Shown here: piece by piece, positions 1 to 64,000 of the stretch
Layout of the letters: each line of letters starts with the position of its first letter
Position numbering within the stretch: position 1 is the first letter of the stretch
From: Spironucleus salmonicida
Taxonomy: Eukaryota
NCBI RefSeq assembly: GCF_000497125.1
Contig: NC_090598.1
Location: forward strand, 496,001 to 560,000
DNA: 64,000 nucleotides
Direction: 5' to 3'
Program-made: the position numbers and the translations under genes
Notes under the pieces: generated by a model
The model's database searches: none
The model's input: the letters and a program-made list of their open reading frames with translations, nothing else
What the model was told of the DNA's origin: nothing

Positions 1-180
1 TAAGAAGACTGTATTTTGGCAGTTTCTCATGGATCTGTGATTAGTATTTTATTATGTGTAATTTTAGATATTCCACTAAATAAATATTGGACAAGTTATC
101 TCAATAATAGCGGAATAGGATGTTTATAATTTGAAAATAATGTTTGGAAAATTAAATCTTGGGGTTAATATGATAATTGA
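1..180 (+). CDS. Histidine phosphatase / phosphoglycerate mutase family protein, C-terminal part (5' end outside window)
   Basis: Code-6 translation ...ILAVSHGSVISILLCVILDIPLNKYWTSYLNNSGIGCLQFENNVWKIKSWG; the VSHG motif and the N-x-(S/G)-I strand match the PGM-like C-terminus; TGA at 178-180. Confidence 0.75.
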
Positions 181-217
181 TATATTATATATAAAATATA
201 TTATTTATTATTCGCTA

Positions 218-1675
218 ATGTATATTATTTTAACTTAGAATTACTTTTTGTATGCCTTGTAAGATAATGATCTCTATCTTTGGAGTGGAAATCCTTTATT
301 TTCAGAATTGAAAGATTTTCAAGTTGAAACATTATACTCTGATAACACCTCATAAATTATTTAAGTCTAACCATTGCTGGTTTTTCGATAAATATACTTT
401 AAAGTTAATATATAATATTCTAATAAAATTATATAGTAAGTTCATATAATAAGTAAAGATCTTGTATTCCTTGCTTTTTAAGTACAAACTTTAGTTGCTA
501 ATATAAAAATTTCTATTTCTGGTATTTAAAACACTGTTGAAATTAAATTTGATAAAAATTTATATCTTTAATAGTTCTAAATGGTTATATTAACTAAATT
601 TTTCAAAAAATAATCATAAAAATTTATTGCTTATAAAATAGCAGAAGAAGATTCTAAGTTAGTTTATAACTTATAAAGTGACTTAGAGTCGAGAATAAAA
701 TCAGGACTGAAATAGATATGGATAGAATATACAATAAAACTCTCAGATGAAATACAATTTTAATTTAGTTTAAGAGTACATGATATATAATTTAAGAATT
801 ATGAAAATTTTATTGGGAAATCTTAAATAATGTTGTTTCCAAATGCTATATAAATTACTTCATTTTAGTCGACTAATTTTTTAAAATATATGAAATAGTT
901 TTAAGCATAAGGCGTTAAAAATATTTTAATTTATTTGGTATTAAATGTACTTGATAATAAATAATAAGCTAGCAATACATCACGTAAATTTTTTATTAAC
1001 GTAGCATTTAAAAGATTTTTCGATGCAGAACTTAACATTTATTGTAATGAAATGGAAACACCTGCTGACTGTTATTTATATATTTATTAATGTTAATTTA
1101 TAGAAGAACATACAATAGTAGGATTTGTTGATTTTTAATTTATAAGTAGTTAAGTTTATTAATAAATTTTTAGTTTTAATGAGTTTGTTCATAATTATTG
1201 TGCTAAAAGTATGAAGCTTTAGCTTTATGGAAAATACTTAACAGTTATGATTTAAAGCTCTACAAATTCTCTTTTATGTCCTAGATTTTATGATCAGTAA
1301 GTTATGTTTTATATTGATTAAGTAAACTAAATGCACTATCCATCTATTGCTGCAAAAGATGATCATATAGTTACTTTAACTTATTTTATAAAAAGTAATA
1401 ATTTTAGTACTATTTTGAAACTTAATAATGCACAAATTGATGGAATAATACAGATAATGAATACTAAATAATTTTAACGTGTAGCTACGATACAGTTGTT
1501 AAATAATCAGACTATTATGGATTCAACATTTCCATATATATCTGAAATTGAATATATATAAAAAGATAATATTTTACAATTAATTTTAGGTAGCGTTTGC
1601 TTAGCAACGACAATATTAATTATAATATCAATTGTTCTTCTACGAAGGAGAAGCAAAAAAATAGGAATTTAGTGA
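218..1675 (+). CDS. Single-pass membrane protein, hypothetical (485 aa)
   Basis: ATG and TGA are in frame under code 6 (interior partly checked). Short hydrophobic N-terminus MYIILTQ, C-terminal TM ILGSVCLATTILIIISIVLL followed by RRRSKK, ends in AGTGA. Confidence 0.7.
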
Positions 1676-1703
1676 CATTTTATATTATAATTATTTACGT
1701 AAA

Positions 1704-2213
1704 ATGAGGTAAAATGAATCATAATCATCACTTCGGTGTAAGAGGTAGGAAATTGAGGTCAATTAAAAAATAGGTAGCCTAGTGGTAGATAAATTAGACT
1801 TCAAGTCATATTAAAAATTCCTACCCGATTTTTCATATAATTATACATAAAATAAACAAAGAATATTAAAATCTGTGACCAAGCCAATATATTAAAGCAG
1901 TACTATTCACAAAGAATTTGTTGTAGAAAATAACAACCCAGTAAACTAAGGGCTTTTAAAAAACTATACTTTATCTTAAAACTAATTTATTTAATCCTAA
2001 GCATAAGTTTTTTAAACAATTACAGCTGAATTATCTGATGATAATATTCTTCATAAATCAAATAATTTTGAAGAAAATATATGCATTTTGCGTCAAGAAA
2101 CAAATCTAAAAATCAACACATATTTTGATACAATAAATATAAGATAAAACTAAATTCGCACATTGTCCCCGTTATAATAAAAGATAAGACAACGTAATGC
2201 TTTATTCAAGTGA
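1704..2213 (+). CDS. Hypothetical protein (169 aa)
   Basis: Open frame in code 6 from MRQNESQ to RNALFK, ending in AGTGA. Confidence 0.5.
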
Positions 2214-3150
2214 TTTATTTTAATTTTAGAGTATTCATCATTTTCAATTATTTTATACCCCATTTACCTAATAAATGTAAATATTATTAAATAATATCAT
2301 ATGCTAATCGATAATCCATATCCAAAATAGGTTAAATGAATAGCTTAAATGATTTAATCCTGGCTATCGGCGTTATTAAAATGTCTTTAATTTCCATAAA
2401 TGAAAACTTCGAAATAATGAATAATTCAATAATGTTTGAAAAAATTTCGCATGCCATAAGTTCTTTAAATATAAAAAGAGTTTATTTGATATCATAGATT
2501 TATTATAAACAAATATTTAATGCTTCTCCACTCATAATTGGCTAGATCTAATCTAATATCTATTCAATGCCAGTTTAAAGTAATTTTTCAATATTCTGTT
2601 TTATTGCTAATAATTTCTCATCTTTATTCATCTCTAGTAGAAGTAATATAACCTCATAAGCGTGCTAAATATAATATTTTTAATAGTTATAAAATTTTCC
2701 ATTTAGGTTCTCCATAAAATAAAAATCAGTAAAATATTCATCTTTTATTTTATATTTTAATCCTAGCGTAAATTTAAAATAATTAATAATAATATGTTCG
2801 GAATTAACTTCATTTAAAATAGTGTTTAAAGGTTAAATATTTATTTATTTAGCAATATTTGGTTAAACGAAATTTTTATCAATTAAGTTGATAACTAAAG
2901 TCGGATCTTACTCAGTCAATAAATTAATCAACTTAATATTATTTTTTAATTAATATTATAAAACTTAATAAGTTATCTTCGCATTTCTAACTTAAATAAC
3001 TGTTTTTTCTTCTAATAAATCAATATACTTCAAACAGTATTACAAAGCTTCCTCGTTTTTATAAGCTATAATTAACTATTAAATATACTTATTTAAATTC
3101 GTTTTATTTGTATTCTACTTTAACTTCTGAAAAAATAAATCTAACTCCAT
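2206..3150 (-). CDS. Hypothetical protein (314 aa)
   Basis: Open frame in code 6 from MELDLFFQKL with no in-frame TGA until 2206; no recognisable motif. Confidence 0.6.
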
Positions 3151-3200
3151 TGTTTTATATTAAAATAATGTACATATAATATTCACTCTAAACTTTTTAG

Positions 3201-4163
3201 TCACTAAATAAGTCTAAATTTCATAAATGCTTAACACTCAGTGCTTTGCCAGCACTCAGAAATTTTTTAATCTACTCCTGCGCATAATTTCTAATATCGC
3301 TTCAATAAATACTATTCGCTTAATTTTAGCTCTTAAATAAGCTCTTCTTGACTCTTAGTGCGAGTCCGATTCGTTTTCGACCCCAAATCTACAACACAAG
3401 TCTACTCAAACTAGTCATTTTTAAACGTAATTTGTGAGATTTTCATTCCACGAAAAATCAGATTTTAAAGTAACCCTGATGCGATAGGACGTCGCTCCAC
3501 ATCTGTCAACATTCCTAACACAAAGATCTATAAATTTTATGGAAATTATCTGAAAAAATTGTTCAATTTTGGCGTTTTTTCTGTTATAAACTTGAAGCTC
3601 TGCATCATAGAAGATGAGATAAACGGATTCTCGAGCTACATGAGCGTTATCAGAGACACCCCGAGGCTCCAAATGTCAGAAGAAGTGGAATACGAATTTT
3701 AATTCAAAACTTCTGGAGCAATAAAACACGGCGTCCCAACACACGTTTTCATCAACGCCTCCTAGTTCGAAATACCAAAATCCGTGAGATGAAAATCCGT
3801 AGAATCCGATATCAAAATGTTAGCTGGTTTCACGTCTCTATGCGCGATTTTTCTGTCATGCAAATAATTGAGCGCCTGCAACACCTGAAACGCGATTTTG
3901 CTTATGGTCTGTGCGTGCAAAGGCTGAACTCGGCGCTTAATTTGCTGGTTCAGGTCCGATTTTCGGTAGAACGGAAATTTGATTTTGAATTGACTTTCAT
4001 CGCTCGAAAATGACACTAAAGGCACAATGAGCGGGTGCTGAATTTAGGACAAAATCAGCAGCTCCTGTGTTGACATCGCGCTGATCGGGACGCGTTTTTC
4101 GACGTAAAAAACGCCGTTTTCTGCGTACAAAAACGCGTTCGACGTGTGCGGCAGCAGCCTCAT
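3201..4163 (-). CDS. NEK-like Ser/Thr protein kinase (320 aa)
   Basis: Contains IAHRDVKPANIL, DFG, TCVGTPCFIAPE and SDIWSLG, contiguous only if TAG/TAA = Gln; ends TAG-TGA (AGTGA). Confidence 0.9.
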
Positions 4164-4187
4164 AAATGGAAAATGTAGAGAGTAGGG

Positions 4188-4862
4188 TCACTCAAAAACA
4201 GATTTCAGCCACTGCTCGATTTCGGCCGTCGACTTTGTTCCCTCGAATTTGATGTATTTCAGGCCTATTCTGGCTATGATTTATGGCTCTTCGGTGTCCA
4301 AAAGAAAAGGGTGCAGCGGTGAGTTTTTGTAAACTTCATAAACTTGAGAGTTAAATCCGACGATTCCAGCCACTTTTGCCCTTTTTTCGAGCATTTTTCC
4401 AAAGGTAATAAGCATTTTGGATGGCTTCGCTGAAGCGGTGATGATGAAAAGCGCATCTCCCTCTTCTGTAGCGATTTTGTTGACTTTCTTGCCCCTAGAA
4501 AGCTCAAATGGGAGCTTTACCATCGATTTAACCCAGGAAATGACGTCCGATTCGGTCCTACCGCCTTCGTATGTTATACCCTTTTTGCCATCCTTTGAAT
4601 GATAGATTTTCATTGTTGGGAAGCCCTGGACACCTTACTGGCCGCAAACACCTTTATTTTCCTGCTTGTCGCAGTCCATCGCGTAAAGTTTCACTGATTT
4701 CTCTAGGGACTCTGCCGCTGCAGTATATTCTGGCATAAACTATTTGCAGTGACCGCACCAGGGCGCGTAAAATAATACTGCAAATGTCTCCTACTATTTG
4801 TTAAGGTCCTTAAATTCTTCTGGTGATAGTTTACTGAGCTTGGAAAAGACTAGGAGCAGCAT
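4188..4862 (-). CDS. Protein disulfide isomerase / thioredoxin-domain protein (224 aa)
   Basis: FYAPWCGHCK active site, GVQGFPTMK and YEGGRT motifs; short hydrophobic N-terminus; ends AGTGA. Confidence 0.92.
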
Positions 4863-5045
4863 TTTTGATATGAGAAATGACGACGATTGACGAATTTTGG
4901 CAACAGTAAAATATATTATAACTAGTAAAATAAATTTTTGGAAAATAATCATATGACAATCAAAATAATATTGAATAATAGATAAATTGAGAAACTTAAT
5001 GGAACTGCAGTCATTAATGATAATAATTTTAAATTTTTAAATAAT

Positions 5046-5582
5046 TCAGAAGTTAATCCCACCATTGTTACGTCTTGCTAGTTTCTTTCCAAAACGTTCT
5101 TTTAAATCTTCAAATTTCATTAAAGTAAATTTTTCCAATATTATTGTACTATTATGTCGCTTAATCTTGCCTTATGTAAAACCCTCCCTACCAGATGACC
5201 TTGCCAATGCATTTTACTAAAGTTGTCTGTTTTGAACATCAGTAAGATTATTTTTATCTCGTTGTTATCGCTCTAGTGCTTAATGACGAAATACTTCGTT
5301 TTCAGGGAGGCTCATAGCGAGTGCTTTAAAACTCATTTGTGAATATTGTGATCGTTTAAGTGATTAATATAATGCTTATTCAGACTATTATTGTAAAGCA
5401 AGTTCAGGGAGATTTTCAAAAGGGCTTGTTTAAATAACATACCCTGATGATGATCCATTCTTTCCACGAGTCATTTGTAAGGTACGTGCATGCAAAGGCG
5501 ATGAATTTGGTAAAGGATTCATATATTGAGACTAAATTGATTGTGAGCGGGTTAGTCTGAGTTGTGTTGTTGGGGACTCCAT
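5046..5582 (-). CDS. Hypothetical protein (178 aa)
   Basis: Code-6 ORF MESPTTQLRL...NNGGINF*; low complexity, no motif. Confidence 0.6.
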
Positions 5583-6239
5583 TCCGTAACAATGAGTTTA
5601 GTATAATATATTAAGTATGTTTTCATAAATATATTATGTATATCATAATTTAAAATTATAATAGAATAGAATTTCATATATTAAATTAAATCAAACACTA
5701 TATATTGTGTTTATGTACAATCACAGATTTTGCTAACTATTTATTATGTTTATGGCTCAGGGTAATTATTTACGATATATTGTATATATAGATTAAATTT
5801 TTATAATTCAATAATTTAATGTTAATTATCTTTTATCAAAAGCTTTGACACTAATATTGTTCAATATATTTAGTCAAAACCTTATACTAACTATTACTCG
5901 ATAATCATGTTAGTAACATTAATTTCATATGAAATATTATTATAAAATGGAGACTTCCACAGTCTTGAGAATATAAATTTTATTCCAAAATATATTACAT
6001 TTTTATATAATATTTAATATATCTAAAACTTGTTGAACAATGCTTGTTTTGTATATAAGTAAAAAATTAAAAATTCATATAATTTAATAGCAATATAATC
6101 TAAGAATATCAAATATGCTAATATTTAATGTAAATTTGTAGATAAAATATATTTTATAGTAGGTTGATCAAATTTGAATTTATTGTAGTTATTTTAAACA
6201 AAATAACAAAGAAATTGTATAATATAGTACTGTTATATT

Positions 6240-7325
6240 TCACTATTCCATTTAAGAATCTATGTTTAATAAATCTTCATTATTCTCAAATGGCAGCACT
6301 CTGTTTTGAATAACTTTTCTCCAACAATATAATGTTATAATAACAATTGCCAAAATTACTACTACAATAACAATAATAATTCCAATAATCGAACCTACAC
6401 TTAATTATTGAACGACTTCACATTGACCCTCTTTTAGTCTCCTGCCTTCGTCGCACAGTGAACAGGTTGCGGCATCCTTAGCGTCGCAGGTCGCGCAATT
6501 CTTCACATGAGCGAAGCAGTTATCCACGACGCAATGCGTACCAGCGAGATTTGGAACTAGAGCGTCTTCGCACGTAAGGCACATAGTGATATCATCTTGA
6601 CATGATAGGCAACCTAAAATTGCTGTTGATCCAAAAATGCACGTGTTTACACGGCATTCGTTGTTAAATGTATCAGGAGAATATCCATCGATGCATTAGT
6701 CGCATTATGTTAAAAATGGTGTATTGCATTTTATACACTTATCAACCGCACTCTAGCCGTTCATACAATCAATACAAGCCAAACCATCAGCGGTAATACC
6801 TTTATCTGATTAGCATAGTCCGCATAGTGACGGGTACGAATCTTTACATTGGACACAAAACTTAATATCCTCTAGACATACAGGAGTCAGGCAGCCGGTG
6901 CCCTCAGAATTTGCTACCTGTCCCTCGGGGCAGCCGACACACGAAAGTCCGTCCGTAGAGGGCACGGCACCATTCGTGCATCCTGCGCAGTGCGTAGGAT
7001 CCGCTTTGTCGCAGGTCGCGCAGTCTTAGATGCCGATGCACTGGCTGCCGACACACTCCGTCCCAGCGGCATTAGGCACCAAGGGCTTCGCGCAGGTCTC
7101 GCACGTGTTCGTGTCCCTGGCGGGGACCTTATCGTTCGTGCAGGCGGTGCAGAGCTGCGGGGCATCAAAATCACACGTCGAGCAGTCTGTGGTAAAGACC
7201 AGGCACATGTTTGGAGTTAAAGGTGCGCAGGCGGTGTTATTCGTCACTAATACGTACGGTGGGTTACATTCTTTGCATTTCGTACCATCTACGGGGTCGT
7301 TCGTTTTGCAGTTAGCAATACTCAT
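6240..7325 (-). CDS. Cysteine-rich membrane protein CRMP-A (361 aa)
   Basis: MSIANCKTNDPVDGTKCKEC..., repeated CXXC, C-terminal TM (VGSIIGIIIVIVVVILAIVIITLYCW) and tail ...ENNEDLLNIDSQMEQ*; ends AGTGA. Confidence 0.88.
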
Positions 7326-8004
7326 TAGAGAAAAGGAATGTGACAAATATCGGTTATGTGATTATTGTACTATAAAGTTCATAAGTGACTCCAAGATTTA
7401 ACACGATACATCTACATACCAGCACACAGACTTAGCGCAATTCGGATATATAAAGAAGTGCCTGCCATCTGCCATTGTACCAGACGGCTATTGGGCAGGC
7501 GCGTGCTAGACGGGCCGGCTCTTGCGTATTACTGCGCACCGGACATCGCCAGCAAAAGTTAAGGGAATGTGCGAGTTCGTGAATCAGCCAGCCCCTAGCA
7601 GCGCTCGGACCCGTCGCATGCTAGCAGCGCCTGGTAAGCATCCCTGTGCAATGGCCGAATGCCCCAGGACTGCATCGAAATGGCGCCAGCTAGGCCTGGG
7701 TGAAACGGCTGTGCGCATAGCGTCACTGCCAGAGCTTGCCGCGGTAGGAATTGGCAGCTGCACATAGGCAAGCTGCTGCGAAAACTGCCTCTGGCGTAGA
7801 CGTCCTCCCATCCCGCGTCGGCAGCCTAGGGTGCAGCGAATCCCCCAGAACCCGTAACGGACGGAGCTTCTAGAACGGTGCGGCTTCAGCGGCAACCGCT
7901 GGCACCAGGATGATCTGCAGTGCAGTGACGGTGAATGCCAGCGCGAACCGTTTGGTGTACGCGGTGGGCACTCCTGGGCGGATGCCCGCAGGGATAGTAT
8001 AATA
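6881..8004. repeat. Direct segmental duplication, copy 1 (1124 bp; partner 13317-14440)
   Basis: Matches at offset 6436 with only two substitutions seen by eye. Covers the 5' 445 bp of the CRMP plus ~680 bp of GC-rich upstream DNA. Confidence 0.95.
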
Positions 8005-8268
8005 ATGTACTCAGAAAACAACGCCTATTAGTGAGTGGCTAGAGCCTACCCCAGTGCCTGGAATCTTGTAGGTTGTGCCAGTTTGTGGTCATATAACGCT
8101 AGTACAACGACAGTTCTTGCACAATTTAGCTGAGTGCACAAATCTATCGTTGTGTCTGACGTCCTCTAGATTTTTGTTGGCTTCAACCATCTAGCGACAA
8201 ACTCACATCCCATGCCTACCCCGCTGGCCTTGATTATTGAAAATGGTTTTAGGTCACTTAATTATCGG

Positions 8269-10287
8269 TCAGTTTATGGCATACCCGCTGCTGGCCTCGG
8301 GTTGGGCTTTGCTCCTCATCTTCCTCACGAGCATGGCTCCAACCACCACAGCTATGATTATCACAGCGATCACAATCATTCCCAGCCCGGCGGCGGTGCC
8401 CGCACTGCCCCTGTTCTGCGAGCAATCACCATCAATAGCAACGGATCCATCTTCACATTTTATGCAGTAAGTTGCCCCAGCACACTCGATGCAGCCTTTC
8501 TCACAGCGTCTGCAAATATTTTCTGAAATAAAATAGTACTTTTCGCATTGATTGCATTTTTTATCCTTCAAATCGAAATCTATACATTTCCTTGAATTCG
8601 AAACGCAAACCCCTGACATTATACTAAATCCACGTTCACACATTTTGCAATTATTTGGATTAGCTAAACTGCACTCTATGCATGACTTATCGTTTATCAA
8701 ACAGGTATCATAATGATCGCAAATACCATAGACCAGGGCGTATCCTTATTTACAGTACTAACATTTGGTTTTATCATTATCCTGGCAACCATTACATTAG
8801 AAAATAGCATTTGGACCTACCTGACAATCATCTCGAGGAACACATTTACCTTCAGATTCCACATGGGTATCTTTGCACGTTTTGCAAATTGTTGGATTCA
8901 ATAAGGAGCAGATGGTACAGTCATCAATTTTGGATAAGCACGCATCATAATGTTCGCATTTCCCTTCCACCAATATGTAAGTAGGAGCACATGCGTAGCA
9001 GGTTTTCGGGTCTTCCACTGAGCAATGTACGCAATTATTGTTTTTGGTGCTTTTATATGAACAATTTGATTTGTTATCAATACAACTACCAGAAACGAGT
9101 CTAGACTCAGAGTTACACAAATCGCAAACGTTGGAAATAGTTTTGCTGCATTGAATACAATCCATATCTTAGTAAAAACAGTAATCGTATTCTATACACT
9201 TTCCATTGACAAGCTTGTGAGACGAAATGCACCCTGAGCATTAAAATTTATCGTACTGGAAACACGAGTTACAGTTTTAAACTGAATTTGGCCCTCCTCT
9301 ACAGTCATCACGAAGTATACACAAACCATCAGTTTTAATATACGTAGGTTTACATGAATAACAGATATGAGGATTGGTAGAGTCACAGTAGTTGCAATTA
9401 TCAATAGTTTTTAGGCAAGAATCCTTGTTCACGCACTTTCCTTCAAGTAATATATAGGATTTGTCGCATCGGTGACAAATCATTTTATCTTGAGGATCAC
9501 AGCTTTTGCAGTTGTCCACCGAATGCATCCCCGCGGTGCAGTCGTCACGTGGGACACACTTGTCTTTAATCTGGTCGTGGGTATGATCGCACATCTCGCA
9601 AGCGGTTGGATTCTCCTAGGTGCATTGAGAACAATGCTCGACCGTCTTCAGGCAGGCATCCTTGGCCACGCACACCCCGCTGACTAGAGTGTGGGTTTTT
9701 TCGCAGCGCTCACACTTCATCCTGTCATTGCGGTCGCAGTTAATACATTTCTCAATTGCATTAGGACCTACTATGCAGTTTGACCTGAAGATACACTTGT
9801 CGTCGCTCAGATAGTAGCCGTCCACGCAGGAGCCGCACTGTCCAGCACCATCTCTAGTGCATTTTGCACAGTGGTCGAGTGCCACTGGCCCGGAATTATA
9901 GGCGTCCGGGACTGAGCACTCAGTGCCCAGGTTTACCAGTCCCTGGGCGCATTCACCGCAGAGGCGGGGGTCCGCAATATTGCAACTAATACAGTAGTGG
10001 TTGTAGTACTTGCAGTTGTTAACGTGGACGCAAGTTCCATCGACGAGGGTATGGAAGCGCGGGTTGCATCTCCTGCACGTCTTGGCGTCGCCGAAGCAGT
10101 CCGTGCAGGCCATGCTGGCGCAGTCGGAGGTCTTCTGACACGTACCATCAACATTTATAGTTTTCTTGCAAAAGACCCCACATTATCCAGAACCAATTGC
10201 TAGCTGCGGGCGGCAGGTTAAACAGATGGCTGATGGCGAGGTATCAGTGCATGTTAAGCATTCTACTTTGCTATCATGGCAGATCAT
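8269..10287 (-). CDS. Cysteine-rich membrane protein CRMP-C (672 aa)
   Basis: Four supplied Cys-rich ORF fragments are in one frame joined by TAR = Gln. Internal ~50-aa CXXC repeats, TM (AAGLGMIVIAVIIIAVVVGAMLV) and tail RKMRSK...GYAIN*. Confidence 0.9.
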
Positions 10288-12630
10288 TTTAGATGAAGGG
10301 ATAAATTTAATAATTCTCAATTTGGTGTAATATACATAGTTTCGATCCAAGTTTTACTTCCCTATTTATAACTTTTTTAAAAACATGAACATCTTAAACC
10401 ACAAATAGTAAAGTTATTTTTATACTTATGCATTTCTATATATATGATAATAAGTAGAGTTTTAGTGTCACGTCTAAAACATTCATGACTATCAACGCTC
10501 TCAATTTTATATATAAAATTTTATACTGGAATTCTAAATTTAAAAGATAATTATAGAAAATTATATTATAGAGTAGTTTCCGATACGATTGCTAGTTTGA
10601 TTAATATCTGATATGCTAATAATAGAATCATGGCTTCTATGCTCCTTCCATTCGCGTGTTTTTCATTTTATATTTGGCCTTGATTCAGCAGGCGTCTGAG
10701 ATCATATGACAGTGAAATTCTATTTTCGGATTATTAGTATCAAAATTGGCAATCTCTATCTGTCGAATAACACGGTTTCACTAGTCAGAGGGGAAACAGT
10801 AAGTGCTACTTAGCGGGATAATTATCCACAAGATGCTACATCCTCAAAGTCAATGTTTCTATTTATGCGGAAGCTTGAGCCAGAGATGGAAATAACTTCT
10901 AAGCGCATGCAAGGAGTTACAATTATTTCAGCGCCTATCAAGATACGCTAATCCTGCTACTCTACCAACTTCGCATAGAACCATAGATAGTATGTCGAGT
11001 GCGTTTGGGATAGGATTCTATGTAATACTACGAATAATATTGTGGCCATGCTAGCTTCATGCGCTAGGGCTTAAATGTGAAATTTCTGGATATGGTACTT
11101 GGATTGGTAGTTTGCCCACGCAACTAAAATCCAAGTACTTTTAATTGCGTCCTAATCAAAGAAAACCTTCTTGCATGGTATAGGTAATGTTGGATTAAAT
11201 TCCGATGAAGTCATGTTGGAGCTTCTCGATAGAAGCAATTCTAACTCGCAAACTGTGCTGAAGGAGTACTAACACTTACTACATAATAGCAACTGCGACC
11301 AGGCGTATTCTCAATTCACTACAATTTATTCGAAATAGTGGTTTAACAATTCGTACACAAAACTAAGAAATGTGGTAGAGCCAGTAACCTGGAGATGCCT
11401 TATGGAAAAGAATGAACATGTTGCAGCATGGAATAAGTCCACCGCATAAGCAATCCATGTAATCAGTAATCTACGGTAACCACGCGTTACTAAAGTGGGA
11501 TCTTACGGTGCGATTATGGTCGCACTTCCCTACTAACGCACAGTCGGCTTATGTATTATTCAGATCCCCTGGAGTAGGTGAAAAAAGGGATACTCGCTGG
11601 ATAAATACCAGATAGAAAACTATTAATAATAGAAATCTGATTACGGACTGATAAACAAATAGTATTAATAGTGTTAATGATGGGCCCACTGTCAACTACT
11701 TACATTTGTAGTTCTAGCAGGAAATACCCAGCGATTGATTACAAAGCAATTGCAAGAAAAAGTGAGTGCTAGTACTATAGGAGAGTTTCTGAAAATTTAA
11801 GTATCATTTGTATAGCGGCGTCACAAAATAAAAAATACTATAGCGTGTGAAAATGTACCTCATCTGCCTATCTAGCCTGTCAAACCCAGTTATTTGTTAC
11901 TAATTACCAAACTCAATGAATCCATAATTTGCTATCAATTTGCAACTTACCTCGCCTGTAAGTATATAGGTCTATGACTAGTTCGAATTGCACCCGCGTT
12001 CGTAGTGGTCGTATCAGCAGCATTCCAAGAAATCACCGAATAATAACTGAGTTCGGACTGTTTGTCCCTTTATTTATCTGCATGCCATCTCTGGACCCAT
12101 CTGCATGGGACTTCCGCCAGTTTAGTACATGCATAAAGAAGCAGCAAGCCTACGAATATTTATAGCAGCGCAATAATGTCAGGACTTCTACTCTTTGATA
12201 TTGACACCCTAGAAATATGGTAATATAAACACGAATTCTACTCAAGGCTTTAGTTTATCTTAGTAGGCCTAGCAAGTGAAGCAATCCAAAACTTAGTCAC
12301 AACATCCTGTACTTTCAGCTCAAACTAGTCTCATAGTGGGAAATTTGACATGATTCGGAGAACTGGTCACCACAAGTTGCTCAGTTCTAGGCGTCAAGCA
12401 GATGATTCTAGCATTTCCACGGATAATCCATTTTAGGAATGGAGTATCAAGCCAAAACATACCCGTATTAGGTTGATGCGATTAAACTTGCCAATTGATC
12501 ACCCTACTAAAATTGGAACCATGCAACGGCGTGATAGTCATGCTAAAATATAAGAACTTAAAGTAATTTCACAAAACTGAAATTATTAGAAATAGACCCA
12601 TCCTCAGTAAAGCAAGTTGTAGACTCTCAC

Positions 12631-13761
12631 TCAAACCTCATACTGCGACCCTATTTAAGCTTGCACCTGATCTTTGATCAGGGTGGATGCTTTGTTCTGC
12701 TTGTACTTTTTAAATAAATATACCCCGAAAACCGCAAATCCGGCAGCCACTAGAATAACCGCTATGACAATGCCAATAATACCACCTGCGCTTAATTTTT
12801 GGATTTGCTCGCATTTCCCATTTGTCTCAATATGAGCATCGTCGCAAGAATCACACTGACCCTCTTTTAGTCTCCTGCCTTCGTCGCACAGTGAACAGGT
12901 TGCGGCATCCTTAGCGTCGCAGGCCGCGCAATTCTTCACATGAGCGAAGCAGTTATCCACGACGCAATGCGTACCAGCGAGATTTGGAACTAGAGCGTCT
13001 TCGCACGTAAGGCACAACATCTTATTGCTAGCCTAGCAAGTCAGGCATCCTTCAATTGCAGTAGATCCAAAAATACACGTGTTCAAAAGACATTTGTTAT
13101 TAATTGTATCTGGAGAATATCCATCGATACATTCATCGCATTCTGTGAGATACGGAACATTGCATTTTGTGCATTTATCCACAAGTTACGGACCGTTCAT
13201 GCAATCAATGCAAAATAATCCACCTTTCATAAGCCCTTTTCCAGGTTCACATTCACTGCATAACGACGGGGTATCGATGCTGCATTTTACGCAAAATTTT
13301 ATATCCTTAAGGCAGGCAGGAGTCAGGCAGCCGGTGCCCTCAGAATTTGCTACCTGTCCCTCGGGGCAGCCGACACACGAAAGTCCGTCCGTAGAGGGCA
13401 CGGCACCATTCGTGCATCCTGCGCAGTGCGTAGGATCCGCTTTGTCGCAGGTCGCGCAGTCTTAGATGCCGATGCACTGGCTGCCGACACACTCCGTCCC
13501 AGCGGCATTAGGCACCAAGGGCTTCGCGCAGGTCTCGCACGTGTTCGTGTCCCTGGCGGGGACCTTATCGTTCGTGCAGGCGGTGCAGAGCTGCGGGGCA
13601 TCAAAATCACACGTCGAGCAGTCTGTGGTAAAGACCAGGCACATGTTTGGAGTTAAAGGTGCGCAGGCGGTGTTATTCGTCACTAATACGTACGGTGGGT
13701 TACATTCTTTGCATTTCGTACCATCTACGGGGTCGTTCGTTTTGCAGTTAGCAATACTCAT
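12631..13761 (-). CDS. Cysteine-rich membrane protein CRMP-B (376 aa)
   Basis: Same N-terminus as CRMP-A; CXXC repeats; TM LSAGGIIGIVIAVILVAAGFAVFGVYLF then KKYKQNK...SQYEV*; AGTGA follows the stop. Confidence 0.9.
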
Positions 13762-14440
13762 TAGAGAAAAGGAATGTGACAAATATCGGTTATGTGATTA
13801 TTGTACTATAAAGTTCATAAGTGACTCCAAGATTTAACACGATACATCTACATACCAGCACACAGACTTAGCGCAATTCGGATATATAAAGAAGTGCCTG
13901 CCATCTGCCATTGTACCAGACGGCTATTGGGTAGGCGCGTGCTAGACGGGCCGGCTCTTGCGTATTACTGCGCACCGGACATCGCCAGCAAAAGTTAAGG
14001 GAATGTGCGAGTTCGTGAATCAGCCAGCCCCTAGCAGCGCTCGGACCCGTCGCATGCTAGCAGCGCCTGGTAAGCATCCCTGTGCAATGGCCGAATGCCC
14101 CAGGACTGCATCGAAATGGCGCCAGCTAGGCCTGGGTGAAACGGCTGTGCGCATAGCGTCACTGCCAGAGCTTGCCGCGGTAGGAATTGGCAGCTGCACA
14201 TAGGCAAGCTGCTGCGAAAACTGCCTCTGGCGTAGACGTCCTCCCATCCCGCGTCGGCAGCCTAGGGTGCAGCGAATCCCCCAGAACCCGTAACGGACGG
14301 AGCTTCTAGAACGGTGCGGCTTCAGCGGCAACCGCTGGCACCAGGATGATCTGCAGTGCAGTGACGGTGAATGCCAGCGCGAACCGTTTGGTGTACGCGG
14401 TGGGCACTCCTGGGCGGATGCCAGCAGGGATAGTATAATA
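13317..14440. repeat. Direct segmental duplication, copy 2 (partner 6881-8004)
   Basis: Near-identical to 6881-8004; the ORF track shows identical translations at offset 6436. Confidence 0.95.
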
Positions 14441-14558
14441 GGATTTGCAGAATCATCAAAGCATTTACTTAATATTTTGCATGACGTATTCGTTTCTAAC
14501 TTCTGCATTTAACATTTGGTAAGATTAAACCTAGTAAATGCTGAATAATTTTTTTAAA

Positions 14559-16934
14559 TCAAATCTCATTTACTTCTGCGTCTTCAAAACTACTCGTAAT
14601 AGTATGCGAAATGCTGGATATACTATTTACATATTGTTCAAGGACTACCTGAAATTTAACGTTCATTCCAAAATTTCTTACCTACCAGTATCCTAATAAT
14701 CCATAAATCATAAGTTTATCGTATATTTTCGGATCAATGACAAATCTTCTTCCATAAAATTCATTTGGTATTTCACCAAAAAAGTTTCTATATGGAGCTC
14801 GAATAGCACACTATCCTTCATGGTCAATAATACGCATACTCATTGGGTGAAATATTAGATACTACTAGCAATAATTGCAACAGTCATTCCTGCAAGTCGT
14901 GTGCGCTCCAGAACCACAAAAAATGCAAAAAATAATCTCTTCAATATTTATTATTGTATTACACTCAATACAACATGTATTAATTATAGAGAATGAATCT
15001 TTAGGTAGAGATAACTTAATCTATTAAATAGGATATGTGATAGGAGATTCACCGGAAATACATTGCATATATTATAAAACTGTAAGAAGATTTCTAGAAA
15101 TAATACCACCATCATTAATTGAAGTAATATGAGGTTTAAATGCTTGATATGCCAAAAATACGTTATTTAGTAAGCTATAAGAGAATCGAAGCAGAAGAGG
15201 AAATTTATCGAATAGACCTTCATAAAAATTGAAAGAATTTTGAATGATTATACTATGCATTTCCATATCACAGAATGGGCAATTATACTTATTTTTTATA
15301 CACTAATAATGAAAATTATGGCCACATGTAAGTGGAATATTTTTATGAAGAAAGTTTGAAATCTCAGAGTTGATAAGAACTGGACAGAAAATATTATGCA
15401 ATATATCTTAGTGGCAATAATCGCAGGTAAGTCTCACATCAATTTTAGAATAATCTGGACTCATTAGCTAATCTTATGTAGTTTATGTTTTAGTAAGTAA
15501 TAAAGCAAGCCGCTTCTAAAGTGAAAGCTTTGATTTTGTATCAATTGATTATACTATTTTATGTTTCTCAAACAATGAATTAATATTATTGAGTTTTGAT
15601 GAAATTATGTCTAACCTGATGGTATTCTTAAAAAAATATTGATTATTTGATATATTCTAGATTTTACAGATTTTTTGTGAAAAGATGTAATCTTCCTAAA
15701 AATTTTATATGTCATCAAATGAGTACATATCGTTTTCAAATTCATTATAGGTCATATGACAACACTCTTTTATAAACTATGGCAGTTCCTATAACGATAA
15801 ACTGAATGGAATACAATGTTCCACTTATGCAATTTAGAACTTTTCATATTATGTTAAATTAATCTTTAACACATCTAGTGTGGAATAGTTATCTTTGGAT
15901 AAAAAGATTCTAAAAATAAATTCTTAATAGAAGATATGGTGTTATAAATGCTGCTAGTGATTAGTGAAAAATATCTTCAATTTTGAAAATACATTAACTT
16001 CATTAAATTTTATATTACCGTTATAATGTATCTCATCAAAAAATTCATGTAAATCGATAGAATTTCGCTTATAAAGATCATGAAATATGTTAATTTTATT
16101 AATATAGTGAGCTTCAAATGGTATAATGAATTACTGAATAAAAGAATCCAATTCAACATTTGATATAAATTCTATAATATCACATAGTAATAATGGAAAT
16201 ATGGGTGGCAATGGGTAGAAAAATTCTTAAGAATATATATTTTTTGTATTCTATAAAAACATAGTTACATCTACAAGACAGAATCTAATTTCTCTAGATA
16301 CTAGTAATTAATAAAATTGTATAAAGAAATTTTGATAGTGGTCCATTTTATCATTGAATAACTTAATTTCTTCAGATGAATTGTGGTACTATTAAAGTAT
16401 CATAACATTAAATGATGTACAAAATTAATTTTCAATATATAATAGTTATTTATTCAATATACTAAAGCACTTAACTGGATAATATAGGATTTAACTGTAG
16501 ATTATTTTCATATGGGTTTACTGCATGCCAAGCAGAATATCAACAAAAACATGATTGCTCAAACTTTAAATAGCAGTTTTACTTTCTATCAGTAATTAGT
16601 ATTTTTTATCTAGGATATTAAAGCCATTCTTAAGGGCGTAATTAAGAAAAGAAGTCTAAATAGCTTTAGACCCTGATAAAGAGTATACATCGGGTTCTTC
16701 CATAGTTTAGAGTAATGATAAATGAAAATTTATAGGAATATGTTGTTTATAGTGGGTAATATTACAGATACTTCCCAGTTCGTCGCACTGGCAGACCCCG
16801 TTAAAGTCATTACATATCCAATAATCGTGGTTTAGATGTAAAACAATACACTGCTCACATATTGATTAGTTTTCGAGTGGTGTGCATGTGCAATAGAAAA
16901 TGAGGTTTCCTGAATGTGATACTCTCTCACACAT
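14559..16934 (-). CDS. Compact UBR-family (N-recognin-like) E3 ubiquitin ligase (791 aa)
   Basis: N-terminal UBR-box-like Zn finger (MCERV..FYCTC..ICEQC..HLNHDY..GVCQCD), RING-H2 (LTCGHNFHYQC..CPFC) and UBR C-terminal motif (CIFCG..APYRNFFGE). Confidence 0.8.
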
Positions 16935-17019
16935 TAGGCCAGATGATAATATTATATGTAAAAAGAATAATTATAGATGTTGTAACTTATATTATTATAC
17001 TGATTATAATATCTCCCAG

Positions 17020-17745
17020 ATGATGAATGTCTAAAATCTTTTGTAACGCTACCTCAATAATGCTGTATTTTATACTCATCTGGACTAACAGAATAATTTT
17101 TTTACTGTGTGCAACGACGAGTTGTTCCAGTTCGATTCTAACAAAGTAAAAAAGTAGATCGAAAATTTTTAGCTGCTCAATGATGGTAGTCTCTATGTGG
17201 TCAGAGAAGGCGCCTCAGAACTCATTTGCAGCCATTGCAGTGATTTCACCGTTTCCCATAAAAAGCACCTTCTGGTGTTCTATTCTGGAGCCCTTACTTT
17301 AAGGGATACTCGAAGTCCAAGGCAGATTTTTCTAGATTCCCCCGAAATTTTTTCTATGTTTCTCAGTGAGGAAACTCTCTTTCTTGCGTCTGAAAATTCT
17401 ATTTTTGCTCTAGATTTGAATAGAACTGCCGCACCGAAACGTGTTTTTCAGTTTAGTAAAAACCCAGTTAGACCACTTTCCGTACAGGTAATTGACTAGT
17501 TTTGCGTCGTCCAAACCGCTCCTAAGTCGCTACTCTTTCGTCTAGATGCGAAACTTTCACTTACCGTTTACTTCCCCTACCGCGTTGAGCTATTTGGTAC
17601 GTATTCTGGATAGGTGTTTCTGCTTAACTTCCGCTAGGGAACTGCTGTAGAGCTGAGCCAATTCTAGTAATTCACGATCCCAAGGTCTCTTGTCTATTGC
17701 AGTGGTTTTTTTGCGCTTGGGAGTGCTATTTTCAGGTTCGATTGA
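17020..17745 (+). CDS. Hypothetical beta-strand-rich protein (241 aa)
   Basis: Code-6 ORF that contains supplied ORF 17197-17499; short alternating hydrophobic strands, possibly propeller-like. Confidence 0.6.
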
Positions 17746-17757
17746 TACAGAATATAT

Positions 17758-18291
17758 TCATTCTTGGGTACTAGTACATTGATCACCATATGGCGTTACT
17801 GGTACGCTAATAGCACATGATACTGGACAGTCAACTCCCTCCTGATCTTCTGTGAGTACACAATCGGCTACCTGCAGTTATTAGAGGCAGTATAAGAGAT
17901 AATTACGCTTTATAGTAGTATAATAAGTATTCAGTGTTTCCTCTGAATTTGGATACTGTTCTAAATAAGATTAAAGTCGTGAATCTTCAGTAGACTTAAT
18001 AAAAATATTGAAGTGTGATAGATCAACGAGAGGAGATAAAAGGGCAAACTGTCCAGTGACGAATACGATCGATCTATTCATAGTATTTAGAAAATTAAAT
18101 ATTTACGAGAAATTGAAATTAGATAAATTATTGTCTTTTACTTAATCATGAAAACTATAAAATTTTATATCAAAAGTTTTACTAAGAATATTAAAAATTT
18201 TCAAGCTAGATGAGACAGAATTGCTGGCAACAGCTATAACGAATAGCTTAGATGTGTCTCTGGTTTTGATGAGGTGATGCAGGTGCTCCAT
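17758..18291 (-). CDS. Degenerate uridine-kinase-like protein (177 aa)
   Basis: KLFVIAVASNSVSSS / IVFVTGQFALL..DLSHFNIFIKSTEDSRL / YYTTIKRNY..QVADCVL follow the uridine kinase motif order (IGIAGGSGSGK / IIVEGILAL..DLKIFVDTD.DIRL / Y...VKP...YADVII). Confidence 0.6.
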
Positions 18292-18551
18292 ATTATGTAA
18301 TATTTTGAGATGGTAATTTATAGAATTGTCTGTAATTTAATATTTATTTTCTATTTCCTAATCGCTTATTTCACCCTATTGATGATATCATATCAGTTCA
18401 AGTTGTTAATACACTCATTGTAACCTCTTAGTTTCTTGAACTACTTTATACGTTATTTCCTACTACTCACCAATTCACAATGCATCTAACTTAAAAATCA
18501 ATAATAACCTTCCCAAATTATTATAATTATTACTATATAATAATCATATTT

Positions 18552-19313
18552 TCACTTTTTACTGCTCCTGCATCTCGAGATCACCTTATAGAACTGATCC
18601 CCTCTCTGACACTCTAACCTGAAAAGATCGTCGTAATTAACACTTTCTGTAAGAATATTCCTCTTTTGCGCAGCCACTGGAGTGCGTATAACGCCCGATC
18701 TGGACCGGTATTGCAGCAGGCTGCGCCGCAACAGGACTTCCTGGCTGGCACCGTCTCTCCGCGGCGTGCAGCGCCTAACAGCACTATTCCCGGCGTCAAC
18801 CACGCTCTGCACTATCAGTTTCTCTGGCTGGACGGAATTCTGCTCGTAAACTTGAACCCTCTGCGTCTAAATTCGCCCCGTCGTGAAATTCAGAAATTTG
18901 ATGCCCGCCTGCAGAGCAGATTTCGCATTCGTCAGGGCGGCCTGCGATTTGAGGTCTATCTGGGCCTGTAGGCTTCCGGACTCGTGCTCGTATATTTGCA
19001 CGGCAGCTTCGCTTTCCGAGAGGCGCAAGAGCGCCAGGATGTCCCTGCTTGTGATGAATTCGTTAAGTGGGCGGACGAGGAGACGGTGCATCTGCTTAAA
19101 AACCTATTTCTGCACTTTCAGGTTGAGTGGAATATTGGAATTAGCGCTCATGATTTGCTTGTTCCGAGTCGCAATAGCCTCAGATCTAAAACTGATTGAT
19201 ACTGAGTTTTTGAAAAAATGTATGCCTAAAACGTCGTCTGTTGAGTTTCTGAGGAGATTAGATAACGTTGTAAGAGATGTATTGATTGGCGGGTCTCGCA
19301 GAATTAGAGTCAT
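18552..19313 (-). CDS. Hypothetical protein, possibly two degenerate RRM-like domains (253 aa)
   Basis: Three supplied ORFs (19104-19313, 18867-19091, 18552-18812) share a frame and join via TAG; ends AGTGA. Confidence 0.7.
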
Positions 19314-19413
19314 TTTGAAGCGATTTATAGATATTAAATATTATGTGATTACATAGTAAAGATTTAAATTAGATAAATGCACAATCTACTTATTAGGCTT
19401 TTTACTATTAAAC

Positions 19414-19854
19414 TCACTCATGTTTACTATTCTTTTTCTTTTTCTATTGAGCAAAATCTGCAATTTAATACAGATTCGTTCTTAGAATTACCAAATTTTC
19501 TTATAAAACACTTGCATGGTGTTTTAGGCTGTCTATTCTGTTAAATTATTCTTTAATGTCTTTCATACCTAACCGTATTTTGGACATAGCGCCTATAGTT
19601 TCAGGTAGCTACTAAAAGTCATCACAAGTATTAAAATCAGTAACAGAAAAACTGTTTTATCTTTATAATTAAAAATCTGCTATTATAGGCTTCTAAATTT
19701 CAATATGACTATGCTTTTTTACTTTAGAAAGCATAGCGGTTAAAAGATTGAAGTCAAATGGGTTATGTTATGAATGTTAGAATACAGGAGACATCGTGCG
19801 ACTAGGTTTTAAAGAGCTTAGTATGGATGGTACTCGAGACGGAAACCCATTCAT
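19414..19854 (-). CDS. Hypothetical protein (146 aa)
   Basis: Code-6 ORF MNGFPSRVPS...KKNSKHE*, ends AGTGA. Confidence 0.6.
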
Positions 19855-20431
19855 TTTGATCAGACAACTTTAGTTAGATATATAATATTAGTATTATAAT
19901 ATGATAAATTTTTTATACAGGTGTAGCCGTAGAATAAATAAAATGTTTTACACGTATTTTATAGATTATATTTATTTCAAGAGAACCCAAGATAATTGTA
20001 GTTTGTTCAATAAATGGGTAGAACGCTATTAATTGAGAAAACAACATTTTTTGCAAATAAAGGAAGTGCTATACTATTTTATTACCTTTATATTAGAGAA
20101 GCTGAAATTTTACAAAAAATTATTATCAAATTTTTAAAAACTGGATTGTTATTTAAGCTTATAATAATGTCTTGACATGATTATCATGTGAATCTAGTTG
20201 AATACTACTAATTGAAATATAAATACTACATATTTTTGCTAATAAATATTAATATAGTTCAAATATTATGTTATAAAGTATTCTACAATTTTGATTTAAC
20301 AGAAAAAGTTATCAGTATAAAATAAGCGTATACTAGTAATATCAATTATAATGCAACCTTTTTATAAATAATTTTTTTTGATTAACTAATTTTAATATAC
20401 CTTATAGGTCGTAAAAGAAATGAAATGACCA

Positions 20432-21988
20432 TCAATCAATATGAGTCTCCTATATACTAGCAATTGATACTTCTACACCTTCTATAGCTTTAGGTTCTGC
20501 TTCCTATTCGTCTGCCATTTTCTTGAAATAAAAGGTCTACTACCAAATGAAAAACTAAGCTGCCAGGAAACCACAAACCTCAGTAATAGTAGGTACGATG
20601 AATATCCATTTTATATCTAAGAATAATGGGAAAATGTATATACAAATAACATTAACGATAAGTCTAAAGACTTATAGTAAAGTGGCAGTTATTACCTTTC
20701 GGCGCATTTAAAATACACCTGACGCAAAAGTAATCGAGCTTTACGTAAAAATTCCAGAGAAACAAATTCTCAACAAAGGGGTTGCTTCATCTACAAATTT
20801 CTGGTCTGAATTAAACATTTTAATTAAAAATGGCATCAGACCGATCAAAATGAGTTATACTACTAAAAGAATACCGGTAGTTAGCCAGTCAGCATATAAT
20901 ATTAATTTTTAGATTCTACGATATTTATTTTATCCTAGATTATATGAAAAGATAGCTAGAAAACCAAAATATATTCCAAGACGTGGTTAAACCATTAGTT
21001 GTATCAGACGCAAAAAAATTCCCAATACTGCTTAATATTATGTGGTTCGGCTACCTGCATATTTAGAGATTTACGAACTAGTTAAGGCCTAAGCAATAAT
21101 AGTTGGGATAGTATTAAATGCTGCAGGAATAAATTGTTTAAATGTAGTTTTTAGATAAAACCAACTGAATTTGATATACTTTTTATCAAATTTAATTATA
21201 GTTGACTTAACACCACCAAAAAAATTGTAAAGTATCCATAAATCAATTATCAATTGCGATACAACAGTGGAAATAGCTGCAGATTACATTTTAAGTTTAT
21301 CTAAAAAGAAATTGAACAAGATTGCATCCAGAATAATATTTAAGGCAGAGCTTAGTATAAGGCAGACCATAGCCTCCTTAACTTTATTTTCTTATCTAAG
21401 TAGTGGTAGTAATGCCCCATTGATAGAATACGAGACAATGCCTATAGAGTACATTACCCACATATAATTAGATAAATATGTGTAAACTGGTTCTGTAGTT
21501 GCCCCTAATCCTCTTGCAATAATATTCTTTAATGGTAATATAATTGCAGGCATGATTATATTATAAATAACCACAAGTAAGAAAAACTATGTAGCATAAT
21601 TTCTAGCTTCCTCTGGTTTCTTTTATCCAAGTGCAGGTCCTATTAGCGATATTGCACCAACTGAAAGCGACTAAATAACAACAATACAAACGAGTAATTC
21701 CAAGGGGGTTCCAACTGAAGAAGATGCGAGCCCTGCCTAACCTAAGTATTGCCCTATGAAAATTGAGTCGGTAATCAGATAAAGTGTTAGAATCAAAAAT
21801 CCAACTATGTTGTTTGCTGATTGGTATAATAATACTTGAAATATAGGCCCATTTCCAATATATTCAACACTTTTCTTTTACTTACGTCTAGACTTTTAAG
21901 ATAAGGCTTATATTTAATCAAAGTCTTATTCATCTTCATATTTTTATGTTATTGCATTATCTATTGTCGATAAATTGTCTTTGTTCAT
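20432..21988 (-). CDS. MATE family efflux transporter (518 aa)
   Basis: LYLITDSIFIGQYLGQAGLASSSVGTP and SVGAISLIGPALGQKKPEEA match MATE TM1-2 motifs; the second half repeats the pattern; many hydrophobic helices. Confidence 0.9.
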
Positions 21989-22455
21989 TTTAATAAATAT
22001 CATGTAATATTAACTCAAGTATATAAATCCATTCTAAATAATATTTGGCATATAATTTAAGTTTATACCTACTAAATATGACTATATTCAATTAATAATT
22101 CTTGAAGTATACGTATATTTTTAATGCATAAGTATTTTATGATACTATTGTATTTTACAAAATGATAGATACTATCTATACATAAGTAGTAATAAAGATA
22201 ATCATCTTTAATTCCAATCTTATGTTATTTTAATTAAGTATCCTAATCTGAATTGATCTTATTTACTTACACTGCATTATTTATTGATATATTTAAAGTA
22301 GGAAATTTATATAATATTTTATGTAAGCATTAATTTCGATTTGTTATCCTAATATAATCTTATTTTTAAATAATACAACTATTATTATATCATATTGTAT
22401 TGGTTTCATAATTAAATTATATACTAAAATATTATATAAGTTTGCAATAATGCTA

Positions 22456-23199
22456 TCACTTAATTTTACTTAACCATTCTACAAATACTGTACCCATATC
22501 TATATTTTCCTGATTATTTCTATGCTCGTCCATCCAGAATTTTATAAATTCAGTTTTACATAATTACAACTCATCTACACTATAAATCTTCTTACAATCA
22601 AAATAAACTCCTTCACAGACTTATACAGTTGTTTCTAAGTCTGTAACACGTTGCATTGATATAATTTTTTGACAAACATTATTCAAAAATACAGCAATTG
22701 AAACATTAATCTATCTCTTAATTTATGTTGCTCGTTTAACAATTTTATCGCTTTTTTTCATTAAATATTCAACACACTCTTCAGCAGCAATAAAATTAGG
22801 ATTGTCCCATTCACTTTTTTCAAGGATTTGCTCTTATCTTGACACTAAATTCAAATATATATCTTCTGCCCATTTTTCGTTTGGACCTTTTTCGTTAGTT
22901 GAAACTAGAACAGCAAAACGTGTCTTACGTTCTCTAGCAACGCAAAATAGCTCATATCTAAAAGATTTTGTATGATTAGTACAATCCACAATAACCAGAG
23001 TTTCATCATTCAAAAATTGTTATACAAAGGAGTAAATAGATCTAAATAGTTCAATTTACCTTTTAACCTGTTCTTCTGGTGTAAAACTAAGTGAGTCTGG
23101 TGATACTACTTTAGTAGACATAGAAGATAAGTCTTAGACTTATGTTGCTAACTCAGATTTTCCAGAGTTAGGTTTACCATAAAGAAGAAGTAAAGGCAT
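22456..23199 (-). CDS. KTI12: KTI12-like P-loop protein (Elongator-associated; 247 aa)
   Basis: MPLLLLYGKPNSGKS P-loop, VDCTNHTKSFRYELFCVAR and WDNPNF; ends AGTGA. The related PSTK is a less likely alternative. Confidence 0.8.
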
Positions 23200-23376
23200 T
23201 TAATTATTTTGTATAGTTTTAAAGCATTATTATATATAATTATAGTGTACTAATTAAAGTAACATATGTCGCACCCTAAAAATAATAAGAATACATATTG
23301 ACAAAATAATATGGTAGTATAGTTTGCTACTAACTGAACAATTCACTAAATATAGTCATTTTGGCATACAAGATTA

Positions 23377-25884
23377 TCAATGTATAAAGAAATAAGGCAA
23401 GATTAGTAGTAATAAAAAGATTGTAAAAAACGAAATATTTACTACTTACTGAAAATTATATTAGTTATGATCATAGTATTTCTTAAATACACTTTTAAAT
23501 GGTTCTTCAACTTATAATTAATTTAGTTTTTACTATTGACCATGGTTATAACAATCATCATTCTCACATAAATATGAATACGTTTAGTTAAAGAATGATT
23601 TTCCATAGGAATAAAAATATTGCTAGTCTTAAAAGAATGATATTTTAATTGTTTTGTTTTTAACAAACGGCTTTGCTAGAGTATTCAATGGCAGTAGATC
23701 AATACATTTAAAGTTTTATTCTATCACAAACCAGTAGTTAAAAATATTTTTAAAAATCAATACTCCACTACAGAAACTAGGAATTTATAGTTAAAATAGA
23801 GATAAATTAGTTACTATATTAGAATCTTTAATAAAATTATGATAATCTAAAATTATTTAGAAGTTTAAAATAGTAGATTTAATTTCAGGACTGATATTAT
23901 TAGTATAATAGTCTTTAAAATCATACCTTATTAGATAGTATACACCATCTTATCTAAAAATATCTGGTAAATCTAACTCTATAAATAAAACAATTTAATA
24001 AAGTTGTATTAATGCTGTTAATTAAAGTTACTATATAAATTATTAACATAAATAAAAGATTTTTGTCTTATCGTCTGTAATTCTAAAAGATAAAATTGTA
24101 TCAGACGCTTTACCTGCCTTAATATCATTGAGTGATACCATATTGAATTAATTTATATAATCCTAGGTAAATTGAAAATTAGAACAAATAAATAAATATT
24201 CATTAAAAAAGAAAAACTACTGCTATTTAGGAACAGATAAGTCTTACACTGAATAAATATTTTAAATATTTTATTATATAGTAGTGTTTTATATTAAGTC
24301 TGAACATTTTTATTCACTATTAGTGAAATTAACTGAAATAAGAATTGAAGTTTCTGTATCCTAATGGTATAGACAATACTACTACTCAAATATATTTATA
24401 ATATCAATAAATTAAAATGTATTAATAAAATTTATATCTATTAAATGTTATTGAATGTTAAAGAGATCTTATTCAGTTTAAATACTTAAAATTTTATATG
24501 ATTAATAGAGCGAGGTCCAATTTATATAAACAAGATGGTTTTCTAAAGCTACTATGATCTATCCTTATTCTTCTTAAATTTAATACAAAATATTTTATAT
24601 AAAACCATGTGTAAGAAAAAACTGTTTAATATCGGGATGATATAAAAATGCATCTCCTTAGTAAACCAATATTATATTTTAACTTATTATTTCTTTTTCT
24701 TGTTATTTTCCGACTGTTACTATACCTAATAATATTCTACCAAATTTATCTGAATCTATATATAATGGCATGCTATAATATAACATATCATCTTATTTAA
24801 ATATTTAATATTGATTGTAATCTGGATATAAGCTCCCTATACCTTAATATATGCAAATATAATTAATTAACTCTTAGCTAACAAATTATATAACAGGTAA
24901 CGCATCACCAAAATTTAAAAAATAATTCCTTTTCTCTGAAAAATAAATTTCTGGTGTTAATAAAATCATGCTTTACTTATCAAAAATATATTACACATTC
25001 CGAAACGCAGTAAGTTTAGATAATGGCGGTTAGTTTTCTTCATCTAATAAAAACAATGTCATTGGAAAATCAAAGATTACTAATTGAATTTCTATTTATG
25101 ATGTGAAAGTAAAACCAACAAATTTTTGTCTCTTAGAAAATGAGTTCTCCTTCATATTTATATCTAAGTAATTACTTCTGAATATCTAAAATTGTTCATT
25201 TCCAAATTGCATGATTTCTCTCATTTACATGTTAACAAATTATGAATAATCTTATTCATAGATAATATTAATATCAAATTAATATACTTAGGTCCAATTT
25301 GTTATAATTAATTTCTATCTCCCTAAAGCCACTATTTATATTTTTGCATATCGTGAAATAGTACCTATGAATATTTCAACTTTTCTTAATATTTAGTGAA
25401 TCTTTTTATTACCACCATCAATAATAATAAGAATATTTTCATCATTAACTGCGAAATTTTTTCTAACAAAATTTTTTTCATTTAAAAAATCGGAAGTTAA
25501 AGTCATTTAATCTACAATTGATGAAAATTCAACAAAATCAAAATGATCTGTGAGGCTAGTTAATTCAGGTTAAATATTAAGAGAATGTGTATACATCTTA
25601 TTTAATTCATGTTCATATCCTTTAGGATATCGCCATTTCAATTTTGAATAATCCTATCCATTATCTTATTATTTTTTATGAACATCTTTTTCTAGTTACT
25701 TTACCGATTAAGCAAGTATGCTAATAGAATCTTATATTTTTTATTTTTATGTTGATAGCTTAGGATCCTATTATGAAGTTGTCTTCCAATCGGTGAAATC
25801 ATATTGATCTAGCAATTTAGAGTATAATAAATTATCCATCATGATCAAATCATCATATATTCCTTATAAAACAATTATCAACAT
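23377..25884 (-). CDS. VWA + Cache domain membrane-anchored protein (alpha2-delta/CACHD1-like architecture; 835 aa)
   Basis: Frame scanned free of TGA. Signal-like MLIIVLQ, KWRYP, VWA strand ENILIIIDGG..FIGTISRYAKIQIVAL, Cache motifs YSMPLY..ILLGIV and GDAFLYHPD, hydrophobic C-terminus. Confidence 0.65.
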
Positions 25885-25948
25885 TACGATAATATTTACT
25901 ATAAGATTATATTCTATAAAATAATAGTAATTTACTGGCGTCACTTTA

Positions 25949-26395
25949 ATGATAATAATTGAAATTTTAGATACAAGTATCATATAACTTATTCCAATGA
26001 AATAGTTAACTAATAACTCGTATTAAATTCATGAATTAACATATAAATATTATAATCAGCTATTAGCGAGCAATAGCTAAAAATATATTTATCTATTACA
26101 GTAGCCAAAACCATAAAACATCTATTATGAAATTATTTATAATTATTTTTCTAACTATGGATACCTTTTATCTTATGGATAATATGATATGGACTTTGCA
26201 GCCTATAATAAAACTGAAAAACATAGTCTTTTCCTTATCAAGATCTTACCGTCATCAAAAATTTCAACTACCATACTAACTACATATATGCGAGTGTCTT
26301 CTCAGGTCAAGAAATATCTTGTCTTAGCTTATATTTCTAAAGAAAAAGTTAATTTTGTCTCCTTAAAATACACCCCGCGCTCAGAACGTAAGTGA
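25949..26395 (+). CDS. tRNA-splicing endonuclease catalytic subunit (SEN2/SEN34/EndA-like; ~148 aa)
   Basis: YEIIYNYFSNYGYLLSYGQYDMDFAAY..EKHSLFLIKIL..YMRVSSQVKKYLVLAY resembles the EndA catalytic domain with candidate Y/H/K triad; ends AGTGA. Start uncertain. Confidence 0.78.
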
Positions 26396-26400
26396 CAAAA

Positions 26401-26694
26401 TCATTCATCAATCTCCTAAAGTAATGGTTCGTTTTCTATACCTTACTTTGGTTTTTTGAAGTAACAGAATATGCTAATTATAGCTATAACTGAAAAAATT
26501 ACACCAATTGATACACCTATTATTATATAAAGTGTGTTTAGTTTTTCAGTAATACATTGGCCATTGAAAATGTAGAATCCCGCCTCACACTGATTGCAAT
26601 CAGAATTTAATAATACAAAATGATCTTCACATTACTCACATACACTAGGGTCTAAAGGGTCACATTATTAACAGAATGAAACATTGCATGTCAT
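26401..26694 (-). CDS. Mini cysteine-rich membrane protein (97 aa)
   Basis: MTCNVSFCQQC...; 8-Cys module, TM, tail KKPKQGIENEPLLQEIDE*. Confidence 0.85.
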
Positions 26695-27001
26695 TTTTCT
26701 AATGTTAGTTATTAGCTATATATCCAAATATCATTTAATAATAATCATAATTTTACAACTAAATTTGATTTGATATCCTATAATTTGCAATTTTCAAAGT
26801 AGTTATATTCCTATATAATATAATTTAAGTATTATGAAATACTTTTTATAGTATTTTTTATATAAATCAAACACTTGGTTACGGTTCCTCTGCTTGATTA
26901 TAACTAAATCTTATTGTGTTATTTCTCATAGCTAATTAAGTTTCATTAACCAAAAGAAAAATAATATATAATTATTAGAAAGTTAAATTTTTAAAGAGTA
27001 T

Positions 27002-27319
27002 TCATTGTTGCTCTAATTATTTTTCTTGCAATAAAGGCTCCTTTTCGAGTTTAGACGCAGCGGATTATTTTTTACTTTTAACAATAACAAACGCCGCTAT
27101 AAATATAATTACTAAAAAGAAAACTACACCCATACTGATTCCAATAATGAGATCTTATTGTTCTTCTTTGATACTTACACATTCATTTTCTACAATCTCA
27201 TATCCGTCTTAGCAATCAGCACATTTATTATCTTTAAGATTAAAATGAGGATTGCAATTTTCACAAATCGAATTCACCTCATTAGTACAAGATTGGCAAT
27301 TTACTACATTGCAGGGCAT
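27002..27319 (-). CDS. Mini cysteine-rich membrane protein (105 aa)
   Basis: MPCNVVNCQSC...; same Cys spacing as its neighbour, TM, tail ...LEKEPLLQEKQLEQQ*. Confidence 0.85.
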
Positions 27320-27775
27320 TTTTAATAAAACATAAAGTATACACTATACTATAATATATACTATAAATCTATACTAAAATTAATTTCAGATAATTTTTAA
27401 TTAATCTCTACGTAAATAAAACTACTTCTAAATAGGTTAATATGTAAAAGTACATTTATTACTAATCCGGTACATTAAATTATATCTAAGGTTATAATGC
27501 GTAAGCTTAGACTATTTTAGTTTTAAACCTTGATATTAATAATTAGTATCATTTATATTTTTATTCTATCTAAGAAATTAAGATAACATATTTAATATAT
27601 GAAATTATTTAATTTATGTTATAGCTTATTTGTAGTTAGATTACTACTAAAACTAAATTTAAATGTAAAATATGATCGCTCTAAAGAGCACTACTACACT
27701 TTATCATAATAGCATCTCTTTATAAGAATAAATAAACTAAATTATTATTCTATTTTTAAATAAAACCGTATTATC

Positions 27776-27944
27776 ATACTCGCATCGAGGTAGAGGCCGC
27801 CTACCCTAGACTGCTCACCAATACCCAACGTCCCACTTTGCACCTTTACGACTCCAGAAGTCTGCATCGGCACCTCCGCCATGCACATATACCTTAACAT
27901 CGTTCAGCGCGCCCTTGCAGCAAAAGTCAATCCCGATTAGGTCA
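27776..27944. repeat. Inverted duplication, left copy (169 bp; partner 40719-40902)
   Basis: Reverse complement matches 40719-40902 apart from 4 substitutions and a 15-bp deletion. Confidence 0.95.
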
Positions 27945-30900
27945 CTTTGAATTTCGGTTTATTAAATTTACGCAACAAAGAAATAAATAAAGTGTTCTTA
28001 ACAGAAATCATCAGAATTATAATCTTCTAATATCAATTTGTCATTAATTTTTGCACCACGCAACCGATAGTCAAAATATCCTATTAGAAATGGTGGTGGG
28101 CCGTCTACGAATCCAAGTTTTCCATCACAATAAACTGGACTCTTCGTTGGTTTTATTACAGTACCACAAACTTTTAAATTGAGTGCACTGCACTTAAAAA
28201 TCATCTATGCATTGAAAATTTACAGGAAAAACAACATGTCACCAATTACATTATAAAAGCATATTCCACGCATACCAATTGCTTCGTTATGCATGAATAC
28301 AATTTATTCATTTATTTTCGTAAATTAATGCGCATTAAAATCTATTTTTTATAGTGAATTTTCTATGAATTTTTATAAAGGAAGTGGCACGAGATCATAA
28401 AATTTAAGATAATTAGTTACCACATTACTAGCTTATTATAAGCTTTCAGAGAAGATAAACCTAGCATCTTCAGGCATTAAATACGTTGTAAAGTCACGGA
28501 AAATTTGAATAAAATTATTAGGACTGAAAACATTAAATGGTTGATTTTACAAGCTTTCTGGACGCTCATTTTGAAGCTTAGAAAATTGTTAAAATTTGGC
28601 TATTATATCATGTAAAGTGAGCTTATCAGGCATGTCCATTAAAGTTTCAATTTCCTTATTATTTTTAATTTCTACTCCCTCTACGAAATTCGACATTGAT
28701 CTCACAAGTTCCTGTTAGCAACTCAAAAATTCATTTTTCTTGAATTTTATCATTAACATAAGAGTTTCAACCTAAAAGCATAATTCTTAATCCTGCACTT
28801 CTTCTAATCCTCTGCTCATCTTGATACTAAAATCCACACATATGAAAGTTAAAATACGTAAGACATCGCTAGTTAGTGCAGTTAGTGCAAGCTATTAGGT
28901 AAGTAATAACCCGCTGGATACCATCATAGCATGAGCGAAACATGCAACAATATCTTTTGGTCGTTCAACATAAACTATTTCTGGGTTGTAAATTGCTGTA
29001 AATTAAGATATTTAGAGTCCGCTTAAGGTGGAATTACCTGTATTTTTCTAATATTATATAGGTATCAAAACCCATAATAAATGAGATATCTCTACAGACT
29101 ATTATTTAATTTAGATAAGATAATCTAGTGCAGTTTTTACGTCGGCGGTAGCATCTACTAAAATCGAACTGATACTCAGTTAAATAGCACTTGGGGCGAT
29201 AGTTTTAACTACCGGTGCAAATTCAGTAATTTCAAGTTTATGAATCAAGTTTATTACTGTGGAAATAGCCAACCCTTCATCAAAGAAAATAAGCACTGTT
29301 TTACTCGTTTTTAATGAATTTCTGGCAGTTTAGGATAGAACTGATGGAAGATCAGAAAGAAAAGTTGGTGGGATTTGAAACTTATTTAAGAATTCCTCAT
29401 ACTTTATATATCTCTATTATTAGCTATGTTATAGGGCCTTGAAAGGCGAAATAGGAATTATCTCATGGTATCTCTGAAAAGTGTGTTAAATTGACTGCTT
29501 TTAGCATGTTATTGACAGCAACATGGCAGAAAAAATCGCTTCATTAGAAGGTTACTGTAGATTGTAAGGAAGTGAAATAGGAAGCTTTTACAGTGAATTG
29601 ATAAGGTCTATTGGGAAAAGCTCTACAGCTCTATTATGCATTTTATATATGTAACACCCTAAAATAGTATCAAAGCTTGACTTTGAGAGCATCAATTTTG
29701 CAAAAATTGAATGATTCTCATCGAAAAATTGAAACCATTCTTAGAAACGCTAAAATTCTAGCGAACAGCAGAAGTCTTTCCATGATTGATTTAGTGAAGA
29801 AACGGCTTCAAAAACTGGAGGTTTTATCTGATTTTCATGCAAGTTGAGCTTAGATAGTGCATCAGTGTCAGTTTCTTGCTGAACGAGTTTTGTAGTGTGG
29901 AAAACATGCTTCAAAATGAATTCGTCGTGAATGTTGGCAAAGCCAAAAGGAATAGAATAATACAAATAACAAATTAAAGTGTATGGAAGTTAATATTTTT
30001 CAGGCAACATAACTACAATTTTTTCTAAATAAAAAGACAAGCTATTTAAGATGAGTTCTAATTTCATATTTTTGGTATGTGAAATCTGCATCTTTTTGTC
30101 AATGAAATGTTTGAAATCAGTAGTGAAATTGTCCTGAAAAACTACGCTAAGTGGAGGATGAACCTTTTAAAGCTACGCAGTAAAGATTAGGACTGCAGTA
30201 AGACCTTGTGCAATGTAGTTTGTAAACTTTGTTGTCTGTTTGTTAATTTCCGATTGCTTGAAAACTTATATTCTCGATTCCATATTGTTCTCAATTCTTG
30301 TTATAATTAAATTAATTTACTACTGTTAATTGAGAGAAAATTTTGCCAAAAGATCAGTTTCAACTAAGATTTTCGAAAGGTCTACCATATCTTATTTATA
30401 TTCCAAAAATATCATCCTGAGTTATGAAAAAAGACACGATTCTCGCTCCTATGGTTAAAGCGAAAATCCCTACAAGTCCTTTGAGAGCTTATTCACGATT
30501 TCACGATGTGCTATTCGCCGCCCGGGCTTATTAAAAGTCTTCAAAATGTTCTAAAAAGTGTGAAATACATTGAATTGAGGTCTAACAACTATTGATGCGT
30601 CATTGAGCTACTAGTTTGCCAAACCTGAAGATACCAGATGCTCGAAATCGATCTATGAGTCCAATGAGTAGTAAAAACAATACCTATGAAGTGCCCGTGG
30701 AATCACCATTTTGAGCGTCCCTAGGTTTAGGTTTTGTCCCCGTTTTGTGATACGACTCTGCATCAAAAGTGAAATTTTCTTGAGCAAAACATTGTTCTCA
30801 GCAGGAGCCTCTCGTGCTGAAAAATTGATAAAAAGAACAGGAAGTTGTGCCTCGAGTGACGAGCGCAATGCAAGGCTGAACTTTTCCACTCCAAATAAGC

Positions 30901-33900
30901 AGTTCACAACACTAATATTTCCATCCCTTTTCCAGTATTTTTCACTCATTTCCACACATTACCTTACAATATCGAAATGAATAAACGAGAACTAGATCTT
31001 GAGCGCTTGGGATGCGATTAGACCTATAATTTCGTTCAAAAAATTCTCCTGCAGAAGCCCACTTTCAACAAAGTCCGAAAATTCGAAATTTGGTGCCAAA
31101 TCTTCTGCCAAAAGCCCCAAAAGCCGACTATTAAGTCCACTAATATTATTGTTGACATCGCTGATGAACTCGAATTTAGACTCAATTTCAGTAATTTCGA
31201 GGCCGCGCATCAAATTGTTCATCACAGAAACGCTATTTTCTGGAAGCGAGCAACATGTGATTTTTTCCATTTTCAGGGTTTCCTATAACGCTATTTCGAA
31301 CAACGTCTCGTTTTTCAGGTCAGACCTGACAAACGGGAAATAAATCAGTCGCGCCGCAATCATCACGCCGTCTATGGCAGCGTTCTTGATGAAGGTCACA
31401 GAGCGCTGCACGTCTGCCTAGAGCTTGGTATTCACATCTTTGAGCTTCTGCAAAAACTGCAAAGCCACCCCTTATTCCGATGGTGAATATCGCTTATTCT
31501 GCTCGATTTGCTGGATCGTATCAACGACTATAGTCACAGAATCCAAGAATCTGACTGCGTGCCGAATTCGCTTATTGACGATTTTGACAGCAATTTTGCC
31601 AAATCGATTCAGCGAAATCGCCATAAAATTGGACCCGCAGTGGTCGTTGCAAAATTGGAAAACTGCCAATAAGCCTTTGCAATAGATTTCAGTGTAGCTT
31701 TTGATCTGACTTTCACCTGATATAACGACGCCTGGAACCTTCAATTTTTTGATGTTAACGACAGGCACTTTGGTCATTTTGAAGAGGCTGTAGAGCTGCA
31801 AGCGGTCATTTTCACCCGCCAAAAATGCGTTCAGACGCTGCTCGACCACCGCATGTCGGCCTACTGGGTTGATTGGAATGCGCAAATTCGCAACAATTTG
31901 GAGGTCTGAAACAAGCGAAATACCGAACGAGCGGGACGCAATGCAAAGGACTTGGCGTACGCTGAAGGTGCCTTAAAACCCAAAATTTAGGGCTGCCAGT
32001 TTGCAGATAATCTGCAATTCCTACGCCGTAAAGAGATCGCAAATTGATGCCGCATTTTGAGCGATTTAGATTACCGAAACGAGTGTGGAAGCATCTGCAT
32101 TAGAGTACAATTATGAAAGCGGGGCTATGATAAGGACGTCGATTGGCTCTTGAAGAAGCGAAAATTAGAGTAAGTTTGCGAGTTGCGGATTTGCGTTGGT
32201 CTTTTTATATGAAGGCTATGCATTTTACTGAGAGTCTAAGTGTGGAATCGACTGTTCGATGACATTTTCGATGGATGGTAGGTCAGATGGGACCTAGAGT
32301 CCGGGTGTGATTTTAATATTTTCAGGCTACTTAAGGTCGATCAGGCCTAAAATAGGAGAAATTCCTAGCGCCTAACAAAATGCCGCACGTATCACATACC
32401 CAACTGCTTTTATCTCACCTTTTTCTTGTACACAATGGAATAGTGATTTTGTGAGCTAGTTATCAAATTTCTTCTTCCCTTAATGCTGCTTTTCAGATAA
32501 ATCTTTTGTGACAGACTGCAAAAGTGTCATAACATCTATTAACATACGGCGATGACGCCTTCCATGTATATTATGTTGATACTCATAATCTACAGTTGAT
32601 AATGTGCTGGCAGCAGATGACATCTGAGACGAAGAAGATGATATTGAACTTGAATTTGAAGAAGTCGCAGAACTTACATCAGTAGAAGATTCACCTAATG
32701 ACTCTTCATCTTCTAAGCGTTTTGAGTTAATTTAAGCAAAAAGCTTTTGATTAGAAATCATATAATTCCCCAGTGTCGCTAAAAGTTAAATTTAGTCATG
32801 ATAGTAACCAGAAGGCATCTAAAAAGAGTAAAAAATATAAGAAGGTATTCGAAATTAGTCTTCTAACGCAAAAATTTTATCAGGATTCCCAGATTTCAGT
32901 GCCTAAAAATAGTGATACAATGTGCGAGCGTTCCGCTCTAATTGTTATTACAAATTCAGGTGCATAACTAACATTCTGTTACACAAAGTTGGATCCATTT
33001 GTTTGCAGAATTAGTTAAACATAGCAACATAAAGTTTGAAAATAGCAGGGTCTACTGCATTTAGTTTTGAATTTAATACCATCTATTTTCGGAACTTTCC
33101 TTAAGCTTCCAGGATTTCAAGCTTGGGCTTTTCTTACTTTTTGGTATCTGATTTCTATACTTCAATTTCGAGCTCACTATCTTCTGAATCATCCTCTGTT
33201 TGGGTTTAAATAAATTTGTCTGCGTATTCTCGTGCAGTTTCAAGGACCTCAATTTCCCATTCAGTATACTGCGAAATTCGCATTTTTTAGAATTTTTCAG
33301 GTTCAGATTGTGCCAAGTGTATCATATATTCTGTATCTAAGCCACCCCAAAAAGAATTTTTGTCTAAAAGTTTGATACTGAGCGCTGTTTTTATCTCGTC
33401 CATAACACGCAAAAGATGATAGGATTATATCGATGGAAGTGATCTAAGGGCATTAAGAAATAGAGACAATCCAAAAGTCATCATTTATGTATCTTCTTTA
33501 GTAGTATAAATTGCACATTTACGCATTTCTGTGATAATTTCATAAAATGTACAAGGTAGGAGAGGTAAAAGCTTGCATAAACCCTTAATAAACTCTTAAA
33601 TGAAATAAAGCTCGAGCGTAGGATCTGCTACTTAAATTAATGTAATCATTTAATCCTCTTATATATCTTCTACACAAAAACAAAGCATTTGACTCTACGA
33701 TAAACTTGGAGGAACATTTGATGCTTCTATAATTATACTAAGTGCAGGTAAACTTGTCTTACCACTATATTTACTGTGATATAAGTTATCAAATTTGAGC
33801 TAGCCATACCCACTAGGATGTGCCAAAATTAATTTCTATCCGAGAAAATAACCATATTAGTCTAATTTGAGTGGTTTATCCATTACCTAATTCGTATCAC

Positions 33901-36900
33901 ACATAGTAATAATATATGTCTAGCAACGTTTTAAAGGTGAATAAATATTATTATCCGCCCTAGTAACGTTTCTTTACAATGTAGTATTAATAAACAGACT
34001 GAAATCTGAAATTGCAGCGAGTGCAAAATAATTTGATTCTATAAATCCAGGAACAAGCGATAATACTGCTTTGATAAGTGATGACTTTCCAGATTTATCT
34101 TTACCTACTATTGCAAAAGGAACACCGGCGAGAACAGCAGCACATAGGAATGGTATCCCCATTGACATTTTAGGAGATAAAGAAATAGGAAGCTCATAAT
34201 TAACGTCAGGATTAGTTAATTTAGCTATAAAAGGGTTCATAAGTAAATTTTCACCAAATTTAAAAATAGTCCAAATGAGAGAATCAGGCGGGGATAATCG
34301 AGATGATAATTTTTCTTATTCAGAAAAGTCATCAAGTGGTTACTCATCAATTTTATCTTCTAATTTTTTCTACAACTACTCGCCTTATACCAGACAAATA
34401 TAAGACATATGATTTTCTGGAAATGGAAAACTCTTTAAAAATTCGACAGTAAAAGGCTGAATTTATAGTTCTTTTTGGATGGCCTGATTTTCCGTAATTC
34501 CTGCAATGCACGCATCATATACATTTTTACACTGCTCATAATTCGAATTATTTGCCCATACCATAACAGGGAAAAATGCATTAATAACTCCAGCAAAGAC
34601 AGCTAATGTAAGTGAATTTGTTATTTTCTCTAATGATAATCTCGAATATAAAAAATCTGAATTAAAATTAAATTCATAGAACTGAAACCTATCATCGTTC
34701 ATTGTGAAACTGGGAATTTAATAGCTTGATAATGGAAATTCTATAACAGATTTGTCTGGAACTATATTTGAAATGATTTCTTTATATTGGAAGTCAGTAA
34801 GCTATGCTATACCAACTACGAAGTAAAATAGGGACAATAGACTTCTAAAAACTTTCCATGTTCTTAAATCTAGGTTGAGAGAAGAATTTTAATACGCAAT
34901 TTTGCTTAGATATATAGTAAGCTTGCGTACTAAGTTCATCCCAATGTCAATAAGCTATTAGTGATTAATTTTTTCCTAAGCTTATTCATTTGTGTCAACT
35001 TAACTTATCTATGCCAAGTATTTTATATAGTCATCGCTATTTGTATAATTAAATTATGTGTATTGTTGTAATTTAAAAAATTAACTTTGCAATTTAAGAG
35101 GCCTGTAAATGAACTGATCTAGCAAATAATCTACATTATACATATTTTAATCAAAAATAATTCTTCTTTATATGAGACTCAAAGGAGTATCCTGAATATC
35201 AATATTCACCATTGAATTGATTAAACAAATAATTTTTGGTTTTTTTTCAATATTAATAAAACGTCCATCTGAGAGTTAAATTGCTTACTTATAACAATGA
35301 AAATTAACTAAATTTTTGAATAAACTTTTAGCCATATCCCCTTAAATATCTTGAAATACAAAAATCAGAACACACTCTGTTGTAGCTGATAATATATCTT
35401 TATAACACATATCAATATCAGCCTATGAAAATATCCAAAAAGGTTACCATTTATTCTAAGTATAAAGTTTTTGAATAAATAAACTTGCCATCTATTATGC
35501 TTTGCTAATAACTGCCACACTACCTAAACGTGTATAAAATTATAGTAATTCATAACTAAAGCAGCCAGTTTCACTAAGATCAGAGTGCTACTTTACCTCT
35601 TTAAAATCTTTAAAAGAATATTAAGTATCCTCTATTTGAACACCAAATGCACTACTTACTAAAATAGAATAACTAGCTTTCAAATCATCACTTTCACATT
35701 GCATTTATAAAAAGCAAATGGTAGATTTTGCAACAGAAGTTTCGTTTTTATCCTAAATTCTAGCTAGAATGAAAGAAATATCCTATATTTATAAGCATGG
35801 ACAGTTCATACCAGTTAGGCAGCAAATTATAAAGTTAAAAGCTTCTCCATAAGTTTTAGCTGCTTATGTTACCATATCTTTAATAGGTTATGGCACATTG
35901 ATTTTAATTGATTCAGTAAAAATAGTACAAATTTTATTGGTTTAATCTGTATTTTAAAGGTCATTAGAAACATTAATAGCTTATGTTGGCAAGAAAATTA
36001 CAATAGAACCTTGAGAAGTTGCGAAAGGCTTAGAACCATTCTTTAACAGCTAAGACACAAATTGCATCTCCACTGCTTACTCTTTTCTTAAAAATTCACA
36101 TCCAGCTATATAAATTATATAATTTTAATTTAAAAATAATGTTAAAGTTGTATTTATGAAGACAACACTATCAAACTCAGAAAATGTAAGAGTAATAAAT
36201 TTTTACCCTAAAAACCTACTAATACACCTAGTTATTAATGCAAATTCTTTCACATCATACTTAAATATTCGATCTGTCTATATGAGTATCATAGTTTTTG
36301 TTTTCATAGCGCAAATAAATTTTTCAGTTATCTCTAACTTAAAAGCAGGGATTTCGTAAGTTTCTTCTGGTTTTGCATCACCTAACCAGTGAATTTATTC
36401 AAAAAATATTTTTTATAAAAATTTCGACGTTGATCCATATGATTTTTCGAATGGTAAATGTGAGGATATGTTTTCATTAAATCTTGATGTTAATGCTTAT
36501 TTTGTTAAGTTATCTCTATTAGAATTTGGAAGCAGAGCTAATAATTTTTTAATTTAGTCTTTATGTAAAAATATTACAGTATGCACAATAGTCTAATACG
36601 GAATTTTACTAATATACTCCTCATATTTTCCATCAGAAAGTAACTATTACGCTCTTTTTTTCTAGGAAATTAAATTTAATGACATAATATCATCTGTTAT
36701 CTTGATTACAGGTTCATTGAGCATTAGCTATTCCTGACCTTATTATAATCCTGTGATACACTAATTATCATCGATGATTTATGGTGTAAAATATTCTAAA
36801 TGATCTCCATTTAATACAGAATCGTAGTCTATTTCTTCTAAAGCTGGATAAAAAATCTCGTCAATATTTTCTAAAGTTGTATTTAGCTTAAATATAAGTT

Positions 36901-39900
36901 GCTAATGTTGTTAAATTACGGAAAACATAGTTTTAGCTTAAAGGAATTATGACTGTATTTTAATTACATCCAAAAAATCATCTTAAAGTTTTTTGATTGT
37001 AACCTAAAATAACATACTCTATGACTTAGATTTACAAAGCATAATAATATTATGACTTCTAATTAATACCATACTCAAACTTAATAATTATTAAAGTGTG
37101 TGCTCTATTTGTCTAGACTATTTAGTGACCTAGCTATTTGGGTTACATCCAATAATTTACTAAACACGATACAATTTTTCATTACAATAATTTTCTATAA
37201 TAGTTTTAGGCATTATAAATTTAATTGATTTAAATTTATCATTTTAAGAAATTGAAGGCGAAAGAAAAACTAAATTTTAATTTATAACTACAATTTCAGC
37301 TTAACTAATATAAAGGGAAATATCATTTAATTCTAATGAATAATTATAATTAGATAAATCTCCTTAATAAAGCTAAAGTAGATAGTCAAGTCTATACTTC
37401 TGCTAATTGCTATCGTTAGAAATATATTTAGCACAATTTATCAACCTGTCAGCCCCTATTTGAAAACCGATAGTTTAGGACATTGAATTAAATGTTTACT
37501 GTGATAGAAATTACTTCTTTAAAATATCTAAATATAAAATCTTAGGCATCATGTTTATAATTTTTTATTCATATAAATTGGAATATTATCTCCATGATTC
37601 ATATTTTTCTTACTCTTTTATTATTTTTATTGACTTACAAATTTCTTCTCCTGCTTCTAATAGTCGGTAGGTATCGACATTTGATAAATTTTCTGATAAA
37701 CAATTCTCAAAATCCTTGTTGAATACTTTAAATCCTAATAGAATTCTAATAATAGGCTCAATTTCATTTCTAATTTTCTTTGGATGCAACACTAAAAAAC
37801 ATTCTACCCCTAAAACCTGGCTCCAACGCTCTAATAAATCTGATATTTTGCTAGTCAAATCTAATAACCATATTATCTCTTGAAACACTTTATCTAGATC
37901 AATTGGTTAATCTCTAATATAACATTAGTCTTTTATTTTGAATAAGTCTACACCGCAACCATTGATAACACCCTATATAAATAGATCTGTGTCAACTCCT
38001 TTTTGTTCGAAAAAGTCTTCCACTTAATCATAAGTAATATTTGTACATATCCAGCGATATTTTCGCTTAAAAAATGTTTCATTTCTGTCTTCCAAAACAT
38101 CATTTGTTAGCATCAAAACATCTTTGATGATCAAATCAACTTAGCTGATGTAAAAATGTACTAAATCTGCCAAATTTAATGTAAATTTGCTAAAAATTCG
38201 CTACTTAACTGAGAATTAATTCTGAAGCTAGACTTTTTTACGCTTTAGGTCTATAAGTGCTTGGTAAATTGCAGCAAAATCAAATTCCTCCTAATATATA
38301 TAAGAATCAGTATTTTCCATCACCAAATTAAAAAGCTAGTTAGTTTTTATTAGTTCTTCTACGATGAAATCATCTACTACTGTCAGTTCTGCTATAACTG
38401 CAACAAGAATATCTGGTGTCTAAGGATCCTGTGCTAGTAATTGAGTCGATTTTTGAATTCCAATGTAAATTTACTCCATTTTTTCCATGATAACATTATT
38501 GTTTTATTGATAAAGTTACTATTACTTCGCCTTCAAATCAGCCTTTTACTTCTCAATAATGACTCCAAAATCGAATTCAACGCAGTAACATGCAACAATT
38601 CTCTCAACTTTGCCAATAAGAATCAAAATGTGGTCAAAGTCATCAAATTTCACAATATTTGCAATCTAATTTTCAATTACCAATAACTATCCAATAACTA
38701 AATTAAACTTATCATCAATTTTGTCCTTAAGCTTAAAAAATCGATCATCCTAAAAGTCATAGGTTATGCCGAATGACAAAAAGTCATTTTCATCCTGAAA
38801 ATCATTTATTTTATCATTCTCGATAAGCGAGTAAATACCATAATATTCAGCAGTTAAAAGTATTTTTTAAATATTATTGAATTTTTTGTCTAAAATATCC
38901 ATCAAGTCTTGATTTTAACACAAAATTCCTGCTTTTAGTTTGTCCTGAATAATATCATTTTGCAGTAGATGAAATACATGGGGGATATAAAAAGGCAACT
39001 AAAATCGTTAAATAAGCTATTAAACTATATCTGAATAAATTTTATCTATATCATGATCAAGGCTGTTTATCGTAATTTTTAGCTACATAAATTTTTATGG
39101 AGAATTGAAAAAGCTAATCATGCATTCCTAAAAGAAGAGTGAAAATTCATTTCTAGTGATATTAATCATTACACGATATAATTGTAACATTGCATTAAAA
39201 TCTAGTTAATACGTTTATACTAAACTTTCCATATTTTTACGGATTTTAAATGCTAAATAATCTTAACTGCAGAAATCGTCTGCGAAACCGTTGACAGATA
39301 GAAACAATGAAAGGTCTTCGCTAATAACTTCAGAATTATCAGTTATTGAAATAATATCCAGAAAATCATAAATATCGTATTTTATCTTTAGAAATATTTC
39401 ATTAAAGTCACATTTTAGTATATCAATTTTTTGATGTTGAATGTGTGGTTCCTGTATGAAAAACCCTAATTTAACTAAATTTCTACCCTCTTCAGATGTC
39501 ACATTTTGGCTATTAAGTGCTAAACATTTTTCCGTAAAAATACGACGCATTTCGGCTATTAATGAGGTTAACAACTTTTAATCAAACCTATATTTTTTGA
39601 TAATGTTAGACAGACGAAATGCTGAGTCAGGAATAGAAATAAGATACTAATTTAGCGTGCTCGAAGGTAGAACCTATGTTCGTAATGACTAAAGAGAAAC
39701 AAATTCTGTAAATTTATAAGTAAGAGTTTAGTATGTTATTTTTGCCGTTCGTTTAAGGAAATTAATATAATCAACAGTCACAGGAATTGTGAATGTCGGT
39801 GTATAATAATAAAGGTATTTAGCTGAAGAATTATCATTCAATTAAAATGGGATATTTTCGTAATTTTATGTTGGAGATTCCTTAAGTTAATCTAATATTG

Positions 39901-39922
39901 CCGGAGGCTATTTAAGTGGCAT
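27815..39922 (-). CDS. Highly divergent dynein heavy chain-like protein (~4035 aa)
   Basis: Nine supplied ORF fragments over 12 kb share one frame with ATG 39922 and TGA 27815 (not every codon checked). AAA3-like VPFAIVGKDKSGKS..IIYSPLKR..IITMCDTN, AAA1/AAA4-like remnants, and a C-terminal FWSRKGA resembling the dynein W..RG end motif. Confidence 0.75.
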
Positions 39923-40193
39923 TTTTATTAAAAATAAAATCTATAATTTTTATATTATAATAAATATATTATCCAAATTTTCAGGACATTAATAATACTA
40001 TATTATATTAAAACAGGCATACTTATGTTTATGTTATTCCGTACTTAATTAATTCTATTCCATTACGATTTTATTAAACATATTTATTTTTAGCTTAAGT
40101 GTTAATCAAAAAATTAATACAATTGGCAAAAAGAATTGTATACTCACTTATTATATAATACATATACTTATAAGAATTTTCTCACTTTATATT

Positions 40194-40502
40194 ATGTCTT
40201 GTCAAATAGAAAATTGCTAAACTTGTGAGGATCTCAATGTTTGCACCTAATGTCAAGTTGAATATCTATTAATGGATAACAAGTGTTAGGACTGTTCGGA
40301 AGGATATAGATTTAGTCAAGGTCATTTATGTGTTAAAATTGAAAAAGCCGACCAGCTTATTGGTATTCTTTCTGCAGGTGTTATTGCCGTTATTATAATT
40401 ATTGCAGGAATAATTATATCTTTCAGATTAATTTAGAAGAAAAAAGCAGATAAGGAAAGATAACCATTGGTTGATGCTGAGTAGTAAAATGAACTGATCT
40501 GA
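40194..40502 (+). CDS. Mini cysteine-rich membrane protein (102 aa)
   Basis: MSCQIENCQTC...; 8-Cys module, TM, tail KKKADKERQPLVDAE...*. Confidence 0.85.
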
Positions 40503-40718
40503 TTTTAAACAGTTAGCTGGATTTAATTAACAGGTAAAAATATATTATATAATATTCACTACGTAAGAATATATCATTTTATTATTTAATATTTTTATTT
40601 GCAAGAAAGCCTTAACTCCACTATCAACGTATAATTCATAACCTTCAATATTCTAATAATATGCATTCTTTACTTAAAATATACTGATATACTGTAAAAT
40701 AATATAAGTAGCATATAT

Positions 40719-40848
40719 TGATCTGATCGGGATTGACTTTTGCTGCAAGGGCGCGCTGAACGATGTTAAGGTATATGTGCATGGCGGAGGTGCCGATGCA
40801 GACTTCTGGAGTCGTAAAGGTGCAAAGTGGGACGTTGGGTATTGGTGA
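40719..40848 (+). pseudogene. Orphan 3' fragment of the dynein-like gene
   Basis: Reads DLIGIDFCCKGALNDVKVYVHGGGADADFWSRKGAKWDVGYW*, the same as the dynein C-terminus; no in-frame ATG after the previous TGA. Confidence 0.85.
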
Positions 40849-40902
40849 TCAGTCTAGGGCAGGCGGCCTCTAACGTATTGCGCGCTACCTCGATGCGAGT
40901 AT
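40719..40902. repeat. Inverted duplication, right copy (184 bp; partner 27776-27944)
   Basis: Direct sequence match. Contains an ATG-less copy of the last ~42 dynein codons abutting the stop of the 40849-41286 gene. Confidence 0.95.
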
Positions 40903-41286
40903 ACTTAGTGGAGTTCTTGTCAGCTGTGGAAATAGTTGAGGGATACTCTAGGTTGAAGTAGTGGCAAATTCACCAACGGGTACATACTTCCGTTTGTATG
41001 AGGTCTTAAGTTCGAGGACTTCACGCTGAAGCCGGTCCCGTGCACAATTCTTCTTGACCAGAAATTTATATACCCCATGCTCATATGCCTTAACTTGATC
41101 AAAAACTCGTTCTTCGACGGTGCGCTCGTCTGTAAACTTATACTGAGGGATAGAGCGCTAGTACAGTTAAGAGGTAATATCGTAGTCTTTAAATAGTGCC
41201 TGAGAGTCAAGGTACTTCTTGTCCATGTTGAAAGCGAGTTCGAACTTCCGGCTATTCTGGTCGTCACCCTTCTCGTAGTCCTACAT
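40849..41286 (-). CDS. Hypothetical protein (145 aa)
   Basis: Code-6 ORF MQDYEKGDDQNSRKFELAF...RQRPPALD* with GC-richer, coding-like codon usage. Confidence 0.7.
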
Positions 41287-41610
41287 TTGGAAAGGGTACG
41301 ATTTTTTGCTAGTGAAGTGAATCGAATAATAACTTGTTTTGCTTAGTTTTTCTGATTTCAAGCTATCAGGAATATATTAATTTCGCTAAACACTTAATAT
41401 TATTATAAAGTTCTAGTTTAAAAATACATATTATAGTTCTTTTGCTTTAACTATCACTACATATTATTTATAAAAATTTTAGATTTAGTATAATATTATG
41501 TTCTCAATATGATTTAGTTAAAAGACCTTTTTAGAGAAAATTATTCACTATGATATTTCACACTAAATACTACAAAAATATCTAAATTACTAAATTATTT
41601 AACTTCATTC

Positions 41611-42939
41611 TCACTAATTCATAATTTTGCCCATTTCGCTCATTTGTACCACGTAGCCTTTTAGTAGTTCATTTGCTAAATCCACCAACTTTTTCTACGA
41701 AGTTACACAGTTATTTTTGACTCCACCAATTTGATCCCGAAGCTCTTAAACTTGAATTTTTAGTTCTTCAAGTTTGTCACTTGATTAGCATACTTCGTCG
41801 TCAATAAAAATTTATTCTTTTTTCAGCTGCCCATAGACCTCATTGAAGTCATTTCTAGCGGAAACTTCAAGAAACTACTTGTCTTTTTAGCCAATCTCCG
41901 CGGTTTGCTACTTTACAACTAAAATAAATTTTTCCACGTCCGATTTTTCTTCTAAAAGTGCAGCAAAATTACTTTATGCTTCGCCTAAAATTTCTTGAAG
42001 TTGGCCCAATTAACTGTTTTGGAATAGCGATTTTTCAGTAAATTCTTCTAAAGTTTCCAAGTCTTGCATCAATTGACTTTGTTTGAGAATGTGCTGTTAA
42101 GCTTCCAAAATTGCTTTTTATAATTCATCTCTTCGTGGTTGAATTTGTTCCATTTCGCTCATCATCTACGTTAGTTCTTAGGTAATTCTTAAAGGGGCAT
42201 CTGGCGCAATAATTTTTTGCTGTTATTGCTATATGCTGGATCGTAAATTTTGGTTTATATTTTCTAGATTATGAGATTCTCTAACTTTTGACTGTTGTTA
42301 GCTTTTTAATTATTAAAGCTAGGTTAGGTGTGATTTTAGTTCATTTAACAGTTTTTATAAGTTATATTTCTTTTCCTAAAAACATTTAGAGAAATCTGTT
42401 ATTTAAGATTTAAATTGGCTATGATTTCCAGCAATCTCTTAATATTCTTATTGTTTTTCCTTTAGCGATAAGTAAAAAATAGACAAATTATCTTTATTAG
42501 CTTAAAACTTTGAAACTAAATCTGAAATAATTTCACAAAGCATAGATTTGAATCTTAAAAAATTAGTTAGTGCTGAAAAAAATAAGGTAAACCTCTTTTT
42601 ATTGGGGGTTGTAAGATCTGATAAAGTAAAGTCATTTACTTAACAATTTTTAAACAAATCTCTAAGTTGAACATATAGCGTTAGAAGAGGTAGCGAGTTA
42701 GAATGAACATCTTAAGTTGATATTCTGAATACATTATTTATTTTGTCTTAGTTTAAAAGTTAAATTTCTGCAACAGGACGCAATTCACAGGATTCTACAA
42801 AGAATGAATATATTTGTTTTATTTTATCTGGATTTGGTTTATCTAGATCTTGTTTTGTTAGTTAAAAATCTGCCTCTCGTAATATTGATAAAATTTCAAC
42901 TTCCGATAGTAATGGGAAAGACAAAGTTGGCTTTTACAT
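41611..42939 (-). CDS. NUF2: Kinetochore protein Nuf2 (442 aa)
   Basis: SFPLLSEVEI..LTKQDLDKPNP..IY and CQVNDFTLSDLTTPNKKRFTLFFSALTNFLRF match the Nuf2 CH domain, followed by a long coiled coil; ends AGTGA. Confidence 0.88.
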
Positions 42940-43081
42940 TTTTAGGTTGTTTAAAAAATTTGCTCATATTATTGTATATAATTAATATAGTTTTCATATT
43001 AAATTAAGTAATATATAATTAAATATATTTAAAAACTTTATTAGAGATTATTTTAATTTTCGTCTTCCACTCCATGCGAGA

Positions 43082-43564
43082 ATGACTCATTCCAAGGGTT
43101 TCCGCTGCAAAACTAGAATGGTTTTCGCTCGTGCTTTCCGTTAGCATGGCGTACCTGCTCCATCCATCAACCTTGTGTAGTACAAGCGCGGTGACTACGT
43201 TGACATCCTCGTCAACGGTGCTATCCACAAAGGCATGCCTCATCGTTACTACCATGGTAAGACCGGTAAGGTCTTCAATGTGAATCCCCATTCTATCGGT
43301 GTTGAGTTCAACAAGAAGGTAGGCCCCAGATTCGTCAAAAAGTATATTCACGTCCGTGTTGAGCACATCCGCCCCTCTGCTTCCAACGCTGCACATATCG
43401 GCCGTGTTAAAGTTAATGATGAGCAGACCAAGCTCTATAAGGCTGGTAAGTCTGAATGGAAGTGCCTCAAGCGCATACCTGAATAGCCTCTTGCTGCCCA
43501 GATTCTCATTAAGCCAACCGTTGTTGATATCGCCCCCGTTCCTTACAAGGGAATTATCGTCTGA
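43082..43564 (+). CDS. RPL21: 60S ribosomal protein eL21 (160 aa)
   Basis: MTHSKGFRCKTR..GDYVDI..IHKGMPHRYYHGKTGKVFNV..HVRVEHIRPS. Confidence 0.97.
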
Positions 43565-45511
43565 TTAAATTTTGGTGCTTTGTTATCTATATACACTGTA
43601 TTTTGTGTTCATAGCGAACAATAAATGTTATTTACAAAATCGAATATTTTGCATTATATATTGCAAATATATTTTATCTCACACAAATGGCAGACGAAGA
43701 CGGCTACTCCAATTACTCTGCTTCTACGGCCTCCACATCAAACCAGCGTACACTCAATCCCACCTACTTTGAGATTATCGAATTGCCCCCAAAGTAGATC
43801 ACCAATCTGTATTTTGCAAGACTGTTTCCAGCATACTTCCTGCTAACGTTCACTCTTACTTTCGAAATCAGCATATGTGCTGGTTATGGGGGTATTAATA
43901 CAATATACGGTATGGCGATTCTTTAACCGGCTATTTTGTTCTTCAACTATTCTTTCCACTCGTCCACAGCCAGGGCTGGTATGCCACTGGTTGCAAAGGC
44001 CCTCGCCGCTGATTAATACTCTGTATCAGTCCATACTATGATGAGTTTGTATCTTATTTTCATGTTTGGGGTAATACTATGCGTGGGCCTTTACTTTGGA
44101 TTCATGAATCAAATGGTGACACAATTTGAGACTATGTATTATGTTATGGCACTTTTATTAGGTAGTATATTTTCCGCTTTCTAGGTTACTATGTCGGCTT
44201 TCTTTATGGTGGAGAATCGCGGTGGTATTATGTTCTGCCGGGACTTTATCGGTCTGTGTCTTCGAACCACCGTTTTGATAGTAGTCTATAACATAGAGAA
44301 CAACCTCAACCATGATTAAAAGCCGAGTCTTCTTAGCCCTGGCATTGCTCAGCTGATTAGTTACATTGTGCTATGTATTATTTCGTTTGTTGCTGCTACT
44401 TAGTTCGACACATTTGACCTTCAGTTTTCTGGGATTCTAAAGTTCTCACTCAAAAAGATCAACCCGATCCGGCCTCGCGTTATCATTAAATTATTCTTAA
44501 ACTTCCTCCCTGCTCTTGGATGTAATGCTACAGATTTTGTAGCGCTACTCCTAGCTAATTATTTCATAATTTTTTCTATCGATACTGAGTAGGAAAAGAT
44601 TATTCGGATTATCTAAAACAGCATATTCTGTACATTTGCCTTTATTTGCATAAAACTGAACACTATTATATCTGAAACTTATATCGCTTTAGCGTCAACA
44701 AATTTCGGCGTTAAGAAAATATCCAGAGTATATGCTATTTTCAAGCATGCTGCAGTTATGGGTGCCACTATATCTCTTTTTATGTCGGTTATTGTCGTGG
44801 TTTTAGGAAGATTTCTCATATAAGTTTTCTTTAGAAAACTTGATGATTTCATGTATATCGAAGATTTAATTACAAGATGTCAAGATGCTATGATGTATGC
44901 TGGAATCTATGGGTTTTAACGTATTATCTCTGGACTAGGAATCAGTGCTATTGTCGTTGAGGGCCTGGTCAAGCAGCAACTAGTAATTGTACTACCGCGG
45001 CTATGCACAATCATTGGAGGTGTAGTATCTTGCCACTATCTACTAGGGTCGATGGCTAATTATCCGATGATAATATGCATAGGAGAGATATCAGGAGTTG
45101 CTGCAGGGATTCCAACAGTGGTATGGTTCTGGATAAAATATAAACAAGTAGCTTCCACGGATGCTAAAGTAATCAAGGAAGAGGAGCAACTAACAAATAA
45201 TGAAATGGTGCAGAATATCAGAATCACGATAGCTGAAAGCATCAATGCAGAGGAAGAGGACGAGGAGATGCTGAAAGCAAAACAAGGCACAATTACTGGC
45301 GTCGCTAATAAGCAGCTGCTTTTACGGGAGAGTTTGGGGTTCCGTAGTCTCGCAAGCACAGTAGACCGTCAGAGTGCTGTGCTCGAGGAGTGAACGCGGA
45401 TGTAGTAATACGATATGCAGTTAACACTAAGTGTATGAACATATTACTTCCAATATAAGATCTTTCTGGTAGAAGTATTTAAATCGAATATATTCGCTTA
45501 ACTACTAATTT
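43162..45511. repeat. Long inverted repeat, arm 1 (2350 bp; partner 48214-50563)
   Basis: Paired coordinates sum to 93725; mirrored identical ORFs in the track; no mismatch found in spot checks. Confidence 0.95.
43687..45393 (+). CDS. Divergent MATE-like multi-pass transporter, copy 1 (568 aa)
   Basis: Many hydrophobic helices; GINTIYGMAILQP..ARAGMPLVAKALAADQ resembles the MATE TM2 'G...LISQALGA' motif; acidic C-tail; ends AGTGA. Confidence 0.75.
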
Positions 45512-45543
45512 TATTATAGTATATAAATTAAAATCGAAAAATA

Positions 45544-48198
45544 TCATTATTTATTACTTTTTTTTCGTTCTATAAGCCATTTTCTAACATCATCATCACA
45601 ATATCTTCTGAAGCAAATAACTTTAAAACTAAGCATATCTCCGCCATCTGCTTTAATTTTCAGATCTTTCGTATGCAAATTATGTAAGGAAAGTATATCA
45701 ACAATCTATTTAAAGGTATCATTTAGAAAATCATCATCGGTATACTTTCCAAATTATGTAAGTGCATACATAAAGTCTGTAGATAGTATATCATAGTCTT
45801 CCTTTCCTATACTTCTTGCCCTTAGACCAGAATCTGTTAATAATTGGTAATAATATCGCTAAAATTAAATTAACATTTATTAAATTAAGAAAATATTGAC
45901 TTATATTATAGAGGATTTATGTATAATTTCAAATTAGTTAGTTAACAAGTTAACAATATCTACAAGCTACTTTGTTGATGCTACTGGGCAATAAACTTAC
46001 TACCAAATAAATATTATTTCTTGCATAAAATACTAAGAATAATCCGACGATAATATTTTTTTTGAATTTTATAATTATTCTTATATTCTTTATTTAAAAT
46101 CAGTAAACTAATCTAAAGCTTAATTTTACAAACCATTTCTTAAAAGCAACGTGTAGCCATCATTAACATCATTACCAACAGATGCAAATAATAGCTCTAT
46201 TTCAGATTATAACTTAACTAAGGAATTCATTCTCATGATAACAGTTCTTAAATTTTGATTTGCTGACTGACTTCTTTAAAATTAATTAGTCTTTTCTTTC
46301 ACAATCGAATTATACTCTTCTATATTTTAATTATAGATAGCCGCCAGCCCTGGATTTTATATTTTTGACGGATCAAAGAGAATTTTCCCCTTCCATTTTT
46401 TCTAAATAGATTTTCCATCATTAAAATCTGATTCTTCGAGATCTACCAATTAATGTTATTTATTGAAGATAACAAATATTTGCTTTATTTAACTAAGTAA
46501 ACCTGAAAATAATAATTAATATGAATCAATATTAATATTAAATTTCCCAATAATTTCAGAAAATACAGTACTTATTAAAGTAATAGAATCAGCAACAAAA
46601 GATGAGATAACAACTTCTTTTTTTTAATCTTAAATAATGAATTCATCTTCTTTATTTGTGCTGATAATATGTTGTATGTGATCAAATTCAGCTTAAATTA
46701 TAGTAGAAATTAAAGGATATGTTAATTATAATAAAATTGCCTTATCAAAATAATCTTATACCTTTGATGAAAATTTAATAAAAATTTACTAAATTAATTA
46801 TAATATTTCTTACAAGCTTTGAATATTTACTCTAAAAAGTATACCATTTTCAATAAACCAATTTTACTTAATCAATATTAACGAATCGTATAATAATTTA
46901 ATAATCGATCCTGAAAAAGCTGTATAACAGGATATAATCTGCTGACCTTATGGCTATGTTTCGGATGTTGTCCCTACAAAATTTACATCTGACAAATTAA
47001 ACTATGAATTAATATTAAACACACCACATAATCTAGATTAACTATGGAAATTATTTATAACTGGTAAAAATATATCAATTTATGGTTGAATTTCTAAATA
47101 AAACTTCTTCAGAAACTCTTTAAACACTAAAACTGCGCCTTATTTAGATGAATTATGATTAAATTCTTAAGAGATTAGTTAAAATTATTTAATAACTGAC
47201 GATACAATAAGTTTTTCTAATCGGACATCAAAATTTTTCTTATTTTATATCTAGGTATGAAAAAATCTTAAAATTTCCAAAAATGGATGAAAATTTTTAA
47301 AATCTAGGCAAAATTGCTATACATAGTTCTAAGAAACTAGATTAAGCTAGCTTTTTAATAACTATATCATATCTTATCTAAAATATAATTATTATTACAA
47401 CTAGAAAGATAAAATTTACAGTTATTCGTTTTTTACTATATCTTCTATATTTAAAATTAGTGATGAACTAAAAATATGATTCTATTTTAAATGTACAAAG
47501 AATAATTTTGCCATAATTTGATCTATTTAAAGTGATTAACTTTTTTCTATAAATGGCCTAAGGAAGTATTTCGCAACAAGTAGTTCAAAATATTCAGGTA
47601 ATATTAGTTATAGGGATAACTCTGATATAATATGTTCTGATTTTGAGACAGATAGCTTGAATTCTTCGTCATCTTATGAATAATTAAGATATTTTTCATT
47701 AAACTTTAGTAATTGATTTAGTTATTCATTGTCTTGTTTACTGCAGTTTAAACAAAAATTAACTAAATAACAATATTTATACCTTGTGAAAACAGATAAT
47801 GGCAATATATTTGATATTTCATTGAGTCTATTATCTTAAAATATTTACTTACCTTCTTGGTATATTGAATTGGGAATTTAATATTAGACACGAAATGTAG
47901 ATAATAGTTTTATAAAATTCGGTAACAATTCTAATTATTTTAAACAATAATCTCCAGCCAACTGTGCAATAATACTTTCATCATAATCAATTTAAGACAA
48001 ATCTTTAACTATTTCTATTTAACAAGACTATTATTCAATATTGTCAGGTAAATTAATAACTTTTAATTCCGGATTGTCTAATTATTCTATAAGATACTAT
48101 AAATCTAATTAGATTAAAGTATCAAATCTAATTGGTGATAGCTTTTGAAAATTTTTATGCAAAAATCTATACAATAATTCTTTTTGAATAATGTTCAT
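45544..48198 (-). CDS. Large hypothetical, probably alpha-helical protein (884 aa)
   Basis: Frame scanned free of TGA from MNIIQKELL to WLIERKKSNKQ*; fills the spacer between the inverted repeat arms. Confidence 0.75.
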
Positions 48199-48331
48199 GT
48201 AGTAAAAGAAAGGAAATTAGTAGTTAAGCGAATATATTCGATTTAAATACTTCTACCAGAAAGATCTTATATTGGAAGTAATATGTTCATACACTTAGTG
48301 TTAACTGCATATCGTATTACTACATCCGCGT

Positions 48332-50038
48332 TCACTCCTCGAGCACAGCACTCTGACGGTCTACTGTGCTTGCGAGACTACGGAACCCCAAACTCTCCCG
48401 TAAAAGCAGCTGCTTATTAGCGACGCCAGTAATTGTGCCTTGTTTTGCTTTCAGCATCTCCTCGTCCTCTTCCTCTGCATTGATGCTTTCAGCTATCGTG
48501 ATTCTGATATTCTGCACCATTTCATTATTTGTTAGTTGCTCCTCTTCCTTGATTACTTTAGCATCCGTGGAAGCTACTTGTTTATATTTTATCCAGAACC
48601 ATACCACTGTTGGAATCCCTGCAGCAACTCCTGATATCTCTCCTATGCATATTATCATCGGATAATTAGCCATCGACCCTAGTAGATAGTGGCAAGATAC
48701 TACACCTCCAATGATTGTGCATAGCCGCGGTAGTACAATTACTAGTTGCTGCTTGACCAGGCCCTCAACGACAATAGCACTGATTCCTAGTCCAGAGATA
48801 ATACGTTAAAACCCATAGATTCCAGCATACATCATAGCATCTTGACATCTTGTAATTAAATCTTCGATATACATGAAATCATCAAGTTTTCTAAAGAAAA
48901 CTTATATGAGAAATCTTCCTAAAACCACGACAATAACCGACATAAAAAGAGATATAGTGGCACCCATAACTGCAGCATGCTTGAAAATAGCATATACTCT
49001 GGATATTTTCTTAACGCCGAAATTTGTTGACGCTAAAGCGATATAAGTTTCAGATATAATAGTGTTCAGTTTTATGCAAATAAAGGCAAATGTACAGAAT
49101 ATGCTGTTTTAGATAATCCGAATAATCTTTTCCTACTCAGTATCGATAGAAAAAATTATGAAATAATTAGCTAGGAGTAGCGCTACAAAATCTGTAGCAT
49201 TACATCCAAGAGCAGGGAGGAAGTTTAAGAATAATTTAATGATAACGCGAGGCCGGATCGGGTTGATCTTTTTGAGTGAGAACTTTAGAATCCCAGAAAA
49301 CTGAAGGTCAAATGTGTCGAACTAAGTAGCAGCAACAAACGAAATAATACATAGCACAATGTAACTAATCAGCTGAGCAATGCCAGGGCTAAGAAGACTC
49401 GGCTTTTAATCATGGTTGAGGTTGTTCTCTATGTTATAGACTACTATCAAAACGGTGGTTCGAAGACACAGACCGATAAAGTCCCGGCAGAACATAATAC
49501 CACCGCGATTCTCCACCATAAAGAAAGCCGACATAGTAACCTAGAAAGCGGAAAATATACTACCTAATAAAAGTGCCATAACATAATACATAGTCTCAAA
49601 TTGTGTCACCATTTGATTCATGAATCCAAAGTAAAGGCCCACGCATAGTATTACCCCAAACATGAAAATAAGATACAAACTCATCATAGTATGGACTGAT
49701 ACAGAGTATTAATCAGCGGCGAGGGCCTTTGCAACCAGTGGCATACCAGCCCTGGCTGTGGACGAGTGGAAAGAATAGTTGAAGAACAAAATAGCCGGTT
49801 AAAGAATCGCCATACCGTATATTGTATTAATACCCCCATAACCAGCACATATGCTGATTTCGAAAGTAAGAGTGAACGTTAGCAGGAAGTATGCTGGAAA
49901 CAGTCTTGCAAAATACAGATTGGTGATCTACTTTGGGGGCAATTCGATAATCTCAAAGTAGGTGGGATTGAGTGTACGCTGGTTTGATGTGGAGGCCGTA
50001 GAAGCAGAGTAATTGGAGTAGCCGTCTTCGTCTGCCAT
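48332..50038 (-). CDS. Divergent MATE-like transporter, copy 2
   Basis: Complete inverted copy of 43687-45393. Confidence 0.75.
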
Positions 50039-50160
50039 TTGTGTGAGATAAAATATATTTGCAATATATAATGCAAAATATTCGATTTTGTAAATAACAT
50101 TTATTGTTCGCTATGAACACAAAATACAGTGTATATAGATAACAAAGCACCAAAATTTAA

Positions 50161-50563
50161 TCAGACGATAATTCCCTTGTAAGGAACGGGGGCGATATCA
50201 ACAACGGTTGGCTTAATGAGAATCTGGGCAGCAAGAGGCTATTCAGGTATGCGCTTGAGGCACTTCCATTCAGACTTACCAGCCTTATAGAGCTTGGTCT
50301 GCTCATCATTAACTTTAACACGGCCGATATGTGCAGCGTTGGAAGCAGAGGGGCGGATGTGCTCAACACGGACGTGAATATACTTTTTGACGAATCTGGG
50401 GCCTACCTTCTTGTTGAACTCAACACCGATAGAATGGGGATTCACATTGAAGACCTTACCGGTCTTACCATGGTAGTAACGATGAGGCATGCCTTTGTGG
50501 ATAGCACCGTTGACGAGGATGTCAACGTAGTCACCGCGCTTGTACTACACAAGGTTGATGGAT
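50161..50563 (-). pseudogene. RPL21: 5'-truncated RPL21 copy
   Basis: Matches 43162-43564 but lacks the ATG and the first ~27 codons; the adjacent upstream ATG is out of frame. Confidence 0.88.
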
Positions 50564-50633
50564 ACATCAATGATAAATTAATAAATATTTTACTATAATT
50601 TAGCATAATTCGAAATAATACATTAAATATGAA

Positions 50634-50873
50634 TCACTTAATGCAAAATTTGAATATCCCTTTTGGTTTTGGTGTTTGTTAGATATTTTTTAATTTTGTA
50701 ATATTTCCATCCAGCTAATCTTATAAAATAAGATTTTCTTATTCTGATACATGAGTTTCAATAACTTCTTCAAATATATTTTATTAAGATATAGGTGATG
50801 AAATACCTAGTGGGGCTGATATTTCTGTTGTTGATGGACTATTTACTATTATCTCACAACGATTGCATTCCAT
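50634..50873 (-). CDS. Small hypothetical protein (~79 aa)
   Basis: MECNRCEIIVNSPS...KPKGIFKFCIK*, ends AGTGA; start uncertain. Confidence 0.45.
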
Positions 50874-51626
50874 AAATTCTATTTAATAAATCAATTTAAT
50901 ATATAATAATCTAGTAATATAGCATAATTTATAATGCTGAACAATTGTTGAAAACCATTATTATAATTTTAATAAAGAAAAACATTGATATCATGCAATA
51001 TAATTGAGGTATTCATGCTAATCCACATTGAAATATAATATTTTTAAATAATATTATCTAGAAAATTTAAAGCAAATCATAATTAGCTCAATACTTAATT
51101 TCAGTGGGTCGTTTTGTTATTTCTTCAAATATATTAATTGAGATCAATTTATTATTTAGTAAACTTGACAATATTCAGTAGATAATAAAAGAATATCAAG
51201 TATCTTTAAATTTATATATAAGATAATGAACAATATTACATAGTCTACTACTGAGTATATAAAGTTTTAATATTTTATCCGTAAATTTTTATTATATAGA
51301 AGATAATACTTAGATATATTAAATAGCTAAATCACTAGCTAATCAAAAAGGAATCAAAATAATGTTTATTTTTAGTTTTTATTACTATAGTCTTTTACAT
51401 ATAAACTATTAGATGCTAATATACTATCATATAGTTTGTACAATATATTACCGCAGTATTAGAGTATTTTCTTATTCTTAATTTAAAGATATGATTATGG
51501 TTAGAAAAATTTATGTAAACTACTAAATAATCAAAATTAAATCTATCATAGAAATTATACAATTTCTTATTTACACTTAAAATTATATTAAGTAACAAAT
51601 ATAATATTTTATTCATATAATCTAAA

Positions 51627-51986
51627 ATGAAAAAGATTTGTGCAGTGGAAAACTGTAAAGAATGCTATTTCGAAAGAAATAAATGCACCACTTGTTAAAA
51701 TGAATATAAACTTTTAGATGATAAATGTTAAGAATGTAGTTTTGGTAATGTAAAAAGAAATAATAAATGTATACCAGTTAATACATCAAGTATAATATTT
51801 ATAGTTGCAGTAACGGTTTTACCATTAATGTTTATTGTGTTTTCTATTCTCTTTGTTATTAAAGTTATTATTGAGTTAAAAGATAAAACAATTAAAAAAG
51901 ACAATGAAGATTTATTATTGCTTACAGATAAAGATAGTATAAGTGCCGAAGCAAAAATAGGTGAATATGCTTATAACTATGATTGA
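51627..51986 (+). CDS. Mini cysteine-rich membrane protein (119 aa)
   Basis: MKKICAVENCKEC...; 8-Cys module, TM, tail ...KKDNEDLLLLTD...YNYD*. Confidence 0.85.
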
Positions 51987-52006
51987 ATACTATTTAATTA
52001 ATCATA

Positions 52007-52774
52007 TCACTAGTAAATATTATTATAAACTAAATAAATGTATCTTCTTAGAGTATCAACCACACAAAAACATATATTACTAGGATGAAGTTCCCCATCA
52101 TCATTTCCTGGAAATAAATCAAATTTTTAACCTAGACTATTAATTTTATATGCTAATAGGTGTTTAAGAGTTAGATTTTCTTCGGCTTCAAGTCTAACTG
52201 GTTTTATTACTCCTTTGTAGATCATAACTGCTAAATCAACATATTCCTTAACTTTATCACTTTATTAATTTAAACTTCCACCGCTTCTTAATAAAGAAAA
52301 AACTATGTTTAAAATTTCGCTTCTCCATGCCGCATCAAAAATTACATCTTACTCATCATCAAAAGAGAACAAATCTTTATCTAATAAAAAATTTAATTCC
52401 ATATCAAATTTTTACAGTGTTTCAGGTGCCATACCTTTAAAAGTTTCTCCTTAAACATATTTTGCAGAAACGGCAGGCATAAGATCGTCAAATTTTTTGG
52501 ACGAGATCGAAAGTTCTGTATAACCAGGAGATACATCTTTAGGAATTCTAATATTTTAATTTCCAGACATATCTGGAATTGCAAATGTCGATTGAAGCTC
52601 TGGAGATGTGAAAAATTCATCAAAAAATGCTTATACTTCAGTTGGCACAAAAGCCTTAGAGAATGCGTAGCGAGACATTTTCATAGAATGATGCAAACCA
52701 AACTGTTTTAGGGAAGCAGTTGCTTCATTAGTTAAGATAGTGTCTAGGTTAAAATGTGGATCAAATGTGAACAT
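52007..52774 (-). CDS. CFAP300: CFAP300 (C11orf70)-like dynein-arm assembly factor (255 aa)
   Basis: SGGSLNQQSD.VKEYVDLAVMIYKGVI and LFPG..HPSNMF resemble the family's GG.LCQYED...Y...YKDLV and FP...HPQNF motifs; ends AGTGA. Confidence 0.72.
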
Positions 52775-52835
52775 TTTGTGGAAAGGTATAAATTTATGTA
52801 AATTCTATAATTAAATTCTATAATAATATTTATTA

Positions 52836-53276
52836 TCACTTGGAGGAACTCAACCCAGAAACAGTCAGAATTAACTTCCTGTCTCCACCAAAATTTCTGT
52901 GCTCATTGAGATAAATCCCCTACCAAGTACCTAATACCATTTTACCCTCTCTAACTGGAATAGTAAGATCTACTCCACAAATTACAGATAAACAATGACT
53001 TGGCATATCATCAGAACCTTCATAGCAATGATCGTACTGTAAGCTCTTAGGTGCTATTCTGTCCATTACTTTATGTAAATCCGTTCTAACTGTTGGATCC
53101 GCATTTTCATTTATTGATATTGAAGCAGATGTATGAGTTAAAAAAATATGGATCTAACCACATTTTACCTGGTCTAATAACTAAGCTGATCCTTTATATA
53201 CATCTGGTGTAATTAAGTAACTACCCTTCTTTTTTCCTGGAACTAAAATTTGTATTTGTTCAGCAAAATAACTCAT
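52836..53276 (-). CDS. YjbQ / UPF0047 family protein (146 aa)
   Basis: HTSASISINENADPTVRTD, YDHCYEGSDDMPSH and LGTWQGIYLNEHR; ends AGTGA. Confidence 0.92.
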
Positions 53277-53336
53277 TTTTGTTAATAATAATATTACGGA
53301 TATTATAATAACTCTTTACTTTACTAACGAAGATTT

Positions 53337-53486
53337 ATGTTTGGCAATGATGATTTGAAATAACATGTAGAAACTGTTATTCTAGTTATTATCTTTATTA
53401 TAATTACTTTTTCTTTGCTATACTACTTTCTAAAGTATCGCAGGATTCTAAGACAGAACCTAATATAGGTTGAGCGCTCTCCGTGA
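53337..53486 (+). CDS. Putative single-TM microprotein (49 aa)
   Basis: MFGNDDLKQHVETVILVIIFIIITFSLLYYFLKYRRILRQNLIQVERSP*; TM followed by basic residues; fills the gap between two genes. Confidence 0.5.
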
Positions 53487-53501
53487 TATTTGAGTTTCAT
53501 A

Positions 53502-54428
53502 TCACTATACTAACATATTTTATACATATAATGCAGCTAATTTTAATTCTTCTACCCCAAATTCGACATATAATTCAGATATCAAATTATTAGCCTCAAT
53601 AAATCCTAATTATTCCTAACAGTATAAAAAAATCTAAAAACCTTCCGGAAACAATCTTTTATCTAAAATAGTACTCAAATTCATGTCTATAAACTACTAG
53701 ATTAATGGTTTTGTTATTTATTAGATAATACCGAGATAATGTTACAAAATTTTTGTTTATATTTTCATATCAATTTTACTAATATCTAAAATGAAATTTA
53801 TAGCTGATAAATCCATCCAAAATTCTTCTTTCCAAGGCCCATAAATACATAATTTAAATAATCTTTCCTCAATATCAATTCCATTTTGCCAAATTCGCTA
53901 TAATGATGTTCTAAAATACTGCAAAGACGAATATTTAAATCTATAATCAATAATCTAGTTTTGTGGAATAAAATTGATATATTTAAGATGAAGTTAATTT
54001 GATTCGTATGGGAATTTAGCCGCCATCAATGATAATACCCAATATAGTAAATGAATATTTTATGGGATAAAATTATTGAAAAAGCTATTTATCTACTCAG
54101 AATTTATTTCTTAAGATAAATTTCCTATGACCTGAAGACCTTCATCATCATTAGGTATTTTTGTCATTATAAAACTAACCATACTTTGGAGTAAAGGTGA
54201 TGAATGTTGTGATAAAGTTTAAATGAAACATATTAGAAGTTTCTACTCTAAAATATTCAAATATTCTTTGAAATTATCAATATTTTGTGGAAATTAATTT
54301 TGCAACAACTATAAGATTTTATAATATGGATATCGTTTATCTGTTAAAGCTACTGTTATCTCATCATCAATTTACAATTTAGTATGTTTTGGATATTGTC
54401 TTTGATGAATTTTTCGATATTCGAACAT
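53502..54428 (-). CDS. Hypothetical helical-repeat-like protein (308 aa)
   Basis: Code-6 ORF MFEYRKIHQR...NMLVQ*, ends AGTGA. Confidence 0.65.
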
Positions 54429-54494
54429 CCAAATAATTGCTTACATACTTATTATATTACTCTCTTTATAATAAATTTTCACTCTACTTAGCAA

Positions 54495-54905
54495 ATGCAA
54501 CGTTCAACACATCCAATTTCACTTAACACTCTAAATGCGATTCTTTCCAAAGACTATGCACCATAATCTTTAACATCAGATTCTGCTCCTCGCTATACAG
54601 TTATGGGATTTATTACCTCAATTTCTGCCTCTGAGCTTTAGCTTTATGATGGGACAGCAACAGTTAAGTTTGATGCAGAATAACCCCTCCCATTTTAACA
54701 AAATTAAACAGTACGACTCCATCTTCTAATTACTAAGTCGCTGCAGGTGCGTATAATATTTTCTGAGAATATTTAGTTTGCCGAGTAATTTATGCTACAT
54801 TGGGTAGATGCTGTTCGCGCAAATTTACAGCAATAAAAATAGAGCGGTCAGCAAAGTGGAGAAGGTTTTGCAAATTTTTTCGACGGTTTAGGAGATTTTC
54901 AGTGA
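54495..54905 (+). CDS. RPA2/STN1-like OB-fold protein (136 aa)
   Basis: HPISLNTL..TVMGFITSI..LQLYDGTATVK..VRLH..EQFMLHWVDAV follows the RPA32/STN1 OB pattern (P.TI..L / V.IVG / DDGTG / E...H.LE); ends AGTGA. Confidence 0.6.
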
Positions 54906-55180
54906 TTTTAATTTCTGATATTTACTTTCAATTAATTTTTATAGTATAATTATTCATTGATTTTTCATCTAAGTAGTGTATTTTATAGTTTGCCTCTTGA
55001 TGAATGACACTATTATTTGATATAGCCAGATTTACAATAATGTCTGCAAATTAGTTGTATAGTTAGTAAAAACTGGTTAATGATTAGGATGGAGACTATG
55101 TCAACTGTAAATTTTACCACTTCATATACCACTCTAAATCTAAGAACTTTTCAGAATATATCCGATTAAAAAAAGTGATG

Positions 55181-55573
55181 TCACTCCACCAATCTGTCCT
55201 AATACAACTAAACAACCTCATTAATATCCCTAATTATGTTTTTAACCCTTAAATCGTCCCCATTTTGTACCCAAACTTTGTAAGCCTCCCTTCCTCCCTA
55301 TCGGCATAAAATTGTGACCTGTGATGCTATATTTTCTGAAGGGATGGCAATCTTTAGGTTTGAGGCTGGTATTTCAGCAACTAACTTAGCATTTTCAGGG
55401 TCCGATAGCTAAATTTTGAGTTCTTAGAAAGAAACTGTCAGGATTTTAGGCATTTTGATCCCTAGAACGTTTCTAAAAGTAACTTCGTAGGTTACAACAC
55501 GACTTTGATCATATTCTGGTTTTGCCACTTGATTTTGGATTTTTATACTATTTAGAGGTGATAGAGATTCCAT
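55181..55573 (-). CDS. Small PH-like domain protein (130 aa)
   Basis: YEVTFRNVLGIKMPKILTV strands and C-terminal helix VKNIIRDINEVV; ends AGTGA. Fold call is tentative. Confidence 0.55.
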
Positions 55574-55754
55574 GATTTAAGGAGTGGTAGGGAATATTGC
55601 ATAATAATAACATAATAATATAACTTGAACTACAATATATGATTACTATAGGAGCTATATATTACTATTTAGTTTAATCATAAATTAATAATAATAATAT
55701 TATACGATAGGAATTAATATAAGCAAAAGATATATAAAATGAAAATACTCAGTA

Positions 55755-57044
55755 TCAGAAATCGTCCAGATCATCAAAGTCGAATTCACCTTTTGGCTGT
55801 TTTTGTCCATACTCTTTTTTAGGCTCTGCATCTAAGTCGTCAAAATTATCTAAATCCATATCGAGATCATCAAATTCATTGATAGCTTTTTTAGGCTATG
55901 AAGTAAAATCTGCTTCTAAATCATCAAAGTTGTCAAGGTCGTCGAACTCGTCCATGGCAGCCTTCTTGGGTTCTGCTTTCTTGGGCTTCTCCTCGAACCC
56001 CATGTCGAGGTCATCAAGGTCGTCGAACTCGTCCATGGCAGCCTTCTTGGGTTCTGCTTTCTTGGGCTTCTCCTCGAACCCCATGTCGAGGTCATCAAGG
56101 TCGTCGAACTCGTCCATGGCAGCCTTCTTGGGTTCTGCTTTCTTGGGCTTCTCCTCGAACCCCATGTCGAGGTCATCAAGGTCGTCGAACTCGTCCATGG
56201 CAGCCTTCTTGGGTTCTGCTTTCTTGGGCTTCTCCTCGAACCCCATGTCGAGGTCATCAAGGTCGTCGAACTCGTCCATGGCAGCCTTCTTGGGTTCTGC
56301 TTTCTTGGGCTTCTCCTCGAACCCCATGTCGAGGTCATCAAGGTCGTCGAACTCGTCCATGGCAGCCTTCTTGGGTTCTGCTTTCTTGGGCTTCTCCTCG
56401 AACCCCATGTCGAGGTCATCAAGATCATCAAAATTCTCAAAATCGTCATTTTCCTTCTTTGGGATGACCTAATCTTCATTTAAGTCTTAAAAATCATCTA
56501 ATTCATTATTTTAGTTGAATTCTTTATCAAGTTCCTCAAATTCTTACTTATCTTCTTCCTTTATCTAAGCTTTTTACTATTTAGGTTAAAAATCAACTTA
56601 AATATCATCAAAATTAGAATCAAATTCAACTACTTTTCTAGGAGCAACTGGTATTTCTTATGGACGAGTATTTTTAACTTCACCGTATCTATTTGGGCTT
56701 AATGACATGCTTTCTGATGCATTATTTGCTGAAAACTCAGTGGCTGATGCGCACTAGCCTGTAATATCTGCCTCTAATTTCAAAACCTTGAGTGTATGTG
56801 TGAGATTGTGTTCAGTTAAAAACTTCATAACAAATTCGAGGTCATTTCTATCTGATTATGACAGCTTTGTTCGTGAAAAATCGTTATCAACTGGAGAATC
56901 TTAAGAAAGTAACTACTAGTAAAGAGTGGCAGCAATAAATGCTTTCATTCTAGCATAATCTCCTGTTTTTTACAGATGGTTTTTAGTGGCAGATTTTAAA
57001 TCAGACATCATTTGCTAACGCTAGTCATTTCTAGACTATTCCAT
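55755..57044 (-). CDS. FOP/CEP43 (FGFR1OP)-like LisH basal-body protein with acidic repeats (429 aa)
   Basis: DLKSATKNHLQKTGDYARMKAFIAATLYQQL plus LisH-like LEFVMKFLTEHNLTHTLKVLKLEA; C-terminal half is D/E/K-rich. Confidence 0.78.
55933..56418. repeat. Coding tandem repeat, 6 x 81 bp
   Basis: Six apparently identical units encoding MGFEEKPKKAEPKKAAMDEFDDLDDLD. Confidence 0.97.
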
Positions 57045-57123
57045 TTTGATAAAATTTAAAGCGGAAGTAAGTTATTTACTTATATACATATTTATATATT
57101 ATGTATTTAAAACTGCAAAGTAT

Positions 57124-57630
57124 TCACAATTTTTCGGTCTAGCTAAAAAAATAAGTATTTAAGTTGACTTGATGCGGTCTGCGTCTTCTTTACTATACAG
57201 GAAGTGTTGGAAAGAAGCTTTTTTGCATATATGCAAAATCACCATTTCTTGAGTTTACTAGAGCCCTATCTGGCTTTGATAATGTTAAGTCATCACCAAT
57301 CATCTCTATCTACTACCTTCTAGCAATATTGATGCGCTCTTTCTTCCACCCCTTAAACGTAGCTTTTTAATCTAAAGACTTCCTTGATGCTAAATCATCT
57401 TCTATAATAACTTTTTAATGATCTAATTTTAGAGTTTTCTTAACCAAAAACGGTAAAAATGCTGATCGCGCCTCCCAGTTTTTATCTTAAAAATGTGACT
57501 CAATCTTTTACAAATTAGATGTATGCGAATTCTAAAATGTGGGATCAACATATTTTGCAGCATCGTTAGCAAGTTCATATCGAATTGGCGTAATTGGGAC
57601 AAATTTCCCCTGGTTATAGTAATAGGGCAT
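57124..57630 (-). CDS. Hypothetical protein (168 aa)
   Basis: Code-6 ORF MPYYYNQGKFVP...QTEKL*. Confidence 0.65.
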
Positions 57631-57804
57631 TTGCTATCACCAATTTTAAATTAATATATCATATTCATATGTATTGTACTTTACTAGATTTACTTACAAA
57701 ATAATTTTATATAATATTATAAATAATTTTTAACTAAAAAACCGTAGTATAATTATATTTAGAAATAATGTTTATATATTATGTATTGTAATTATTTTCA
57801 TAAA

Positions 57805-58278
57805 ATGGGCGGTGGATCCTCAAGCGTTCCGAGCAAGGCTCAGATTAAATCAATGCCAGAGCCTAAGGTAGTAGAGCCTAAATCCAATTCAATTTTATAA
57901 AATCCGAATACTTTATAAATAGAGACACAAGTAAAGTAACCTCTGAAAAAATAAATTAACAAGCAAGAAAGGGACTCTATACCAAAGCATGAAGAATAGC
58001 ATATTTTTGACTCATAATAAAAATAAGCTACTCTCAAGGCATAACAATCATCAAGATCTCCTAAGTCTCCTTAGGCCCCCGAATCTCCTCACGTCATCTA
58101 AGATGACCCAACACTCTCTTACTTCGATAAAATCAAACCCCACCTCCCAACAACTAAAAAATAGACTTAATAGACACCACTCGACGAGGAGGATCTCGAT
58201 GGCTTTGATATCGAAAAGTTCAGAACTGCTAACAGCGGAAAAACCTGCAAAGACGATATGATTTTCGCCTAAATCTGA
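57805..58278 (+). CDS. Putative N-myristoylated low-complexity protein (157 aa)
   Basis: Starts MGGGSS (MGxxxS); rich in Q/K/P/S; ends ...DLDGFDIEKFRTAN...AQI*. Confidence 0.7.
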
Positions 58279-58291
58279 AGTCATTTATCAC

Positions 58292-58672
58292 TCAATAGAA
58301 GTAAATCCCGTAAACATTTACGGTGCTAACGATTTCTTCTCCTTAATAAATGTAACTAACTTCAAAATCTGTCTCTTAGTCCCAGAAGTTTCTGCCTTTT
58401 AGATATATACCCTAACCCTTTTAGCTGAAAATAGATACTTATACGCAGATCTTGTAACGATTTGCAGAAACAATTCTGACCTTAGCACGGACTTCATCTG
58501 CAAGCTCCTTCGTGAGCTTCGAGGCTTCTTCGGATTCGTATGATTTTCCGCGCAACTTTTTAGTGACAATTTGAGCCACTTCATCATATGCTTTTGCGGG
58601 GTCGAATAGCTTAGCTGGAGCAGAACGACGTGGAAGATAAGTTATTTGAGATTTGACTGATTATGGTTGCAT
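58292..58672 (-). CDS. Tctex-1 family dynein light chain (126 aa)
   Basis: RYKICVQVSIFSQKGQGIYLKGRNFWDQETD..VNVYGIYFY; AGTGA immediately after the stop. Confidence 0.9.
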
Positions 58673-59647
58673 TTTTAATAAAAAGTGGAAGGGATATTAT
58701 ATTATAGACATCTATATATTTTTGTTGATTATGTCTTCGTATATTAATTGCTGGTACTCATAGAAACCATTCAATTGTTCACTATGTTAGGAAATTCATT
58801 AGTTGTTATCTCTATTTTATATCCTAAATTATATACTATTAGATTGCCTCCTGTCTATATTTTTAAAAAATCCATAATCGGTAATAATGCGACTCATAAT
58901 TTGTTCTTTTTCTTTTTTAATTAATATATCGATCGTTTATTCTGTGTTGCTTATTTGATAGTATATTTGAATAAAATCATTTAGCATAATTAATTTCAAA
59001 TCATACTTTTCTTAGTACTATACTAAGGATTCCAGTAGGTACTTTACAGCTTTAAATTTAGTTCCACAATAAACTAAAATATCAAAAATGATAACTATTT
59101 ATTTTTCAAAATTTTTATATTAGATTTTTTCTTCTAAAAGTAATATAAGTCATTAAATTACTTAAATTTATGTTTAATATATAAGCACCAAAAGTGATTA
59201 TCATGCATTCACGTATTTATATAGTTTTATCTTATTTATTATACCTAATATAGTTAAGTATATTGTAAAATAAAATCATGCATGGTAGGTATTTTACAAT
59301 AAATAATAAGAATAATCGATTAAACAGGTCAATTAGCAACTGAACCTATTTAAGTCTTACTTTCACAGACTCTAGCAGACATTTTATGCTAATCCAGTCT
59401 GTTAGTCAAATAATTAATTTACTGTAGTTTTAAATGATATAATTTTGAAGCTATTTAAAATTATTTAACTCAAGAAACATACCTAGAATATTTCTACATT
59501 AGTGTACCAATTATTAAGTATTACTGCTTTGCATTTAATTTTCCTTTAAATCCTGTTTCATGAACTTAACTTACTAAGAAACCCTTACCACAGTTAAAAT
59601 TTTACCATTATTATATGTTGTTATTAGTCTATTATTTAAATCCAAAT

Positions 59648-60775
59648 ATGCATCAAAATCAAATAATTAGCATGATTGTATCTATCCTTATTTTTCTGCT
59701 GATGGCACCCCTAACTGGTTTTTACCCTATATACAATTCATTTTTCACCCAGCAGTTCATAATTCTCACTCTTTCAACAATTTTTGCTATTTTGCTCTTT
59801 ATCTCCTCGATTTACGGAAACGCCAATTTCGCGACCCTCCTTTACGACAACTCCTTCTAGCAATACGTTTATGCAGCCGCGTAAGCCGTCTACACCGCAA
59901 TTGTCATTTTAATTTTGAATTTCCGCTCCTATCGAAAAATTCCAATTTTCGTCCAAATAGCGTTTTTTACTGTCTCTGTGGCGCTCCAAATAACCGTTTT
60001 CGCGGTCCCCGCAGCCTTCCAAACGGCCATTTCTGGGCTCCAAATCGCCCTTTCTCTCGCGCTGGCGCTCTGCACAGCCTGGGCTGAAATCGCAATTTTC
60101 AACCGCCAGCGCGTTCTGGCGCTCTGCAGCGCCCCGCGTGCGCAGTACCCGCTCGTGTACGGCGTCGAGTTCGTGAACAGCACGGTCGCAAAACGGCCGT
60201 TCAAGCCTCCCTGCGCAAAGCCTCTCTGCGGCCTCCTCTTCCCCGCGTCGCTCGTCGTAAATGCCGCACTCCTGCAGCTAAAAATTCCGGCACTTTCGCT
60301 AGTCCCTTTCCTGCTGCTGCCGGCGCTGCTGACCTCAAGATTCGCTGCCCGGTCGCACACCGTCGCAAACTGCCTCTCGAATTACCTAAATCGGCGGATT
60401 TTGATGCACAATTTGCGGTAGAAATCGAATCCGGGATATTTATTTGTATATTAGAATATAATAAGGTATAAATTGCATTTTTTGCACAATCAGCTGATTC
60501 TGGCTGAAAACGAGGCGCAGGCGGTCGTGCAGGGAGCGTGTCTGCTGGAGTTCGGGAATATCGATTTTGAGCTTTAATTTGGTGTTTTCGACGAGCTGGA
60601 GAGGGCGTGCAAAGTAGAAATTGCGGCTGCTTTTGCGAAGTTTATGAGCGCGAAAAACGTGGAAATACCGATAGAAATTATGTTCGATTTATATGATATT
60701 ATTATATAATAATATCGATATATGATGAAAAGCAAAATTGTGATACAGGAGTTTTTCTGGGACGAGCTGGAGTGA
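59648..60775 (+). CDS. Multi-pass membrane protein with helical C-terminal domain (375 aa)
   Basis: Supplied ORFs 59615-59860 and 59915-60421 join in one frame; about 7 hydrophobic segments; ends AGTGA. Confidence 0.7.
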
Positions 60776-60946
60776 TTTAGCGATATGGTTGAACAGGGGA
60801 GGTCTAGGTGTGTGTAGATCATTAATATACAAAATTAGTAAAAATATAAGGTAATAGTAGATAAAATATACTAGGATACTAAATATACAAAAATAGGTTA
60901 ATGCCAAACTCACAAAACATCAACATACCACTGCAATTATGCGTCA

Positions 60947-62047
60947 TCATTTGTTCATAAACTCATTTACACTTGCTGAACTTAGTTTGACCTTTAAAAT
61001 TTCGTTTTAAAAGTTTTGCTCCTAAATAGAATATCCAATTAGTCTAAGATGCTGCTAAGCGTTCACAACATCCATATTAATTATACTGATACCATTTAAT
61101 CTCTATGTTAAGGTTAGTTAATTAAACCACTTCTCAAAATCAGGATCATAGCAAATTAGTCCTTTAGCTGCATGCATAGCGAGTGCTATTGCAGGCCTTA
61201 CAAGACCTTTGTATCCCTCCGCTACTATTTAGTCAAAAATACGAAGAGATATTTTAAAAGGGAGGAAGGTTTAATAAAATGACAGGAAAAATGTAGAGAA
61301 AGTTGATTATAGAGAATACGCCTCTAAATATTTAAATAAATTAGAATTTAAAGGTTTTATTATATTTAGTGCGTATTATGCTAATGTATTAGCACCTTAT
61401 AGATTGTTTGACCATATCATTTTGATTTTATCTACTAATCCTGCAAAGCAACCAAATGCCTCGCTTTCTGATAAAAACATAAGGAATATCCCAGCTATAA
61501 AATTCATCCCTTGTATATAACCTAGTTCGGGGAGTCTAGCAGATTATGCTTTTAAAATTCTGAATAATGCTTGTAAATTAACTTCTGTGTTAAAGTTAGC
61601 AATCAGTGGATGTGTTCGATCAATGTCATTTGATATTTAATCTAAAACTTTTTGATCAATAGGTTAAGATAGATAAAATTCATAATTATAATCATTTGAT
61701 AAATAATACTTATATACTGTGGATCGATATACTTGTGGTGTACCTTATCTTACAAGTTTTAGTAATTTTTTATGTTATAAATAGTTTGGCGGTGGCTTAT
61801 TTAGTTTAAAAAAACTTTAAAAATGCTAGTTAAGATTGAATTTCGCTTGGGTTTATTACGGTTTTGGTATTTACTATGAAAATTTAGATATTGGGTATTT
61901 TACTCGTAATTTCAATTATCCTAGCTCATCTATTGGCTCTGTAATGTCTATCTAAAAGGAGAATGACTTTTTCAGCGTTTAAATTTTATTTTCCAAACAT
62001 CTTGACGAATTATCGTCCAAGGAAAATTCAGAAAAAGACGAAGTCAT
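60947..62047 (-). CDS. TBC-domain Rab GTPase-activating protein (366 aa)
   Basis: QISNDIDRTHP (Arg finger) and LGYIQGMNFIAG (Gln finger). Confidence 0.92.
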
Positions 62048-62226
62048 TTATAAAATTATTTTATTAGTTTTGCATAATTTAATGTATAAAAGATATATAA
62101 TTAATATTCTATAGTATTGAGTCAAGTAAATAAATCAAATTTTATTATACAATTTATTTGCTATTTTCAACATATTGCCCAAGGAGTACCAAATTATATA
62201 TATTGATCGAATTGAATTTCCCAAAA

Positions 62227-62547
62227 ATGGGTTCTACGGCAACTTAACAATTACCAGATATAGGGATACCTCTTAATGAGCGAAAGCAGCACCATAGTTA
62301 ATTTGTACTCAAAGAACTATACGAGCAGTCGATAGATGCTGCTAAAGTAAAGCAGTTTTAAACGAAACTGAAGCAAAGCGCGAGCTTCAACACCAGCGCA
62401 GTTCTACCTCCACAGACCATAACTACGGTGTTCAGCGTTACTAACTTGGTTATGGTGAAGCAGAATAGCATTGCTGGAGCATAAAATTAAGATTTGGATG
62501 AAGGAAATAAATTCGATTACAAGAAGTTAGTAGAGGCTGATCTTTGA
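62227..62547 (+). CDS. Putative N-myristoylated small protein (106 aa)
   Basis: MGSTATQQLPD...QDLDEGNKFDYKKLVEADL*. Confidence 0.55.
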
Positions 62548-64000
62548 GTTTTTTTACTTATTTACGTAAATTTTTGTATTTCACTCTATATTCTCAGTAA
62601 AATGAACGTCTGTCAATGCCGTCAGTCATGTATGCTCACTTGGTGCGCTTCCAGTTGTAATTAGCGTCCAGAGACATTGAATTCTTATAGATTCCACTAA
62701 ATTCTCAAGTTTTTGTACAGCTAAGATTTTCCTAGTCTCCTGCTTGGGCCGACTTGGTTATCAGTGTTCAATTATAATAAGGTTAAAGTTAGGCATGGGT
62801 TTACCTGGATTAAAAATCTAGCGTCGGGTGTAGTTTTCTTGTGGATTGCACTGAGGTGTAAGATTGGGTGAAATAACATACTTCCACAATAAATTATTGA
62901 AAGATAAACGCATTTGTTGATGAAAAGTAATGACAATACTTAGCATGTTTACCTATATACTAATATTTTAAATATTTGAATACTTCATTTGTTGATTTGA
63001 TAGAATCACTAACACCTAATAAAATATATTACTATCATTTTACCTTAAAATTATATAGTTTAATGCTAAAATAATAGTCAGATGTAGAGTTAAAAATTTA
63101 AACCTACACAGTTCTGGAATTTTATGATAATTTCCACAACTATATGGCAGGTTCATGTCATACAATTATTATTATCAATATGATTATGCCATATATTTGC
63201 TAAACTATTGGAAATATATTTATCAAGTGTGATATTAAGGATATGAAGACAATCTTCTATTCTCCTTTGTAGATATAGTTAAAAGTATTTCTAGTTCATG
63301 CCTCACAAAGGGATATAACAGTATAATCTCAAAAATAAAATTATAATGAAAATTAAACTTATATTTTTTCATTATAATAGTGACGTAGTTGTATCGCCAA
63401 TAATTTTTATACTTACTTATAATTAAAAAATTTAATCGATAATAATAAATTTTTATCATATAACAGGATTTTTTTCATTTGATCGGAATATTGATAAAAT
63501 TCAAATATAAATAGATGCATAATATTTCAAGAAGTGATTAATATTTTTGAATAATAGACTAGAAGATATTGCTATAATATTTTATTAATCAGAAGTAAAA
63601 ATACAAATCTTTTTTTAACAAGTTTATAGTATCGCATACTTTAAATATAAAAATACTTCATAATTAATGTTGAGACTATATATATTAATACTGAGTACAC
63701 TTACATTTAGAAAGTATATAACATAATACAGTATAATTATGTAAATTCTAATTTATTTTTAGAAAGCCTAATTTTAAGGACATAAGATAGCAAATTTAGT
63801 GTATTATACTAATATTGTTATTTTCCAATAGTAAAATTTAACTTATTGTTTTATGAACTATATACATCTAATAACATTGTATATAAGCTCATAATTTGAG
63901 TAAATAGAGTCAAAATAATTATTTTAGTATTCTAAGTAAATTAAAACTTAATTTTCTATATATTTCTATAAATGTATTCTATATATGGTATTTCATTTAT

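Follow-up and report, generated by a model that had tools for sequence, protein, structure and literature searches.

A two-copy inverted repeat around a giant dynein-like gene of Spironucleus salmonicida, and its probable origin in a breakpoint-copying inversion

Inversions that duplicate a breakpoint

The closest described counterparts of the locus considered here are the Drosophila inversions attributed to staggered breaks. In the cases of Ranz et al. 2007 (PMC1885836), the duplications range from 46 bp to about 1.9 kb, with a median of 321 bp; 12 inversions have only one breakpoint region duplicated, and the mean identity between copies is about 88%. The fly duplicates are inverted copies of otherwise unique, mostly genic sequence at both ends of the segment, the spare copies decay through substitutions and small deletions, and polarity was obtained from comparisons between species (PMC1885836). 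A second point of reference is provided by recurrent human polymorphic inversions, in which a block flanked by inverted repeats can in principle flip again with its gene content unchanged (PMC3961182), the repeats being pre-existing segmental duplications or mobile elements, usually kilobases in length. A search for literature on inversion breakpoints in diplomonads found none, the Spironucleus papers on inverted repeats having been judged by their titles and the opening of their abstracts.

The locus lies in a 64-kb stretch of DNA, analysed over its whole length and hereafter called the window, in which an inverted repeat of 169-184 nt brackets a 4088-codon open reading frame (ORF) together with one mini-CRMP gene. 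It resembles the fly cases in the inverted and mostly genic character of the duplicates, the one-sided duplication (184 bp, inside the fly range) and the decay of the spare copies. It departs from them in its host, a protist of diplomonad type whose genome is compact, in the very small size of the inversion (about 13 kb), and in what was duplicated, a piece reaching across the touching stops of two convergent genes, both of which owe their wholeness to the duplication. Copy identity is 97-98% here against the fly mean, and polarity would follow from parsimony rather than from an outgroup. Unlike the repeats of the human inversions, those found here consist of unique gene ends, and they record a former adjacency.

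The best explanation of this arrangement, and probably the correct one, is that about 12.9 kb (27776-40718) were recently inverted through a staggered break that duplicated the breakpoint. It is also the most parsimonious reading. This is the reading that the original prediction had put forward; every internal expectation that could be tested was borne out, and the inversion as a whole stands as partly supported. Confirmation would make it a very clean and young breakpoint-copying inversion, found at a great evolutionary distance from the flies that served to work out the mechanism.

The repeat and the two gene ends it joins

The left copy of the repeat occupies 27776-27944 and the right copy 40719-40902. 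These limits, including the left-copy end of homology at 27776, were set by alignment and script, and extend the homology beyond the arms reported by a repeat finder (27791-27944 and 40719-40872; 154 nt, 97% complementary), which self-blastn of the whole window recovers at E 1.1e-69. Between the copies, a core of 123 nt is identical (27815-27937 and 40726-40848). Differences amount to four substitutions (27803 A/G; 27814 C/A, through which TGC replaces TGA; 27938 T/C; and 27941 G/A) and a single in-frame indel of 15 bp, by which the right copy is five codons longer, the extra codons standing between TAG triplets (CTA when the opposite strand is read). All four substitutions fall outside the core (P about 0.005 under even placement). 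Such clustering suggests gene conversion between the copies; their 1-2% divergence may then understate the age of the repeat, and the arms could conceivably undergo exchange. No tRNA genes were found at the breakpoints, where the tandem repeats are trivial AT-rich ones.

The repeated segment comprises the 3' ends of two convergent genes. In the right copy their stops abut as TGA/TCA at 40846-40851, the left copy reads TGC/TCA at 27812-27817, and in both copies the two gene ends are fused at the identical point. Because each copy joins both ends identically, one locus would formerly have held the two genes end to end.

One of the two is a GC-rich gene of 145 aa (40849..41286, minus strand; an ORF under table 6; GC3 0.50) with no detectable relative or family: its product matches only itself in the protein collection and no Pfam family at E<=1, and its single-sequence model has a pLDDT of 47. 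The live last 18 codons of this gene, stop included, were placed by alignment in the right repeat copy (40849..40902, minus strand). Its counterpart in the left copy is a dead remnant (27776..27814, plus strand) that retains 13 of the 18 codons and reads ILASRQRPPTLDC, the damage consisting of the change of the TGA stop to TGC, the loss of five codons (15 bp) and one replacement. The right copy likewise contains an orphan copy of the dynein-like tail (40719..40848, plus strand) with no upstream gene body; the 117 in-frame codons that follow the TGA at 40495, up to the end of the tail, include no ATG. Orphan and live tail differ at two positions, both synonymous and at the inner edge. Judged from their sequences, the redundant halves of the duplicates are non-functional or decaying, and both relics are prone to mis-annotation. 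The original prediction had described the inverted copies, the abutting stops, the damaged 145-aa share on the left (including the 15-bp loss between CTA repeats) and the live gene end with orphan tail on the right, and blastn and alignment reproduce this description base for base.

It had been recognised beforehand that the segment might instead be dispersed in many copies; on such a view, whether it is a repeat or a mobile element, its presence at both ends of the block would be coincidental. Depth in contigs from short reads bears directly on this. The core reaches 356 in X1, where the block has 180.9 and the right flank 160.6; in X2 the corresponding values are 26.3, 14.3 and 10.4. The core-to-block ratios are 1.97x and 1.84x; in both, the left core copy (27815..27937) is represented by a separate 123-nt contig at double depth. 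As the core depth is about twice that of the flanks, the segment is a two-copy and otherwise unique sequence. Self-blastn detects no third copy in the 64-kb window, and the segment is composed of two gene ends, one of which encodes part of a domain that is conserved among distant relatives. Neither depth nor window self-blastn yielded anything in favour of a dispersed repeat, the probability of which is close to negligible.

The giant gene and its C-terminal tail

The second gene of the pair is a giant ORF (27815..40081, minus strand) of 4088 codons under table 6, in which 229 in-frame TAA or TAG codons are read as Gln and the sole TGA is the terminal one; the chance of such an ORF lacking an internal TGA is about e^-79. 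Its last 43 codons and stop lie in the left repeat copy (27815..27944, minus strand). With the last 1200 aa as query, 22 metagenomic HMMER matches were obtained, three of which (P0008, P0010 and P0011) cover both the C-terminal part of the query and the body upstream of it. P0010 and P0011 extend to the query end and finish in ...GYF, the ending pattern among the relatives being ...GY[FW]. Because metagenomic relatives carry the tail joined to the body, these 43 residues are the giant gene's own ending, and the left copy does supply its live C-terminus as predicted. When the 1200-aa query was aligned with 23 fragments, mean column identity was 7%, and this alignment was dropped as unusable.

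The tail also falls inside a folded C-terminal domain. An AF2 model of the last 250 aa (pLDDT 63, pTM 0.67) aligns over its residues 22-248 with residues 4411-4645 of the 4646 in human dynein-1 heavy chain, with Z 10.1, an rmsd of 3.2 Å and 134 aligned residues. An unbiased structure search of 48,161 chains returned two with Z>=5, both of them dynein, the next unrelated chain having Z 3.5. By chain, Z was 9.7-10.1 for dynein-1, 7.3 for Tetrahymena Dyh3 and 3.7-3.9 for dynein-2. The giant protein is thus predicted to end in a dynein heavy chain C-terminal domain, and the C-terminal 230 residues would share the fold of that domain in dynein-1, dynein-2 and axonemal heavy chains, aligned end to end. 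The length of the giant protein, 4088 aa, is likewise similar to that of dynein heavy chains.

In sequence, no such resemblance was found. Pfam searches gave no family at E<=0.01, and even at E<=10 none of the dynein or AAA families, although these models could miss very divergent modules; the weak matches are confined to DUF4867, DUF4125 and SR-25 (E 0.03-3.6), and a six-AAA+ ring is not recognisable with the Pfam dynein and AAA models. Against the PDB, phmmer gave no match at E<=1 and a profile search with alignment A2 none at E<=10. A regular expression, which would miss degenerate sites, finds one Walker-A-like motif, at residue 1993. The giant gene was not found in the public protein collection searched; word-based searches returned one weak match, a protein of 5911 aa devoid of Pfam domains, and none among shorter proteins. 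The label "dynein-like", as originally proposed, is therefore upheld by the modelled C-terminal fold and not by any Pfam or PDB sequence match, and the gene is best described as putatively encoding a highly divergent dynein-heavy-chain-like protein, from its C-terminal fold.

The tail is GC-rich, with a GC3 of 0.53 against a giant-gene mean of 0.29. GC-biased conversion was considered as the source of this richness and rejected, the unduplicated part of the 145-aa gene being equally GC-rich (GC3 0.50).

Orientation and origin of the bracketed block

When the block is reversed in silico, the giant gene encodes the same 4088-aa product, with no residue differences, and converges on the 145-aa gene, as had been predicted; c3, the mini-CRMP gene within the block, moves onto the strand of its neighbours c1 and c2, adjoining c2. 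Before the inversion, the giant gene would thus have lain on the plus strand, converging on the 145-aa gene with the stops abutting as TGA/TCA, and c3 would have stood beside c1 and c2. A first break is envisaged in the AT-rich spacer between c2 and c3. The second would have been staggered by 184 nt, with one strand cut 130 nt before the giant gene ends and the other 54 nt before the end of the 145-aa gene. In a single event, filling in of the overhangs followed by end joining would then have reversed the block, so that its two ends came to carry the 184-nt segment as inverted copies. Each gene would have retained a complete 3' end with its own downstream context, and the spare halves, now the remnant at 27776-27814 and the orphan tail at 40719-40848, would have become non-coding. 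The halves of the broken spacer would be the AT-rich intergenic stretches at 27320..27775 (GC 0.18), ending at the presumed new junction 27775/27776, and at 40503..40718 (GC 0.20), ending at its counterpart, 40718/40719.

This order of events is polarised by parsimony, because the comparison comprises this one locus in one isolate. Metagenome scans for the locus of a relative gave 364 stretches with alignment A3 and 38 with P0011, none of which was confirmed.

On this reading, a very compact genome can tolerate a break inside a convergent pair with touching stops, since the duplication leaves neither gene short of its 3' end or of the bases that natively follow it. In Spironucleus salmonicida the polyadenylation signal is reported to overlap the stop codon (PMC3916229), and in such a setting the bases that follow may be important.

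Staggered cuts are not the sole route to such ends. Replication events that switch template can also leave inverted duplications at their joints, and a one-step event of this kind (fork stalling or microhomology-mediated break-induced replication) would dispense with the cuts. The 15-bp indel between 3-nt TAG repeats shows that microhomology-type events do occur at the locus; neither new junction, however, displays evident microhomology or contains inserted or templated filler, and template switching appears very unlikely.

The evidence for the present orientation is of a different kind from that for the duplication. Three of the four core junctions are contained in short-read contigs, both inner ones in contigs spanning 27908-40755, which include the junction between 40718 and 40719, and the right outer one in 40819-41800. 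Contigs built at k=31 do not reveal which way round a block lies when the repeats at its ends exceed k in length, so the present orientation of the block and its left outer junction rest on the window's own assembly. Contig cover has gaps, at 26801-27814 in the X1 and X2 DNA contigs and at about 34300-39800 in X5 and X6, from which no inference is drawn. Runs X5-X8 are RNA by a guess only; in both of the two guessed-RNA runs examined, X5 and X6, one contig runs from the 145-aa gene across the core and into 27938-28330, which is how the un-inverted order would be joined. An assembler path through the shared core may lie behind this, or the alternative junction may be real. The joint (27938/40726) was rejected as proof of the other orientation, a k=31 assembler being able to cross between transcripts through a shared core of 123 nt.

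An error in the source assembly, with the block mis-oriented or the left junction mis-joined, would fit with an orientation and a left junction known from the window alone and with the other junction in the X5 and X6 contigs. The duplication itself does not depend on orientation, given the double depth of the core and the short-read contigs in which both block ends abut it, and the source contig, at 1,815,816 nt, suggests a chromosome-scale assembly from long reads, which presumably far exceed 184 nt. Such an error is accordingly rated as highly improbable.

The same contigs enter into a further account, in which an inverted 184-nt copy first arose at the c2/c3 spacer and the block was then turned by exchange within the 123-nt core, either once or in a continuing flip-flop. 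In the latter version the population, or the set of chromosome copies, may be mixed for orientation, the genes being intact either way. Its predicted end structure is the same as that of the one-step model, the perfect core with substitutions at its edges is as expected from conversion or exchange between the arms, the other-orientation junction appears in X5 and X6, and the flipped form encodes the identical giant protein. Against this, the account needs one event more, the contigs are explicable by the k=31 path in runs that are RNA by guess, and an identical stretch of 123 nt is a short substrate for exchange. We regard it as unlikely. More doubtful is the proposal of a live invertible segment whose core is kept identical by arm exchange, with orientations coexisting among chromosome copies or cells; were it true, the X5 and X6 contigs would be real, and the locus would exemplify a neutral flip-flop born of a breakpoint duplication in a diplomonad. 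Under the preferred one-step inversion, by comparison, the present orientation would be fixed.

Three mini-CRMP genes lie in or beside the block. c1 (26401..26694, minus strand) encodes 97 aa with CxxC motifs and one C-terminal membrane span, is 41% identical to c2, and is present as an exact sequence in the public protein collection. c2 (27002..27319, minus strand; 105 aa by translation) is the closest paralogue of c3 within the window (37%). c3 (40194..40502, plus strand; 102 aa) is divergent from the start of the giant gene and inside the inverted block. A fourth paralogue is found at 51495-51983. The predicted tandem of c3 with c1 and c2 after reversal is upheld as regards strand and adjacency; as an argument for the inversion it is weak, in view of that fourth paralogue. 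The mini-CRMP translations show an ectodomain rich in CxxC and CxC, one C-terminal span and a short tail, the architecture that we take to define the short-form CRMPs of Spironucleus, to which c1-c3 would belong; Pfam gives sub-threshold hints only, of Furin-like_2 and VSP. The 145-aa gene and c2 are both covered by contigs of the runs guessed to be RNA, the former at 40726-41260/41270 in X5/X6 and the latter at 26998-27304 in X5.

Genes and inverted copies at the locus

Open reading frames were read with table 6, in which TAA and TAG encode glutamine. The giant ORF (27815-40081, minus strand; 4088 codons) contains 148 TAA, 81 TAG and a single TGA at its end; the chance of a TGA-free stretch that long, given its base composition, is about e^-79. 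Beyond it lie the 145-aa gene (40849-41286, minus) and a Nuf2-family gene (41611-42939, minus), and the block is accompanied by three short cysteine-rich membrane protein (mini-CRMP) genes: c1 (26401-26694, minus), c2 (27002-27319, minus) and c3 (40194-40502, plus). The genetic code, the CRMP-like genes and the window GC of 0.32 agree with what PMC3916229 and PMC9509377 give for S. salmonicida.

A repeat search of 26000-42500 returned a sole long inverted pair, 27791-27944 / 40719-40872 (154 nt, 97% complementary, 12,774 nt apart), which self-blastn of the whole window recovered at E 1.1e-69, finding no third copy in the 64 kb. Alignment and base-by-base comparison showed that, beyond a 15-bp indel, the copies remain homologous as far as 27776 / 40902. 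The inverted copies and abutting stops of the original prediction were thus correct in coordinates and detail, with TGA|TCA at 40846-40851 in the right copy and TGC|TCA at 27812-27817 in the left. The reading frame is preserved across the indel: the right copy has AGG TAG [CGC GCA ATA CGT TAG] AGG, where the bracketed five codons, flanked by two TAG triplets, are those missing from the left copy. Both lesions that had been proposed for the left copy, the stop changed to TGC and a 15-bp deletion between microrepeats, were found.

The two copies retain opposite halves of the gene pair, as had been claimed. In the left copy, the tail (the last 43 codons and stop) serves as the giant ORF's live end, and the 39 nt past its stop are what survives of the 145-aa gene's final 18 codons, with the stop converted to Cys, five codons gone and one replacement. 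The right copy supplies a normal end for the 145-aa gene, and its dynein tail is an orphan: homology stops at 40719, no gene body lies upstream, and the 117 in-frame codons reading back to the previous TGA hold no ATG. It differs from the live tail at two positions, both synonymous. The tail has a GC of 0.53 versus 0.29 in the adjoining 600 nt of the giant gene, and a GC3 of 0.53 versus a giant-gene mean of 0.29; this need not stem from duplication, as the 145-aa gene is equally GC-rich outside its duplicated part.

Four substitutions separate the copies (27803 A/G, 27814 C/A, 27938 T/C and 27941 G/A), all outside an identical core of 123 nt (27815-27937 = 40726-40848; P about 0.005 if placed evenly), and each lies no more than 39 nt from the left new junction (27775|27776) or 7 nt from the right (40718|40719). 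This placement fits either conversion between the arms at their centre, or error-prone end processing when the junctions formed. If conversion acts between the arms, their low divergence is no clock.

Proposed inversion, its reversal and the short-read contigs

Both copies join the two gene ends at the same base, which implies that one locus formerly held both genes end to end, and they flank exactly the block now separating those genes. A single event, an inversion that duplicated one of its breakpoints, accounts for all of these features. For an in-silico reversal, 27776-40718 was swapped for the reverse complement of 27945-40718, leaving the window 169 nt shorter. The giant ORF then reads 4088 aa with 0 differences and converges on the 145-aa gene, bearing out the predicted convergent pair. 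The accompanying claim of a restored mini-CRMP tandem held in geometry, with c3 moved to the minus strand at a distance of 672 nt from c2, but is only suggestive, since c2 (37%), the best in-window paralogue of c3, is closely followed by a fourth mini-CRMP (34%). That gene (51495-51983, plus) lies outside the inverted block and is 25-34% identical to c1-c3. Neither microhomology nor filler was evident at the two new junctions, and metagenome scans found no relative's locus for comparison. The inversion reading passed every internal test run; its polarity, mechanism and fixation we infer.

Logan contigs of DNA runs X1 and X2, which are possibly the source of the assembly and so not independent of strain, were mapped to 26801-41800. 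The core forms its own 123-nt contig (depth 356 in X1, 26.3 in X2), the block one contig at 27908-40755 (180.9 and 14.3), and the right flank a contig at 40819-41800 (160.6 and 10.4). Core/block ratios of 1.97 (X1) and 1.84 (X2) indicate two copies of the core, which contradicts a dispersed multicopy repeat. Both ends of the block contig extend 30 nt into the core; together with the right flank contig, this places three junctions (the two inner ones and the right outer one) in the short-read data. Contigs of this kind carry no information on the orientation of a block whose flanking repeats exceed k. X5 and X6, runs guessed to be RNA, each contain one contig joining 41260 (X5) or 41270 (X6) to 40726 (minus) with 27938 to 28176 or 28330 (plus), so that the 145-aa gene is followed by the core and then by the 3' region of the giant gene, the junction that an un-inverted block would have. 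These contigs leave room for the coexistence of both orientations but do not prove it, as the junction could be a k=31 assembler path through the shared 123-nt core. On the 145-aa gene they stop at 41260 and 41270, then run into adapter sequence; both ends fall within nine codons of the called start, the ATG at 41286, and are weak evidence that translation may instead begin at the following in-frame Met (residue 21).

As in the Drosophila inversions of Ranz et al., inverted duplicates lie at the block ends and one breakpoint is duplicated. That paper (PMC1885836) derives this structure for 17 of 29 inversions, explains it by staggered breaks, fill-in and end joining, and gives duplications of 46 bp to about 1.9 kb (median 321 bp), often at one breakpoint only. 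The proposed event is of a known type, inversion with inverted breakpoint duplication, of which we found none described for diplomonads in the literature. A 184-nt stagger would span the abutting stops and so leave both genes complete ends, past which the native sequence is kept for at least 39 and 130 nt. For S. salmonicida, PMC3916229 describes a polyadenylation signal overlapping the TGA, with poly(A) addition about 14 bp further on. The duplication would presumably have been needed for the inversion to be tolerated.

Identity of the giant protein

The label "dynein-like" drew no backing from sequence: Pfam gave no family at E<=0.01 and, with the cut-off relaxed to E<=10, still nothing relevant, and phmmer found no PDB chain at E<=1. 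One Walker-A-like motif is present, at residue 1993. Among 1.84 billion representatives, HMMER matched 22 proteins to the last 1200 residues at E<=0.001, mostly short fragments, as would result from calling such genes under the standard code. Three hits, P0008, P0010 and P0011, span the C-terminal part of the query and the body upstream of the repeat boundary, and P0010 and P0011 extend to the query end, finishing in GYF where the query ends in GYW. The 43 residues encoded in the left copy are the native C-terminus of the giant protein.

The last 250 residues were modelled with AlphaFold2 from a six-sequence alignment (mean pLDDT 63, pTM 0.67); the model predicts a beta-rich C-terminal domain of which the tail is part. 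The Foldseek matches listed were dynein heavy chains throughout (E 0.004-0.14, none at E<=0.001), and VIA-align placed model residues 22-248 on residues 4411-4645 of the human dynein-1 heavy chain (4646 residues) with Z 10.1, rmsd 3.2 A and 134 aligned. In a search independent of Foldseek, Z>=5 was reached in two of 48,161 chains, both dynein motor domains (Z 9.7 and 8.9), followed by dynein-2 (Z 3.9) and the first unrelated chain (Z 3.5). "Dynein-like" is therefore supported by predicted fold for the C-terminal domain, in a protein unrecognisable as dynein by sequence. As AAA modules were sought and not found, it is not filed as a dynein heavy chain; it has dynein length and a dynein C-terminal fold without Pfam-detectable AAA modules. 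The 4088-aa ORF is missing from the public protein collection as an exact sequence, and no entry of 30-7154 aa there covers its last 400-700 residues; the collection does include c1, c3, the Nuf2-family gene, an 884-aa gene and a 568-aa gene exactly as called. The giant ORF may be unannotated or annotated differently.

Other repeats in the window

Self-blastn also recovered a second, much larger inverted repeat, 43162-45511 / 48214-50563 (2350 nt, 100% identity), whose arms (GC 0.31-0.49, versus 0.21-0.29 inside) enclose 2702 nt holding the 884-aa gene (45544-48198, minus). Each arm carries a complete 568-aa multi-span membrane ORF (43687-45393, plus; 48332-50038, minus), and the outer ends cut through ORFs 42896-43654 (minus) and 50071-50754 (plus), which have their first 164 codons in common. 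This pair may reflect an event of the type proposed above at greater size, or a segmental inverted duplication whose arms conversion keeps identical. The window also has a direct duplication, about 1.6 kb long (6418-8004 / 12851-14440, 93.7% identity by self-blastn), that bears two large cysteine-rich membrane protein genes, 6240-7475 (411 aa) and 12631-13911 (426 aa), both minus, with identical N-terminal halves. Lastly, a tandem array at 55933-56432 (81-nt period, about six copies, 97-99% identity by self-blastn) sits within overlapping long ORFs at 55181-57293.
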